DNA from: Eubacteriales bacterium
GTDB lineage: Bacteria > Bacillota > Clostridia > Oscillospirales > QAKW01
DNA: 61,262 nt
Assembly (NCBI GenBank): GCA_045648705.1
Contig: JAZROO010000024.1
Span: forward strand, 1 to 61,262
Reading direction: 5' to 3'
The position numbers were made by a program, and so were the translations under genes. Under the pieces are notes generated by a model. It worked only from the letters and a program-made list of their open reading frames with translations, did not search any database and was not told the DNA's origin. Positions 1-61,262 of this stretch are shown piece after piece (position 1 is the stretch's first letter; every line of letters begins with the position of its first letter).

Positions 1-189
1 GGCGCATTGATGGCGTTGGGTGCCTTTATGTTGCTTGTTGAGTTTTTGATGAAGCTGACATTTGACCTACACTTTATCGGTTGGTCAATTTATCCGTTGG
101 TTGTGCTATTCTTGTTTGGTGGTTTACTTATTTACTTTGCCATAAACAGTGCGGCTCGTGAAATGATAGAAAGAAAGCTGTTTTTCTAA
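1..189 (+). CDS. 3' end of a multi-pass membrane protein of unknown function (5'-truncated by window edge)
   Basis: Frame is open from position 1 (GALMALGAF...), two hydrophobic segments, ends REMIERKLFF* at 189. Family not recognised. Confidence 0.7.
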   Translation, partial: GALMALGAFMLLVEFLMKLTFDLHFIGWSIYPLVVLFLFGGLLIYFAINSAAREMIERKLFF

Positions 190-307
190 CAGATAAAGAT
201 GGGTTAGATGACTTAATTACATACATAGAAAACCTGGCTTTATTATATCGCGGCAAAGAAGAAACATTAAAAAATTAAAATATTAACTATTGAAAGGAAT
301 GTCTTTT

Positions 308-2377
308 ATGAGTAAAACGGACAAAAAATACGAGGCGCTATTTACGCCTTGGAAAATCGGTAACGTTGAAATCAAAAACAGAATTGTAATGTGTCCTATG
401 GGCGGCACTTCGCTTTTTGGTTGGTTTGAACTTACCGGATGTCACTTTGACAAAGAAGCGGCAAAACTTTTCCTTGAGAGAGCTAACAACAATGTTGGAC
501 TTATCATTCCCGGAATAGCGCCTTTGCGCGACACTTTCTTTGGAAAATGGCTTTGGCAGAACGAAAAGATGTTCAAGGATCTCAAAGAGTTTATGGACGA
601 GATTCACAAGACGGGCGCAAAACTGTTTATTCAGCTTACCGCAGGCATGGGGCGTTCTTGGGCAATTACTGAGCTTGTGGCACCCTTACATAAAAACAAA
701 ATTACTCGTGCAATAGTAAAACCGATTATTGATACCTCGCATGAATTGGCTTCTCCTTCTCCACAAAAATCTCGTTGGGCGCACGATATTGAGTGTCCTG
801 AAATGACGGTAGAGCAAATTCACGAAATCATTGAAGCTTTTGCTAAGACCGCAAAGCTTTGTAAAGAAGCAGGCGTTGATGGAGTGGAAGTTCATGCTGT
901 TCACGAAGGATATCTTCTTGACCAATTTGCAATTGAATTTTTCAATAAGCGTACAGACGAATACGGCGGCAACTTTGAAAACCGTTACCGCTTTGCAGCA
1001 GAGGTTGTAAAAGCGATTAAAGAAGCTTGTGGTGAGGATTACCCTGTATCACTTCGTTATTCTGTTGAATCCAAGATGAAGGGCTTTTGTGAAGGTGCTA
1101 TGCCCGGAGAGGAATATACTGAAGTTGGTCGTAATATGGAAGAATCCGAAAAAGCGGCTAAATATTTACAAGATGTCGGTTACGATATGCTTAATGCCGA
1201 TAACGGAACTTACGACTCTTGGTATTGGGCGCATCCGCCGATGTATATGCCCGAAAACTGCAACCTTGACGACGTAGCACATATTAAGGAATTTGTGGAT
1301 ATTCCTGTTGTATGCGCAGGCAGAATGGATGCTGAAGTTGGCGCTAAAGCTGTTGCTGACGGTAAAATCGACGCTGTCGGTGTTGCTCGTCAATTCCTTG
1401 TTGATCCCGAATGGATTACAAAGTTGATTGAAGATAGAATCCAGGATATCAAACCATGCATTTGCTGTCACAGTGCTTGCTTTAACTTCTCATCTTCAAA
1501 AGGACACGCCAATACACAAGATCTTACCGATACAATGGGACTTGCACGTTGTGCGCTTAATCCCGAAACAATGCAATCTAAAAAGTATCACATCGACCAA
1601 GCCAAGAAAAAGAAAAATATCGCTATTATTGGTGGCGGTATCGGCGGTATGGAAGCTGCCATCGTTTGTGCAAAACGCGGACATAGCGTAACTCTTTACG
1701 AAAAGAGCGATAAGCTTGGTGGTGTATTTATTGCAGCAGCAGCTCCTTCCTTCAAGGAAAAGGATAGAGATCTTATTGCATGGTATATTCGCGAACTTGC
1801 AAAATATCCCATTGATGTAAAATTAAACACCGAAATTAAAGACGTTAAGGCTATTAATGCTGATGAAATTATCGTAGCGACAGGCGCCAAGGCTAAAACA
1901 ATTCCTGTAAAGGGTGCTGAAACCGCTGTTGAAGCAGTTGACTATCTGCTTGGCAACAAGACCGTTGGTGAGAATGTTGTGGTTATTGGCGGCGGACTTA
2001 CAGGATGCGAAATTGCATACGATCTTTATTTGAATGGCAAAAAGCCCGTCATTGTGGAAATGCAGGATGACCTGATTACTACTCCCGGTATTTGCCTTGC
2101 CAATACAAGTTATTTACGTGATTTCTTTAAGACCAACAGTGTTCCTGTGCATCTTGAAACCTCACTTTGTGAGATAAACAGCGGAAGTGTAACCCTTAAA
2201 AACAAGGAGGGCAAAGTCTTTGCAGTAGATGCCGATTCGGTGATTTTGTCCGTAGGTTATGTTCCTGCACCGATTGTTTCAAAAGGAAGACATATTCACG
2301 TAATTGGTGATGCCGAAAAGGTAGGAAATCTCCGTAGCGTTATTTGGGGCGCTTGGGACATTTGTATGAAACTGTAA
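308..2377 (+). CDS. 2-enoate reductase-like flavoenzyme (Old Yellow Enzyme TIM barrel + 4Fe-4S + NAD/FAD Rossmann domains; EnoR/FldZ family)
   Basis: HAVHEGYLLDQF active-site segment, NxRTDEYGG, YDSWYWAHPPMY, CxxCxxxC...CALNP Fe-S motif, two GGG Rossmann motifs (IIGGGIGGME, VIGGGLTGCE). ATG at 308 follows GAAAGGA RBS (ORF track starts at TTG 290). Confidence 0.88.
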   Translation: MSKTDKKYEALFTPWKIGNVEIKNRIVMCPMGGTSLFGWFELTGCHFDKEAAKLFLERANNNVGLIIPGIAPLRDTFFGKWLWQNEKMFKDLKEFMDEIHKTGAKLFIQLTAGMGRSWAITELVAPLHKNKITRAIVKPIIDTSHELASPSPQKSRWAHDIECPEMTVEQIHEIIEAFAKTAKLCKEAGVDGVEVHAVHEGYLLDQFAIEFFNKRTDEYGGNFENRYRFAAEVVKAIKEACGEDYPVSLRYSVESKMKGFCEGAMPGEEYTEVGRNMEESEKAAKYLQDVGYDMLNADNGTYDSWYWAHPPMYMPENCNLDDVAHIKEFVDIPVVCAGRMDAEVGAKAVADGKIDAVGVARQFLVDPEWITKLIEDRIQDIKPCICCHSACFNFSSSKGHANTQDLTDTMGLARCALNPETMQSKKYHIDQAKKKKNIAIIGGGIGGMEAAIVCAKRGHSVTLYEKSDKLGGVFIAAAAPSFKEKDRDLIAWYIRELAKYPIDVKLNTEIKDVKAINADEIIVATGAKAKTIPVKGAETAVEAVDYLLGNKTVGENVVVIGGGLTGCEIAYDLYLNGKKPVIVEMQDDLITTPGICLANTSYLRDFFKTNSVPVHLETSLCEINSGSVTLKNKEGKVFAVDADSVILSVGYVPAPIVSKGRHIHVIGDAEKVGNLRSVIWGAWDICMKL

Positions 2378-2389
2378 GGAGAAGATAAT

Positions 2390-3664
2390 ATGATTTTAAC
2401 GAAAGAACAGCAAGCCATCCTCGATGGTGAAAAGGGTGAAACTCTTGCAAAGGTTATGAAAACCTTAGTAATGTACGGTGATGCTTTTGAGGCTGAGAAG
2501 CTCGTGCCTATCACATCAAAATACAACCACCTTGTGACTTCCTTTGGTCTCAAGGTAATGTCGCCCGTTTATGACTTGATGCAACAACTTCTTGACGCTG
2601 ATGTTGCATCGGAGCAAAAATTCTCGGTTGACCCTCGTCCGCTTGACAAAAACGTTCCTGCAAACCTCTTACAGAACCTTGTGTTCAATAAGTTTATGTA
2701 TACTAAGCAGGATTTTTACGAAGATCAACTCAGCAAACTTGGTCTTATGGATAAAAATGCCTTTACCTGCACCTGCTATATGGATGAGGTAGGAAATAAG
2801 CCGCAAAAGGGCGAAGTTCTTTCTTGGGCAGAATCCAGTGCAGTTGTTTATGCAAATTCTGTGCTTGGTGCAAGATGTAACCGCAATTCCGGTATTATTG
2901 ATATTATGGGCTCTATTGTAGGTTTTGTTCCGTATTTTGGACTTCTGACCGATGAAGGAAGAAAAGCAACTTGGGTTGTAAAGGTACAAACCACCAAGAA
3001 ACCTGAGGCACAGCTTCTTGGCTCTGCTATCGGCATGAAAGTAATGGAGGATGTTCCATACGTAGTAGGTCTTGATCAGTGGATTGGAACTGACCTGAAC
3101 GACTCCGCTTGTGCTTATTTAAAGGATTTCGGTGCGGCAACCGCATCCAACGGTGCAGTTGGTCTTTACCATATTGCAAATCTCACTCCCGAGGCAGTAG
3201 AACTTGGAGAAAATCTTATTGCAGAGGGAGCAAAGGAATATATCATTGATGATGCTGAACTTGAAAGAGTGAAGAACAACTATCCTGTTATCTGGAAGAA
3301 TCCTGATGCAAAGCCAAAACTTTGTTTTGTTGGTTGCCCTCATCTTTCATTGGAACAACTTAAAAGTTGGACTCTCAAGCTTGAAGAAGAACTTAAAAAG
3401 AACGGCAAAAAGAAGGTTACTATCAATACCGTATTTACCGCCGCTCCCGGTGTGCTTGAAGCATTTGAAAAGACCGAATATGCAGCAAGACTTAAGGAAA
3501 CAGGGGTTATTACTTCTTATATTTGTCCGCTTATGTATATGAACAATCCTCTTTGCAAGAAGATGCCTGTTATCACGTCATCTAATAAATTGCGTACTTA
3601 TACGAGTGCCAGATATTATACCGATGCTGAAATTCTTAAAATCATTACGGGAGGTAAAAACTAA
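2390..3664 (+). CDS. Aconitase X catalytic (large) subunit, DUF521 family Fe-S dehydratase
   Basis: N-terminus MILTKEQQAILDGEKG, WAESSAVVYANSVLGARCNR, GCPH and further Cys in CTCY and ICPLM; AAGGAG RBS; 12 bp after the reductase stop. Confidence 0.85.
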   Translation: MILTKEQQAILDGEKGETLAKVMKTLVMYGDAFEAEKLVPITSKYNHLVTSFGLKVMSPVYDLMQQLLDADVASEQKFSVDPRPLDKNVPANLLQNLVFNKFMYTKQDFYEDQLSKLGLMDKNAFTCTCYMDEVGNKPQKGEVLSWAESSAVVYANSVLGARCNRNSGIIDIMGSIVGFVPYFGLLTDEGRKATWVVKVQTTKKPEAQLLGSAIGMKVMEDVPYVVGLDQWIGTDLNDSACAYLKDFGAATASNGAVGLYHIANLTPEAVELGENLIAEGAKEYIIDDAELERVKNNYPVIWKNPDAKPKLCFVGCPHLSLEQLKSWTLKLEEELKKNGKKKVTINTVFTAAPGVLEAFEKTEYAARLKETGVITSYICPLMYMNNPLCKKMPVITSSNKLRTYTSARYYTDAEILKIITGGKN

Positions 3665-4107
3665 TGAAACAGTTTAAAGGAAGAGTTGTTACTCCCGGCG
3701 AGGTAACTGCAGAGGCGGTTGTAACAAAAGAAGGATTTAACACCTTGGCTTCACTTCAAATGGCACTGCAGTTTGGTGATAAAGAAGTAAAATGCGGTGA
3801 TCAAAGTAATAAGGAACTTTACGGAAAATCACTTATAAACAAAGCTCTCTGCTTGCCTCAGACCATTGGCTCTACTACAGGTGGTCTTGTGCTTTATTGT
3901 GCCTGTTCAATGCAGAAGAATCCTGCTTGTATGCTTTTTGCCAATCACATCGACTCACTTGCGGCCGCAGGCGCTGTTCTTGCTGATGTTTGGGTAGATA
4001 AAGTTACTATGCCCGTTATCGACTCACTCGGAGATGAATTTCTCAACTATGTAAAGGACGGAATGAAGATTACCGTAAAAGCAGACGGAATCGTTGAAGT
4101 TGAATAA
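3664..4107 (+). CDS. Aconitase X swivel (small) subunit, DUF126 family
   Basis: GRVVTPG start, KALCLPQTIGSTTGG (GST motif), C-terminal G..ITV..DG.V; TAATG stop/start overlap with the large subunit. Confidence 0.85.
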   Translation: MKQFKGRVVTPGEVTAEAVVTKEGFNTLASLQMALQFGDKEVKCGDQSNKELYGKSLINKALCLPQTIGSTTGGLVLYCACSMQKNPACMLFANHIDSLAAAGAVLADVWVDKVTMPVIDSLGDEFLNYVKDGMKITVKADGIVEVE

Positions 4108-4141
4108 GTATTATTAAAGCGAAAACGATCCTACCGAATAG

Positions 4142-4196
4142 AAGATACCATTGATATCCCGACTCAAGTACTCGGAAAATCAATGGTATCTTTTTT
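4142..4196 (+). terminator. Rho-independent terminator closing the reductase-AcnX operon
   Basis: AAGATACCATTGAT ... ATCAATGGTATCTT 14-bp stem ending in a T run. Confidence 0.75.
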
Positions 4197-4278
4197 GTGA
4201 GTCTTTCCATAAAAGTTGCATTTGCTTTTAAATAGAGAGATTTATTAAGAAATAAAAGCATAATATTAATATTTAATC

Positions 4279-4307
4279 TTTAAATTCAATTGTTTTTATG
4301 CTATAAT
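4279..4307 (+). promoter_or_regulatory. Putative sigma-A promoter of uvrBA
   Basis: TTTAAA-17-TATAAT with an extended TG (TGCTATAAT). Confidence 0.55.
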
Positions 4308-4417
4308 ATTTATGAATGTTCTGTTGAGTTATTTTATGGTATTTCATTCACCAACATTTCAGGTGAATTTGCAGAGGATAAATGACAGAAAATAATCAAA
4401 AAGGAAGGAGTGAAAAC

Positions 4418-6379
4418 GTGGCAGACAAGTTTATTTTACATTCAAATTACAAGCCAACCGGGGATCAGCCTGAGGCTATCGAGCGTTTGGTTGATGGATT
4501 TGAAAAAGGAACTAAAAAACAAACACTGCTTGGTGTTACCGGCTCCGGCAAAACGTTTACTATGGCAAATGTGATTGCGCGTTTAAATAAGCCGACGTTG
4601 GTTTTGGCGCACAACAAAACATTGGCAGCACAGCTTTGCAGTGAACTTAAAGAATTCTTTCCTGAAAATGCTGTAGAGTATTTTGTATCCTATTATGATT
4701 ATTATCAGCCTGAGGCTTATATTCCGTCGTCAGACACATATATAGAAAAAGATAGCGCCATAAACGAGGAAATTGATAAACTGCGCCACAGTGCCACTTT
4801 TTCGCTTTTTGAAAGACCGGATACGATTATTGTTTCATCCGTTTCTTGCATCTACAGTTTAGGTGATCCACAGGATTACAAGGAAATGGTTATTTCATTG
4901 CGCCCGGGTATGCAGATAGACCGCGATGATTTGATTATGCGTTTGGTCAGCAATCATTATGAGAGAAATGATATTGATTTTTCTCGAAATAAATTTCGTG
5001 TCAAGGGAGAAGTGGTTGATGTTTTTCCTGCTGCTTCTTCCGATAAAGTGATTCGCATTGAGTTTTTTGATGATGAAATTGATCATATTTATGAGATTGA
5101 TTCTCTTACCGGTCAAGTTCTTGCGGTTTTGTCGCACGTTGCCATATATCCCGCTACGCACTATATAACAACCGATGACAAGATGGAAACTGCAATTGCA
5201 GAGATCGAAAGAGAATTAAAAGAACGTGTTGCTTATTTTAATGAAAACAACTATTTGCTTGAGGCGCAACGAATTGAGCAGAGAACAAAATACGATATAG
5301 AAATGTTGCGCGAAATCGGCTTTTGTAACGGAATTGAAAACTACAGTCGTATTATGAGTGGCAGAGCGCCCGGAAGTACGCCATACACTTTATTTGATTT
5401 CTTTCCGGATGATTTTCTTTTTATTATCGATGAGTCGCACGTTACTTTGCCTCAGGTTCGCGGAATGTACGGGGGAGACCGCTCCAGAAAAGAAAGCTTG
5501 GTACGTTACGGTTTTAGATTGCCTTCAGCCTTAGATAATCGTCCTCTAAACTTTGATGAATTCTTGGGAAAACTAGATAAAACTTTATTTGTAAGCGCTA
5601 CGCCCGGTCAGTTTGAAATCGATCAGAGTGCAGACGTTATAGAGCAGGTGATCCGTCCTACCGGTCTGCTTGATCCCGAGGTGATCGTTAAGCCGAGTGA
5701 GGGTCAAATTGAAGACTTACTTTCTGAAATAAACATTCGTTCTGCCAAAAAAGAGAGAGTTTTAGTTACCACACTTACCAAGAGAATGGCGGAGGATTTA
5801 ACCTCGTTTTTAGAAACCAACGGCGTTAAAGTGCGGTATATGCATCATGACATAGACACGATGCAACGAATGGAAATTATTCGAGATTTAAGACTTGGCT
5901 TGTTTGACGTTTTGGTTGGAATTAATTTGCTCAGAGAAGGTCTTGATATTCCTGAGGTTTCTTTGGTGGCGATACTGGATGCGGACAAAGAGGGATTTTT
6001 GCGCAGTGAAACTTCTTTGATACAGACAATCGGCAGAGCTGCTCGAAATTCTGAGGGTCAAGTTATCATGTATGCTGATCAAGTTACACCATCTATGGAA
6101 CGCGCTATTGTTGAAACCAATCGTCGTCGCGCCAAGCAGCAAGAGTATAACTTACAAAACGGAATTGTACCTAAAACGATTATTAAAGATGTCCGTGAAA
6201 TACTTGAAATTTCCAGTAAAAAGGATATCAGAAATATTCAAACCAAGGATATAAAAGCCAAGCAAAAGGATAAATTGATTAAAGAACTTACCAAACAAAT
6301 GCAACAAGCTTCAGCAATGCTTGAGTTTGAGTATGCTGCGGTTTTACGTGATAAAATCAAAGAACTGCGTCAGGAATGA
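4418..6379 (+). CDS. uvrB: Excinuclease ABC subunit B
   Basis: [56 protein letters not shown]-terminal UVR helix. GTG start at 4418 after AGGAG. Confidence 0.98.
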
Positions 6380-6391
6380 GGAAATTGGTTT

Positions 6392-9208
6392 ATGGAAAAA
6401 TATATTACCATTAAGGGCGCCAAAGAGAATAATTTAAAAAATATTGATTTGACCATACCCAGAGACAAATTGATTGTATTTACCGGTTTGTCAGGATCGG
6501 GTAAATCTTCTTTGGCGTTTGACACGATTTATGCCGAGGGTCAAAGACGATATGTAGAGAGTTTATCGTCATATGCAAGAATGTTTTTGGGTCAGATGGA
6601 CAAGCCTGAGGTGCAGTCAATTGACGGTCTTTCACCTGCGATTTCTATTGACCAAAAAACCACCTCAAAAAACCCCAGATCAACTGTTGGAACGGTAACG
6701 GAAATATATGATTACCTTCGTTTGCTTTATGCGAGAATCGGCAGACCGCATTGTCCTGTTTGCGGCAAGGAGATCACGCAACAAACGGTGGATCAAATTG
6801 TTGAGCAAGTCCTTGCATTGCCTGAAAACACTAAGATTCACATATTGGCACCTGTAATCCGAAAACGTAAGGGTGAGCACAAAAAACTGCTGGAAGAAGC
6901 GCTGAAAAGTGGCTATATGCGCGTGCGCATTGACGGCATTTTATATGAACTTTCCGAAGAAATATCACTTGAGAAAAACACAAAACACACTATCGAAATA
7001 GTAGTGGATCGTTTGGTGATTCGCGAAGGGATCCGAAGCAGATTGGCAGATTCTGTCGAAACTGCGCTTCACAATGCCCACGGACTTGTGGTCATCAGTC
7101 AAAGTGGCGGAGAAGATCAGGTTTTTTCGCAAAACTACGCTTGTCCTGAGCACGGAACAAGTATTGAGGAACTATCTCCTCGTATGTTTTCGTTTAACAA
7201 TCCCTACGGTGCTTGTTCAAATTGCGATGGTATAGGATATACTATGTCCATTGATCCGGAAGCGTTGATTTCTGATGGATCGTTGTCACTCAATGAAGGC
7301 GCTATCAAAGCAAACGGTTGGCACTCGGGTTATGGCGATTCTATTGCAAATCTTTATTTTGCTTCGCTTTCTAAAATGTATAATTTTTCCTTAAATACAC
7401 CGTACAATGAGTTGTCCGATGAGGTTAAGGACATTTTGTTATACGGAACAGGGGATAGAGAAGTTCCTATTGGTCGCAGTGGAAAATATGTTAGGCATGC
7501 GCCTTTTGAAGGAATTATCAAAAATTTAGAGCGACGCTATCATGAAACAAATAGCGAGTTTATGCGCCATCAGATTGAATCAATTATGGTGGAAAAGAAG
7601 TGTCCCGTATGCAATGGTGCACGACTCAAAAAAGAGATTCTGACAGTTACGGTTGGCGATAAAAATATCCAGCAAATTTGTGAGATGTCTATTAAAAAAA
7701 TCCTTGATTTTTTTGACACTCTTCAGCTGAATGACCGAGAGGAAATGATTGCGCATGAAGTAATTAAAGAAATTAAGGTTCGACTGAATTTCCTTGTAAA
7801 TGTTGGGTTGACCTATTTGACGCTTTCTCGTTCTGCGGGAACTTTGTCGGGTGGCGAAAGTCAAAGAATTAGACTCGCCACACAAATTGGCTCTTCTTTG
7901 ATGGGTGTATTATATATTCTGGATGAACCGAGTATCGGACTGCATCAACGTGACAATGATAAACTTTTGGCAACGTTGCAAAAGCTGAGAGATGTAGGTA
8001 ATACTTTGATTGTTGTTGAACACGATGAAGATACGATGCGCGCCGCCGACTATATTGTTGATATTGGTCCTGGGGCCGGTATTCATGGCGGTGAAGTAGT
8101 GGCAAGCGGAACACCGCAGGAAATTATGGAGAATAAAAATTCTCTCACCGGTTTGTATTTAAGCGGTCAAAAGAAGATTGACATACCTCAGCGCAGAAGA
8201 CAGGGGAATGGTGATTTCCTGCAAGTTATCGGTGCGGCTGAAAACAACCTTAAAAACGTCGATGTTTCTATTCCTTTGGGCACATTTTCTTGTGTTACCG
8301 GTGTGAGCGGATCAGGTAAATCATCGCTTGTAAATAATGTTATCTATCAGATTTTGGCGCGTGATTTGAATCATTCCAAAACATTGCCCGGGAAATGTAA
8401 AGAAATACGCGGACTTGAGCATTTGGACAAGGTGATTAATATTGATCAATCTCCTATTGGAAGAACACCGCGTTCCAATCCTGCAACTTACACCTCGGTG
8501 TTTACGGATATTCGCGATCTTTTTGCGCAAACACAAGCGGCAAAAGCTCGTGGATACGGCCCCGGCAGATTTTCGTTTAATGTTCGCGGCGGTCGCTGTG
8601 AGGCTTGTCAAGGCGATGGTATTATTAAAATCGAGATGCACTTTTTGTCCGACGTATACGTGCCGTGTGAGGTTTGTAAAGGGGCACGTTATAACAAGGA
8701 AACGTTGGAGGTTAAGTACAAGGGAAAGTCTATTGCCGATGTTCTGAATATGACGGTAGAAGAGGGAATGAACTTTTTTGAAAGTATCCCAAGAATATAT
8801 AGAAAGTTAAAAACGATGTATGATGTTGGCTTGTCTTATATTAAGATCGGACAATCTTCTACAACGTTGTCTGGTGGAGAGGCGCAACGAGTAAAACTTG
8901 CGACTGAACTTTCCAAAAGACCGACCGGGAAGACGATTTATATTTTAGATGAACCGACAACGGGACTTCATACTGCCGACGTGCAAAAACTGATTGAAGT
9001 GTTGCAGAAATTGGTTGATGGAGGCAATACTGTTTTGGTTATTGAGCACAATTTGGATGTAATTAAAACAGCGGATTATATTATTGATTTAGGGCCTGAG
9101 GGCGGAGATGCGGGAGGAAAAGTTTTGGTTAGCGGTACTCCCGAAAAAGTCGCCGCTTGCAAAAAAAGTTTTACTGGTGAATATCTCAAAAAAGTTGGAA
9201 TTAAGTAA
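6392..9208 (+). CDS. uvrA: Excinuclease ABC subunit A
   Basis: Two ABC ATPase cassettes ([43 protein letters not shown]) and Zn-finger Cys pairs. Confidence 0.98.
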
Positions 9209-9248
9209 TAAAAATATGCCGATAGCGTTTGCTATCGGCATATTTTTA
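9209..9248. terminator. Bidirectional terminator between uvrA and the convergent cwlJ operon
   Basis: TAAAAATATGCCGATAGC-gttt-GCTATCGGCATATTTTTA, a perfect 18-bp inverted repeat with A/T tails. Confidence 0.9.
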
Positions 9249-9575
9249 TCTTCTGTTTGAGGGTGTGGTTCTTGCCATTGTGGGTCGACTGGGGCGTCTT
9301 CCTTGGTTTACATAGGTAACAAACTTGATGGCGTACAAGTCGCAAATGGTATATTGATCATTTTTTTCGTCATACAATACGACGTAGCTGATGCCAACTT
9401 CATACAATCTGCCTTCGCGATAAATCAGGTTATTTGTGCCGATTAAAAATTCTATAATAACATATGCTCCGATGTTGTCTTGCAATATGCGTTGCATTGA
9501 ACCGTTAAAGGCTTGGGAATTAATTTCATCAGTGGCTGAGCCGTTGCTTGACGGCATGGTGTTCATATTGTCCAT
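9246..9575 (-). CDS. Small protein, probable remote GerQ-like spore coat protein
   Basis: GGAG RBS directly after the cwlJ stop. Core ILQDNIG...EGRLYEVGISYVVLYD...DLYAIKFVTY resembles, by my recall, the GerQ core ILRLNRG...RGVIEAAGRDHIIISD...YLDYITF. The ORF is solid; the family call is inference. Confidence 0.55.
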   Translation of the reverse strand: MDNMNTMPSSNGSATDEINSQAFNGSMQRILQDNIGAYVIIEFLIGTNNLIYREGRLYEVGISYVVLYDEKNDQYTICDLYAIKFVTYVNQGRRPSRPTMARTTPSNRR

Positions 9576-9587
9576 ATAGTTAGCTCC

Positions 9588-10028
9588 TTATGTTGAATAA
9601 TATTCTGAGGTTGGATTATAAAAGCAGTGTTCACCGATCCTAGTGTAAAAATATCCTACAGTACTTGGAAAATTTGGGCGACAATTTACCGAAAACGGAT
9701 TGTAAAACCAAAGAGCTTGCTCAAGTCCGGTTAATCGATTTCCTGCAATTGCCCAGTCTGCAATATCAAAATGGACACCTGTTGGATTCATGTTATAGAT
9801 ATTCTGCGGATTATACTGACCATTTTCGATTTCACTGGCGCAGACAAACTGCCCGGGTTGATAAATGATTTTTCTGATGCTTCCTTGCCCGACTCGTTGA
9901 TATTCACCACCGGGCGCTTGAACGCGATTCATTACAACAGAGGCAACTGCCCGCATGCCGTTGTCTCCTTCGCCGCCTGCTTCGCATTCAATGAGTCTTG
10001 CGAGAAGTTCTCTGTCTGAATATGCCAT
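9588..10028 (-). CDS. cwlJ: Spore cortex-lytic enzyme, CwlJ-type (Hydrolase_2/SleB family)
   Basis: LLARLIECEAGGEG (catalytic Glu), VASVVMNRV, IIYQPGQF, HCFYNPT; 146 aa with no signal peptide or PG-binding domain, as in CwlJ rather than SleB; AAAGGAGG RBS. Confidence 0.8.
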   Translation of the reverse strand: MAYSDRELLARLIECEAGGEGDNGMRAVASVVMNRVQAPGGEYQRVGQGSIRKIIYQPGQFVCASEIENGQYNPQNIYNMNPTGVHFDIADWAIAGNRLTGLEQALWFYNPFSVNCRPNFPSTVGYFYTRIGEHCFYNPTSEYYST

Positions 10029-10056
10029 AATACCTCCTTTTAGTGCGCCTAGTAAT

Positions 10057-10084
10057 ATTTATTCACTAAAATTTTAAATATGAC
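10057..10084 (-). promoter_or_regulatory. Possible mother-cell (sigma-E-like) promoter of cwlJ
   Basis: Minus strand reads GTCATATT-13-AATAAAT; the -35 matches TCATATT well, but the spacer is 1 nt short and the -10 is imperfect. Confidence 0.3.
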
Positions 10085-10086
10085 AT

Positions 10087-10115
10087 TTGACAAATTTGTG
10101 TTTATGTTATATTAT
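10087..10115 (+). promoter_or_regulatory. Sigma-A promoter of the yloC-remA-gmk-rpoZ-priA...rsgA operon
   Basis: TTGACA-17-TATTAT. Confidence 0.7.
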
Positions 10116-10146
10116 ATATTAAATATATTTATATTGGGGTAGTGTT

Positions 10147-11031
10147 ATGAAAATAAAAAGCATGACTGGATATGGCAAAGCACAAAAGGCTATAAACGGT
10201 AAAATTATCAACATTGAAATCAAATCGGTAAACCATCGCTATTTTGATTTTAACTGCCATAATGCAAAAAGTTTTTCCTTCATGGAGGATAAACTTAAGA
10301 AAACCGTCAACAGTCATATATCCAGAGGCAAAATTGATTTATATCTTTATGTTGAGTTTGTTGAGAGTGCAGCAAGTGAGGTGCTTATCAACAAGCCGCT
10401 TCTTGAAAGCTATATCAAAGCATTCAATGAGTTAAGTGAAAATTATAATTTAAGAAACATCTCGTCGGTAACAGACGTGTTTCGTATTCCTGAGGTAGTG
10501 AGCGTTCAGTGCGCGCAACTGGATGAGGAACTTCTGAGTGAAGAGATTTTGTCGGTTTTGGAAGAAACGCTTGAAACATATGATGCTATGCGTTTGGCTG
10601 AGGGACAAAGAATAGCGCAGGATTGCCTGGACAAGTTGGCAACGATTGAGCAAAATGTTCTGAAAATTGAGGCACTTGTACCGCAATCACTGAATAACTA
10701 CAAGCAACGCCTGGAAAACAAAATCAAAGAAGTTCTTGAAAATCGTGAAATCGATGAGCAGAGGGTGTTGACGGAAGTTGCAATTTTCTCTGACAAAATT
10801 GCAGTTGACGAGGAAATGGTCAGACTGAAAAGTCATATTGCTCAGTTTAGAGATTTCTTAAATCATTCTGAGCAACCTGTTGGTAAAAAACTTGATTTCC
10901 TGATTCAAGAAATGAATCGAGAAATTAATACAACCGGCTCCAAGTGCAATCATATTGAGATTACTTCTACAGTTCTTGAAGTAAAATCATTGATTGAAAA
11001 AATCAGAGAGCAAATTCAAAATATGGAGTAA
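10147..11031 (+). CDS. yloC: YicC/YloC family endoribonuclease
   Basis: MTGYG start, [56 protein letters not shown]. Confidence 0.95.
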
Positions 11032-11035
11032 GCCT

Positions 11036-11284
11036 ATGAAGTTGATTCAAATCGGATTTGGGAATTACGTTTCGGATGCACGTATTATTTCGGTTGTCAG
11101 TCCTGATTCCGCACCAATCAAACGTATTATTCAAGACGCAAGAGACAGTGCGCTTTTAGTCGATGCAACTTATGGAAGAAAAACTCACTCAGTGTTGGTG
11201 ATGGATAGTGGACATGTTGTTCTCTCCGCCTTATCTCCGGAAACAATTGAGGGAAGGGTGAATGAGGTGATTGAAAATGAATAG
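11036..11284 (+). CDS. remA: DUF370 / RemA family regulator
   Basis: IGFGNYV...[15 protein letters not shown]...[21 protein letters not shown]; start placed at ATG 11036. Confidence 0.93.
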
Positions 11285-11840
11285 AGGCTTATTGCTGGTT
11301 GTTTCCGGCCCATCGGGAGTTGGAAAAGGTACCGTTCTTGCTGAGCTGATGAAAGAAAACGATAATATTCATTATTCGGTTAGCGCCACAACACGTCAAC
11401 CACGTGAAGGTGAAGTTGACGGAGTGAATTACTTTTTTATATCTAAAGAACAATTTGAAAAAAATATTTCTGAAAACAAAATGCTGGAGTACGCTTGCTA
11501 TTGCGGTAATTATTACGGCACGCCTTTGGCGGCAGTAGAGCAAATGCGTGATGAAGGCAAGGATGTTTTGCTCGAAATCGAAGCGCAGGGTGCTATGCAG
11601 GTGCTGGATAAATGTTCGGATGCAATTTCAATTTTTATAGCGCCGCCTTCGCTTGAAGAATTGCGCAGACGATTAACCGATCGCGGTACGGAGAGTGCTC
11701 AGGTTATAGAAGAGAGAATGCGCAGAGCTAATGAGGAATTTTCGTTGTCGGAACGTTATCAGTACACCGTAGTGAATGATTGCGTTGAAACGGCAAAAGA
11801 TAAGATTAGTCAAATAATATTTAAACATAAAAACATTTAG
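11277..11840 (+). CDS. gmk: Guanylate kinase
   Basis: [42 protein letters not shown]. Confidence 0.97.
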
Positions 11841-11851
11841 GAGGAAAAACA

Positions 11852-12052
11852 ATGTTATATCCCGCAGTAAACGAACTTGAAAAGGTGACGAACAGTCGCT
11901 ATGCTTTGGTAATTTTGACAGCAAAAAGAGCTCGTCAGATTTCAGAAATTAATGAGGCAAATGATGTTTCTCAGAATATCAAGCCCGTAAAACAGGCTAT
12001 TCTGGATATCGCAGACGGTAAGGTTCGCTGTAAGCAAGTAAACGAGGACTAA
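11852..12052 (+). CDS. rpoZ: RNA polymerase omega subunit
   Basis: MLYPAVNEL...SRYALVILTAKRARQI...KPVKQAI; follows gmk. Confidence 0.93.
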   Translation: MLYPAVNELEKVTNSRYALVILTAKRARQISEINEANDVSQNIKPVKQAILDIADGKVRCKQVNED

Positions 12053-12069
12053 TTAGTAAGGACGGTTGT

Positions 12070-14481
12070 ATGGCTAAGGTCGTAAAAGTAATTATTTCTA
12101 ATATAATTAAAAAAATCGATCGGTCATACGACTATTACTATCCGTTTGATGATGATCCGATCGGTCGACGTGTGATTGTTCCGTTCGGAAAAGCAAATTC
12201 GCTTCGTAAAGCTTTGGTTACCGATTGCTATGATGCGGAATCGGCTCAAGATTTGAAGGTAGTAATTGATGTTTTGGATAGTGAACCTGTAATATCTAAG
12301 GATCAGCTGCCGTTGATAGCTTTTCTTAAAGATCGCTATTTTATTTCAAATTACCGAGCGCTTGGTTGCTTGTTGCCTGCAGGCCTTGATTTTAAGGTTG
12401 ACAAAGCATATTGCTACACCGGTGCAAACTTTGATGACAAGTATGCTGATTTGGTTGCCTTTGTAGAATCAAAACGTAAGCCTGTTGCGCTTAATTCATT
12501 TCCGCAAGAACTTCGTTCTTTAATAAAATGCGCGGTAGATGATGGCGTTTTGGCGCAACAAGTGCATGGCAAAAGAATTTTGGGTGTTCTTGCTGATAAA
12601 ATGCTTTCTTTGGCCGTTTTAAACGATGAGGCAGAACAATATTTACTTGCCTTACCCAAGCGATTTGAGGGACAAAGAGATTTGCTTCAATTGCTACTTG
12701 AGCAAAGAGTTTTATCGGTCAAGGAAGCGCTTTATATGTCCGGATGTACTGTTTCGTCGGTACATACACTTGAAAAAAATGGATTGATTCGTATCTTTTT
12801 GCAACCCCGCCTTCGCACACCATATGAAAACATTTCCAAGTCAACGGATGATGGTGCTATTTTGCTGAATGATTCTCAGCAAAAAGTCTATGATGCTATT
12901 GCACCAAGGCTTGAAGACGGAAAAAGCATTCACTTGATTCATGGTATCACCGGAAGTGGTAAAACACATATCTATATGCGACTTATGGATGATGTGTTAT
13001 CAGCCGGAAAAAGCGTTTTATTTATGGTACCTGAAATATCTCTTACACCACAGACACTTGCAAAGTTCTATGCTCGTTACGGTGAAAAAGTTGCGGTAAT
13101 ACATAGCGGTTTATCTATGGGTGAACGCTTGGATGAATGGAAAAAAATTAAAGGACTTGCTTCATCATTGGTAGTTGGTACGCGCAGTGCCGTGTTTTCG
13201 CCGATCAATAATCTTGGCTTGATTATTATGGATGAGGAACATGAACCAAGTTATAAGTCCGAAAGCGCACCGAAATATCATGCGCGTGATGTTGCCAGAT
13301 TTTTGGTGACACAAAAAAACATTCCATTGATTTTAGGATCGGCTACACCTTCGTTGGAATCATACCGCAATGCAGAAATAGGAAAGTATGAGTTGCATAC
13401 CATTTCCTCTCGATTTAACTCTCAATCACTTCCTGAAGTTGAAATGGTTGACATGCGCCATGAATATCAAAATGGAAATTTATCTTTTTTGAGTGATTCC
13501 TTGAAAGAACAACTGATCTCGACTCTGGCGCAAAAGCAACAGGCAATTTTGTTTTTAAATCGACGTGGGGCACATACAAGTGTTGTATGTCAAAATTGCG
13601 GTCACGTTCTGAAGTGTCCCAATTGTGATATTCCCATGACTTATCACTCTGCCAATAACCGTTGCATTTGTCATTTTTGCTCATATAGCATCAAGATGTT
13701 TGAAGAGTGTCCTGCTTGCGGTAATAAGCACATCAAAATGTTAGGTTTTGGTACACAAACAGTTGAAAAGGAACTTTCAAATTTGTTGCCGGATGCTAAA
13801 ATTTTGCGCATGGATATGGATACTGTTAATAATTATATTTCATATCAAACAATGCTTTCGGATTTTGCTGATGGAAAATACGATATTTTGCTTGGTACCC
13901 AAATGGTTGCAAAAGGACTAAATTTGTCGGGCGTTACACTGGTTGGCGTTTTGCAAGCAGATATGTCGCTTTATATTGATGATTTCAGAGCAGGTGAACG
14001 TACTTTTTCGCTTTTGACGCAAGTGTGCGGTCGTTCCGGAAGAGCTGAAAAGGTCGGAAGGGCCGTTATTCAATCTTATTGTCCTGAGCATGAGGTGTTA
14101 CGTTTTGCAAAAGAGCAAAACTATGGCGCTTTTTATGATTATGAAATTAAGTTTCGAAAGGCAATTAATTATCCGCCTTTTTGCGATATAGCTTTATTTA
14201 TGATTTGCGCTGATTTGCAGCAAACAGCCGAGCAAGCTTCCAATGCTCTTTTTGAACTGTTGCAGCGTCATGCAGCCGGTGATGCGGCTGATATACCGTT
14301 GCGGTTGTTAAGGCCGGGAGCACCGAGAATCGCTAAGGTAAGCGATAAGTTTCGAATGCAATTAATTGTTAAGTGTCGAAATTCTGTGAAATTTCGTCAG
14401 TTGGCAGATTTATGTATGGACGAGATTATGGCTAAATATAATGTTTTAGTTTCTGTTGATATTAACCCGCTATCATTTTAG
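12070..14481 (+). CDS. priA: Primosomal protein N'
   Basis: HGITGSGKT, VPEISLTPQ, MDEEHE, SATPS, LNRRG, four CxxC Zn knuckles, GTQMVAKG, QVCGRSGR. Confidence 0.97.
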   Translation: MAKVVKVIISNIIKKIDRSYDYYYPFDDDPIGRRVIVPFGKANSLRKALVTDCYDAESAQDLKVVIDVLDSEPVISKDQLPLIAFLKDRYFISNYRALGCLLPAGLDFKVDKAYCYTGANFDDKYADLVAFVESKRKPVALNSFPQELRSLIKCAVDDGVLAQQVHGKRILGVLADKMLSLAVLNDEAEQYLLALPKRFEGQRDLLQLLLEQRVLSVKEALYMSGCTVSSVHTLEKNGLIRIFLQPRLRTPYENISKSTDDGAILLNDSQQKVYDAIAPRLEDGKSIHLIHGITGSGKTHIYMRLMDDVLSAGKSVLFMVPEISLTPQTLAKFYARYGEKVAVIHSGLSMGERLDEWKKIKGLASSLVVGTRSAVFSPINNLGLIIMDEEHEPSYKSESAPKYHARDVARFLVTQKNIPLILGSATPSLESYRNAEIGKYELHTISSRFNSQSLPEVEMVDMRHEYQNGNLSFLSDSLKEQLISTLAQKQQAILFLNRRGAHTSVVCQNCGHVLKCPNCDIPMTYHSANNRCICHFCSYSIKMFEECPACGNKHIKMLGFGTQTVEKELSNLLPDAKILRMDMDTVNNYISYQTMLSDFADGKYDILLGTQMVAKGLNLSGVTLVGVLQADMSLYIDDFRAGERTFSLLTQVCGRSGRAEKVGRAVIQSYCPEHEVLRFAKEQNYGAFYDYEIKFRKAINYPPFCDIALFMICADLQQTAEQASNALFELLQRHAAGDAADIPLRLLRPGAPRIAKVSDKFRMQLIVKCRNSVKFRQLADLCMDEIMAKYNVLVSVDINPLSF

Positions 14482-14494
14482 TAAGGAGATAGAA

Positions 14495-14959
14495 ATGGCA
14501 CTTCGTAATGTTGTTAAAGATGATTTAGAGTTTTTAGGTAAAAAATCAAGAGAAGTGGTAGCTTTTGATGATAAACTTAAGACATTGGTCGAGGATATGA
14601 AGGAAACCTTGACACGAGAGCAAGGTGTAGGTCTTGCGGCACCGCAGGTTGGTATTTTGCGTCGTGTTTTTATTATTGATTTTGGTCAAGATGAACACGA
14701 GTATATTGAGTTTATCAACCCTGAAATTATTAAAAGCAAAGGCAAGAATACCGATTACCAAGAGGGATGTCTTTCATTTCCCGGCAGACTCTTTGTGGTT
14801 GAGAGACCGGATTATGTTAAAATCCGCGCTCGCAATGTTAAAGGTGAAGTTTTTGAAATGGAACTGGACGACTTTATGGCGCGTGCCTTTATGCACGAAA
14901 ATGACCATTTGAACGGCATTGTTATTCCTATGATTGGGAAGGAATGTGTTGAACGATGA
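14495..14959 (+). CDS. def: Peptide deformylase
   Basis: GVGLAAPQ, EGCLS, HENDHLNG; ATG 14495 after AAGGAG. Confidence 0.97.
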   Translation: MALRNVVKDDLEFLGKKSREVVAFDDKLKTLVEDMKETLTREQGVGLAAPQVGILRRVFIIDFGQDEHEYIEFINPEIIKSKGKNTDYQEGCLSFPGRLFVVERPDYVKIRARNVKGEVFEMELDDFMARAFMHENDHLNGIVIPMIGKECVER

Positions 14960-15882
14960 GAATTATGTTTATGGGAACGCCCGATTTTGCAGTTGCATCT
15001 CTTGAGGCTTTATGTGAGCACCACGATGTAATCTGCGTGGTTTCCCAACCTGATAAACCTAAGGGGCGAGGTCATAATTTGGCACCAACTGCTACTAAGA
15101 TTGTGGCGCAACAACGTGGCATTGCCGTAGAACAACCAATTTCACTGAAAGATGGTTCGTTTTTGCCGATTTTAAATAAATATCAACCGGAATTGATCGT
15201 TTCGGCGGCTTATGGCAAAATATTGCCGGATTATATTTTAGAGTATCCAAAATTTGGATGTATTAATGTACACGGCTCTTTGTTGCCCAAATATCGTGGT
15301 GCCGCCCCGATTCAGTGGGCTGTACTAAACGGAGATAAACAAAGCGGTGTGACCATAATGTACATGGCGCATGAGATGGATACGGGCGATATTATTTTAA
15401 GTAAAGCAACCGATATTGGTGAAAATGAAACCAGTGGAGAACTTTTTGAAAGGCTTAGCATATTGGGTGCCGAAGCACTTTTAGAAGCGATTGATTTACT
15501 TGAAAAAGGTGTTGTAGATAGTAAACCGCAAAAACATGATGAAGCTACATATGCACCTATGCTGGACAAATCTATTGCAAATCTCGAATTTTCAATGCCT
15601 GCAGAGAAGTTGCTGTGCTATATTCGCGGTCTCAATCCGTGGCCGATTGCCAAGTTTATGATTGGTGATGAACAGGTGAAAGTTTTTTCTGCTGTGGCAG
15701 GAAAGCCGACCGAGTTGACAGCAGGTACTATAGTTTCAATCGATAAAGAAGGACTTGCAATTGCCTGTGGTGATGGTAACAGTATTGTGATTAAACTTTT
15801 GCAACGTCCCGGCAAGAAGGCTACAGACGGTTATTCGTTTGCGCAAGGTTTACGCTTAAAAGTAGGAGATCAACTGATTTAG
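14956..15882 (+). CDS. fmt: Methionyl-tRNA formyltransferase
   Basis: FMGTPDFA, SQPDKPKGRG, INVHGSLLPKYRGAAPIQ, MDTGD. Confidence 0.97.
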   Translation: MRIMFMGTPDFAVASLEALCEHHDVICVVSQPDKPKGRGHNLAPTATKIVAQQRGIAVEQPISLKDGSFLPILNKYQPELIVSAAYGKILPDYILEYPKFGCINVHGSLLPKYRGAAPIQWAVLNGDKQSGVTIMYMAHEMDTGDIILSKATDIGENETSGELFERLSILGAEALLEAIDLLEKGVVDSKPQKHDEATYAPMLDKSIANLEFSMPAEKLLCYIRGLNPWPIAKFMIGDEQVKVFSAVAGKPTELTAGTIVSIDKEGLAIACGDGNSIVIKLLQRPGKKATDGYSFAQGLRLKVGDQLI

Positions 15883-15894
15883 TTAGGAGAAACA

Positions 15895-17151
15895 ATGGCT
15901 GATTCAAGACAAGTTGCCCTAGACGTTTTGATTTCGTGGGACAGAGATGGCAGTTACCCAAATATTTTGCTAAAAGAGAAATTGGGTTTGTTAAATGATG
16001 CCAGAGAACGTTCGTTTTGTACAAGCATAGTTTATGGTGTTATTGAAACAAAAATCAAACTTGATTATCTGATAGCAAAGGTTTCCAGCGTTCCGTTCAA
16101 AAAAATTCATATTGTAAATCGAAATGCGCTACGTATGGGCCTTTATCAGATTCTCTTTATGAATGTTCCTGTTTCTGCGGCATGTAACACTGCTGTTAAT
16201 CTTGTTAAAAAGAATGGTCAGATGCGAAGCAGTGGTTTTGTAAATGCCGTTTTAAGAAAATTATCACAACTACAAAAATCGGGTTTGTTTCCTGAGAATG
16301 ATGATATAAATTCACTCAGTGTTCGTTATTCTGTTGACCAATCTATTATCGCTTTGCTTGTAAAACAATGTGGTGTTTCATTTGTTAAGGAATATTTTGA
16401 TGCACTTGAAGAGTTGTCACCGAGTGAAACCACCATTGCTGTAAATTTGATCAAAACAAATGCTGAACAGTTGGCAAGTGAGTTGGCGGCGCAGGGCGTT
16501 GAAATTCTTGATAAAAATGAAGAATTATTAACGGTAAAATTCACCCTTGATATATCCTCGTTACCATCTTATCAAAAAGGATTGTTTCATGTGATCGGTC
16601 GTCCTTCGTTTGAGACGGCGCAGAAGTTGGATGTTAAACCCGGACAAACGGTTATTGATTTATGCAGCGCACCCGGCGGCAAAACGTTTGCCTTGGCATA
16701 CAAGATGAAAAATAAGGGAAGAATTATTGCTGCTGATATCAGTCCTGCCAAAATCGATGCCATGGAGCGCGAGGCAAAGCGCCTGGGAATAACCAATATT
16801 GAATTTCTGTGCGCTGACGGTACAAAAAGTATTTCAAACTGGGTCGGATGTGCAGATCGTGTTCTTTGCGATGTTCCTTGCAGCGGTCTTGGAATTATTC
16901 GCAAAAAGCCTGATATTCGCTATAAAGATCTTACGGGATTCTCTCTTGAGGACACCCAACGAAAGATACTTAAAAATGGTATTTCTTATTTGAAAGCAAC
17001 AGGTAAACTTGTTTATTCTACCTGTACCATTAATCCTGCTGAAAATCAGGATGTTATTTCGGCTTTTGATGATATAGTTGTTGCGCAAAAAACATTTTTG
17101 CCACAGAAAGACAGAACAGAAGGGTTTTATTACGCTTTGTTAGAAAAATAG
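15895..17151 (+). CDS. rsmB: 16S rRNA m5C967 methyltransferase
   Basis: NusB-like N-terminus (VNAVLRK), DLCSAPGGKT, DVPCSGLG, YSTCT. Confidence 0.93.
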   Translation: MADSRQVALDVLISWDRDGSYPNILLKEKLGLLNDARERSFCTSIVYGVIETKIKLDYLIAKVSSVPFKKIHIVNRNALRMGLYQILFMNVPVSAACNTAVNLVKKNGQMRSSGFVNAVLRKLSQLQKSGLFPENDDINSLSVRYSVDQSIIALLVKQCGVSFVKEYFDALEELSPSETTIAVNLIKTNAEQLASELAAQGVEILDKNEELLTVKFTLDISSLPSYQKGLFHVIGRPSFETAQKLDVKPGQTVIDLCSAPGGKTFALAYKMKNKGRIIAADISPAKIDAMEREAKRLGITNIEFLCADGTKSISNWVGCADRVLCDVPCSGLGIIRKKPDIRYKDLTGFSLEDTQRKILKNGISYLKATGKLVYSTCTINPAENQDVISAFDDIVVAQKTFLPQKDRTEGFYYALLEK

Positions 17152-17152
17152 T

Positions 17153-18181
17153 ATGATGATAGAACTTAAATCACTAAATTTAAAAGAACTTGAAGAGTTT
17201 GTCATAAACAATGGGTTTCCGAAGTTTCGTGCCAAGCAAATTTTTGAGTGGGTAAATAAGGGCGTTCGATGCTATGAGGAGATGACCAATTTACCTAAAA
17301 ACCTCATTTCCTTTTTAAATCAAAATGCCTATTTGAGTTTGCTTGAAATTGAGCAAAAATATGTTTCGGCTATTGACTCTACGGTAAAATATTTATTTCG
17401 TTTGCGTGACAATAATTTTGTCGAAAGCGTTGTGATGAAATATCATCACGGCTATACGATTTGCATTTCTTCGCAAGTTGGTTGCCGAATGGGATGTGCA
17501 TTTTGCCAATCAACAAAAGGCGGTAAAGTCAGAGACCTGAGTGCCGGTGAGATTTTGGACCAAATTATCTGCGCTGCGCATGATCTGGATATATCAATCC
17601 ATAATGTTGTGATGATGGGGATTGGCGAACCGCTTGACAATTTTGAAAACGTTGCCAAGTTTTTCGAACTTGTTAATGCAAAAGAGGGACTAAACATCGG
17701 ATACCGTCACATTTCTATCTCTACCTGCGGTGTGGTGCCTCAAATTTATCAACTCGCAAAGCTTGATATACCTATAACGCTTTCAATTTCGCTGCATGCT
17801 CCTTTTGATAACATGCGTTCTGAAATGATGCCGATTAACAGAAAATACAATATTAAAGAGCTTTTGAAGGCTTGTGCAGATTATCAGGCGGTTACAGGTC
17901 GAAGAATTTCTTATGAATATACTCTTGTAAGAGGCGTTAATGATAGTAAACAATGTGCACTTGAATTGTCAAAATTGCTAAGAGGCACATTGTGTCACGT
18001 TAATTTGATACCCGTCAACAAAATTGAAGACGGTGTGTATGATCCAACAGAAAAACAAAATATTTATACATTTCAAAATACTCTTATAAATAACGGCATT
18101 AATGCAACTGTACGTCGAACGCTTGGGGCAGATATTTCTGCTTCGTGCGGACAGTTAAGAAGTAAACGGATAAAGGGGTGA
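17153..18181 (+). CDS. rlmN: 23S rRNA m2A2503 radical SAM methyltransferase
   Basis: SSQVGCRMGCAFC, MGIGEP, SLHAP, ASCGQL. Confidence 0.96.
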   Translation: MMIELKSLNLKELEEFVINNGFPKFRAKQIFEWVNKGVRCYEEMTNLPKNLISFLNQNAYLSLLEIEQKYVSAIDSTVKYLFRLRDNNFVESVVMKYHHGYTICISSQVGCRMGCAFCQSTKGGKVRDLSAGEILDQIICAAHDLDISIHNVVMMGIGEPLDNFENVAKFFELVNAKEGLNIGYRHISISTCGVVPQIYQLAKLDIPITLSISLHAPFDNMRSEMMPINRKYNIKELLKACADYQAVTGRRISYEYTLVRGVNDSKQCALELSKLLRGTLCHVNLIPVNKIEDGVYDPTEKQNIYTFQNTLINNGINATVRRTLGADISASCGQLRSKRIKG

Positions 18182-18185
18182 TTAT

Positions 18186-18923
18186 ATGATAGTTGCTGCT
18201 AAGAGCGATATAGGAAGACAGCGTTTGGAAAATCAAGACACATATTGTTTTAAAATTCTGAATGATTATATCGCATACGGTATTGTTTGTGATGGTATGG
18301 GCGGTGCGAAAGGCGGTAAAATCGCAAGTAGCATGGCTGTTGAAACAATATCGGAAATTTTAGATCAGTTTTTCGATACCGAAAACGAGCCATATCAAAT
18401 CACTTCTTTGCTGCGAAGAGCCATACGGGTGGCAAACGACAAGATTTATCAACTGGCACAACAGGATTCTGAACTGCAAGGGATGGGAACAACCCTTGTG
18501 ATTGCAATCATGATTCGTAATGATTTGTATATCAGCAATGTTGGCGACAGTAGGGCATATTTGTTTTTTGGCGATGCAATTCAACAAATTTCTGTAGATC
18601 ATTCTGCAGTGCAAGAATTGGTTGCACAAGGCAAAATTACGCAAGATGAAGCAAAGTCACACCCACGTAAAAACATTATAACTCGAGCACTTGGTGTTGA
18701 TTCTGTGGTTGAGTTTGATTATTTTACCTATAATTTTTTGCCAAAAGATCGCGTTTTGCTATGTAGTGATGGATTGAGTAACTATTGTAGTGATGAGGTC
18801 CTTTTGTCTATTGTAAATAAACCCAGTACGCTTACTAAGACAGTTGAGTCGTTGATTGAATATGCCAACGAACAAGGCGGACAGGACAACATAACAGCAC
18901 TTTTGATTCAGCAAGATAGATAA
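18186..18923 (+). CDS. prpC: PP2C Ser/Thr protein phosphatase (PrpC/Stp1)
   Basis: VCDGMGG, GMGTT, NVGDSRAY, CSDGL, GGQDNIT; directly precedes the kinase. Confidence 0.95.
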   Translation: MIVAAKSDIGRQRLENQDTYCFKILNDYIAYGIVCDGMGGAKGGKIASSMAVETISEILDQFFDTENEPYQITSLLRRAIRVANDKIYQLAQQDSELQGMGTTLVIAIMIRNDLYISNVGDSRAYLFFGDAIQQISVDHSAVQELVAQGKITQDEAKSHPRKNIITRALGVDSVVEFDYFTYNFLPKDRVLLCSDGLSNYCSDEVLLSIVNKPSTLTKTVESLIEYANEQGGQDNITALLIQQDR

Positions 18924-18936
18924 TCTCGGAGGTTTT

Positions 18937-21138
18937 ATGGAAAGGTTTTTGGGACAGACTTTAAAGGGTCGTTATCAAATTAATGAAATCATCGGCATCG
19001 GCGGTATGGCGGTGGTTTATAAAGCATTCGATCTTGTATTGGCAAGAGACGTTGCTGTTAAAATACTTAAAGATGAATATATGCGCGATGAAGAGTTTCG
19101 TCGTAGATTTTCTAATGAATCAAAAGCAATTACATTATTAACCGATAAAAACATTGTTGATATTTATGACGTTCGCATGGACGGTGAGGTTCTGTTTATC
19201 GCAATGGAGTATCTGGATGGTGTTACCCTGAAGGAATATATCGATAATGTAGGGGCATTGAATTGGCGCGAGGCGATTCATTACATTAAGCAAATTTTGA
19301 GTGCCGTTCAACACGCTCATGAGCGTGGTGTGGTACATCGTGACATTAAACCGCAAAACATTATGTTACTGCGCGACGGCACTATCAAAATGATGGATTT
19401 TGGTATTGCAAGAGTTTCTGATTATGAAACACACAGCATGAGCATCGAAGCAATAGGATCAGTTCATTATATAAGTCCGGAACAAGCCAGTGGAGATGTT
19501 TTGGATGAACGGGCTGATATCTATTCTATTGGTATTCTTTTATATCAATTATGTACAGGTGCTTTGCCGTTTGACGACGAAAATGCAGTAACAGTTGCTT
19601 TGATGCAAATTCAAGAGCAACCAATACTGCCAAGAGAACATTGCGCTGAAATTCCCGTTGGTTTAGAGCAGATTATCTTGCATGCCATGATGAAAGATCC
19701 TTTGGAGCGGTATGTTGAGGCATCTGACATGCTTATGGATATTGAAACTATTGAAGAAAATCCTGCATATGTTTTTCAGGATGAAAACTATGAAGAAATC
19801 CCGGTGCTTCCGCCGATTGTAGAGAAGGCCGAGGAGCAAGAAAAACAAGAGGAACCGCAAGAAACTCCCTTAACCAAAGAAGAAAAGAAAAAACTTTCTA
19901 CAATTTGGCAGATTATTGCCGGTGTGGCATCAGCCGGAGCTTTTTTTGTTTTTATTTTAATAGGAATGTTTGTTTTGCCCGATTGGTTTGCTGAACCGAA
20001 ATATGAGGTTCCTAACCTGATTGACAAAATGCTCGATGATGTCTTGGCAAATGAAGAGTACGAGAAATTTAATATTGTAAAAAAAGGTGAAAAACCAAGC
20101 GAAAAGAAAAAGGGAATGATCTTAAGTCAGTCAGTACCTGAATTTACATTGGTTAAAGAAGGTACGACCATTGATGTTTACGTCAGTTCCGGCGTTTCGA
20201 TGGTTTGCGTTCCTGATATTATCGGTGTCGATATTTCCAAAGCAAAAGATATGATGGAAGATAATCAAATTCCGTTTAAAATTATTGAAATTTTCCACGA
20301 TACTGTTGCAAAAGGAAAGGTTATAAGCACGAGTGTGGCTCCCGGAGATGAGGTTGATGTTTCAACAGACGTTGTCATCATTTATGTAAGTAAAGGATCC
20401 GAAAATGAACACGTTGTCGTTCCGGATCTTTCTAAAAAAACCGTAGAACAAGCTCGCACCGAACTTGCAAACATTGGACTCAAACTCAATGAAACAATTG
20501 AGGAAGAGTATAGTGATACAATTGAGGCAGGTCAGGTAGTACGTCAAACACCTGCTTCCGGAAAAACCGTTGATAAAGGAAGTTCGGTAACTATTTATAT
20601 CAGCAAGGGTCCTGATCCTGCAAAGGAACCTGAAACAGCCAGTGTAGTTGCAAGTATAACGTTTGATGAGACATATACCGGTCATCTTTTGGCTATTTCC
20701 ATTAAACAAGGAGAGACTATTTTGGGGGTTCAGGAGGTTCAATTTGAATCTTTGACCGATGGCGCATTCCATTGGGACGGACAGGCGAAAATTGGTGAGG
20801 CTATAGATGTTTTGGTTGATGGCGTTGTTGTTAAAACCCAGATGATTGTTGATGGATTGAATAATGTCAGTGTAACAATGACGGGCGGAACCTATGTGCC
20901 GCCGATTGATCCGGGCGATCTTCCCGGCGTAGAGCCTGAAGAACCAACAGATCCCGAACAGCCAACTCCGGAAGAGCCTGAGGAACCGGATCAACCGAAC
21001 ACTGAGGATCCGACGATCCCGGATGATACCGGTGACAATAATGATAATGGAGACGATCTCGGCGGCGAACCGCCGTCGAAACCCGTTGGCCCGACCACTC
21101 CAACAACTCCTACCACGCCTACTACTCCCGGAGCATAG
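18937..21138 (+). CDS. prkC: PASTA-domain Ser/Thr kinase with extra C-terminal domain and acidic Pro/Thr-rich tail
   Basis: IGIGGMAVV, VAVK, HRDIKPQN, DFG, GSVHYISPE, one TM helix, three PASTA repeats (VPNL, VPDI, VPDL ... VSSG/VSKG/ISKG), then about 170 further aa. Confidence 0.94.
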   Translation: MERFLGQTLKGRYQINEIIGIGGMAVVYKAFDLVLARDVAVKILKDEYMRDEEFRRRFSNESKAITLLTDKNIVDIYDVRMDGEVLFIAMEYLDGVTLKEYIDNVGALNWREAIHYIKQILSAVQHAHERGVVHRDIKPQNIMLLRDGTIKMMDFGIARVSDYETHSMSIEAIGSVHYISPEQASGDVLDERADIYSIGILLYQLCTGALPFDDENAVTVALMQIQEQPILPREHCAEIPVGLEQIILHAMMKDPLERYVEASDMLMDIETIEENPAYVFQDENYEEIPVLPPIVEKAEEQEKQEEPQETPLTKEEKKKLSTIWQIIAGVASAGAFFVFILIGMFVLPDWFAEPKYEVPNLIDKMLDDVLANEEYEKFNIVKKGEKPSEKKKGMILSQSVPEFTLVKEGTTIDVYVSSGVSMVCVPDIIGVDISKAKDMMEDNQIPFKIIEIFHDTVAKGKVISTSVAPGDEVDVSTDVVIIYVSKGSENEHVVVPDLSKKTVEQARTELANIGLKLNETIEEEYSDTIEAGQVVRQTPASGKTVDKGSSVTIYISKGPDPAKEPETASVVASITFDETYTGHLLAISIKQGETILGVQEVQFESLTDGAFHWDGQAKIGEAIDVLVDGVVVKTQMIVDGLNNVSVTMTGGTYVPPIDPGDLPGVEPEEPTDPEQPTPEEPEEPDQPNTEDPTIPDDTGDNNDNGDDLGGEPPSKPVGPTTPTTPTTPTTPGA
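21091..21129 (+). repeat. In-frame (Pro-Thr-Thr)x4 repeat at the kinase C-terminus
   Basis: ccg acc act cca aca act cct acc acg cct act act ccc: a 9-nt unit with varied wobble bases. Confidence 0.9.
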
Positions 21139-21146
21139 GTGAATAT

Positions 21147-22043
21147 ATGGAAGGTATAATTGTACAAAATATTTCGGGATTGTATTTGGTGTATACTGAA
21201 ACCGGATATTTTCGTTGTCGAGCCAGGGGCGTTTTCAGAAAAAACAACATTACACTTTCGACGGGCGATAAGGTTTCCTTTGAAGTTTTGACACAAGATG
21301 AGGGAATAATAAACGAACTCTTGCCACGCAAAAATGAGTTTATTCGTCCGAATGTAGCAAACATTGATATGATTTGTTATGTTGTTTCTTCCAAGTATCC
21401 TCAACCTGACACTTTTTTGATAGATAAAATGATTGTGCTTTCAGAACTTAAAGGTGTCGAAATCACTTTGATTTTAAATAAATTAGATCTGGACGACGGA
21501 ACTGCCGCAAAGGTTTTGGATATTTATGAAGAACTCGGTTTTAAAGTGGTTCGTTGCACCGCAACTGAAATGACAAAATCAAAGGAAATTTTGGATTTGA
21601 CTCGCGGAAAGACTGTTGTCTTAACAGGTAATACCGGTGTTGGAAAATCCAGTATTATCAATGCTTTGGAGATTGGTGTTCAAACAAAGGTTGATGAAAT
21701 ATCTTTGAAACTGGGCAGAGGGCGTCATACAACGCGCGAGGTTACGTTTTATTTACGACAGGATGGTGGATTTTTTGGTGATTCACCGGGATTTGGTAAT
21801 GTAGATATAACCCTTGAAGATGAACTTACTCCTGAGAATTTAGCCACATATTTTAAGGAGTTTAAGTCTTGGCGCACACAATGTGGATTTTCAGATTGTT
21901 CGCACACGGGAGAAGCCAACTGCTTAATTGCTGACAAGGTTTCATCCGGAGAGATAGCGGAGACCAGATATCAAAGTTATATAAAGATGTATCGCTTACT
22001 TCAAGAACGCGAAAATCGTAAAAATTATAAAAAAAGGGTGTAA
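21147..22043 (+). CDS. rsgA: Ribosome small subunit-dependent GTPase A (RsgA/CpgA)
   Basis: OB-fold start, NKLDL, GNTGVGKSS, GRHTT, DSPGF, CxFxDCxH...C Zn site. Confidence 0.95.
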   Translation: MEGIIVQNISGLYLVYTETGYFRCRARGVFRKNNITLSTGDKVSFEVLTQDEGIINELLPRKNEFIRPNVANIDMICYVVSSKYPQPDTFLIDKMIVLSELKGVEITLILNKLDLDDGTAAKVLDIYEELGFKVVRCTATEMTKSKEILDLTRGKTVVLTGNTGVGKSSIINALEIGVQTKVDEISLKLGRGRHTTREVTFYLRQDGGFFGDSPGFGNVDITLEDELTPENLATYFKEFKSWRTQCGFSDCSHTGEANCLIADKVSSGEIAETRYQSYIKMYRLLQERENRKNYKKRV

Positions 22044-22067
22044 ACCGTATGGTTTGCACCTTTTTTT
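22031..22067 (+). terminator. Terminator after rsgA
   Basis: AAAAAGGGTGTAAACC-gtat-GGTTTGCACC followed by T7. Confidence 0.8.
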
Positions 22068-22083
22068 AATATTTCCATATATT
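22056..22083 (+). promoter_or_regulatory. Possible sigma-K/sigma-E mother-cell promoter for the small-gene/spoVM unit
   Basis: -10 CATATATT at 22076-22083 fits CATAnnnT; GCACC lies upstream at 22056-22060. Confidence 0.35.
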
Positions 22084-22112
22084 GAATCAACAAACAAAAT
22101 TGGAGTGGTTTA

Positions 22113-22265
22113 ATGCGGGGTGGAAGAGGCAGAGGTGGTGCTCTGATTTTATCGGGGATTTCCTTTTCCTTGGGTATTTTATGTGCAATGTTACTACCGA
22201 ATGCTTTGATAGTTATTTTGCTGACGTTTTTACTGCTTTTGTTTTGTTTTGTAAGTATGAGATGA
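22113..22265 (+). CDS. Unannotated 50-aa small membrane protein (not in the ORF track)
   Basis: GGAGTGG RBS, then ATG 22113: MRGGRGRGGALILSGISFSLGILCAMLLPNALIVILLTFLLLLFCFVSMR*; basic N-terminus plus two hydrophobic helices split by PN. Confidence 0.7.
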   Translation: MRGGRGRGGALILSGISFSLGILCAMLLPNALIVILLTFLLLLFCFVSMR

Positions 22266-22276
22266 GGGGTGAAAGA

Positions 22277-22345
22277 ATGAAGGTTATTATTTATCAACCA
22301 AAGAGATTTTTTGCGGCCGTTTTAAAGAAGATGTTTAAAATTTAA
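22277..22345 (+). CDS. spoVM: Stage V sporulation protein M (22-aa amphipathic peptide)
   Basis: GAGGGGTG RBS; MKVIIYQPKRFFAAVLKKMFKI has the MK-hydrophobic-P-K-xF amphipathic pattern; position downstream of prpC-prkC-rsgA matches B. subtilis spoVM. Confidence 0.75.
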   Translation: MKVIIYQPKRFFAAVLKKMFKI

Positions 22346-22354
22346 AAATCGGTG

Positions 22355-22383
22355 ACATAAAAAATCACTTGCTTTCATATGAA
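22355..22383 (+). promoter_or_regulatory. Possible sigma-E promoter of sipL
   Basis: ACATAAA-14-CATATGAA resembles the nnATAnn-14-CATAnnnT consensus, with an imperfect last base. Confidence 0.35.
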
Positions 22384-22404
22384 ATGATGAGAGGAGAGTG
22401 TGGT

Positions 22405-23916
22405 ATGGATTTGCAAACTACTTATAAAGATATTGGTTTTGCCAAAACCCTTTATGAAAATTACATAGAAGATAAGCTTGAACAGGATTTGATCATACCG
22501 GATTATTATTGTTCGGCGCAAAAAATTGTTCATTGTGAAGCGCATGCTGAGGTTAATAGCAAAAGTATAGCTGAGGATAAAATTGTACTTGAGGGACAGT
22601 GTGTATGGAAGATACTCTATCTTTCTGCAGAAGACTCTGCTTTACACAACATCACGTGCGAAAAAGGATTTACTGAGATTTTTTCTGCAACTAATTTATG
22701 CGATAATATTCGTTATAAAATTAAAACTAAAAATGTTCATTGTAAACTTCAAAGTTCCGGCAGAGCGGAGTGTAAGGCAACGCTTTGTGTCGCTGTAAAA
22801 GTTGAAGGTGTTGAGCCCAAAAAGTTGTTGGCAGGATCAGCAAACGCTGATTTACAGCTACAATCTAAAAACTCAAAACATTTTCAATTTGAAACGCATT
22901 TTGAAAAGGAGTTTCGTGTGGTGGGGGAAATCCTTTTGAAACGTCGCCACGAATACGAAATTTATAAAACGATCCCTCAAGTTCATATTAAAGAATGTAA
23001 GTGTTATGACGGTAAGGCTGTTATAAAGGGCGTGTGCAGGAATACGGTGATTTTATTGTCAGGTGAAGTTTGCGCCGCTGAAACTGCCGAGGTCGAAACT
23101 TCTTTTGTTCAGGTGCTGGAATCGGATGAGATTTGCGAGGGATGGTATCCGTATGTTCATTGTCGGGTAGTCGATTCCGATGTTTCTTTCAGTAACGATG
23201 CTGATGAAGATACGTTGCTGGTTAATAACAATATCGTTGCCTGTGTTGACGTTTATTCCTTCAAGGATATTTCGATTTTTACGGATGCGTTTCATTTAAA
23301 TAACGAATTGACTAGCCAATATGAAGATATTGAGTTTTATCGTGACATTCAAAATATCGAAATGATAACGCACATATCACAAAAAGTTCATATGGACACA
23401 AAAGATATGACCATATTGTATTTTGAAACAAATGGTGATATTGAAAAAGTTGATGTGCAATCGGGTGTAATGGTGATTGACGGAAAACTAAATGTTGGTT
23501 GTGTTTACACCATTAATGAGAGCGTCTACTATAAAACGTTTTCTTTTCCGTTTCAAGCTACAAGGCAACTTGAGGGTGATTTTGAGCGGCTTAAGTGTGA
23601 TGCGCAGGTAGAAATTGAAAATTTCAATTTTATTATTTTGAACGATATGGAAATGGAGATTGGTTGCGATTGTCGTGTTTCGGTGGCAATATATATTATG
23701 GAGCAATGTCGGGGATTGAAGGATTTGGCAATTACTGATAAAAAATCCGAAAACGTATTGCAAACACCGATGATAATTTATTACGGTGCCAAGAATGAGA
23801 ATCTGTGGGAAATTTGCAAAAAACATTCTGTGCCGGTTGATGCGGTAAGAAAAAATAATGAACTGACAGAAGAATTTCTTTTGGAAGACCGTGTGATTTT
23901 TATTACAAAACATTAA
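22405..23916 (+). CDS. sipL: SPOCS (DUF3794) repeat + C-terminal LysM spore coat morphogenetic protein, SipL-like
   Basis: DLIIPDYYCSAQKIV and KIVLEG...KILYLS SPOCS pattern; C-terminal IYYGAKNENLWEICKKHSV LysM; ATG 22405 after GAGGAG. Confidence 0.78.
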   Translation: MDLQTTYKDIGFAKTLYENYIEDKLEQDLIIPDYYCSAQKIVHCEAHAEVNSKSIAEDKIVLEGQCVWKILYLSAEDSALHNITCEKGFTEIFSATNLCDNIRYKIKTKNVHCKLQSSGRAECKATLCVAVKVEGVEPKKLLAGSANADLQLQSKNSKHFQFETHFEKEFRVVGEILLKRRHEYEIYKTIPQVHIKECKCYDGKAVIKGVCRNTVILLSGEVCAAETAEVETSFVQVLESDEICEGWYPYVHCRVVDSDVSFSNDADEDTLLVNNNIVACVDVYSFKDISIFTDAFHLNNELTSQYEDIEFYRDIQNIEMITHISQKVHMDTKDMTILYFETNGDIEKVDVQSGVMVIDGKLNVGCVYTINESVYYKTFSFPFQATRQLEGDFERLKCDAQVEIENFNFIILNDMEMEIGCDCRVSVAIYIMEQCRGLKDLAITDKKSENVLQTPMIIYYGAKNENLWEICKKHSVPVDAVRKNNELTEEFLLEDRVIFITKH

Positions 23917-23948
23917 AAATAATCGCTCTGCCAGAGCGATTATTTTTT
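23915..23948 (+). terminator. Terminator after sipL
   Basis: AAAAATAATCGCTCT-gcc-AGAGCGATTATTTTTT. Confidence 0.88.
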
Positions 23949-23958
23949 ATTTACCATA

Positions 23959-23987
23959 TAGACAAAATACTAATATTAAGATATAAT
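23959..23987 (+). promoter_or_regulatory. Sigma-A promoter of the miaB-mutSL operon
   Basis: TAGACA-17-TATAAT. Confidence 0.75.
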
Positions 23988-24020
23988 ATATATAATTATA
24001 TTTTAAATTAGGGATGTAAA

Positions 24021-25397
24021 ATGAATAATCAAACACAATATATTAATGCGATAACCGAATATACTCACAGTCTTGAAAGACAACCGCTGGCGTGTGTGAT
24101 GACATATGGTTGTCAGCAAAATGTAAGTGATAGTGAAAAGATAAAAGGCTTATTGCAACAAATGGGCTATGGTTTTACGACGGACACGGAAAAAGCCGAC
24201 TTTATTTTGCTTAACACCTGCGCGGTCAGAGAACACGCTGAACTGAAAATTTACGGCAATGTTGGTGCTTTAAAGCGCATCAAAGAAAAGCGTCCGAACA
24301 TGGTGATAGCTTTGTGCGGTTGCATGATGCAACAAGAGCACGTACAAAGTTACATTAAAAGCAAATTCAAGCACGTTGATATGGTTTTTGGTCCCAGTTT
24401 ATTGCCCCAATTGCCTCAAATGCTTTACCATGTGATTTTCGACAATGATCGGATTTTTGATAGAAATGAGATTTACGAGATTGTCGAAGAACTTCCGGTA
24501 GTTCGGGAAGAAAAGGGAAAAGCGTGGGTCAGCGTTATGTACGGTTGCAATAATTTTTGCACCTATTGTATCGTTCCTCATGTGCGTGGCAGGGAGCGCA
24601 GTCGCAGCAGTCAAGCAATTATAAAAGAAGTGCAATCTTTGGTGAGTGACGGATACAAAGATATTACGCTTTTGGGTCAAAACGTTAATTCATACGGCAA
24701 AGATTTAGATGAAAATATTGACTTTGCAGATTTGTTGCGCAAACTTAATGATATTCCCGGTGAGTTTTGGATTCGTTTTGTAACCAGTCACCCAAAAGAC
24801 TGCACTCTCAAATTGATTGATACCATGCGTGACTGCGATAAGGTCTGCAATCATTTGCAGTTGCCTGTGCAATCGGGAAGTAGTGAAGTGCTTCGTCGTA
24901 TGAATCGCAAATATTCGCGAGAGGATTATTTGTCCTTGATCGAATATGCTAAGAAACAAATACCGGATCTTGCCATTACCAGTGATATCATAGTTGGTTT
25001 TCCCGGAGAGACCGAAGAACAATTTGAAGAAACTATTTCGTTAATTCAGCAAGTAGAGTATGATAATCTATTTACTTTTATTTACTCGAAGCGTAAAGGA
25101 ACACCTGCGGCTGAAATGCCCGATCAAGTGGATCCTAAGATACAGCAAACCAGATTTCAAAAGTTGTTGGATACTCAGACACCGATATGTAAAAAGAAAA
25201 ATATGGAGTATCAAAACAAAATCGTAAAGGTTTTTGCTGAGACAGTCAGCAAAACAGATGCTGAAATGATCAGTGGACATACTCAAAGCGGCAAAAAGGT
25301 GGATTTTAAGGCTTCTGCTGATTGTATCGGTAAAATTGTTGATGTTAAAATAACCAAGGCCAAAACGTGGTTTTTACAGGGCGAAATGAAAGGATAA
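24021..25397 (+). CDS. miaB: tRNA ms2i6A37 methylthiotransferase
   Basis: TYGCQQNVSDSE, NTCAVRE, CNNFCTYC radical SAM motif, VGFPGETEE, C-terminal TRAM domain. Confidence 0.96.
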   Translation: MNNQTQYINAITEYTHSLERQPLACVMTYGCQQNVSDSEKIKGLLQQMGYGFTTDTEKADFILLNTCAVREHAELKIYGNVGALKRIKEKRPNMVIALCGCMMQQEHVQSYIKSKFKHVDMVFGPSLLPQLPQMLYHVIFDNDRIFDRNEIYEIVEELPVVREEKGKAWVSVMYGCNNFCTYCIVPHVRGRERSRSSQAIIKEVQSLVSDGYKDITLLGQNVNSYGKDLDENIDFADLLRKLNDIPGEFWIRFVTSHPKDCTLKLIDTMRDCDKVCNHLQLPVQSGSSEVLRRMNRKYSREDYLSLIEYAKKQIPDLAITSDIIVGFPGETEEQFEETISLIQQVEYDNLFTFIYSKRKGTPAAEMPDQVDPKIQQTRFQKLLDTQTPICKKKNMEYQNKIVKVFAETVSKTDAEMISGHTQSGKKVDFKASADCIGKIVDVKITKAKTWFLQGEMKG

Positions 25398-25403
25398 AAA
25401 ACA

Positions 25404-25790
25404 ATGGAAAAAATTATTGAAAAAGCAAACGAACTTGGTCAATTAATTAAAGAAAGTGAAATTGTAAAAAAACAAAGAGAGGCAAAGAAAGCTTTTGATA
25501 ATGATGAGCAATTACAACAGTTGGTCGGTGAGTTCAATCTGGCTAAATTGTCTCTTATGAATGAATCAAATAAGGATCAACCTGATGCAGAAAAAATCGA
25601 GTTGTTTCGTACACAAACAACGGCTGCTTATGAGAAGATTATGCAGCATCCTGTAATGATGGAATTAAATCAGGCTGAAATGGATTTGGAAAATCTGTTG
25701 AATCAAATCAATTCGATTTTGCAAAACAGTATCTCAGATAATGAGGGTGGTTGCACACACAATTGTGCTACTTGCAGTGGTTGCCACTAA
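25404..25790 (+). CDS. YlbF/YmcA (RicA/RicF) family protein with Cys-rich tail
   Basis: Helical KANELGQLIKES pattern; sits between miaB and mutS like B. subtilis ymcA; ends GGCTHNCATCSGCH. Confidence 0.85.
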   Translation: MEKIIEKANELGQLIKESEIVKKQREAKKAFDNDEQLQQLVGEFNLAKLSLMNESNKDQPDAEKIELFRTQTTAAYEKIMQHPVMMELNQAEMDLENLLNQINSILQNSISDNEGGCTHNCATCSGCH

Positions 25791-25820
25791 AAAAGGATGT
25801 AAAGAAACGGAGCGTTTGCA

Positions 25821-28418
25821 ATGGCTGGCAAAAGTTTAATGGATCAATTTTTTGAAATCAAAGAACAATACAATGACCATATTTTATTTTTTAGAGTCGG
25901 CGATTTTTATGAAATGTTTTATGATGACGCCTATACCGCTTCTAAAGAACTGGATTTAACATTGACCGGAAAAAAGTGCGGTGAAAACAAACGTGCACCG
26001 ATGTGCGGTGTTCCTTTTCATAGCGCTGATACATACGTTGCAAGATTGGTACAAAGAGGATATAAAGTAGCAATTTGTGAACAAACTTCCGACCCTGCTA
26101 CAACGAAAGGTGTTGTTGACCGTGAAGTAGTCAGAGTAATAACACCCGGCACAGTGGCGGACGGTTCTATGCTGAGTGAGGATAAAAATAACTTTCTTTG
26201 CAGTATTGTTGAAAAAGATGGGTTTGGTAGTATCTGTTTTGCGGATATTTCTACGGGAGAAATTCATTTAACTTCATTTGAGAATGATTTTGAGAACTTA
26301 TCCTGCAATGAACTATGCAAATTTATGCCGAGTGAGATTTTGGTTTCAAATGATCTGTTGTTAAGATTTCCAAAGCTTAAAGAATATATAAAGTCAAAAA
26401 TTGCTCCGTTGGTTACTTTAATGGATCCGTTGGACGCTAAAGAAATGACGGAATCCATTTGTAAGCATTTTTCCATACAAAATATTGAGCAAATTGGACT
26501 TAGCGATCGTTTTGATGCACAATACTGTTTGTTTTATCTTTTGTTCTATGTTCAAACGACGCAAAAGTGCGAAATTAATCATTTAAACCAAATCGAAGTA
26601 TATTCCAATGCACAATATATGCAACTTGATATTGCCGCCAGAAGAAATTTGGAACTGGTGCAAGGAATGCGCTCGGGTGATACAAAGGGCTCGTTGTTTC
26701 ATGTTTTGAATAAAACAAAATCGGCACACGGTAAACGTATGTTGATTGGTTTTATTGAACGTCCGTTGCTTTCCATTGTGGATATCAATCGTCGACTTGA
26801 TGCAGTTGAAAACCTGAATGCTTCTCCAATTACCAGAGAGCATATTCAAAAGTTGATGTATGAAATCTATGATTTGGAGCGCTTGATTACAAGAATAATG
26901 TATCGTAGGGCTACTCCCAAGGATTTTATATCTTTGCGCCAAACTTTTGCAGTATTGCCGGAAATTAAATCTCTTGTATCGGAATTTTCGTCACAAAGAT
27001 TACGTTATATCCATCAAAATATTGACGAGTTGCAAGATTTGCGCGAATTGTTTGATCGCGCCATTGAAGAGAATGCTTCCACAGTGATGCGCGATGGTGG
27101 TTATATTCGAGAAGGATATAATGCAACTTTAGATGAATATAAGAGGCTCAAAGAGGATTCCACGGCTGTAGTTCGTCAGATGCAGGAAAGCGAACGAGAA
27201 CGCACCGGAATTAAGAATCTGAAGATCAGTTACAATCGCGTATTCGGCTATTATATTGAAGTTACCAAAGCTTATTTTGATAAAATCCCGGATAATTATA
27301 TTCGAAAGCAAACGCTTTTGGATAAAGAACGTATGATTACACCGGAACTCAAAGATCTGGAATATAAAATCATAACTGCTAAAGATAAGATGGTTGCGCT
27401 GGAGCAACAACTTTTTGATGAATTGGTAAAAGTTGCTTCTGAAAATTATTACCGCATCAGAACCACGGCCGCCGCTTTGGCAGAATTGGATGTATTTTGC
27501 TCTCTTTCGCAGGTATCAATGGAGCAAAACTATGTTCGCCCTGAACTTTCTGAGGGAACGGAACTTGATTTTTCGGAGGGTCGTCATCCTGTTGTTGAAA
27601 AAAATCTGAAAGACTCATTGTTTGTTCCTAATGATATTCACCTTAATTCATCTGATGCCAGAATTATGATTATTACAGGACCCAATATGGGCGGTAAATC
27701 TACTTATATGCGCCAAATCGCAGTGATTTCGATTATGGCACAGATAGGATGTTTTGTTCCTGCAAAAAGCGCGAAAATCGGCGTTATTGATAAAATCTTT
27801 ACGCGTGTAGGTGCTTCAGATGACCTTTCTGCCGGTGATTCAACGTTTATGGTTGAAATGAAAGAAGTTGCTTATATTTTGCAAAATGCCACACCCAGAA
27901 GTTTGCTGATTCTGGATGAGATTGGCAGAGGAACTTCTACTTTGGATGGTATGAGTATCGCACAAGCTGTTCTTGAACATCTTGCGCAAAAGAAATCATT
28001 GCAGGCAAAGACATTGTTTGCAACTCACTATCATGAACTTTGCGAACTTGAAGATGCTTTTAGTGGAATTGTGAACTTTAACGTTTCTGTTAAAAAACGT
28101 GGTGATCAGGTGATTTTTCTGCGCAAAGTTGTTCAGGGGGGCGCTGATAACAGCTATGGCATCGATGTTGCTGCTCTTGCAGGAATACCCAAGCCTGTTG
28201 TAAATCGCGCCAGAGAGATTTTGGACAAGCTTTCACTTGAACAAGGAAACCCAATTCCAAAAGTTAAATCGCAACAAGAGCAACCGCAAATGTCGTTTGG
28301 TGATTTTACTGCGCAGGAGATATGCGACGAACTGAAGAAATTGGATGTTAGTACATTAACACCTATTGAAGCAATATCCAAATTATTTGATTTGTCAAAT
28401 AAAGCCAAAAACGGATAA
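25821..28418 (+). CDS. mutS: DNA mismatch repair protein MutS
   Basis: FRVGDFYEMF, PMCGVP, GPNMGGKST, DEIGRGT, ATHYHEL, SYGIDVA. Confidence 0.98.
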   Translation: MAGKSLMDQFFEIKEQYNDHILFFRVGDFYEMFYDDAYTASKELDLTLTGKKCGENKRAPMCGVPFHSADTYVARLVQRGYKVAICEQTSDPATTKGVVDREVVRVITPGTVADGSMLSEDKNNFLCSIVEKDGFGSICFADISTGEIHLTSFENDFENLSCNELCKFMPSEILVSNDLLLRFPKLKEYIKSKIAPLVTLMDPLDAKEMTESICKHFSIQNIEQIGLSDRFDAQYCLFYLLFYVQTTQKCEINHLNQIEVYSNAQYMQLDIAARRNLELVQGMRSGDTKGSLFHVLNKTKSAHGKRMLIGFIERPLLSIVDINRRLDAVENLNASPITREHIQKLMYEIYDLERLITRIMYRRATPKDFISLRQTFAVLPEIKSLVSEFSSQRLRYIHQNIDELQDLRELFDRAIEENASTVMRDGGYIREGYNATLDEYKRLKEDSTAVVRQMQESERERTGIKNLKISYNRVFGYYIEVTKAYFDKIPDNYIRKQTLLDKERMITPELKDLEYKIITAKDKMVALEQQLFDELVKVASENYYRIRTTAAALAELDVFCSLSQVSMEQNYVRPELSEGTELDFSEGRHPVVEKNLKDSLFVPNDIHLNSSDARIMIITGPNMGGKSTYMRQIAVISIMAQIGCFVPAKSAKIGVIDKIFTRVGASDDLSAGDSTFMVEMKEVAYILQNATPRSLLILDEIGRGTSTLDGMSIAQAVLEHLAQKKSLQAKTLFATHYHELCELEDAFSGIVNFNVSVKKRGDQVIFLRKVVQGGADNSYGIDVAALAGIPKPVVNRAREILDKLSLEQGNPIPKVKSQQEQPQMSFGDFTAQEICDELKKLDVSTLTPIEAISKLFDLSNKAKNG

Positions 28419-28433
28419 AAAGGAGAAAAGTAA

Positions 28434-30389
28434 GTGAAAATTCGTGTTTTACCGCCTTCTCTTGCCGATAAAATAGCGGCAGGCGAGGTTGTGGAAAGAC
28501 CCGCTTCTGTTGTAAAAGAACTGGTTGAAAATTCGTTGGATGCAGGAGCGAAGAACATTGTTGTTGAAATCAAACGTGGTGGTGTTGCCTTCATTCGTGT
28601 TACGGATGATGGTTGCGGTATGTTGCCCGATGATGCCAAAACTGCGTTTTTAAGACATGCTACCAGTAAGGTGAGCGAAATTAATGATTTGAATAATATT
28701 GTTACGTATGGTTTTCGCGGAGAAGCACTTGCTGCAATCAGTTCGGTTTCACGGATTGAACTTATTACCTGTACCGACTCATCCTCTTCAGCGTTTTATC
28801 TTCAATTAGAAGGTGGGGAAGTTGTTCAAGAGGATGAAATCGGTGCCGCTTTAGGTACGACTGTTATTGTTCGTGATCTCTTTTTCAACACGCCTGCCAG
28901 ACTTCATTTTTTGAAAAAGGATTCAACAGAAGCAGCTGCAATAGCTACCGCCTTAGAAAGAGTTGCAATCGGCCGTCATGATATTTCATTTACTTTGATA
29001 TCGGACGGTAAAACCGTTTTTCGTACAGCAGCCAGTGATGATATGAAAAATGCAATTCATTCGATTTACGGAAGCTCAATCTCAAATAATCTGTTAAAAG
29101 TCGATTTTGAGCATAAAGGCATACAATTGTCGGGATACGCGTGCAAAGCAATAGTGATGCGATCCAACCGAAATATGCAATTTACTTATGTAAATGACCG
29201 CTTTGTTAAATCTAAATTAATATATCACGGTATTGATGAAGCTTATCGTAGTGTAAGTGAGACAAAGAAACACCCGGTTTGCTTTGTAAAAATTAAAATT
29301 AATCCCTGTGATGTGGATGTTAACGTGCATCCTGCAAAGCTTGAGGTTAAGTTTAGAGATGAATCGGGCATTATAGTTGCTTTGAAATATGGGTTATATG
29401 ATGCGGTGACTTCTGACATTCCCATCGGACTTTCTGCCATAGATGATCAGCCTGTATTTTTAAATCAATTCGTCAATTCCGAGAGAAGAGATGAGCCCGA
29501 AACACCACCGATTTTTTCTTCTGCGCCTGATTACTATACTGACAAAAAATATGCTGAGCAGAATTTAAGTGATGATCTTACTTCAGAATTTTCGCAAAAA
29601 AATGCGGAAGAAATTATGGCACAATATGGGTGGGCAATCATTTCAGATAAACCAAGTGAGCAGCCGCAACAGGAAGTTCAAGTTAGCTTTGAAGCAGAAT
29701 TTGAAAGCGAAAAAAGCAGTCTGTTTGTAAAGGAAGAACGTGAACTCCCCGAGCTTAAAAGCGTAGATGAGTACTTTTCAAGCGTTGCTGCCAATCTGTG
29801 TGATATTCCTGCCGATATGCATTTGTTGGGCGAAATTTTCGGCGTTTATATTGTGATTGAGTATCGAGACGTCTTGTACTTGGTGGATAAGCATGCTGCG
29901 CATGAAAAGGTTATTTTTAACCGCCTTGTGCTTGAGGCTGAGAGAAATCTCACAATTTCGGCGCAAAGGCTTATAGAGCCTATTCCGATCGTACTACCGC
30001 CATCGGATATGGATGATGTTTTGCAAAACGCCCCGTTGTTTTTCACCTCTGGTTTTGATTTTCAGGAAAGTGATTCAGATCACCTTTTGATTACAGCTGT
30101 TCCTAGTTTATTGCCAAAAGATTCTTACATAGGTGTTTTTACCGATTTGCTACAGGCAATACAAAGCAAACGAAGCATTTCTGTTACAGAACGTAAGGAA
30201 AAGATGCTGAAAACTATTGCTTGCAGATGTGCGATTAAAGGTGGAAAGCCCTGCAAAATTGAGGAACTTGTTCCCTTGATTAAAGAGTTGCTGATGGGTA
30301 AAGATGTTACTTATTGTCCGCATGGAAGACCAATTGTTTGGGCTATGACGCACAAAGATATTGATAAACAGTTTAAGAGGATCAAGTAA
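28434..30389 (+). CDS. mutL: DNA mismatch repair endonuclease MutL
   Basis: KIAAGEVVERPASVVKELVENSLDAGA, GFRGEAL, DVNVHPAK, ACR, CPHGRP; GTG start. Confidence 0.97.
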   Translation: MKIRVLPPSLADKIAAGEVVERPASVVKELVENSLDAGAKNIVVEIKRGGVAFIRVTDDGCGMLPDDAKTAFLRHATSKVSEINDLNNIVTYGFRGEALAAISSVSRIELITCTDSSSSAFYLQLEGGEVVQEDEIGAALGTTVIVRDLFFNTPARLHFLKKDSTEAAAIATALERVAIGRHDISFTLISDGKTVFRTAASDDMKNAIHSIYGSSISNNLLKVDFEHKGIQLSGYACKAIVMRSNRNMQFTYVNDRFVKSKLIYHGIDEAYRSVSETKKHPVCFVKIKINPCDVDVNVHPAKLEVKFRDESGIIVALKYGLYDAVTSDIPIGLSAIDDQPVFLNQFVNSERRDEPETPPIFSSAPDYYTDKKYAEQNLSDDLTSEFSQKNAEEIMAQYGWAIISDKPSEQPQQEVQVSFEAEFESEKSSLFVKEERELPELKSVDEYFSSVAANLCDIPADMHLLGEIFGVYIVIEYRDVLYLVDKHAAHEKVIFNRLVLEAERNLTISAQRLIEPIPIVLPPSDMDDVLQNAPLFFTSGFDFQESDSDHLLITAVPSLLPKDSYIGVFTDLLQAIQSKRSISVTERKEKMLKTIACRCAIKGGKPCKIEELVPLIKELLMGKDVTYCPHGRPIVWAMTHKDIDKQFKRIK

Positions 30390-31309
30390 TGAAAATAATC
30401 ATATCTGTTGTAGGTCCGACAGCGTCCGGCAAGACTGCACTGTCCGTTGGCTTGGCAAAACATTTTGATGCTGAGATTGTATCGGTTGATTCTATGCAGA
30501 TTTACCGAAAAATGAATGTTGGAACTGCAAAAGTCACTTGTGAGGAACAGCAGGGAATCACTCACCATATGATTGATTGTCTTGAGCCAACCCAAAATTG
30601 TAATGTACAAAGGTTTGTTTCCATGGCCCGAGCGGCAGTTGATGACGTATTAAGCAGAGGCAAGAAATGCATTTTGGCAGGTGGAACCGGTTTGTATGTC
30701 GATCATTTACTGTCAGATACAAAATTTGTTGACATACCTACCGATTTTGAACTTCGCGATAAACTGAATAATTTACCTAACGATGAGTTACTTGCTATGC
30801 TTGAAAGCAAAGATCCGGATTCGTTTGCTAAATTACATGCGAATGATAAAAAGCGGATTGTACGGGCGCTTGAGGTTGTCTTGTTGACGGGTAAAAGCAT
30901 TTCCGTTTGGGACGCTTTAAGTCATTTTGAGAGTGATCCTTTGGATGCGGTTACAATCGGACTGAATTTTGTTGATAGAGAACAACTGTATGCACGTATC
31001 GACAAGAGAGTCGATCTGATGATTGAAAACGGACTTTTGAATGAAGTGGAGCAACTTATAAAGTTAGGCGGTTTTGTTGGCTCCACTGCTTCCGCCGGGA
31101 TCGGATACAAAGAACTGATTTCTTACTTTAATAATGAAATTACTTTGGATGAGGCTATCTTGCAAATTAAGAAAAACACAAGACATTATGCCAAACGCCA
31201 ACTAACTTGGTTTCGCCGTAATAAAAATATACAATGGATCGAAATATCAGAAAATAAAACCTCTTTTGATATCTTAAATGAGGCAATTGAAATTGTTGAT
31301 AGGAGTTAA
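30389..31309 (+). CDS. miaA: tRNA dimethylallyltransferase
   Basis: GPTASGKT, DSMQIY, GGTGLY, RHYAKRQLTWF. Confidence 0.97.
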   Translation: MKIIISVVGPTASGKTALSVGLAKHFDAEIVSVDSMQIYRKMNVGTAKVTCEEQQGITHHMIDCLEPTQNCNVQRFVSMARAAVDDVLSRGKKCILAGGTGLYVDHLLSDTKFVDIPTDFELRDKLNNLPNDELLAMLESKDPDSFAKLHANDKKRIVRALEVVLLTGKSISVWDALSHFESDPLDAVTIGLNFVDREQLYARIDKRVDLMIENGLLNEVEQLIKLGGFVGSTASAGIGYKELISYFNNEITLDEAILQIKKNTRHYAKRQLTWFRRNKNIQWIEISENKTSFDILNEAIEIVDRS

Positions 31310-31312
31310 GTG

Positions 31313-32527
31313 ATGAAAACTTCTGCGTTCATCAAATTTATTATTTCGCTGGTTGCTATAGTTGTGATTTTACTTTTGATTGTACAAATCTACAACTATT
31401 CATTTCGGGCGATTAAAACTGAATATGCGATCAAGGCTACCATGGAAGATTCTTTCGAGGTTGACGGTATAGTTTGTCGAAACGAGTATTTGTTGAACAA
31501 AGATGACGTAGGCTATTATGACATTATTCTTAATAATGGAGCAAAGGTTTCCAAAGGCGGAATGATAGCAGGTATTTATTCCAAAGAAGCAGATGTTAAA
31601 GCTAAAGAGCGGATAAGACAGTTACAGGCTCAAATTGATGAATATAATTCTGCTGTTTCTGCAAAAAGTTCGTATACCGGCGATTCTTCGATTTATGATC
31701 AAAATATACAAAGTGCGCTATCCGATTATGCAGGTGCAATTCAAAACCGGGATTCCTTTGTGGCGCAAGAATCTTTGGAACTTTTCAAAAAACAAATATT
31801 AATAAAAGAAATCATCTCTGGTGCCAATACGGATTATGAGAAAATTATTGAACAGTTACAAGGAGAAATCAAGGAATTAGAAGCATCAATAAGTGGTGGT
31901 GTTAAAAATGTTTATGCCGATCAATCCGGATTTTTCACAACTGATGTTGATGGGTTTGAAAATAAAGTTTCGCCTCAAAAAATGCAAGATTTAACGATCA
32001 ATGATTTTAGAAACTTGTATTCTGAAATTTCTGAAAAAGAGGACAAGCCTGTCGAGAAACTTGGCAAAATTGTTTTAGGGTATTTTTCAAATTACTATTT
32101 TGTTGCCGCAAATACTGCAATGGAAGACTATGAAATAGGAGATTCAATTTATTTGCGGTTTCCATCAGTGTCTGAAGATAAAATCAAATGTCAAATAGTA
32201 TCCTTGGCAAAGGATCAGAGTAACGTTTTGGTTGGCGTTTCGTGTGCGAAAGCACATGCTGAATTGTTTTCCGGTCGCATTTCAAAGGCTAAGGTAATTA
32301 CCAAATCTTACAACGGAATACGTGTAGATAAAGACAGTATTCGTATTGTTGATGGTGAAAATGGTGTTTATGTAAAGGTTGGATCCATCGTTAAATTTAA
32401 AAAAGTTAATATTTTATATATGGGCACAACTTATGCCTTGATTGAAGAAACCAAAAACGGTGTTGTTGCCTTTGATGAAGTGATCGTGGGCGGAAGAGAT
32501 ATTTATGACGGCAAAATATTGTCATAG
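31313..32527 (+). CDS. Membrane-anchored HlyD/MFP-like protein of unknown function preceding yggS
   Basis: N-terminal TM helix, G..V.KG lipoyl-like half-motif, central coiled coil, ADQSGFF, beta-barrel-like C-terminus; no transporter gene alongside. Confidence 0.7.
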   Translation: MKTSAFIKFIISLVAIVVILLLIVQIYNYSFRAIKTEYAIKATMEDSFEVDGIVCRNEYLLNKDDVGYYDIILNNGAKVSKGGMIAGIYSKEADVKAKERIRQLQAQIDEYNSAVSAKSSYTGDSSIYDQNIQSALSDYAGAIQNRDSFVAQESLELFKKQILIKEIISGANTDYEKIIEQLQGEIKELEASISGGVKNVYADQSGFFTTDVDGFENKVSPQKMQDLTINDFRNLYSEISEKEDKPVEKLGKIVLGYFSNYYFVAANTAMEDYEIGDSIYLRFPSVSEDKIKCQIVSLAKDQSNVLVGVSCAKAHAELFSGRISKAKVITKSYNGIRVDKDSIRIVDGENGVYVKVGSIVKFKKVNILYMGTTYALIEETKNGVVAFDEVIVGGRDIYDGKILS

Positions 32528-32536
32528 AGGTGCATC

Positions 32537-33214
32537 ATGCAGGATATTTTAATTGAAAATCTAAATAAAATTCGATCAAAAATAGGGGACAAAAACGTCA
32601 CCTTGCTCGCAGTTACAAAAACGGTTCCTTTGGAGCGCATTAATGTTGCGATTGCAGAGGGTGGAGTGCGGTATATTGGTGAAAACAGAGTCCAAGAACT
32701 TTTGCAAAAATATGATGGACTTGTGATGCGAGATCAACTGCACATTCACTTGATCGGAAGATTACAAACTAATAAGGTAAAATATATCATTGATAAGGTT
32801 GAGTTGATACAGTCGGTTGATTCGTATAGATTGATTGATGAAATTCAAAAACAAGCCGCAAAAATTGGCAAGGTACAAGAAATATTGATAGAAATCAATA
32901 TTGGCTCAGAAGAAAGCAAAGGCGGTATTAAACCGCAAGAGCTTAAGGAAATGTTGCGGTATCTTGATGGTTGTCCTAATGTTCGGTGGAAGGGCTTGAT
33001 GTGTGTGCCGCCGATCAGTGATGATGAAAATGAACTTTCCTTGTATTTCAATAATATGAAAAAATTATTGGTTGACAATGTTGACAAAAAGTTAGATAAT
33101 ATAAATAACTATATTTTATCTATGGGTATGTCTAATGACTATGAAGTGGCGATTGAAGCTGGCAGTACGATGATTCGAGTCGGCAGTGCTTTGTTCGGCG
33201 CCAGAAATTATTAA
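32537..33214 (+). CDS. yggS: PLP homeostasis protein (YggS/YlmE)
   Basis: LLAVTK, GENRVQE, HLIGRLQTNKVK, LSMGMSND, RVGSALFG. Confidence 0.96.
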   Translation: MQDILIENLNKIRSKIGDKNVTLLAVTKTVPLERINVAIAEGGVRYIGENRVQELLQKYDGLVMRDQLHIHLIGRLQTNKVKYIIDKVELIQSVDSYRLIDEIQKQAAKIGKVQEILIEINIGSEESKGGIKPQELKEMLRYLDGCPNVRWKGLMCVPPISDDENELSLYFNNMKKLLVDNVDKKLDNINNYILSMGMSNDYEVAIEAGSTMIRVGSALFGARNY

Positions 33215-33231
33215 TTTGGAGGAATTTTTTG

Positions 33232-33777
33232 ATGGAATGGTGGACAAAACTTAAAAGAGTTATGGGTGTTCCTGAAGACGAATTTATTGAAGAGGAAATG
33301 CAATCACCCGTTTATGAAACCGAAAACAAAAGAGATCAGTTCTTTTCTGATAGATTTAGTGATTCTATGTATGATAATGCGGGTGAATCCGGCGGCTTTA
33401 GTTATTCTTCAGCGCCTAAAAATGAGCCTCGTCGAGAGGTACGTCGTGAGGCACGTAAGTCGGGGGCACGTGATGAGAAATTTGTAAACGTCAGCGCCAC
33501 TGCGCAATTGCAAGTTGTTCTTGTCAAACCCGAAGATTTTCAAGAAGCCGCTAAAATTGCTGATCACTTGATCAATCGTAAGACTGTTCTGCTGAATTTA
33601 GAGGGCGCTGACAGAGAAATGGTACGTCGTATGATTGATTTTCTCAGAGGTGTCACTTATGCTTTGAACGGTACTCTTAAGAGAGTGGCCAACGGAACGT
33701 TTATTGTGACCCCTTATGATGTAAATATCATGGGTGATGTTTTAGATGAACTCAGAATGGATAGAGTGGTATTTTAA
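33232..33777 (+). CDS. sepF: Cell division protein SepF
   Basis: P..F.EA.KIADHL, VLLNLE, RMIDFLRGVTYAL, FIVTP. Confidence 0.93.
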   Translation: MEWWTKLKRVMGVPEDEFIEEEMQSPVYETENKRDQFFSDRFSDSMYDNAGESGGFSYSSAPKNEPRREVRREARKSGARDEKFVNVSATAQLQVVLVKPEDFQEAAKIADHLINRKTVLLNLEGADREMVRRMIDFLRGVTYALNGTLKRVANGTFIVTPYDVNIMGDVLDELRMDRVVF

Positions 33778-34034
33778 TGTTTCCTCTTGTTCGACTTGTT
33801 TTAATAAATTTATTAAGCATTTTTGAGGCAGTTTTATTGGTTTATTGTATATGTTCTTGGATAATCAGAGATCCATACAATAAATTTTATAGAATTTTAT
33901 GCCGTATTTGCGATCCTGTTTTAAATCCGATACGTTCACTTTTGCAGCGTGTTTCGTTTATGCAAAGTATCCCGATTGATTTTTCGCCATATCTCTTGTT
34001 ACTTCTTTTGAGATTATTGGTTCGTTTTATTTAA
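33777..34034 (+). CDS. YggT/YlmG membrane protein
   Basis: ICSWI...RICDPVLNPIR...IDFSP motif; follows sepF. Confidence 0.9.
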   Translation: MFPLVRLVLINLLSIFEAVLLVYCICSWIIRDPYNKFYRILCRICDPVLNPIRSLLQRVSFMQSIPIDFSPYLLLLLLRLLVRFI

Positions 34035-34040
34035 GTTAGT

Positions 34041-34766
34041 ATGTTAGTTCGATATTTAGAAGAGAAAATCTCATCTTGCTATGTTTATGAAACTGCCCAG
34101 TATACTGATTTTTTAACCATGGAAGAAGTTGCGACTGCAGAAGCAACGGTGCGCAACAGTGGCCTTTTTTATGCGTTTTATGGCGGTTATGAACATGCTG
34201 AGCGCAAAATGCTTATACTTTCTCTTGAGGAAGTTACCCCGGAATATCCTTATACTATTCTTTGCGGCAGTTGGGATCGCTTTTGTGAAATATCTCATCG
34301 TGATGTTCTTGGGGCGGTAATGGCATGCGGCATTGAAAGAAAATGTATTGGTGACATCCTATTTGATACCGAGAATCGTAAATTTTATTTGTTTTCTGTT
34401 GCACGTATGGCTGATTATATTAGTCAGAACGTGTCTCAAATCGGTAAAGCCAGTGTTGTTTGGTCAACTGTAAATGATATAGCAGTTTTACCTGTGAAAA
34501 CAGCAACAAATTCCAAAGTGTCGGTTTCTTCTTTGCGAATAGACGCGGTGATTGCCGCTGTATTTCATCTTTCAAGACAGAAAGCGCAAGACGCAATTTT
34601 TGAAAAGAAGGTATTTGTAAACCATTCACTTGTAAGCAAAGTAACTCAAAATATCCAAGTCGGTGATTCGATAGTGCTCAGGGGGCACGGAAAAGTTATT
34701 TTTCTAGAACAAAGCGGCTTTTCTAAAAAAGGAAAACTTTATATTTTAATCAAAAAATATATTTAA
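34041..34766 (+). CDS. ylmH: YlmH/Sll1252 S4-domain RNA-binding protein
   Basis: TDFL, GGYEHAERK, HRDVLGA, GDI, SSLRIDAVI, GDSIVLRGHGK. Confidence 0.9.
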   Translation: MLVRYLEEKISSCYVYETAQYTDFLTMEEVATAEATVRNSGLFYAFYGGYEHAERKMLILSLEEVTPEYPYTILCGSWDRFCEISHRDVLGAVMACGIERKCIGDILFDTENRKFYLFSVARMADYISQNVSQIGKASVVWSTVNDIAVLPVKTATNSKVSVSSLRIDAVIAAVFHLSRQKAQDAIFEKKVFVNHSLVSKVTQNIQVGDSIVLRGHGKVIFLEQSGFSKKGKLYILIKKYI

Positions 34767-34779
34767 ATGGAGGCAATCT

Positions 34780-35838
34780 ATGTTACAGCCGGAAGAAATT
34801 CAAAAAATCACATTTGAACAAAGCGTTTTTAGTGGTTATAAGAAAGAAGACGTCGATGCGTTTTTAGATAAAATGTATATCGAATATTCTCATCTGTATA
34901 ATGAAAATGCAGAGTTAGTTGAAAAATTAAAGGTTTGTATTTCCAAAATTGAGGAATACAGACAAGACGAAAAGTTTTTGAAAGCGGCTATCGTAAATGC
35001 TCAAAAGCTTAATGAAACTGCAGAGCAAGAACTTGAAATTAAAAGACAGGAAATTGAAGGCATTGCCAATAAAAAGGCAGAAGAAATTTTGGCAAACGCT
35101 CAAGTTGAAGCGCAAAAAATAACTGATGAAAGTAATCAAAAAATTGCGGACATCAAAGAAAAAAATGCACGTGAATTTGCTGAGCAACAGTTGGAAAATG
35201 CCAATTTATTTGCTGCAAAAATGCGTGAATATGATGCTAAAATTGCAGAAAAACAGGACGAGTTAGATGCCTTGATTAGCAAGATTGATGAGATCAGAGC
35301 ATCCACAATTACGTTGTTTGAACATCAAATCAGCGTGATTTCTTCTTTGCCGAAAGTAGAGAAGCCCGAGCTAAAGCAAGAGAACGTAATTGAAGAAGAG
35401 GAAGCTTCTTTGGTCGTTGAGCCGCAGGATCAGCCACTTGAAGACGATTTTTCCGAGAATGATCAAGCAACAGTTGACGAGATAATTGAAAACGAATCTG
35501 AACCTGTTGAGCAAGCAGAAGAATCAGTCGTAGAGCCGATTGATGAAGATGATGCTATAGAACCTGTTTTGGAGCAGATGGATATTGAAGATTTGATTGC
35601 GGTCAGACCTTCTCCTGTTGAGCCTGAAGCGCCTGTTTTGGTTTTTGACGAAGAGGAAGATGATGCGCCAGAGCAAGAGCAGCAAGAGTTTCGCTTATTT
35701 GGCAGTGATTCGCCGCTGATTTTCCCGGACGATATTTCTGACGATGAAGAAGAGCAAGTTGTTGAGGAAAAAAGTACTTCCAGATTTAAGAAGAAACTGA
35801 AATTTGGCGTAGATTTTGATGTAAAGAAAGATAAATAA
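34780..35838 (+). CDS. divIVA: DivIVA-domain protein with long acidic C-terminal tail
   Basis: PEEIQKITF...SGYKKEDVDAFLD N-terminal domain, coiled coil, then about 150 aa rich in E/D/P. Confidence 0.88.
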   Translation: MLQPEEIQKITFEQSVFSGYKKEDVDAFLDKMYIEYSHLYNENAELVEKLKVCISKIEEYRQDEKFLKAAIVNAQKLNETAEQELEIKRQEIEGIANKKAEEILANAQVEAQKITDESNQKIADIKEKNAREFAEQQLENANLFAAKMREYDAKIAEKQDELDALISKIDEIRASTITLFEHQISVISSLPKVEKPELKQENVIEEEEASLVVEPQDQPLEDDFSENDQATVDEIIENESEPVEQAEESVVEPIDEDDAIEPVLEQMDIEDLIAVRPSPVEPEAPVLVFDEEEDDAPEQEQQEFRLFGSDSPLIFPDDISDDEEEQVVEEKSTSRFKKKLKFGVDFDVKKDK

Positions 35839-36362
35839 TGAGTAGTTTTTTTAAAAAAATTTATTGGATTTTAATTGCTGTTGCAATTGTTGTTGTTGAC
35901 CAAATTACAAAAAATATCATTGTTTCCAATTTGGATTTGTATGAAGAAATCAGCGTTATTCCCGGATTTTTTACCATTACACACATACATAATGAGGGTA
36001 TTGCTTTTGGAATGCTGTCCAAGTTTGGCATGATATCTAAAGTTATTGTTATCATCCTTACGCTTATAATGATTTTAGTGGCGATTTTTATGATTTTGAA
36101 GCGTTGGGTTGCAGGTCCGTTTGGCATTGTTTGCATCAGTTTTATAATCGGTGGCGGAATTGGAAATTTAATTGATCGTGTTCTTTTGCAGTATGTAGTG
36201 GATTTCTTTGCTTTCACTTTTTGGGGCAGGGACTTTGCTATATTTAACGTTGCCGATATTTTTGTGTCAGTGGGCACGATACTTTTTGTTTTCTACTTTC
36301 TTTTTTTACAGAAAGATGAACCTGCCACGATTGAGGAAAAAGATGGAAATCAAGAACTTTAA
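35838..36362 (+). CDS. lspA: Lipoprotein signal peptidase II
   Basis: DQITK, NEGIAFG, GGIGNLIDR, VVDF, FNVAD. Confidence 0.96.
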   Translation: MSSFFKKIYWILIAVAIVVVDQITKNIIVSNLDLYEEISVIPGFFTITHIHNEGIAFGMLSKFGMISKVIVIILTLIMILVAIFMILKRWVAGPFGIVCISFIIGGGIGNLIDRVLLQYVVDFFAFTFWGRDFAIFNVADIFVSVGTILFVFYFLFLQKDEPATIEEKDGNQEL

Positions 36363-37263
36363 AATTGAAAATGAGTTACAGGGTCTTCGTATGGATAAGG
36401 CCCTGCAACTTTTATTGGACGAAAGTAGATCTTATGTTCAAAATTTGTTGACAGATCAAGCCGTTGAGTTAAATGGACTGGTTGCTAAAAAAAGTACGAA
36501 AGTGAACTTGGGAGATACGGTTTCAGTCACTTTGCCTGACCCGGAATTTTTGGATGTTTCTCCCGAGAATATCGATATAGAAATCGTTTATGAGGATGAC
36601 GATTTGCTCGTTGTTAACAAGCAAAAAGGGATGGTTGTTCATCCGGCACCGGGACATTATAACGGTACTCTTGTCAATGCTCTTTTGTATCATTGCGAAG
36701 GTCGACTGTCAACAATTAACGGAGTGGTCAGACCTGGCATTTTACATCGAATTGATAAGGACACCAGTGGGTTGCTTTTAGTTGCAAAAAATGATTTTTC
36801 GCACAATTTTCTTGCTGAGCAGATTAAAGAGCATTCACTTGATCGTTGCTACAGAGCTATCGTTTGGGGTTCGTTTAAAGATGCGGAGGGCATAATTGAT
36901 GCTCCGATTGGCCGTAACCCTAATGATCGAAAAAAGATGGCAATTAATTATCAAAACGGCAAGTGTGCGAAAACACATTATCGTGTTCTTGAAAGCTACG
37001 GCACATATTCTTATATTGAGTGCCGCTTAGAGACGGGACGTACGCACCAAATTCGCGTACATATGGCGTCTATTGGTCATCCGGTATTAAATGACCCGTT
37101 ATATTTTAATGGCACGTGTAAAATGAAATTTGATTTTAAAGGGCAATGTTTGCATGCGCAAAAATTAGGGTTTATACATCCCAAAACCAAGGAGCATTTG
37201 GTGTTTGAATCTAAATTACCGGATTATTTTTCTAAACTATTGACAAAACTAAGAAGTATGTGA
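36343..37263 (+). CDS. rluD: RluA/RluD family pseudouridine synthase
   Basis: S4-like N-terminus, NKQKGMVVHP, HRIDKDTSG, TGRTHQIRVH, LHA; true start ATG 36343 after GAGGA (ORF track overextends it). Confidence 0.93.
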   Translation: MEIKNFKIENELQGLRMDKALQLLLDESRSYVQNLLTDQAVELNGLVAKKSTKVNLGDTVSVTLPDPEFLDVSPENIDIEIVYEDDDLLVVNKQKGMVVHPAPGHYNGTLVNALLYHCEGRLSTINGVVRPGILHRIDKDTSGLLLVAKNDFSHNFLAEQIKEHSLDRCYRAIVWGSFKDAEGIIDAPIGRNPNDRKKMAINYQNGKCAKTHYRVLESYGTYSYIECRLETGRTHQIRVHMASIGHPVLNDPLYFNGTCKMKFDFKGQCLHAQKLGFIHPKTKEHLVFESKLPDYFSKLLTKLRSM

Positions 37264-37269
37264 TAGTAT
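37240..37269 (+). promoter_or_regulatory. Sigma-A promoter for riboswitch-thiT, overlapping the rluD 3' end
   Basis: TTGACA-18-TAGTAT with an extended TG. Confidence 0.55.
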
Positions 37270-37285
37270 TATCGCATACTCGAGT

Positions 37286-37398
37286 AAAAAATTATAAAAA
37301 TGGGGCGCTAAGAATTGACTTGGCTGAGAGAAGTGTATTTCACTGAAACCCTTAACCTGATGCAGATAATGCTGCCGTAGGAAAATACTTGTATTTTT
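37286..37398 (+). promoter_or_regulatory. TPP (THI-box) riboswitch
   Basis: GGGGCGC...GGCTGAGA...ACCC..AACCTGATGCAGATAATGCTGCCGTAGGAA consensus elements; ends approximate; upstream of a thiamine S-component. Confidence 0.93.
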
Positions 37399-37432
37399 GT
37401 CCTGTGCGCATTATTTGTGCACAGGACTTTTT
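37399..37432 (+). terminator. Riboswitch expression-platform terminator
   Basis: GTCCTGTGCGCA-ttatt-TGTGCACAGGAC-TTTTT between the aptamer and the RBS. Confidence 0.85.
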
Positions 37433-37450
37433 GATTTTGGAGGAAAATTT

Positions 37451-38257
37451 ATGAAAAATAAAAAAGTGTTGCCTTTGATTGAAGGCGCAGTCATGGTGGC
37501 TTTAGCCATGATTTTAAGTTTAATAACTGTTATTAAAATGCCTTTTGGCGGCGGAATCACAGCTGCTTCAATGGTTCCCATCATAATCGTCAGTTATCGC
37601 AGGAAGGTAAAATGGGGCATTTTAGTTGCTTTTGTTTATGGTGTTTTACAATTGATTTTGGGGATGGGTAATCTCCAGTATGCAACATCATTTGCTGCGG
37701 TTTGTACTATTATTTTCTTTGATTATATTATTGCTTTTTCTGTTCTGGGTTTATCCGGAATATTTCAAAACTCTTTTAAATCGCAGGCAACAGGAATTGC
37801 TTTAGGCGCTTTATTGTCATGCCTTTTACGGTTTATATGTCATTTTATTTCCGGCTGTACAGTCTGGGCGGGTGTTTCTATTCCGACGTCAGATGGGATG
37901 ATATATTCGCTCGTATATAACGCGGCTTATATGATACCGGAAGCCATAATTACTGTTGTTGCGGTATGGTATTTGGCAAGTGTAATTGATTTTCGTTCTG
38001 AAAAAATATCTGTTCACGGAATACAAACGAAAAACAAAACAGCAATTATAATACAAAATTCCGGCACATTAATACTCGTCTCAGCCGTTCTTTTTGATGC
38101 AATTTATTTGTTTCACAGTATACAAAATGAAGATGGTTTTGATATTTCAGGCATCTTTAATATTAATCCTGCCATTCTGTTTGGCGTTTTGGGCGCTTCA
38201 ATTGTTTTATTTACGGCTGCATTTGTTGTCAGTCGAAAAATTAAAAGCAAGGCTTAA
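37451..38257 (+). CDS. thiT: ECF S-component thiamine transporter ThiT with C-terminal extension
   Basis: LIEGAVMVALA, MPFGGGIT, FFDYIIAF, RFICHFISG..VW, SLVYNAAYMIPE; TPP riboswitch upstream; ATG 37451. Confidence 0.88.
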   Translation: MKNKKVLPLIEGAVMVALAMILSLITVIKMPFGGGITAASMVPIIIVSYRRKVKWGILVAFVYGVLQLILGMGNLQYATSFAAVCTIIFFDYIIAFSVLGLSGIFQNSFKSQATGIALGALLSCLLRFICHFISGCTVWAGVSIPTSDGMIYSLVYNAAYMIPEAIITVVAVWYLASVIDFRSEKISVHGIQTKNKTAIIIQNSGTLILVSAVLFDAIYLFHSIQNEDGFDISGIFNINPAILFGVLGASIVLFTAAFVVSRKIKSKA

Positions 38258-38272
38258 TTGCCTTGCTTTTTT
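38243..38272 (+). terminator. Terminator after thiT
   Basis: AAAAGCAAGGC-ttaatt-GCCTTGCTTTTTT. Confidence 0.85.
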
Positions 38273-38312
38273 AATTTATCAGTAAATTTATTATAAAAAT
38301 TTAATAATTCTA

Positions 38313-38341
38313 TTTACAAATTAACTTTTTTTTAATATTAT
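38313..38341 (+). promoter_or_regulatory. Sigma-A promoter of the pyrH operon
   Basis: TTTACA-17-TATTAT in an AT-rich intergenic region. Confidence 0.6.
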
Positions 38342-38410
38342 TATATATAGAATAAGATGTGAAAGTATGGTTTGTTGCAAAAATTAAAACAGGTGAAAGG
38401 AAAGCAAGTT

Positions 38411-39127
38411 ATGTCTGATTTGAAGTACAAACGAATTCTGTTAAAACTGAGCGGAGAAGCATTGGCCAATGGTAAGCCGATGGGAATTGACTTTGATAAT
38501 GTGTTGACGGTTTGTCAAAAAATCAAAGTATGTAAAGAAATGGGAGCCGATATTGCCATTGTTGTTGGTGGCGGAAACTATTGGCGTGGAAGAAGCAATC
38601 AGTATATGGATCGTACTCGTGCCGACCATATTGGTATGCTTGCGACAACTATGAATGCCCTGGCTATTCAAGATGCTTTTTGTCAACTTGGTGTTCCCTC
38701 AAGAGTTCAAACGGCAATTGAAATGCGTCAAATAGCCGAACCCTATATTCGCAATAAAGCTGTGAGACATTTGGAAAAGGGAAGAATTGTTATTTTTGGT
38801 TGTGGAACCGGTAATCCGTTCTTTTCAACCGATACAGCAGCTGCCCTTCGTGCCGCAGAAATTAATGCTGACGTAATATTTAAAGCAACAAACGTGGATG
38901 GCGTTTATACAGATGACCCCAAGAAGAATCCGAATGCCAAGCGTTATGACAATCTTTCACTTGATGAAATGCTTGCCAAAGACCTTCATGTTTTAGATGG
39001 CGCTGCCACCGCAATTTGCCGTGACAATGGCATACCGATTTATGTTTTTGATATGTCAGACCCTGAAAATATTATTCGTGCCGTTCGGGGCGACAATATA
39101 GGCACACTTGTAGCAAAGGAGTTTTAA
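38411..39127 (+). CDS. pyrH: UMP kinase
   Basis: [40 protein letters not shown]. Confidence 0.97.
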
Positions 39128-39130
39128 GTT

Positions 39131-39682
39131 ATGAGTAAGTATCAAGAATTCGAAACAAAGATGCAAAAAACCATTCAGGTGCTTGAAAGAGATTTCGGCA
39201 GTCTTCGTGCAGGCAGAGCCAATGCCGCAGTGTTGGATCGTATTACTGTAGAATATTACGGAACACCCACACCGCTCAATCAGGTTGCCGCTATTTCAGT
39301 TCCCGAGCCTCGCATTTTGGCAATTCAACCTTGGGATTCCTCTCTTGTAAAACCCATTGAAAAAGCAATTCTTGCTTCTGATATTGGTATTACACCCAAT
39401 TCTGATGATAAATTAGTTCGTCTTGTATTTCCGCAACCTACAGAGGAAAGACGTAAGGAATTGGCAAAGGACGTAAAAAGATTCGGTGAAGATAGTAAAG
39501 TTGCAATCCGCGCTGTTCGCAGAGATGCACTTGAAAAATTCAAAAAGATGCAAAAAGCAAGTGAAATCACCGAGGATGAATTAAAGACTGCTGAAAACGA
39601 TATCCAAAAATTAACTGACAAGTATTGCAAGGATATCGACACTATGGTTTCTGAAAAAGAAAAAGAGATTATGTCTGTATAA
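39131..39682 (+). CDS. frr: Ribosome recycling factor
   Basis: LRAGRAN, YYGTPTPL, TEERRKEL, KEKEIM. Confidence 0.97.
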   Translation: MSKYQEFETKMQKTIQVLERDFGSLRAGRANAAVLDRITVEYYGTPTPLNQVAAISVPEPRILAIQPWDSSLVKPIEKAILASDIGITPNSDDKLVRLVFPQPTEERRKELAKDVKRFGEDSKVAIRAVRRDALEKFKKMQKASEITEDELKTAENDIQKLTDKYCKDIDTMVSEKEKEIMSV

Positions 39683-39702
39683 TTTAATGCTTTGAGGTAT
39701 TT

Positions 39703-40446
39703 ATGAATTGGTTTTTCAGTAAAAAGGAAAAAGTAACAATTGATAAAAATAACTTGCCAAAACATGTTGGCATTATTATGGATGGAAATGGTCGATGGGC
39801 AACTAAAAGAGGGTTGCCCCGTACCGCCGGTCATGCCGCCGGCATTAAAACTTTTAAAAATATTTCTATCTATGCCAAGGAACTCGGGTTGGAACAAGTT
39901 ACGTTTTATGCCTTTTCTACTGAAAACTGGAAAAGACCCAAAGATGAAATTGACAGAATTATGCTCTTGCTTGACGAATATGTTGAAGAGGGCCTTAGGG
40001 AATATGAAAAGCGGCAAGTAAGAGTTCGCTTCATTGGTGATTTATCACCGATAGCGCCGTCGATGGTTGAAAAAATTCGCAAATTGGAACAACTGACAGA
40101 ACAGTATGCACCAAAAACGCTAAACATTGCTTTAAATTATGGCGGCCGTAAGGAAATTGCTGATGGAGTAAAAAAAATTGCCACCTTGGTTAAAGACGGC
40201 AAAATTGAACCGAGTCAGATTGATGAAAATCTCATATCGGAATTTTTGTATTTTGAAGATCTTTCTGAATGCGATTTAATTATTCGTCCCAGTGGTGAAT
40301 ATCGATTGTCAAATTTTTTACTATGGCAAAGTGCATATAGTGAATTTTGGTTTGATGATATTTTATGGCCTGATTTTAAGGCTGCTGATCTTGACCGAGC
40401 AATTTTTTATTATCAAAAAAGACAAAGGAGATTTGGCGCAATATGA
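39703..40446 (+). CDS. uppS: Undecaprenyl diphosphate synthase
   Basis: HVGIIMDGNGRWA, FSTENWKRP, NYGGR, RPSGEYRLSNFLLWQ. Confidence 0.97.
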   Translation: MNWFFSKKEKVTIDKNNLPKHVGIIMDGNGRWATKRGLPRTAGHAAGIKTFKNISIYAKELGLEQVTFYAFSTENWKRPKDEIDRIMLLLDEYVEEGLREYEKRQVRVRFIGDLSPIAPSMVEKIRKLEQLTEQYAPKTLNIALNYGGRKEIADGVKKIATLVKDGKIEPSQIDENLISEFLYFEDLSECDLIIRPSGEYRLSNFLLWQSAYSEFWFDDILWPDFKAADLDRAIFYYQKRQRRFGAI

Positions 40447-41297
40447 AACAAAACATTTTGACAAGATTTTATACCAGTTTGATTATATTTGCCGTTTTTG
40501 TTCTCATATTTGTTACCTCATTTGTATCCCCGATATTTGAAATTACAATTTCATTACTTGCATGTTTTTGTATTTGGGAAGCAATTCGCGGAACCGGATA
40601 TGCAGAAAAGAAAATATTTATTGTGCCAAGTTTGTTATTTGGGGCATTGAATCCTTTGATGTTTGCGTTTAAGCCATATATTATCCCTAACCGCAGTGCG
40701 TGGTATGGTATTATTATACTTTCGTTTTTATATTGCATGGTTTCATTTTTGCTTATGATGTGCAATATGAAAACATTAAAATTTAATAATACGACAGCAA
40801 TTATGTTTCTCTCATTAACCATTTCCTCTTTTATATCTTGTATCATATACATTCGTCGCTTGGAGCATGGCTTTATTTATATGATTCTTGCGATTGTTTG
40901 TTGTGCGTGGATAACAGATATTTTTGCCTATTTGGTTGGAATTATGGTAGGTAAACATAGATTTGCACCGCTGGTAAGTCCCAAGAAAACAATAGAAGGT
41001 TCATTGGGCGGCGCTATATTCTGTATTGGATTTTTCTGCTTATTTATTTTCATTTATCAGTTGATACAAGACGTTCGCGTAAATTGGACTTTGGCAATTT
41101 TATATTCGTTTATTTGCACTATTGTCGGTCAGATCGGCGATTTGTCTTTTTCCATGATCAAACGTTCATATGGTATTAAGGATTTTGGTAGTATTTTGCC
41201 CGGTCACGGCGGTGTTCTTGACCGTTTGGATTCTTTAATATTTATTGCACCTACATTTTATTTGTTGCTGAGCATTCAGCCGATTATATTGCCATGA
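40443..41297 (+). CDS. cdsA: Phosphatidate cytidylyltransferase
   Basis: TDIFAY, SPKKTIEG, KDFGSILPGHGGVLDRLDS. Confidence 0.96.
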   Translation: MKQNILTRFYTSLIIFAVFVLIFVTSFVSPIFEITISLLACFCIWEAIRGTGYAEKKIFIVPSLLFGALNPLMFAFKPYIIPNRSAWYGIIILSFLYCMVSFLLMMCNMKTLKFNNTTAIMFLSLTISSFISCIIYIRRLEHGFIYMILAIVCCAWITDIFAYLVGIMVGKHRFAPLVSPKKTIEGSLGGAIFCIGFFCLFIFIYQLIQDVRVNWTLAILYSFICTIVGQIGDLSFSMIKRSYGIKDFGSILPGHGGVLDRLDSLIFIAPTFYLLLSIQPIILP

Positions 41298-42466
41298 AAA
41301 CAATTTCAATTTTAGGAAGCACAGGTTCAATCGGAACACAAGCGCTTGCGGTTATTCGTCGTCTCGGATATTCCGTAGGCGCTTTAAGTGCTTATAAAAA
41401 CATAGATTTACTTGAAAAACAGGTACGAGAATTTCGTCCCAAATTAGTTTCGGTTTATTCTGAAGAATTAGCCAAGCAGCTAAAAGAGCGTATTTCGGAT
41501 ACGAATACAATTGTTGCTGCGGGGCAGGAAGGTAACTGCGCTGTTGCGACGTTGCCGGAGGCTGATATTGTTTTAACATCAATGGTTGGAATGATTGGCC
41601 TTGTACCGACTTTGGCAGCCATTGAAGCAGGTAAGGACATTGCACTTGCTAACAAAGAAACTTTGGTTTGCGCAGGGCAACTGATAATGAAACGTGCTGC
41701 TGAAAAAGGCTGCCGCATTTTGCCCGTTGATAGTGAACATAGCGCAATTTTTCAATGTTTGCAGCAAAGTGAGCATAATAAACTTGAAAGCATTTTGCTC
41801 ACAGCATCCGGCGGACCGTTTAGAAATTATACCAAAGAACGCCTTTATTCTGTCACCAAAGAGCAAGCCCTTAAACATCCAAACTGGTCAATGGGGGCAA
41901 AAATAACCGTGGACAGTGCCACGATGATGAATAAAGGTCTTGAGGTAATTGAAGCTAAATGGTTATTTGATGTTTCGCCGGAGCAAATTAAGGTCGTTGT
42001 TCATCCTGAAAGCATCGTTCATTCAATGGTTGAATTTGAGGACCATGCAGTTTTAGCTCAGCTTGGTGTGCCGAGTATGGAAATACCCATTCAGTATGCT
42101 TTTACTTATCCCAAAAGAACCCCGACGCCAAGTGATCAACTGGGATTAAATATTTTTGGGAAAACACTTCATTTTGAAGATGTTGATACAAACGTTTTTC
42201 GTTGTTTGGGTGTTTGCAGGGAAGCGCTTGTTAAGGGTGGACTGTTTCCTGCAGCAGTTAATGCTGCAAATGAGCAGGCGGTGTCATTATTTTTGGAAGA
42301 CAAAATTGCTTTTTGGCAGATTAGTGAAATCGTTGATGAATGTTTTCATACATTTTCAAACGATACGCAAGAATATACTTTACAAGATGTTATTCAAACA
42401 GACGCTTGGGCACGTGATTTTGTAAAGTGCAAATTCGGTCGGGAGGAATTATGCAAACATTCATAA
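41294..42466 (+). CDS. dxr: 1-deoxy-D-xylulose 5-phosphate reductoisomerase
   Basis: GSTGSIG, LANKETLV, PVDSEH, HPNWSMG, NKGLEVIEA. Confidence 0.97.
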   Translation: MKTISILGSTGSIGTQALAVIRRLGYSVGALSAYKNIDLLEKQVREFRPKLVSVYSEELAKQLKERISDTNTIVAAGQEGNCAVATLPEADIVLTSMVGMIGLVPTLAAIEAGKDIALANKETLVCAGQLIMKRAAEKGCRILPVDSEHSAIFQCLQQSEHNKLESILLTASGGPFRNYTKERLYSVTKEQALKHPNWSMGAKITVDSATMMNKGLEVIEAKWLFDVSPEQIKVVVHPESIVHSMVEFEDHAVLAQLGVPSMEIPIQYAFTYPKRTPTPSDQLGLNIFGKTLHFEDVDTNVFRCLGVCREALVKGGLFPAAVNAANEQAVSLFLEDKIAFWQISEIVDECFHTFSNDTQEYTLQDVIQTDAWARDFVKCKFGREELCKHS

Positions 42467-43500
42467 CCATTGTAATTACCGTTCTCTTATTTGGTGTTTT
42501 GATTTTAGTTCATGAATTGGGCCATTTTTTGACAGCACGTTGGGCTAAGGTTAAAATCAATGAATTTGCAATCGGAATGGGACCTACGTTGTTTAAAAAG
42601 CAAGGTAAAGAAACGCTTTATTCTTTACGTGCTTTTCCGATTGGCGGCTTTGTTCAAATGGATGGTGAAGATGGTAACGGTGTCGACCCGAATTCGTTTA
42701 ATAATAAGCCAAAGTGGAAACGTTTTATTATTTTGGTGGCCGGTGCATTTAACAACCTAGTGTTTGGCTTTTTGCTTAGTTGTATTGTTTATGGTTTGCT
42801 TGCAGGGTGGACGATGTTTCCAACAACCATAATTGCAGAATTCCATGAAGATGCTGTTTCTTCCCAAGATGGTTTGCAAGTAAATGATCAAATTCACTCG
42901 ATAGATGGTTACCGTATTTACACGTATAATGATCTTGGTTATGCTTGTACCAAAAACGGCACCGAACCGCTTTCTATTGAGGTAATACGCAATGGCAAAA
43001 AAACTTTAGTTGAAAATGTTTCTTTTAAGGTAGACTCAACAAAATATACAGGGGATTATTTTTCTCTTGATTTTGCAGTATACGGGTCTAAAAAGACGAT
43101 TATCTCTACTTTGAAATATTCTTTTAACAGCACAATCTCTCTTTCACGCTCCATCTATTCATTCTTTGGATCACTGTTTACCGGTCAAGCCAACATTAAA
43201 AACGTGAGTGGTCCTATTGGAACAACACAAATGATTGGTGAGGCAGTTGCTGATAATTTTTCAATTGATTTTGCCTCGTTGTTTTTAATGATGTCAATGA
43301 TTTCAATCAATTTAGGTGTCGTTAATTTGTTGCCGTTTCCTGCTTTGGATGGCGGCAGGATTACAGTGCTCTTATATGAAACGATTTTTAGAAAAAAGAT
43401 GAGTGAAAAAATAGAGGTTGCAATCAATTTAATTGGTTTTGGCATTTTGATGATTTTGATGCTGCTTATATGTGTTAAGGACGTTATTCAATTATTTTAG
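42451..43500 (+). CDS. rseP: Site-2 intramembrane zinc protease RseP/RasP
   Basis: HELGH, PIGGFVQM, PDZ segment, NLLPFPALDGG; ATG 42451 after GGGAGG. Confidence 0.95.
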   Translation: MQTFITIVITVLLFGVLILVHELGHFLTARWAKVKINEFAIGMGPTLFKKQGKETLYSLRAFPIGGFVQMDGEDGNGVDPNSFNNKPKWKRFIILVAGAFNNLVFGFLLSCIVYGLLAGWTMFPTTIIAEFHEDAVSSQDGLQVNDQIHSIDGYRIYTYNDLGYACTKNGTEPLSIEVIRNGKKTLVENVSFKVDSTKYTGDYFSLDFAVYGSKKTIISTLKYSFNSTISLSRSIYSFFGSLFTGQANIKNVSGPIGTTQMIGEAVADNFSIDFASLFLMMSMISINLGVVNLLPFPALDGGRITVLLYETIFRKKMSEKIEVAINLIGFGILMILMLLICVKDVIQLF

Positions 43501-43509
43501 GAGTAACAA

Positions 43510-44544
43510 ATGGATAAAATACAGATTGGTAATTTGCAAATAGGAAAGAATTGTCCGATTTTAATACAATCGATGCTTTCAACTCCAAACGGCGATGTTC
43601 AAGCTGCTCTTGAACAAGCTAAGGCATTAGAATATGCAGGGTGTCACGTTTTGCGTTTGGCAGTGCCTGATGAACAGGCATTACCTGTTATAGAAGCGTT
43701 GAAAAAAAATACAAAAATGCCAATCGTAGCTGATATTCATTTTGATTATAAACTTGCTTTGGCATCGGTTGACGCCGGTGTTGATAAAATCAGGATTAAT
43801 CCCGGAAACATTGGTTCTAATGCGGCAATTGAAGCTGTAGCACTTAAGTGCAAGGAAAACAACATACCGATTCGTATTGGTGTTAACGGTGGCTCTCTTG
43901 AAAAAAATATTTTGAAAAAATATGGTGCACCTACCGCTGAAGCCTTGGTGGAAAGCGCATTATATCACGCTGCTTTGCTGGAGCAATTTGATTTTCATAA
44001 TATCGTTGTTTCGATGAAGTCGTCTGATGTGGCAAATATGGTTCGAGCATATCGTATGTTGGCTCAAGAAAAGGATTATTTGCTGCATATTGGCGTTACG
44101 GAAGCAGGACCCGGCAAACGCGGTTTAGTAAAAAATGCTATTGGTATCGGGGCGCTTTTGTTAGATGGGATCGGCAACACAATTCGTGTTTCGCTCACTG
44201 ATGATCCCATTGAGGAAATTTATGCTGCAAAGCAAATTTTGGGTAGCCTTGGGCTTCTTGCCAACGAGCCGCAACTAATTTCTTGTCCCACATGCGGACG
44301 AACAAAAATTGATTTAATTTCTCTTGCCAATGAGGTTGAACAATTACTTAAAAATGTTCATAAGCCTATAAAAGTTGCAGTAATGGGCTGTGTTGTAAAT
44401 GGCCCGGGCGAAGCAAGAGAGGCGGATATCGGAGTGGCCGGCGGTGACGGTGTTGGACTGATCTTTAAGCATGGTGAGCCACTTTGTAAAGTACCGTATG
44501 ATAAAATTTTAGAGCAATTAAAATGCGAGATAGATAAACTATAA
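43510..44544 (+). CDS. ispG: HMBPP synthase (MEP pathway)
   Basis: IQSM, ADIHFD, RINPGN, HIGVTEAG, CPTCGRT, GCVVNGPGEA. Confidence 0.97.
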   Translation: MDKIQIGNLQIGKNCPILIQSMLSTPNGDVQAALEQAKALEYAGCHVLRLAVPDEQALPVIEALKKNTKMPIVADIHFDYKLALASVDAGVDKIRINPGNIGSNAAIEAVALKCKENNIPIRIGVNGGSLEKNILKKYGAPTAEALVESALYHAALLEQFDFHNIVVSMKSSDVANMVRAYRMLAQEKDYLLHIGVTEAGPGKRGLVKNAIGIGALLLDGIGNTIRVSLTDDPIEEIYAAKQILGSLGLLANEPQLISCPTCGRTKIDLISLANEVEQLLKNVHKPIKVAVMGCVVNGPGEAREADIGVAGGDGVGLIFKHGEPLCKVPYDKILEQLKCEIDKL

Positions 44545-44554
44545 CGGAGGAAAC

Positions 44555-47500
44555 ATGGCGGATAGACTTTTCTTTGAACTATTTAATAAACTGAATAAGC
44601 AAGACTATCCGGAGGCTTTCCTTTCTGCAAAAGTCTGTGATGTTAAAATTCAACGCGAAAAGCGTATTTTAATAGGCGATTTGGTTTTGGATGAGTTTGT
44701 TCCGTATGAGATTATTGAAAACGTATGCGGTGCAATTAGTCGTATTTATCAATTATCTCAGCTCTCTTTATCTACACACTATGTGGGAGTCGAGTTTACT
44801 TTAGATAAATGGAACAGTGTGGTTGGATTTATTTGTAATTCCAATCGCAATTGTAATGGTATTTTTAAAGACAGTCATATCGAATTGAACGAAAATGAAT
44901 TGATTGTTCATCTTGTTCATGGCGGACTTTCTATTATAAAAATGCAAAAGCTTGATGAAGAAATTATAAAATTGATTTCTTCTTGGTTTGGAAAAAAATA
45001 TCAGATTTCGTTTGTCGGAGTGACCGAGGTAACTGAAGAACAAAATGAACTTGAAAACATTCCGTTGCCCGAACCGCCCCCACCGATGCAAACTCCTGCC
45101 CCCAGAAAAAGTGTTGAAGTGCCTACACAGGCGCCCGTCAGAAGAAGGGCAGAGCCTATTGATCCCGCTATGACTTTTTCTTTGAAAGATTTACCTTTTG
45201 ATCTTTCGGATGCGGCGATCTTTAAAGGTAAGAAAATCGGAAATACGTTTGTCAGATTGTCAAACCTTAACGATGATAGCGGTCGTGTCAGTGTGGTTGG
45301 TGAGATATTTTACTTTGATTCAAGACCGACGTGGGATAAGACCAATGTCAGAGCGACTGTATATATTACCGACCAAACAGGCTCTTTTGTTATTAAATTC
45401 ATGGATAGTGCCGCGAATTTTGAGCAGTATGCTGATTCTTTGGGCGTTGGCAAATGCATTGCTGTCAGCGGTGAAATTATTTATGACAAATATGAAGAAG
45501 ATATTGTTTTACGTGCTAATGCTATAGCTTCTGTTAAGAAAAAGAAACTTGTGGATCCTTGTGAGAAAAAGCGCGTAGAACTTCATTTACATACTAAAAT
45601 GTCTTCAATGGACGCCACTAATGATATTGGTGACTTTGTTAAACGCGCGGCAGATTGGGGACACAAAGCAATTGCCATAACAGACCATGGTAATGTTCAG
45701 GCATTTCCGCAGGCTGCTGCTGCAGGTGAAAAATACGGCGTTAAAATTGTGTATGGTATGGAAGGTTATCTTATCAATGATTTGACCTCAGCCATCGCTT
45801 TTGGTGACCACGAACAAACGTTTGAGGACACTTTTGTTGTGTTTGATATTGAGACGACAGGGCTTTCAGCTGCAGTTAACAGAGTAACAGAAATTGGCGC
45901 AGTTAAAATTGTTAACGGTCAAGTATGCGAAGAGTTTCAAACTTTTGTAAATCCTGAATGCGAGATTCCGCAAAATATCACTGAACTGACGGGTATTACA
46001 GGTGATATGGTTGCTGATGCTCCGACGTTTGAACAGGCATTTGATGCCTTTTGCGAATTTTGCGGTAAGGACGTCGTACTTGTTGCGCATAATGCAAGTT
46101 TTGATGTCGGATTTATGCGTGCAGGAGCAGAACGCATCGGAAAACAATTTGATTATACATATTTGGATACCGTTCCAATGTGTCGCTATGTTTTCCCAGA
46201 TATGCGTTCAGTGAAGTTGGATCTGGTGGCAAAACGTATCCATTTACCTGCATTTAATCATCACCGAGCGGTAGATGATGCAAAAACGCTTGGTGCCATT
46301 TTGCTGCACATTTTTGACTTTTTGAAGCAAAAAGATAAGATGAATACACTTGCTGATATTCGTAATCAAATCAATAAAGTCGATTATAAAAGCAAAAACA
46401 CTAAATATAACCACGTAATCATATTGGTTAAAAATAAGATCGGTCTTAAAAATCTTTATAAGCTTGTAACCAAGTCAAGTATAGAACATTTTCATAAAAG
46501 ACCGTTGATATTTAAAAGCGAACTTGCTTCTTTAAGAGAAGGATTAATAATTGGCAGCGCCTGTGAAGCAGGCGAGGTTTTCCGCGCTGTTTTGAGTGGC
46601 GCCACAACCGAGCAACTCAATGAATTAGCTGATTTTTATGATTTTCTTGAGGTCCAACCTTTAGGAAACAACCAGTATATGTTGCGTAATGGAATGGCTT
46701 CCAGTGTTGAAACTTTGCGCGATTTCAATCGCAAGATTATTGCTCTTGGAGACCATCTCGGTAAGCCTGTTTGCGCAACTTGTGACGCACACTTTTTGAA
46801 TAAAGATGACGAGGTGTTTCGTCGTATTCTTCAAGCAGGTCAGGGCTATCCTGATGCTGATGAGCAACCGCCTTTGTATTTTAGAAATACCAAGGAAATG
46901 CTTGAGGAATTTGATTATTTGGATGCACAAAAAGCCGAGGAAATCGTTATTACCAATCCCAATATGATTGCGGATCTTTGTGAAGAGATTATTCCAATTC
47001 CCACAGGTATGTATCCTCCTATTATTGAGGGTTGCGAGGATGAACTTAGAGATATTGCATATCAAAACGCCAAAAGAATATATGGCGATCCTATACCCGA
47101 AAAGGTTTTGACCCGTATGGAGCGTGAACTTGATGCTATTATCGGAAACGGGTTTGCGGTTATGTATATGATATCGCAAAAATTGGTTAAGAAATCCAAT
47201 GACGATGGCTATTTTGTTGGTTCTCGTGGTTCGGTTGGCTCGTCTTTTGCGGCTAACATTGTAGGTATATCAGAAGTTAATCCTTTGCCACCGCACTATC
47301 TTTGCCCTGAATGCAAGTATATGGAGTGGTTTGACGATGGATCGGTAGGTTCAGGATTTGACTTGCCGTCTAAGCAATGCCCCAAGTGCGGTACTCAACT
47401 TTCTTGTGACGGTCATGATATTCCTTTTGAAACATTTCTTGGCTTTAAGGGAGATAAAGTTCCTGATATTGACCTTAATTTTTCGGGTGTATATCAACCT

Positions 47501-48892
47501 GTTGCGCATGAATATGTTAAGACAATGTTTGGTGATAAGTATGTTTTCAAAGCCGGTACAATTGGTACTTTGGCAGATAAGACGGCTTATGGATTTGTTA
47601 AGAAGTATCTTGAATCCAAAGGGGTCAAGATGAACAAGGCTGAGGAACAGCGGCTTGTGAATGGTTGTATGGGAACAAAGCGTACTACCGGTCAGCATCC
47701 TGCCGGCATGGTTGTTGTACCAAAAGCATACGATGTGTATGATTTTTGCCCGATACAGCATCCTGCTGATGATCAAAGTTCTGATATTCTGACCACCCAC
47801 TTTGACTTCCATTCACTTCACGACACTATTCTTAAGTTTGATATTCTTGGCCACGATGTGCCTACGTTGTTACGTATGATGTTTGATTTGACCGGTGTTC
47901 CGTTTGAAACTATACCGATGAATGATCCTGAGGTTTATTCATTGCTGCAATCGCCGGCAGCTCTCGGTGTTAAGGGCGAAGATATCGATTGTGAGACCGG
48001 TACTTTGGCGCTTCCTGAAATGGGAACCGGCTTTGTTCGCGGTATGTTGATGCAAGCTAAACCAAAGAATTTTTCTGAACTTTTGCAGATTTCAGGACTT
48101 TCTCATGGAACAGACGTTTGGATTGGCAACGCTGCTGACTTGATTGAGCAGGGAACATGTACAATTTCAGATGTTATCGGTACACGCGATAATATTATGG
48201 TTTATCTTATCCATAAGGGTATGGAGCCGTCACTCGCCTTTAAGATTATGGAAATTGTCCGTAAAGGTAAGGCTAAAAAATTATTGACTGAAGACATGAT
48301 TCAGGCAATGTATGATTGTGGCTGTCCGGAATGGTACGTTGAGTCTTGTATGAAAATCAAGTATATGTTTCCTAAGGCTCATGCGGCGGCATACGTTATG
48401 GGTGCAATTCGTCTTGGTTGGTATAAAATTCACTATCCTTTGGAATTTTATGCTGCGCATTTCAGCGTGCGTCCTGACGGATTTGATGCTCTTGAAGTTA
48501 TGAAAGGTCGCGGCTATATCCAAAATCTGATCAAATCAATTGAAAATTTAGGTAAGCAGGCAAAAGCGACCGAAACTGAAAAAGCAACCACATATCAGGT
48601 TGTAATTGAGGCTATGGCGCGCGGAATTGAGTTTTTACCTGTTGACATCGAGCATAGCGATGCTACTAAGTTTACCGTGGAGAATGGTAAAATCCGTATG
48701 CCGTTTTCGGTATTTTCAGGTGTTGGTGAAACCGCTGCACAATCAATTGCAAAGGCAAGAGACAAAGGCGGTTATCTTTCTCAAGAAGATTTCCGTGTTC
48801 AATCCGGCGTTTCTAAAACGATTATTGAACTATTTAATCAGGAAGGGGTATTTGGTGCTTTGCCGCCGACCTCTCAAATGACTTTCTTTTAA
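44555..48892 (+). CDS. polC: DNA polymerase III, PolC-type
   Basis: PHP domain ELHLHTKMS, exonuclease VFDIETTG...HRA.DDA, RGSVGSS, CPEC/CPKC Zn finger, PDIDLNF, YMFPKAHA. Confidence 0.98.
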   Translation: MADRLFFELFNKLNKQDYPEAFLSAKVCDVKIQREKRILIGDLVLDEFVPYEIIENVCGAISRIYQLSQLSLSTHYVGVEFTLDKWNSVVGFICNSNRNCNGIFKDSHIELNENELIVHLVHGGLSIIKMQKLDEEIIKLISSWFGKKYQISFVGVTEVTEEQNELENIPLPEPPPPMQTPAPRKSVEVPTQAPVRRRAEPIDPAMTFSLKDLPFDLSDAAIFKGKKIGNTFVRLSNLNDDSGRVSVVGEIFYFDSRPTWDKTNVRATVYITDQTGSFVIKFMDSAANFEQYADSLGVGKCIAVSGEIIYDKYEEDIVLRANAIASVKKKKLVDPCEKKRVELHLHTKMSSMDATNDIGDFVKRAADWGHKAIAITDHGNVQAFPQAAAAGEKYGVKIVYGMEGYLINDLTSAIAFGDHEQTFEDTFVVFDIETTGLSAAVNRVTEIGAVKIVNGQVCEEFQTFVNPECEIPQNITELTGITGDMVADAPTFEQAFDAFCEFCGKDVVLVAHNASFDVGFMRAGAERIGKQFDYTYLDTVPMCRYVFPDMRSVKLDLVAKRIHLPAFNHHRAVDDAKTLGAILLHIFDFLKQKDKMNTLADIRNQINKVDYKSKNTKYNHVIILVKNKIGLKNLYKLVTKSSIEHFHKRPLIFKSELASLREGLIIGSACEAGEVFRAVLSGATTEQLNELADFYDFLEVQPLGNNQYMLRNGMASSVETLRDFNRKIIALGDHLGKPVCATCDAHFLNKDDEVFRRILQAGQGYPDADEQPPLYFRNTKEMLEEFDYLDAQKAEEIVITNPNMIADLCEEIIPIPTGMYPPIIEGCEDELRDIAYQNAKRIYGDPIPEKVLTRMERELDAIIGNGFAVMYMISQKLVKKSNDDGYFVGSRGSVGSSFAANIVGISEVNPLPPHYLCPECKYMEWFDDGSVGSGFDLPSKQCPKCGTQLSCDGHDIPFETFLGFKGDKVPDIDLNFSGVYQPVAHEYVKTMFGDKYVFKAGTIGTLADKTAYGFVKKYLESKGVKMNKAEEQRLVNGCMGTKRTTGQHPAGMVVVPKAYDVYDFCPIQHPADDQSSDILTTHFDFHSLHDTILKFDILGHDVPTLLRMMFDLTGVPFETIPMNDPEVYSLLQSPAALGVKGEDIDCETGTLALPEMGTGFVRGMLMQAKPKNFSELLQISGLSHGTDVWIGNAADLIEQGTCTISDVIGTRDNIMVYLIHKGMEPSLAFKIMEIVRKGKAKKLLTEDMIQAMYDCGCPEWYVESCMKIKYMFPKAHAAAYVMGAIRLGWYKIHYPLEFYAAHFSVRPDGFDALEVMKGRGYIQNLIKSIENLGKQAKATETEKATTYQVVIEAMARGIEFLPVDIEHSDATKFTVENGKIRMPFSVFSGVGETAAQSIAKARDKGGYLSQEDFRVQSGVSKTIIELFNQEGVFGALPPTSQMTFF

Positions 48893-48904
48893 GGAGATAA
48901 GTTA

Positions 48905-49792
48905 GTGGTACTTTCTTTTTTGGAAAAAAATCAAATACAATTTCAACGTGCAGTAAAACTTTCGGATTTGACCACGTTTAAAATCGGAGGGATTGCGGAT
49001 CTGGTTATTTATCCGGATACGGTTGAAAAGACTGCCGCTTTAATTAAGTTTTTCTTTAGCAACAACATTCGGTATTTTACTATGGGCAACGGTTCCAATC
49101 TTTTGTTTTCGGATTGCCCGTATTCAACGCCTATTATTAAAACCGACTTGTTGGTAAAAAAAGAACGCAGTGGCGATATTTTTACTTTTGGTAGTGGTCT
49201 TAAAATGGTAACTGCTGCAAATTTTGCCGCGGCTGAAGGCTATACCGGTTTAGAATTTGCTCACGGAATTCCGGGCTCAATCGGCGGTGCTGTTTACATG
49301 AATGCCGGTGCATATGACGGTGCAATGCAACAAGTGGTAATTTCAACAACTTATGTTAATGAGCGCGGTGAGATTTGCAAAGTTGAAGATGAACAACATG
49401 ATTTTTCATATCGTCATAGTTGCTTTTCATCGCAAAATATTGTGATTGTTGAATCGTCATTGCGGCTAAAAATCGGAAACATTGATGAAATTAAGGCCAA
49501 AATGGCTGATTTGATGCAACGTCGCAGAGATAAACAACCGCTCAATTTACCAAGCGCAGGATCAACCTTTAAAAGACCGGAAGGTGCTTTTGCAGGAAAA
49601 CTGATTGATGATTGCGGCCTGCGCGGTTATGAAATTGGCGGAGCTGCCGTTAGTGAAAAGCATTGCGGTTTTATTGTTAACAAAAATAATGCTACATTTG
49701 AAGATGTTGTCGCATTAATTTCATTCGTTCAAAAAACAGTTAAGGAAAAAACAGGGTATTTTTTGGAAACTGAGGTAGAAATCGTTTCATAA
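48905..49792 (+). CDS. murB: UDP-N-acetylenolpyruvoylglucosamine reductase
   Basis: TTFKIGG, GNGSNLL, GIPGSIGGAVYMNAGAY, QPLNLPSAGSTFKRP, ETEV; GTG start after AAGGAG. Confidence 0.96.
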   Translation: MVLSFLEKNQIQFQRAVKLSDLTTFKIGGIADLVIYPDTVEKTAALIKFFFSNNIRYFTMGNGSNLLFSDCPYSTPIIKTDLLVKKERSGDIFTFGSGLKMVTAANFAAAEGYTGLEFAHGIPGSIGGAVYMNAGAYDGAMQQVVISTTYVNERGEICKVEDEQHDFSYRHSCFSSQNIVIVESSLRLKIGNIDEIKAKMADLMQRRRDKQPLNLPSAGSTFKRPEGAFAGKLIDDCGLRGYEIGGAAVSEKHCGFIVNKNNATFEDVVALISFVQKTVKEKTGYFLETEVEIVS

Positions 49793-49829
49793 ACGTTTTG
49801 CATTCCAAAAACCTAAGAAGGATTTACAA

Positions 49830-50723
49830 ATGTCGTTTTGTTTTGATGTAAAACAGGAAATATGTACTCTTGAAGAGAAAAACAAATATGCAATGTTCTA
49901 CGGAATGTTATTGTTTGGAGATAAAATTGGTAATACCAAGTTCCAAATCATTTCGGAAAATGTATTTGTCATTAATGTGTTAGAGCAACTTGCAAGTGAA
50001 CTTTTTCATGTCCACTTTGTTTTATCTGAGAGCAACAGTGCGTTTATAGCCACTTTAGAGGATAAAGCTTTTATTGAGGTTTGCAATGCTTATCATATTG
50101 ATCCCGATGCTGTTCAACTGCACTTTAATGAGGATCTATTAGATGGGCCGAGCGCATTTTCTGCTTTTTTTAGAGGTGCTTTTTTAACGGCTGGATCCAT
50201 TAACAATCCGTATTCTGCATACCATTTGGAATTTGTGACTCATTATTATCAGCTTAGTAAAGAAATTGCAAATTATTTAGAGAAAAATTCTTATGTTTTT
50301 AAATCTGTGATTCGAAAATCACATTATGTTCTTTATCTAAAAGACAGTGTGGTTATGGAACAGTTTTTATATGTTCTGGGAGCGCAAAAGGCAGCTTTTG
50401 ATTTGGTAAATGCAAAAATTTATAAGCAAATTCAAAACGATAATAATCGAATTAATAATTGTCAGGGATACAATAGAGATAAGACAATGGACAAATCAAT
50501 TGCGCAGATCCTTGCGATTCATAAATTGGAGAGTGATCGTGGCGGTCTGGACGGATTGCCTTCTGATTTAAAAGAAATATGCATTCTGCGGTTGCAAAAC
50601 CAATATGCCTCTCTCAGTGAATTATCTGCGCTTTCCGGTGGGAAGTATAGTAAAGCAGGGCTGAGCCGCAGACTAAATAAGATTATAGAATTATCAAAAA
50701 GTATGGAAGGAAAACCTGAATGA
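49830..50723 (+). CDS. whiA: DNA-binding cell division protein WhiA
   Basis: FFRGAFLTAGSINNP..AYHLEF, YLKDS, NRINNC, C-terminal SLSEL...SKAGLSRRL HTH. Confidence 0.9.
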   Translation: MSFCFDVKQEICTLEEKNKYAMFYGMLLFGDKIGNTKFQIISENVFVINVLEQLASELFHVHFVLSESNSAFIATLEDKAFIEVCNAYHIDPDAVQLHFNEDLLDGPSAFSAFFRGAFLTAGSINNPYSAYHLEFVTHYYQLSKEIANYLEKNSYVFKSVIRKSHYVLYLKDSVVMEQFLYVLGAQKAAFDLVNAKIYKQIQNDNNRINNCQGYNRDKTMDKSIAQILAIHKLESDRGGLDGLPSDLKEICILRLQNQYASLSELSALSGGKYSKAGLSRRLNKIIELSKSMEGKPE

Positions 50724-53700
50724 GAGATTTTGTACATTTACATGTACATACCGAATATAGCCTTTTGGATGGCGCTGCAAAAATAAGTAGTGTTATTCAA
50801 AGGGCTAAAACTCTTGGTCAAAAATCTCTTGCTATAACCGATCACGGTGTTATGTACGGTGTGATTGATTTTTACAAAGAAGCAATTGCAAACGGAATAA
50901 AGCCAATTATTGGCTGTGAGGTTTATACTGCAGCGCGTAGCCGATTTGATAAAATGTATGAGTTTGACGGTCAAATCGGTCATTTGATTTTGCTTGCTAA
51001 AAATAATGTCGGATATAAAAATCTTATTCATATTGTTTCAAAAGCATCAACGGAGGGAATGTATTATAAACCTCGCGTTGATATGAATTTGCTCAAAGAA
51101 CACAAAGAGGGGTTGATTGCTCTTTCGGGGTGTTTGGCAGGTGATGTACAGCGCTTGTTATTAAGAGATAACTACAATGGTGCGAAAGAAAAGGCCTTAG
51201 AATATAAAGCAATATTCGGTGATGATTTCTATCTTGAACTGCAAGATCATGGGTTAAAAGAGGATGCGTCGGTAATTCAAAGCCTGTCGAAACTCTCAAT
51301 GGAAACCAACATTGAGCTTGTTGCCACTAATGATGTCCATTACACTGAAAAATCAGATGCAAAAATGCAAGAGGTTTTGATGTGTATCCAAACCAATAAA
51401 GTGGTTGGCGAGCCAAACGCAATGACTTTTGAGACAGAAGAGTTTTATCTAAAATCCGGCGATGAGATGGAAGAACTGTTTTCAAGATATCCTCAAGCAC
51501 TGGATAATACAGTTAAAATCGCCGAGCAGTGTAACGTAACCTTTGATTTTGATCACTATCATTTACCGGCTTTTAAAATGCCGAAAGACATAGATCCGTT
51601 TTCTTATTTAAAGGAATTATCTTTTAACGGATTAAAAGAGCGTTATCCTGAGAATTGGCAAAATTTTAAAGATCGACTGGATTATGAGTTGGATACAATT
51701 CAGAAAATGGGATATGTTGATTATTTTCTGATTGTTCATGATTTTATTCATTATGCCAAAACACATGATATCCCGGTAGGTCCGGGCAGAGGTTCGGCTG
51801 CGGGCTCCATTGTTTCATATTGTTTGAAAATCACCGAAGTTGATCCGATGCATTTTGATTTGCTCTTTGAGCGATTTTTAAATCCTGAGCGTGTCAGCAT
51901 GCCTGATATTGATATAGATTTTTGCGTTCAAAAGCGTGCCAATGTAATAGATTATGTGGTTTCAAAGTATGGCTCTGATAACGTGGCGCAGATTATTACC
52001 TTTGGTACAATGGCAGCCAGAGCAGCGGTGCGTGACGTTGGTAGAGCAATGGGCGTTTCCTATGCAGTTACTGATCAGGTTGCCAAATTAGTGCCTGTTC
52101 GCTTGGGTATTACGCTGGATAAAGCTTTGGTTGAATCAAAGCAATTACGTCAATTATATGACACGGATATGTCAGTGCGTGAATTGGTTGATATGGCTAT
52201 GCGCTTGGAGGGCTTTCCGCGACACGCTTCCACGCATGCGGCAGGCGTTGTGATAACGCAAAAGCCTGTTTATGAATATGTACCCGTTCAACTCAGTGAT
52301 AATAATGTCGTGACGCAGTTTCCAATGACAACCCTGGAGCAACTCGGACTTCTTAAAATGGACTTTTTGGGGCTGCGAAATCTGACGGTGATTCGTGAAA
52401 CCGAGCGCCTTGTGCAACAACATCAACCGAACTTCAGAATTGACAACATATCTTTGAATGATTCAAAGGTTTACGCTTTACTTTCAAGAGGACAAACACA
52501 AGGCGTTTTTCAGCTTGAATCCGAAGGTGTTCGTCAAGTTTTAAGACGCTTACAACCGCGTAGTATTGAAGATATTATTGCAGTGATATCTTTGTACAGA
52601 CCCGGTCCGATGGATTCTATCCCACAGTATATTGAAAACAAAAATCATCCCGAAAAGATTAAATACGTAGACGAAAGATTGCAGCGGATTTTAGGCGTAA
52701 CCTATGGCTGTATTGTTTATCAAGAGCAGGTTATGAGAATTGTTAGGGATCTTGCGGGATATTCTTACGGACGTGCCGATTTGGTTCGTCGTGCCATGAG
52801 TAAAAAGAAGATGGATGTTATGAATAAAGAGAGACAAATCTTTATTTACGGCCTCCAAAATGAAAATGGTGAATATGTGATCGACGGATGCCTCAGACGT
52901 GGAATCAGCGAGTCAGTTGCTCAGAAGTTATTTGATGAAATGACTGATTTTGCTAAATATGCGTTTAATAAATCACATGCGGCTTGCTATGCATACGTTG
53001 CATATCAAACAGCGTATCTAAAGTGTCATTTTCCTGCTGAATTTATGGCTGCAATGATGACCAGTGTGCTCGGAAACATTGAAAAGGTGGCATCCTATAT
53101 TGAGGAGTGTAAAAAACTGGGTATTACGGTTTTGCCTCCGATTATTAATAAAGGATGCTCGGGCTTTACTGTATCAGATGGTGATATTGTTTTTGGTCTA
53201 TCTTCTATCAAAAACGTTGGAAGAAAGTTTGTTGAGGCAATTGAGGCCGAACGTACACTCGGTGGAAATTTTAGTTCTTTTATTGATTTTGTTCGCCGTA
53301 TGAATGGTAAGGAACTTAATAAAAAGGGTCTTGAAAGCTTGATTAAGGCGGGCGCCTTTGATGAACTTGGTTTTTCGCGTCGTCATTTGATTTCGGTATA
53401 CGAATCGGTTTTGGAGGGTGTTAACACCGCCATTCAAAGAGAAGCTTTTGGTCAGATGGATTTGTTTTCAGATGTTTTTTATGATAAGAGTGCATCGCTT
53501 GACCGCTTTTTTGAGACAAAAATGCCGGAATATGATTCTGAGCAAAAATTGTTGATGGAAAAAGAAGTTACCGGACTTTATATGAGTGGTCATCCGTTAT
53601 CAGGTTATGATGAATTTTATGAAAACAAGGGCTATACAAGAATCAAGGATTTATATTCTGACAATATTAAGAATGAACAGAAAATTAAACTGTTCGGCGT

Positions 53701-54166
53701 GTTAGATGAATGTAAATCAAAAACAACCAAAAACAAAAAGAATATGGCGTTTGCAACGCTGGAAGATGTGTCCGGAAGGGTTGAGTTGATCATTTTTCCG
53801 ACTGCTTTTAGTCGCGCAGATGCAAAAATACAAAACGGCAACATGGTTTTTGTCGAAGGCAAGGTTTCGATTGAAGAAAATGATGAGATTAAAATTATAT
53901 GTGATTATCTTGTCGATGCTGATATCAAGCGCTTGGTAGATAAAACTCATAAATTGTATTTAAAGATCCCATCAAAAGAGTTTGAGGGGATGGATGAAAT
54001 TAATTATTTGATATCATCACATCGTGGCAATATCTCTTGTGTTATGTATTTTTCTGATAGCGGAAAGAGCGTTGTTACAAAAAAAGACTTTGGTGTTGAT
54101 GGCTCAAATGAATTGTTAGTCAAATTGCGGAAAATTTTAGGAAATAATCAAGTTATTATGAAGTAA
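50720..54166 (+). CDS. dnaE: DNA polymerase III alpha subunit (DnaE)
   Basis: HLHVHTEYSLLDGA, GRGSAAGS, PDIDIDF, KMDFLGL, FNKSHA, OB fold; no intein-sized insertion. Confidence 0.98.
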   Translation: MRDFVHLHVHTEYSLLDGAAKISSVIQRAKTLGQKSLAITDHGVMYGVIDFYKEAIANGIKPIIGCEVYTAARSRFDKMYEFDGQIGHLILLAKNNVGYKNLIHIVSKASTEGMYYKPRVDMNLLKEHKEGLIALSGCLAGDVQRLLLRDNYNGAKEKALEYKAIFGDDFYLELQDHGLKEDASVIQSLSKLSMETNIELVATNDVHYTEKSDAKMQEVLMCIQTNKVVGEPNAMTFETEEFYLKSGDEMEELFSRYPQALDNTVKIAEQCNVTFDFDHYHLPAFKMPKDIDPFSYLKELSFNGLKERYPENWQNFKDRLDYELDTIQKMGYVDYFLIVHDFIHYAKTHDIPVGPGRGSAAGSIVSYCLKITEVDPMHFDLLFERFLNPERVSMPDIDIDFCVQKRANVIDYVVSKYGSDNVAQIITFGTMAARAAVRDVGRAMGVSYAVTDQVAKLVPVRLGITLDKALVESKQLRQLYDTDMSVRELVDMAMRLEGFPRHASTHAAGVVITQKPVYEYVPVQLSDNNVVTQFPMTTLEQLGLLKMDFLGLRNLTVIRETERLVQQHQPNFRIDNISLNDSKVYALLSRGQTQGVFQLESEGVRQVLRRLQPRSIEDIIAVISLYRPGPMDSIPQYIENKNHPEKIKYVDERLQRILGVTYGCIVYQEQVMRIVRDLAGYSYGRADLVRRAMSKKKMDVMNKERQIFIYGLQNENGEYVIDGCLRRGISESVAQKLFDEMTDFAKYAFNKSHAACYAYVAYQTAYLKCHFPAEFMAAMMTSVLGNIEKVASYIEECKKLGITVLPPIINKGCSGFTVSDGDIVFGLSSIKNVGRKFVEAIEAERTLGGNFSSFIDFVRRMNGKELNKKGLESLIKAGAFDELGFSRRHLISVYESVLEGVNTAIQREAFGQMDLFSDVFYDKSASLDRFFETKMPEYDSEQKLLMEKEVTGLYMSGHPLSGYDEFYENKGYTRIKDLYSDNIKNEQKIKLFGVLDECKSKTTKNKKNMAFATLEDVSGRVELIIFPTAFSRADAKIQNGNMVFVEGKVSIEENDEIKIICDYLVDADIKRLVDKTHKLYLKIPSKEFEGMDEINYLISSHRGNISCVMYFSDSGKSVVTKKDFGVDGSNELLVKLRKILGNNQVIMK

Positions 54167-54170
54167 ATTG

Positions 54171-54199
54171 TTGATTTTTAAAATTTCCCGTGCTATACT
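54171..54199 (+). promoter_or_regulatory. Sigma-A promoter of pfkA
   Basis: TTGATT-17-TATACT with an extended TG. Confidence 0.65.
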
Positions 54200-54230
54200 G
54201 ATTAAGATTAATTGCTTGGGGGGAAAGAAT

Positions 54231-55202
54231 ATGACAAGCAAAGTAAAAAAGATTGGTGTATTGACCAGTGGTGGTGATGCACCGGGTATGAATGCTGCTA
54301 TCCGTGCGGTTACAAGATCTGCTCTTGCTAAGGGTATTGAAGTTGTTGGTATTCGTCGTGGATATGCTGGTTTGTTGTCAGACGATATTGCGGAGATGAA
54401 CTTACGTTCTGTTTCTAATATTATTCAAAATGGTGGTACTGCACTGTATTCGGCAAGACTTCCTGAATTTGCACAAGATGCGGTTCAAAATGTCGGCGTT
54501 GAAAAATGCAAAGAATACGGCATTGACGGATTGGTTGTTATTGGCGGTGATGGTTCTTTTCGCGGTGCTGCGGCTTTGTCCAGAAAAGGTATTCCGTGTA
54601 TTGGCATTCCCGGTACTATTGATAATGACATTTCGTCCACTGAATATACAATTGGTTTTGATACTGCTCTTAACTGTGTTATGGAAATGGTGGATCGCAT
54701 TCGCGATACATCTCAATCACATGAGCGTTGTACTGTTGTTGAGGTAATGGGCAGAAGAGCAGGGCACCTGGCACTTCAGTCTGCTATAGCCGTTGGCGCA
54801 ACTGCGGTATTGGTTCCTGAGGTTCCTATGCCGTATGAGGAACTTATCAACAAGATCAATGCCAGCCGTGCGACCGGTAAATCTCATTTTATCGTTATAA
54901 TTGCTGAAGGTGTTGGTGGTACACAGGAACTGACAAGAAAGATCGAAGAAGATACAGGTATTGTTTCCAGATACTCTGTTTTAGGTCACGTACAAAGAGG
55001 TGGTTCACCCACAGTGCGCGATAGAGTAATAGCAAGTGAAATGGGCAGCTATGCTGTTGATTTGCTTACAAAGGGAATTGGAAATCGCGTTGTTGCATTG
55101 CAGCAAGGAAAAATCACAGATTTTGATATCCAAGAATCTCTTGAAATGAAGAAACCGTTTCCTGTTGATCTTTACAGAATCAGTAACGATATTTCAATCT
55201 AA
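54231..55202 (+). CDS. pfkA: ATP-dependent 6-phosphofructokinase
   Basis: TSGGDAPGMN, IGGDGS, PGTIDND, VEVMGR, LGHVQRGG; ATG 54231 after GGGGGG. Confidence 0.97.
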   Translation: MTSKVKKIGVLTSGGDAPGMNAAIRAVTRSALAKGIEVVGIRRGYAGLLSDDIAEMNLRSVSNIIQNGGTALYSARLPEFAQDAVQNVGVEKCKEYGIDGLVVIGGDGSFRGAAALSRKGIPCIGIPGTIDNDISSTEYTIGFDTALNCVMEMVDRIRDTSQSHERCTVVEVMGRRAGHLALQSAIAVGATAVLVPEVPMPYEELINKINASRATGKSHFIVIIAEGVGGTQELTRKIEEDTGIVSRYSVLGHVQRGGSPTVRDRVIASEMGSYAVDLLTKGIGNRVVALQQGKITDFDIQESLEMKKPFPVDLYRISNDISI

Positions 55203-55206
55203 CTCT

Positions 55207-55236
55207 TTCTGCAACTCTATTAATAGAGTTGCAGAA
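55207..55236. repeat. Perfect 30-nt palindrome between pfkA and tRNA-Val
   Basis: TTCTGCAACTCTATTAATAGAGTTGCAGAA equals its own reverse complement; no U-tract. Confidence 0.9.
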
Positions 55237-55241
55237 TCTAC

Positions 55242-55318
55242 GGAGGCATAGCTCAGCTGGTTAGAGCGTTCGCTTCACATGCGAAAGGTCGCGGGTTCGA
55301 GTCCCTCTGTCTCCACCA
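55242..55318 (+). tRNA. tRNA-Val(CAC)
   Basis: Cloverleaf: acceptor GGAGGCA/TGTCTCC, anticodon arm TTCGC-TTCACAT-GCGAA, TTCGAGT T-loop, encoded CCA. Confidence 0.95.
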
Positions 55319-55321
55319 AAG

Positions 55322-55363
55322 AATAACCGTAACTTTGCTGTAAGTTGCGGTTATTTCCTTTTT
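55322..55363 (+). terminator. Terminator after tRNA-Val
   Basis: AATAACCGTAACTT-6-AAGTTGCGGTTATT followed by T-rich sequence. Confidence 0.75.
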
Positions 55364-55441
55364 GTGATACAATTTTAAAAGTAAATTAAATGACCCATTT
55401 CAAAAACAAACTTAAGTAATGGGTTATAAACTTGGATTTGC

Positions 55442-55470
55442 TTGAAATTAATAACGTTCCGTGTTATACT
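55442..55470 (+). promoter_or_regulatory. Sigma-A promoter of the ligase/GT/DUF4330 operon
   Basis: TTGAAA-17-TATACT with an extended TG. Confidence 0.7.
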
Positions 55471-55498
55471 TAAATGAGAAAAATTAAAGGAGCAGAAA

Positions 55499-57271
55499 AT
55501 GAGGCTTTTGAAAATCTTAAAACAAATATATAGCGGTAGTTTTGTTGCTAAAATAGGAAAAAAGATTTCTTTGGCATATAGAAGCAGCCGCATTTTTTCC
55601 TTGAATACGGCAGGGGAACTTGACGATGTTTTGGCCTCGTCCGTGCTTTTGAAAAACAAAAATAAAGATAAAAAAGATATCTCGATGGGATTTATATTAC
55701 CGGCATTGCAAAAAGCCGCTAATCAGTTGATATTTGCTTCTGTTGGGGTGGTTTCGTTTTTACTTTTGATGTTTTCGTTATCCTCAACACTTTCGTTTGT
55801 CTTTAAGCAAGATTATCAAAATGTACTTATTTTTGCCATTATTTGTGCCGTGCTTACGCCATTATGTTTTATAAGAGTATCGATCGGCGGTCTTGTCAGC
55901 AATTCCTTTATTGGTCGATTTTTTAATTTTGAGATGGAGGTTCAAAGTCGGAAACAAAACAGGGGATTGGTGGCAATTTTAGCCGTGTTGGCGGCAATTG
56001 GAGGACTCTTTCTTCCATTTCCATATTCAACGCTTCCTGTGCTGGCACCGATTGCCTTTTTGCTTCTTTTTTATGTTAAGCCCTTGTTTTTTGTTGGCTT
56101 AATTATGCTTTGTTTACCGATATTTGGAACGTCGGCTTGTATGGTACTCAGCATCCTGCTAATTTTATCTCATTGGTTGCAAAGAGGTTTGGGTACTATA
56201 CAAAAACAGCGCATTGATTATATTGATATTCTCTTACTTGTTTATGCCGTGCTGTGTTTTATTTCTGCACTTTTTTCTTTTGCAATGGCTGATAGTTTCA
56301 GAATCATCACAATGTGGGTGACTCTTTTCTCGGTTATTTTTATTATTTATAGAAATGTTACCTCAAAAAAAGACTTGATGACTGCACTGACTTGTTTGTT
56401 TATTGGAGCTCTTTTCGCGTGTGGCGTTGGTTTGTGGCAATTTCTGTCCGGTCAGGTGGATACCACTTGGACTGACACGGAGTTGTTTGAAGATTTGTCG
56501 ATTCGTGTTTACGGAACTTTTGCGAATCCGAATGTTTTTGGTGAGTTTTTGCTTTTGGTTATTCCTTTTTCTGTTGGACTAACTTTGTGTCTTAAAGAAT
56601 TCAAGTATAAACTTGCATGTTTATTCGTTTCAATTATATCCTTTATCACATTGGCGCTGACATATTCGCGCGGATGTTATGCCGGTATTGCGGTTACCGC
56701 TATAGTTTTTCTTTGGATGTACAATAAAAAAATTCTTGGATTGCTTTTAGTATTCGGAACACCGGTTGGTATTGCATTATTACCTCAAAACATGCTGGCA
56801 AGAATTGCAAGTATGGTGAATTTTGCTGATTCTTCTACCTCGTATCGCTTGAAAATATATGAAGGTACATTCAAACTGTTGGGCAAGTTTTGGCCCAGTG
56901 GTGTTGGAATAGGCGAAGAGTCGTTTAACTATGTTTATCCGTTCTTTGGCGTGCAAGGTATTGTTGCCCCTCATTCACATTCGTTGTTTTTGCAGATCCT
57001 TGTAAGTTTTGGTATAGCAGGATTCATCTATTTTCTGTTTATGATATTTTTATATCATCGCAATTTGATGTCGTTAATGAACAGTATGCCTAAAAATGAA
57101 AATAATAGATTGTGGCTGATCATGTTCGCTTCTGTTTTCTTTGGTTTTTTGATCCAAAGTATTTTCGATTACACGTGGTATAATTATCGTGTGTATATGC
57201 TGTTTTGGATAATATTTGGACTTGGTCTTGCTGCATATAAAGTTTTTAAGAATGAGAGGTGTTCGTTATGA
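55499..57271 (+). CDS. O-antigen ligase / O-oligosaccharyltransferase-like polytopic membrane protein (Wzy_C)
   Basis: Many TM helices; RVYGTFANPNVFGEFL, LTYSRG, SYRLKIY, GVGIG, HSHSLFLQ with the conserved His. Confidence 0.85.
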   Translation: MRLLKILKQIYSGSFVAKIGKKISLAYRSSRIFSLNTAGELDDVLASSVLLKNKNKDKKDISMGFILPALQKAANQLIFASVGVVSFLLLMFSLSSTLSFVFKQDYQNVLIFAIICAVLTPLCFIRVSIGGLVSNSFIGRFFNFEMEVQSRKQNRGLVAILAVLAAIGGLFLPFPYSTLPVLAPIAFLLLFYVKPLFFVGLIMLCLPIFGTSACMVLSILLILSHWLQRGLGTIQKQRIDYIDILLLVYAVLCFISALFSFAMADSFRIITMWVTLFSVIFIIYRNVTSKKDLMTALTCLFIGALFACGVGLWQFLSGQVDTTWTDTELFEDLSIRVYGTFANPNVFGEFLLLVIPFSVGLTLCLKEFKYKLACLFVSIISFITLALTYSRGCYAGIAVTAIVFLWMYNKKILGLLLVFGTPVGIALLPQNMLARIASMVNFADSSTSYRLKIYEGTFKLLGKFWPSGVGIGEESFNYVYPFFGVQGIVAPHSHSLFLQILVSFGIAGFIYFLFMIFLYHRNLMSLMNSMPKNENNRLWLIMFASVFFGFLIQSIFDYTWYNYRVYMLFWIIFGLGLAAYKVFKNERCSL

Positions 57272-58374
57272 TTAAAGTGATGCATTGTATCAGCGACACT
57301 AATTTTGGCGGCGCAGGAAGAGTTTTGATTAATTATCTCAATCATTTCGACAACAGCAATTTTGAAGTGACCGTTGTGGTTCCCAAAGGTAGTAAATTAC
57401 TCAACTATTTTGACGCTCATAAATATTGTATTGTTGAACTTGATGGATTGTACGATCGTTCCTATGACAAAGGTGATGTCAAAAAGTTAGTGAAAGTCAT
57501 CAATCAACATCAGCCTGATATTATTCATTCGCACGGAGCACTCAGTGCACGTATAGCGGCAAAAAAATGTCATAAAAAAATTGTTTATACGCGCCACAGT
57601 GTTTTTGACTTACCTAAATGGCAAACATCTTGGTATGGAAAATTGTTGCTCGGCAGCATAAATCAATATTATGCCGATCGTATTGTTGCGGTTTCTCCTG
57701 CTGCCAAAGACTTGCTGGTGGCGAGCGGAACAAAGTCAAAAATCATTGACGTGATCTTTAATGGCGTAGAAAAACTGGATAAGGCTTCACATGAAAAATG
57801 CGAACAACTCAGGGCACAGTATGGCATTACTGAATCGGATTTCGTTTGCACAATTATGGCACGCTTGGAAGCTGTTAAGGGCCATAAATATATTGTTGAA
57901 GCGGCTCGTATTTTAAAAAATCAGGGCATTACCAATGTTAAAATAATAATTGCCGGAACCGGTGGGGTTGAGAATGAAATCAAAGATTTGGTTTCGTCAT
58001 ATGGCCTTGAAAATTCGGTGATATTTGCCGGATTTGTTACGGACATACCTGCGCTTCTTTCCATAACGGATATACAGTTAAACGCGTCCTATGGGACAGA
58101 GGCGACCTCCATGGCGCTTTTGGAGGGCTTTTCTCTGGGTGTACCTGCCATTGTTTCTGATTTTGGGGGAAATCCATACGTTGTGACAAATGAGGAAAAT
58201 GGTTTGCTTTTCCCCAAAAACAATGCACAAGCTTTGGCTGACGCTATTTTAAAGATTAAAGACGATGCGACCCTTTATCAAAAATGCGTTGCTAATTCCA
58301 TCGAAATTTTTGATAAAAAATTTACTGCAAAAAAAATGACGGAAAATATGGAAACGTTATATTGTCAATTATAA
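57268..58374 (+). CDS. Glycosyltransferase family 4 (GT-B)
   Basis: NFGGAGR, DIIHSHG, YTRH, IFNGV, ARLEAVKGH, EATSMALLE (E-x7-E); 4-nt overlap with the ligase gene. Confidence 0.92.
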   Translation: MIKVMHCISDTNFGGAGRVLINYLNHFDNSNFEVTVVVPKGSKLLNYFDAHKYCIVELDGLYDRSYDKGDVKKLVKVINQHQPDIIHSHGALSARIAAKKCHKKIVYTRHSVFDLPKWQTSWYGKLLLGSINQYYADRIVAVSPAAKDLLVASGTKSKIIDVIFNGVEKLDKASHEKCEQLRAQYGITESDFVCTIMARLEAVKGHKYIVEAARILKNQGITNVKIIIAGTGGVENEIKDLVSSYGLENSVIFAGFVTDIPALLSITDIQLNASYGTEATSMALLEGFSLGVPAIVSDFGGNPYVVTNEENGLLFPKNNAQALADAILKIKDDATLYQKCVANSIEIFDKKFTAKKMTENMETLYCQL

Positions 58375-58388
58375 GGAGAGAAAAATAA

Positions 58389-58874
58389 ATGAAAATCAAA
58401 TGGAACTGGTTAGATACCCTTATTGTTTGTATCGTTGTTGCATTGATTGTTGTGGGGGCTGTCTTCTTTTTATCACAGCGACCTGACGCGGTTATTCAAA
58501 CACAAGATTCATATCTTTATATCACTTTTGATACTGTTAAAGCGCGTTTGGGTACGTATGATGATTTAAAAGTTGGTGATGAAATTATGATTTCGACCAA
58601 TGGAAAATCTTTTGGCGAAATTATTGATGTAAATATACTGCCTTCGCGCACTTCTGTTTTTAATGAAAATACCAAAAAGAATCAAATATTTGAAAATGAA
58701 AAATATCCATATTGCAGATTCACAGTAAAAGTAAAGGGATATATTAACGATAAAAATGAAGCCTATGCAGATTCTAAGGCCGTTTTGTACGATGATGAGT
58801 GGTTTCTTGAAACAACTTCTCTTCGAGTTGTTGCTAATGTAACGGGTATAAAGGAGGTGAGCGCTGATGAATAA
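58389..58874 (+). CDS. DUF4330-like membrane-anchored protein (paralogue 1)
   Basis: NWLDTLI + one TM helix, LKVGDEI, G.I.DV, beta-rich body; resembles the next gene. Confidence 0.65.
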   Translation: MKIKWNWLDTLIVCIVVALIVVGAVFFLSQRPDAVIQTQDSYLYITFDTVKARLGTYDDLKVGDEIMISTNGKSFGEIIDVNILPSRTSVFNENTKKNQIFENEKYPYCRFTVKVKGYINDKNEAYADSKAVLYDDEWFLETTSLRVVANVTGIKEVSADE

Positions 58875-59367
58875 AATAATTGATGGCAATGGTAAGTTAT
58901 TTGGGAAAATTAATTTACTTGATTTTTTGATTTTACTGATTTTGGTGGTTGTTTTAATCGGAGGGTGCTATAAACTTCTTTTTGTTGATAACAATGTTTA
59001 TACACCTGAATATCAGCGCGGTCAAATCACCCTTCGTTTGTCTTCATTGTCAAAGGAACAGGTCGAGGCAGTCAAGGTGGGCGATCCGATTTGTGTACCG
59101 AAGATTCAGGATCTTGGCAAGGTTAAGGATATAAGTGTCAGCAACCGTATGGAAAACGTTACATCGACAGACGGATTGGTTTATACCGTGGAGAATCCGT
59201 TACAGTATGAGCTGACGTTGGTGGTTGAAACTGAAAAACTGTATTTCCAAAATGAATTCTATTATATCGGTGATAACTATAAGATTAACAAAGGTATGGC
59301 ATTGGATGTAAGTAATGGTTTGATGCCTTGCAAAGCTACGTTGTTATCCATTTCGGTTGAAGAATAG
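58867..59367 (+). CDS. DUF4330 family membrane-anchored protein (paralogue 2)
   Basis: IIDGNGKLFGKINLLDFLI signature, TM helix, VKVGDPI, LGKVKDI; 8-nt overlap with paralogue 1. Confidence 0.78.
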   Translation: MNKIIDGNGKLFGKINLLDFLILLILVVVLIGGCYKLLFVDNNVYTPEYQRGQITLRLSSLSKEQVEAVKVGDPICVPKIQDLGKVKDISVSNRMENVTSTDGLVYTVENPLQYELTLVVETEKLYFQNEFYYIGDNYKINKGMALDVSNGLMPCKATLLSISVEE

Positions 59368-59401
59368 AAAAAAGCGGTGCTGCAAAACAGCACCGCTTTT
59401 T
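59368..59401. terminator. Bidirectional terminator between the DUF4330 gene and ireB
   Basis: AAAAAAGCGGTGCTG-caaaa-CAGCACCGCTTTTT. Confidence 0.9.
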
Positions 59402-59409
59402 GATTTGAT

Positions 59410-59655
59410 TTAGTTATCGAGATAAAATTTTACTAATGTTTCGAGAAGTTCTTCGCGATCAATTTTTCTGATAAATGCTCTGGCGTTTTTATGATTGGTG
59501 ATGTAGGTCGGGTCTTCGGAAAGTAGATAGCCTACGATTTGGCTGAGGGGATCATATCCTTTTTCTTTAAGCGCATCATATACAGTGGTTAAAATTTGCT
59601 TCATTTGCGCTTCTTTGTCATTATTAATATTAAACTTCATTGTGTTATCAAACAT
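59410..59655 (-). CDS. reoM: IreB/ReoM (UPF0297) regulatory phosphoprotein
   Basis: [35 protein letters not shown]...[17 protein letters not shown]; GAGGTG RBS. Confidence 0.94.
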
Positions 59656-59674
59656 AATTTATCACCTCAAATTT

Positions 59675-59703
59675 ATTCTATCTTATTTTTTCAAAAATTT
59701 CAA
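59675..59703 (-). promoter_or_regulatory. Sigma-A promoter of ireB/reoM
   Basis: Minus strand TTGAAA-17-TAGAAT. Confidence 0.6.
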
Positions 59704-59716
59704 CTAAAATATCAAT

Positions 59717-59748
59717 AAAAAAATCCTCACCTAAAAATAAGTGAGGAT

Positions 59749-59749
<1 letters not shown>
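59717..59749 (-). terminator. Terminator after tRNA-Thr
   Basis: Minus strand AATCCTCAC-10-GTGAGGATT followed by a T run. Confidence 0.75.
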
Positions 59750-59829
<80 letters not shown>

Positions 59830-59837
59830 ACTAATAT

Positions 59838-59865
59838 ATTTTAACATATTTTTATAAAAAATCAA
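59838..59865 (-). promoter_or_regulatory. Putative sigma-A promoter of tRNA-Thr
   Basis: Minus strand TTGATT-16-TAAAAT with an extended TG. Confidence 0.45.
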
Positions 59866-59902
59866 CCATTTTTTTATCTTTTGATTAATTCTGATAGAAT
59901 TG

Positions 59903-59931
59903 TTGCGAATTTATCTTTGTTGTGTTACAAT
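59903..59931 (+). promoter_or_regulatory. Sigma-A promoter of the flavoprotein-cmk operon
   Basis: TTGCGA-17-TACAAT with an extended TG. Confidence 0.6.
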
Positions 59932-59953
59932 GTTATGGAAAATGGAGATTAAT

Positions 59954-61174
59954 ATGAAAGATGTAATTATAATTGGCGGTGGCCCGTCGGGCATGATGGC
60001 GGCAATATCTGCGGCTATGCAGGGAGCTAGTGTTGCACTGATTGAAAAGAATAAACATCCGGGAAGTAAATTGCTTGTTACGGGAAAGGGTAGGTGCAAT
60101 GTTACCAACTCCTGCGACGAGCAAACGTTGCTTGCAAACGTTGTTCACAATTCCAGGTTTTTGTATAGCGCCTTTTATCGCTTTAATTCTTCCGATACTG
60201 TTAACTTTTTTGAAAATTTAGGCGTTCCTTTGAAAACGGAAAGAGGTGGCCGTGTATTTCCGGTAAGTGATCGTGCTCTTGATATCCGCAACGCTTTAAC
60301 AAAATATATGAGTGATTGTGGTATTGAGGTCATCTGTGATGAGGTGACGGCATTGGAAGTTGCCGAGAATGTAAATATTCAAGGCAAAAAAGGAAAATAC
60401 GTTTCCAAAACTTGTGTTATTGCCACCGGTGGTCTTTCTTATCCTGAAACAGGAAGTACAGGGGATGGGTATGTTTTTGCTCGAAAGATTGGGCACGAAA
60501 TCGTCACACCGGCACCGTCTTTGGTTGGCCTTAAATGTAAAGAACGCCTTTGCAGAGAACTAAGCGGTTTAACGCTTAAGAATGTTGAGGTTTCTTTTTA
60601 TCGGGGACAGCAGTGTGTTTATCGTGATTTTGGTGAACTGCTTTTCACGCACGTAGGCGTATCAGGTCCAACTGTTTTGTCCGCGTCTGCTCATTTTGAG
60701 TCCTTTGAAAATGCAAAGCTACTGATTAATTTAAAACCCTCTCTTAATCAAGAACAACTTGATAGGCGTTTGTTGCGAGATTTTGAAGAAAACATAAATA
60801 AAAACGTGTCAAACGCATTAGAGGGATTGCTACCCAAACGACTTTTACCTATTGTCTTGGATCGTGCGGGTATCTTTGAAAATCAAAAGGTTCATCAAAT
60901 CACCAAGGAACAAAGAAGTGCCTTGGTACATCAATTGCATGCTTTTGAATTGTCTTTGATTGGTAAAGAGGGCATAGAGCGTGCAATAATTACGTCGGGC
61001 GGAGTCAGGGTTGATGAGATTAATCCAAAGACTATGTGCTCAAAGTTATGCGACAAAATATTCTTTGCCGGTGAGGTATTAGATGTTGATGCATATACCG
61101 GCGGATTTAATTTACAAATTGCGTTCTCTACCGGCTATCTTGCCGGTATGAGTGCGGCGGAGGTTGCGTTATGA
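59954..61174 (+). CDS. HI0933/YtfP/YhiN family flavoprotein (family includes the 23S rRNA dihydrouridine synthase RdsA)
   Basis: [59 protein letters not shown]; ATG 59954 after GGAG. Confidence 0.9.
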
Positions 61175-61262
61175 AATATATAAACATTGCTGTGGATGGC
61201 CCTTCCGGTTCAGGAAAAAGCACTTTATCTCGCAGGGTTGCCAAGGCTTTAGGGTATATCTA
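61171..61262 (+). CDS. cmk: Cytidylate kinase, 5' part (runs off the window)
   Basis: [30 protein letters not shown]; ATGA overlap with the upstream stop; usual position after the HI0933-family gene. Confidence 0.9.

Follow-up and report, generated by a model that had tools for sequence, protein, structure and literature searches.

The window, the whole stretch of 61,262 nucleotides that was analysed, begins at a contig end and carries three coupled genes at positions 308–4107 of the forward strand: a reductase and the large and small subunits of aconitase X (AcnX), closed by one strong terminator. The reductase gene (308–2377, 689 aa) is preceded by a ribosome-binding site read from the sequence, GAAAGGAA (293–300, forward strand), 8 nt 5' of the ATG at 308, and alignments of homologues begin at residue 1 of this start. 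A 12-nt gap with GGAG inside leads to the gene for the large, catalytic AcnX subunit (2390–3664, 424 aa), which overlaps that for the small, swivel subunit (3664–4107, 147 aa) in the sequence TAATG. The operon ends in an intrinsic terminator (4140–4196, forward strand), a hairpin followed by UUUUUU. A consensus terminator scan did not pick it up; it was found by folding, where positions 4125–4200 give a 16-bp stem and U-run with a folding energy of −25 kcal/mol (z = −5.2) and none of 200 shuffles folds as well. The three coupled genes and single terminator described in the initial annotation are thus borne out. Upstream, an open-ended forward-strand reading frame cut at the contig edge (1–189) encodes the hydrophobic 62-aa C-terminal fragment of a gene with no Pfam match and no counterpart in any of 80 related loci. 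It lies outside the conserved module, and its strong hydrophobicity makes a membrane protein plausible.

The reductase combines an OYE-type FMN barrel (PF00724, Oxidored_FMN, E = 3e-56), a CxxCxxxC...C [4Fe-4S] motif with all four cluster cysteines, and a FAD/NAD(P)H domain with two dinucleotide folds (PF07992, Pyr_redox_2, E = 8e-30). Judged by its sequence, it is a member of the 2-enoate reductase / 2,4-dienoyl-CoA reductase family. Enzymes of the 2-enoate reductase family catalyse NADH-dependent reduction of C=C bonds adjoining a carboxyl or carbonyl group, and FldZ from C. sporogenes acts on aromatic enoates. Matches in the PDB include 6qkg (NCR, E = 5e-57) and 1ps9 (FadH, E = 5e-51). The motifs HAVHEGY and GTYDSWYWAHPPMY, on which the initial annotation based its assignment, are both present, as is CICCHSAC, and they are common to the whole reductase clade at 40–100% identity. 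Identity as BilR (bilirubin reductase) or BaiCD was rejected: among curated models these two score highest, yet BilR-long gives 363 bits where its equivalog cut-off is 750 and BaiCD 348 where it is 825, in both cases less than half.

The two adjacent downstream genes both score above Pfam gathering cut-offs, the large subunit against AcnX (PF04412, 315.5 bits against 31.5, E = 6e-94) and the small subunit against AcnX_swivel (PF01989, 46.1 bits against 27, E = 5e-12). The large subunit finds 7cnr_A as its best PDB match (E = 3e-38), and the small subunit matches 7cnr_B (E = 2e-7). The full catalytic set is kept, confirming the proposed aconitase X identity. Cys127, Cys316 and Cys379 of the large subunit align with the cluster ligands Cys110, Cys283 and Cys342 of the Thermococcus kodakarensis enzyme (Tk), which implies a [4Fe-4S] cluster, and Glu148-Ser149-Ser150 and Lys400/Tyr404 are also present. 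In the small subunit, the serine of a conserved G-S-T-T-G-G loop aligns with Tk Ser62(S) and with Ser70 of the type I enzyme (At). Residue roles, including that of the small-subunit serine as proposed general base, follow PMC8184944.

AcnX and a reductase travel together. Of the 80 species-level loci closest to the window's, 77 have the same cassette, in the order reductase, large subunit, small subunit, at 67–97% identity, and the flanks are unrelated. Within a class sample of 399 genomes, 28 have this AcnX type, and in 18 of the 23 whose AcnX is at least 53% identical an OYE-family reductase adjoins it. These adjacent reductases are evenly split between orthologs of the window's enzyme (type A, nine genomes) and a type B of 753–795 aa that is 29–32% identical to it (nine genomes). 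AcnX and reductase are unlinked in the remaining five, in each of which the sole OYE gene is a type-A ortholog. Relatives at 53–77% identity are paired too, with type A or type B and in either gene order, and so are relatives at 38–58% identity, in the order large subunit, small subunit, reductase; in the AcnX tree, members partnered with type A and type B interleave. The pair is conserved across hundreds of species of gut Clostridia, with reductases of two lineages and with the genes in either order, so the neighbour count proposed in the initial annotation came out in favour of its reading. The literature searched does not describe this pairing.

The dependency is asymmetric. Nine genomes have the reductase but no AcnX, a pattern that fits AcnX as an upstream feeder and the reductase as a downstream consumer; the reductase is therefore independent of AcnX, and different substrates are possible in principle. 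An AcnX clade at 40–44% identity has no reductase neighbour, and L141, the only small subunit displayed from that clade, lacks the serine base.

AcnX trees place the window's enzyme in a well-supported clade separate from type I and type IIb enzymes, with TkAcnX in the other major clade (supports 100/99 and 99), a placement that had been suggested as a check; the enzyme also lacks the landmark residues of both activities. Mevalonate-5-phosphate dehydratase (type IIb) was rejected. Tk Gly48, Val49, Ser50, Asn53 and Asn79 correspond here to Thr50, Ser51, Phe52, Lys55 and Asp81, so that the phosphate-binding loop of Tk (A47-G-V-S50...N53) reads V-T-S-F-G..K/S; most replacements are invariant in the subfamily, with the Asn53 position varying between Lys and Ser. 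Moreover, dxr and ispG lie within the window and HMG-CoA reductase is absent from the whole host genome, upholding the earlier view that the mevalonate route is missing. [quoted passage not shown] The absence of a hydroxyproline racemase, previously noted for the window, extends to the whole genome, which has no proline-racemase-family gene, and neither epimerase nor Pyr2C reductase genes stand beside the cassette in the 80 loci.

These residue assignments also bear on what AcnX does bind, although the underlying alignments have 25–30% identity and indels close to the key loop, where phmmer and MAFFT disagree by a few positions. The large subunit carries a subfamily motif, N-H47-L-V49-T50-S51-F52-G53, in which Val49 takes the place of At Asp203 and Tk Ala47, and Phe52 that of At Ile206 and Tk Ser50. 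Where the enzyme would contact the substrate's variable part, the residues are hydrophobic, with no added Arg or Lys seen there, and many subfamily-specific aromatic residues are invariant. Regulators accompanying the cassette and its relatives are of the MarR, TetR or sigma-54 EBP types.

We consider it reasonably probable that the operon is a self-contained module which dehydrates and then reduces without CoA. The cassette probably removes the hydroxyl from a 3-hydroxy acid, and the conserved pairing supports a CoA-independent route from 3-hydroxy acid through 2-enoate to saturated acid. AcnX, as a two-subunit [4Fe-4S] hydro-lyase of the aconitase superfamily, would bind a 3-hydroxy monocarboxylic acid by its carboxylate; the alkoxide of the small-subunit serine would take the C2 proton, and the C3 hydroxyl would leave on the cluster's free iron to give the 2-enoate. 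The reductase would then draw on NAD(P)H, whose electrons would travel by way of FAD and the cluster to FMN, and saturate the C2=C3 bond, pulling the near-equilibrium dehydration forward. The net reaction would be reductive loss of the beta-hydroxyl from a free acid. We infer the order of the reactions, the free-acid substrate and its identity; gene neighbourhood fixes neither order nor direction, and a search for RNA runs containing the locus returned none.

This model retains the core of the initial annotation, in which AcnX dehydrates a free hydroxy acid and the reductase takes the enoate. Its prediction of an AcnX substrate other than hydroxyproline or mevalonate phosphate, with an enoate for the reductase, passes both of the computational tests it proposed. 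Other parts fared less well. Aryl-lactates, formerly named as substrates, do not suit AcnX because they are 2-hydroxy acids, whereas AcnX chemistry abstracts the C2 proton and loses the C3 hydroxyl and so cannot dehydrate them. Most likely the substrate is a hydrophobic 3-hydroxy acid bearing an alkyl or aryl substituent, with 3-hydroxy fatty or short-chain acids and 3-hydroxy-3-arylpropionates as candidates; a polycarboxylate, imino acid or phosphate ester is less likely. The electron-sink role first assigned to the module is weakened to one possible purpose, with salvage an alternative that arises from the two leads described next.

Carriers are enriched for genomes without type II fatty-acid synthesis (FASII), and DegV/FakB genes recur near the cassette, which is a new lead. 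The window's genome has neither a FabF/B-type ketoacyl synthase nor FabZ. Ketoacyl synthase is missing from 15/23 AcnX carriers against 137/399 of the class sample (Fisher p = 0.002) and from 14 of the 17 type-A reductase carriers (at least 60% identity) against the same background (p = 5e-5), statistics that ignore phylogeny and genome size and draw on non-independent loci. DegV/FakB-family genes adjoin the cassette, co-oriented, in four loci (L002, L004, L014, L017) and lie three genes off in L003 (4/244 near against 1/506 far, p = 0.04, loci not independent). A narrower version of the main model, which we hold to be possible but unlikely, casts the module as the free-acid counterpart of FabZ plus FabI. 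Equally tentatively, exogenous 3-hydroxy fatty acids or 2-enoic acids would become saturated fatty acids, and it is no more probable that Clostridia without fatty-acid synthesis activate these products via FakA/FakB. 3-Hydroxy fatty acids are plentiful in lipid A and Bacteroidota lipids, hydrophobic specificity positions would suit them, and no transporter is required. Both AcnX and reductase genes are retained in genomes of 0.9–1.1 Mb, and a C45/choloylglycine-hydrolase-family amidase (adjoining in L028 and L049), ALDH and Fe-ADH recur beside the cassette. However, DegV adjacency covers just ~6% of loci, eight carriers have FASII, and the best model for the MarR regulator is BilQ, not FabT. 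Long-chain acids are not known as substrates of any AcnX or clostridial enoate reductase, and reductase-only genomes would require 2-enoic fatty acids, which are rare compounds.

Also unlikely, in our estimate, is an aryl route in which AcnX converts 3-hydroxy-3-arylpropionates to cinnamates and the reductase makes arylpropionates, an NADH sink as with FldZ; derivation of the substrates from polyphenols or phenylalanine is similarly doubtful. MarR regulators lie directly 5' in 12 loci, and TetR regulators accompany type-B and related reductases. A neighbouring ALDH matches the benzaldehyde dehydrogenase MdlD best (436 bits against a cut-off of 550), AcnX pocket positions are hydrophobic or aromatic, the hosts live in plant-fed guts, and the activity of FldZ on aromatic enoates offers a precedent. 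Yet aromatic-acid genes are not conserved near the cassette, and a peripheral polyphenol pathway would be odd in 0.9-Mb genomes.

We regard as improbable that the module takes citrate through aconitate to tricarballylate, an unassigned rumen activity, or malate through fumarate to succinate. The hosts are organisms of the ruminant gut, such acids are classical aconitase-superfamily substrates, and no aconitate reductase gene is named in the literature searched. Class I fumarase is missing from the window's genome and from 8/13 carriers, and one locus (L043) has a TAXI-TRAP carboxylate transporter directly 5' of AcnX. But the remaining 5/13 carriers already have class I fumarase, and most source MAGs come from the hindgut, an environment poor in plant acids. 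Citrate and aconitate, proposed initially, are disfavoured because the residues facing the variable portion of the substrate (Val, Phe, Leu and Thr) include no added Arg or Lys, and because polycarboxylates would require a transporter, of which none is conserved across the loci compared.

Across contexts, substrate hints conflict, with a proline racemase at L115, methionine gamma-lyase at L150 and DegV at five loci. The first of these brings up a divergent cis-3-hydroxyproline-type dehydratase whose product, Delta2-pyrroline-2-carboxylate, formally a 2-enoate (PMC8184944), would be reduced to proline by the flavoenzyme. L115 (54% identity) has a Cys/Cys proline-racemase-family gene immediately 3', an OCD/mu-crystallin gene 5 kb 5' and a sigma-54 activator. 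However, the racemase neighbour is not kept in L149 or L150, and the ring-nitrogen-binding Asp203 position is an invariant Val; together with the Leu at Trp35, the low C3LHyp model score, the separate clade and the racemase-free genome, this leaves the idea very improbable. The 9 reductase-only genomes, 5 unlinked genomes and reductase-free AcnX clade might suggest that the two enzymes are merely co-regulated or co-inherited with unrelated substrates, or that AcnX hydrates a different enoate, but we give this very little credence, as a pairing that persists through a swap to a ~30%-identical reductase lineage and changes of gene order, with translational coupling amid unrelated flanks, is difficult to account for unless the two share a pathway.

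Like the type IIb enzymes (T. kodakarensis TkAcnX, PDB 7CNR/7CNS; A. pernix ApAcnX), the module's AcnX has large and swivel subunits, and it shares with TkAcnX the three Cys ligands, E-S-S, K...Y and Ser base, but its partner is an ene-reductase rather than a UbiD-type decarboxylase. With the type I enzyme it shares the fold family and beta-elimination on a 3-hydroxy acid to a formal 2-enoate that is then reduced, yet its third cluster ligand is Tk-type (Cys316) rather than At Cys510. Types IIc–IIf are bacterial two-subunit AcnX of unknown function with neither activity's landmark residues (Watanabe et al. 2021, PMC8184944), and the window's enzyme fits that description; that paper makes no mention of a reductase partner. 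EnoR (C. tyrobutyricum/M. thermoacetica), FldZ, FadH, NCR, BaiCD/BaiH and BilR share with the module's reductase an OYE barrel, a CxxCxxxC..C cluster and a domain for FAD/NAD(P)H. The genetic link to an AcnX dehydratase seen here is reported for none of them in the literature searched. FldBC/HadBC with their reductase, and FabZ/FabI of FASII, likewise dehydrate a hydroxy acyl compound and reduce the enoyl product. Their substrates are CoA or ACP thioesters, and the cassette has no linked gene for a CoA-transferase, ligase or ACP. Fld/Had dehydrate 2-hydroxy acids by radical chemistry, whereas the module described here is predicted to act on free 3-hydroxy carboxylates with an aconitase-type dehydratase.

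The cassette at 308-4107 comprises three plus-strand genes. The first (308-2377, 689 aa) encodes a reductase with Oxidored_FMN and Pyr_redox_2 domains and is preceded, 8 nt 5' of its ATG, by the ribosome-binding site GAAAGGAA. A 12-nt spacer containing GGAG separates it from the gene for the AcnX large subunit (2390-3664, 424 aa; Pfam AcnX, PF04412), whose end overlaps in TAATG the start of the AcnX small subunit gene (3664-4107, 147 aa; Pfam AcnX_swivel, PF01989). A same-strand terminator at ~4140-4196, whose 16-bp-stem hairpin leads into a U-run, was revealed by RNA folding (-25 kcal/mol, z = -5.2), a consensus terminator scan having no match there. Coordinates, domains and folding agree with the initial annotation, which described three coupled genes (a 12-bp gap with a ribosome-binding site, then a TAATG overlap) closed by one terminator. 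Because the contig starts where the window does, the gene 5' of the cassette is reduced to a hydrophobic 62-aa tail that matches nothing in Pfam. The host genome spans 1.66 Mb in 113 contigs and is 94.5% complete. In a sequencing-run search, three gut DNA metagenomes contained about 6% of the sampled cassette words, and no RNA run with the cassette was found.

Horizontal transfer of the cassette was considered and set aside: despite a GC content of 42.1%, against 38.8 ± 1.3% for the window, it bears no clear foreign signature, and it has the same GC3 as uvrA and uvrB. These two genes lie 3' of the cassette (4382-9208). uvrB also adjoins the cassette, on the opposite strand, in the relative L138 (53% identity), an adjacency that is probably coincidental. 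Farther along, 39703-48892 holds the gene order usual in Firmicutes, uppS / cdsA-like / dxr / M50 protease (rseP-like) / ispG, and then a 1445-aa ORF that is probably polC; Pfam confirmed the identities of uppS, dxr, the protease and ispG.

In the reductase, an OYE barrel is joined by the cluster motif CICCHSAC...C and by a domain of two dinucleotide folds. Among solved structures, it is closest to 2-naphthoyl-CoA reductase (6QKG, E 5e-57), followed by E. coli FadH (1PS9, E 5e-51). The top curated models, BilR-long (363 bits, cut-off 750) and BaiCD (348 bits, cut-off 825), both score below threshold, so we treat the protein as belonging to the family but having no assigned orthologue. A homologue search returned nothing beyond matches 84-90% identical that bear no protein name and two annotated simply as 'FAD-dependent oxidoreductase'. 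HAVHEGY and GTYDSWYWxHPPxY are kept across the clade down to ~40% identity, and a second reductase lineage carries the altered form GCYDNWWxPHPP; hereafter we call window-like reductases type A and the more divergent AcnX partners, 29-32% identical to the window reductase, type B. Biocatalysis has drawn on clostridial enoate reductases since the 1970s, and we know of no settled physiological role for them.

Reductase and AcnX travel together well beyond this genome. A one-genome-per-species scan with the AcnX large subunit yielded at least 597 confirmed relatives, giving the module a range of at least 597 species-level genomes, mostly from herbivore guts and some from humans. The best 80 of these are 81-94% identical and belong to metagenome-assembled genomes labelled Acutalibacteraceae, Oscillospiraceae, Lachnospiraceae, Anaeroplasmataceae and others, sampled mostly in the ruminant hindgut, with a few of human origin. 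The neighbour count that the initial annotation had proposed for AcnX and OYE-type reductases bears the pairing out: the reductase lies immediately 5' of AcnX in 77 of the 80 loci, the exceptions including one contig-end cut and one locus with a TAXI-TRAP transporter in that place. The small subunit follows the large one in 79, and the remaining locus is cut by a contig end. When the 965 ORFs of these loci were clustered, the three cassette genes alone were conserved; the next largest real cluster, a MarR regulator, spanned 12 loci, and no shared flanking genes beyond the cassette were found across the 80.

An even sample of the class (399 genomes, with 20-kb contexts fetched for AcnX carriers) gave the same pairing in a broader frame. 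This AcnX type occurs in 28 of the 399 (~7% of sampled Clostridia species), at 40-91% identity. At 53% identity or more there are 23 genomes, and 18 of them have an adjacent reductase: type A in nine, and in nine others type B (753-795 aa, 29-32% identical to the window reductase). The other five have none, and in each a single OYE-family gene, a type-A ortholog at 57-71% identity, lies elsewhere. Phylum-level relatives (38-58% identity) are paired too, in the order large subunit, small subunit, reductase. On the AcnX tree, type A- and type B-partnered members interleave, which points to partner replacement. Conversely, AcnX is missing from nine genomes that carry a type-A-like reductase (53-67% identity), so the dependency is one-sided. 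A pairing that is conserved, survives replacement and runs in one direction is as expected for an upstream enzyme that feeds a downstream consumer. Both genes are kept in genomes of 0.9-1.1 Mb. We found no description of the pairing in the literature searched. In distant relatives and in reductase-only genomes the neighbourhood is made up of unrelated genes with housekeeping roles, such as polysaccharide synthesis, GH4, SufBD and argininosuccinate synthase.

What might AcnX deliver to the reductase? The closest solved structure to both subunits is the Thermococcus kodakarensis mevalonate-5-phosphate dehydratase TkAcnX (large subunit, 7CNR, E 3e-38; small subunit, 7CNR chain B). Residue roles follow Watanabe et al. 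2021 (PMC8184944). As in TkAcnX, three [4Fe-4S]-type ligands are kept, Cys127, Cys316 and Cys379 (Tk Cys110, Cys283 and Cys342), and by alignment the large subunit retains Glu148-Ser149-Ser150, Lys400 and Tyr404, and the small subunit the catalytic-position Ser, in a G-S-T-T-G-G loop. In contrast, the residues that mark either known activity are missing. The motif H47-L-V49-T50-S51-F52-G53, invariant in the subfamily, stands in place of the Tk phosphate loop A47-G-V-S50...N53, and Asp81 occupies the Tk Asn79 position. Relative to AtAcnX, the type I enzyme that dehydrates cis-3-hydroxy-L-proline, Asp203, which holds the proline nitrogen, becomes Val49, Ile206 becomes Phe52 and Trp35 becomes Leu. 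The curated cis-3-hydroxyproline dehydratase model gives 139 bits against a cut-off of 700. Maximum-likelihood trees place the window AcnX within a 46-row clade (support 100/96); the opposite clade holds TkAcnX, partial AtAcnX, which sits on a long branch and whose exact placement is uncertain, and 'canonical' Bacillota AcnX. The canonical proteins are 23-32% identical to the window AcnX and score 440-516 bits with the Pfam AcnX model, versus 315 bits for it. A PDB search with the AcnX C-terminal fragment returned noise only, plus a weak AtAcnX match. The host genome (94.5% complete) has dxr and ispG, and neither HMG-CoA reductase nor a proline-racemase-family gene was found in it. Judged by residues, trees and gene content, the window AcnX belongs to neither characterised activity. 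The initial annotation had anticipated this, along with the MEP route marked by dxr and ispG, and the tree it proposed has now been run.

Several relatives depart from this pattern. Canonical-type AcnX occurs in ~5% of sampled Bacillota genomes (loci L117-L123), with no OYE neighbour, and clusters with the mevalonate-5-phosphate dehydratase from archaea and with the type I fragment. A sister clade at 40-44% identity (L139-L141, in genomes G439, G470 and G404) also has no reductase neighbour; in L141, whose small subunit is the only one aligned from this clade, GFTKFGG replaces GSTTGG and the proposed Ser base is missing. Such an AcnX may have a different or non-catalytic role. In the library protein P0138 (603 aa, 43% identity), residues 2-425 match the whole large subunit and ~180 further residues follow; if this extension is a fused swivel domain, the order would be large-then-small, the reverse of type I.

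According to PMC8184944, an AcnX substrate must have a carboxylate, with a hydrogen at C2 and a hydroxyl at C3. In the window alignment, Val, Phe, Leu and Thr fill the sites that touch the substrate's variable portion, and of the invariant residues particular to the subfamily many are aromatic (Trp195, Tyr224, Tyr284, Trp302, Trp327, Phe359). The substrate would be a hydrophobic monocarboxylate, and the module would convert a 3-hydroxy acid to a 2-enoate and then to a saturated acid, independently of CoA. We consider this mechanism the best explanation and more likely than not.

A more specific reading concerns fatty acids. Neither a FabF/FabB-type ketoacyl synthase (PF00109) nor FabA/FabZ (PF07977) was found in the window's genome, 94.5% complete; the host therefore appears unable to make fatty acids and, by gene content, looks like a fatty-acid auxotroph. 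The synthase is missing in 15 of 23 AcnX carriers (at least 53% identity) and 14 of 17 type-A reductase carriers (at least 60% identity), against 137 of 399 sampled class genomes, about a third. Fisher tests for the two carrier groups (p = 0.002 and 5e-5) are uncorrected for phylogeny or genome size, so we treat the association as a lead rather than a result. DegV/FakB-family genes adjoin the module, co-oriented, in four loci and lie three genes off in one more (4 of 244 ORFs near versus 1 of 506 far, p = 0.04). Synthase loss together with these neighbours points to one specific and testable possibility, in which 3-hydroxy or 2-enoic fatty acids are salvaged. The module would then be a thioester-independent counterpart of FabZ and FabI, turning 3-hydroxy fatty acids into saturated fatty acids for the FakAB route in fatty-acid-auxotrophic gut Clostridia that lost FASII, the acids coming from Gram-negative neighbours, which would shed them (lipid A, glycine lipids and sphingolipids of Bacteroidota). 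We hold this full scheme to be improbable; were it true, it would give a physiological role both to an AcnX subclass and to the clostridial enoate reductases, long a puzzle. A general role of AcnX as fumarase substitute is countered by class I fumarase in 5 of 13 AcnX carriers, and the aryl-lactates offered by the initial annotation fall away, being 2-hydroxy acids that lack the C3 hydroxyl.

Neighbouring genes vary. The regulator depends on the lineage and is a MarR protein (12 of 80 loci), a TetR protein or a PAS-domain sigma-54 activator. The MarR directly 5' of the cassette (L002:7391-7876 and 11 other loci) has as its top curated match BilQ, regulator of the bilirubin reductase operon (39 bits, cut-off 125), a weak match that mirrors the reductase's partial similarity to BilR. 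No conserved transporter was found beside the module in the loci examined. The sole transporter seen tied to it is in L043 (86% identity), where a TAXI-family TRAP solute receptor and a fused TRAP permease (6870-9937) take the reductase's place, co-oriented and directly 5' of AcnX across a 49-nt gap. Minor recurrent neighbours include a PanE/ApbA-type reductase (three loci), an ALDH (top model benzaldehyde dehydrogenase, under cut-off), an Fe-ADH and a C45/choloylglycine-hydrolase-family amidase. L115, a 54% identity relative with a sigma-54/PAS activator, has a Cys/Cys proline-racemase-family gene 3' (10361-11368) and an OCD/mu-crystallin gene 5 kb 5' (805-1896). The racemase link is absent from L149 and L150, the nearest relatives of L115 (81-83% identity), which keep the activator-reductase-AcnX unit.

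The module's breadth and its persistence in genomes below 1 Mb indicate that it probably marks a common, undescribed gut transformation, in which the beta-hydroxyl of a free acid is removed reductively without CoA. Identifying the substrate would extend gut metabolic maps by one reaction, could account for a redox sink or for a lipid-salvage route in fatty-acid auxotrophs, and would yield a compact two-enzyme deoxygenation cassette for biocatalysis. The module joins two open questions, the function of an AcnX subclass and the role of enoate reductases, and makes both testable. Only two AcnX activities have been assigned, and the literature leaves several bacterial subclasses functionally unassigned. 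Among these are subclasses IIc-IIf, presented by Watanabe et al. 2021 (PMC8184944) as lacking the landmark residues and an assigned function, and it is their description that the window AcnX matches.
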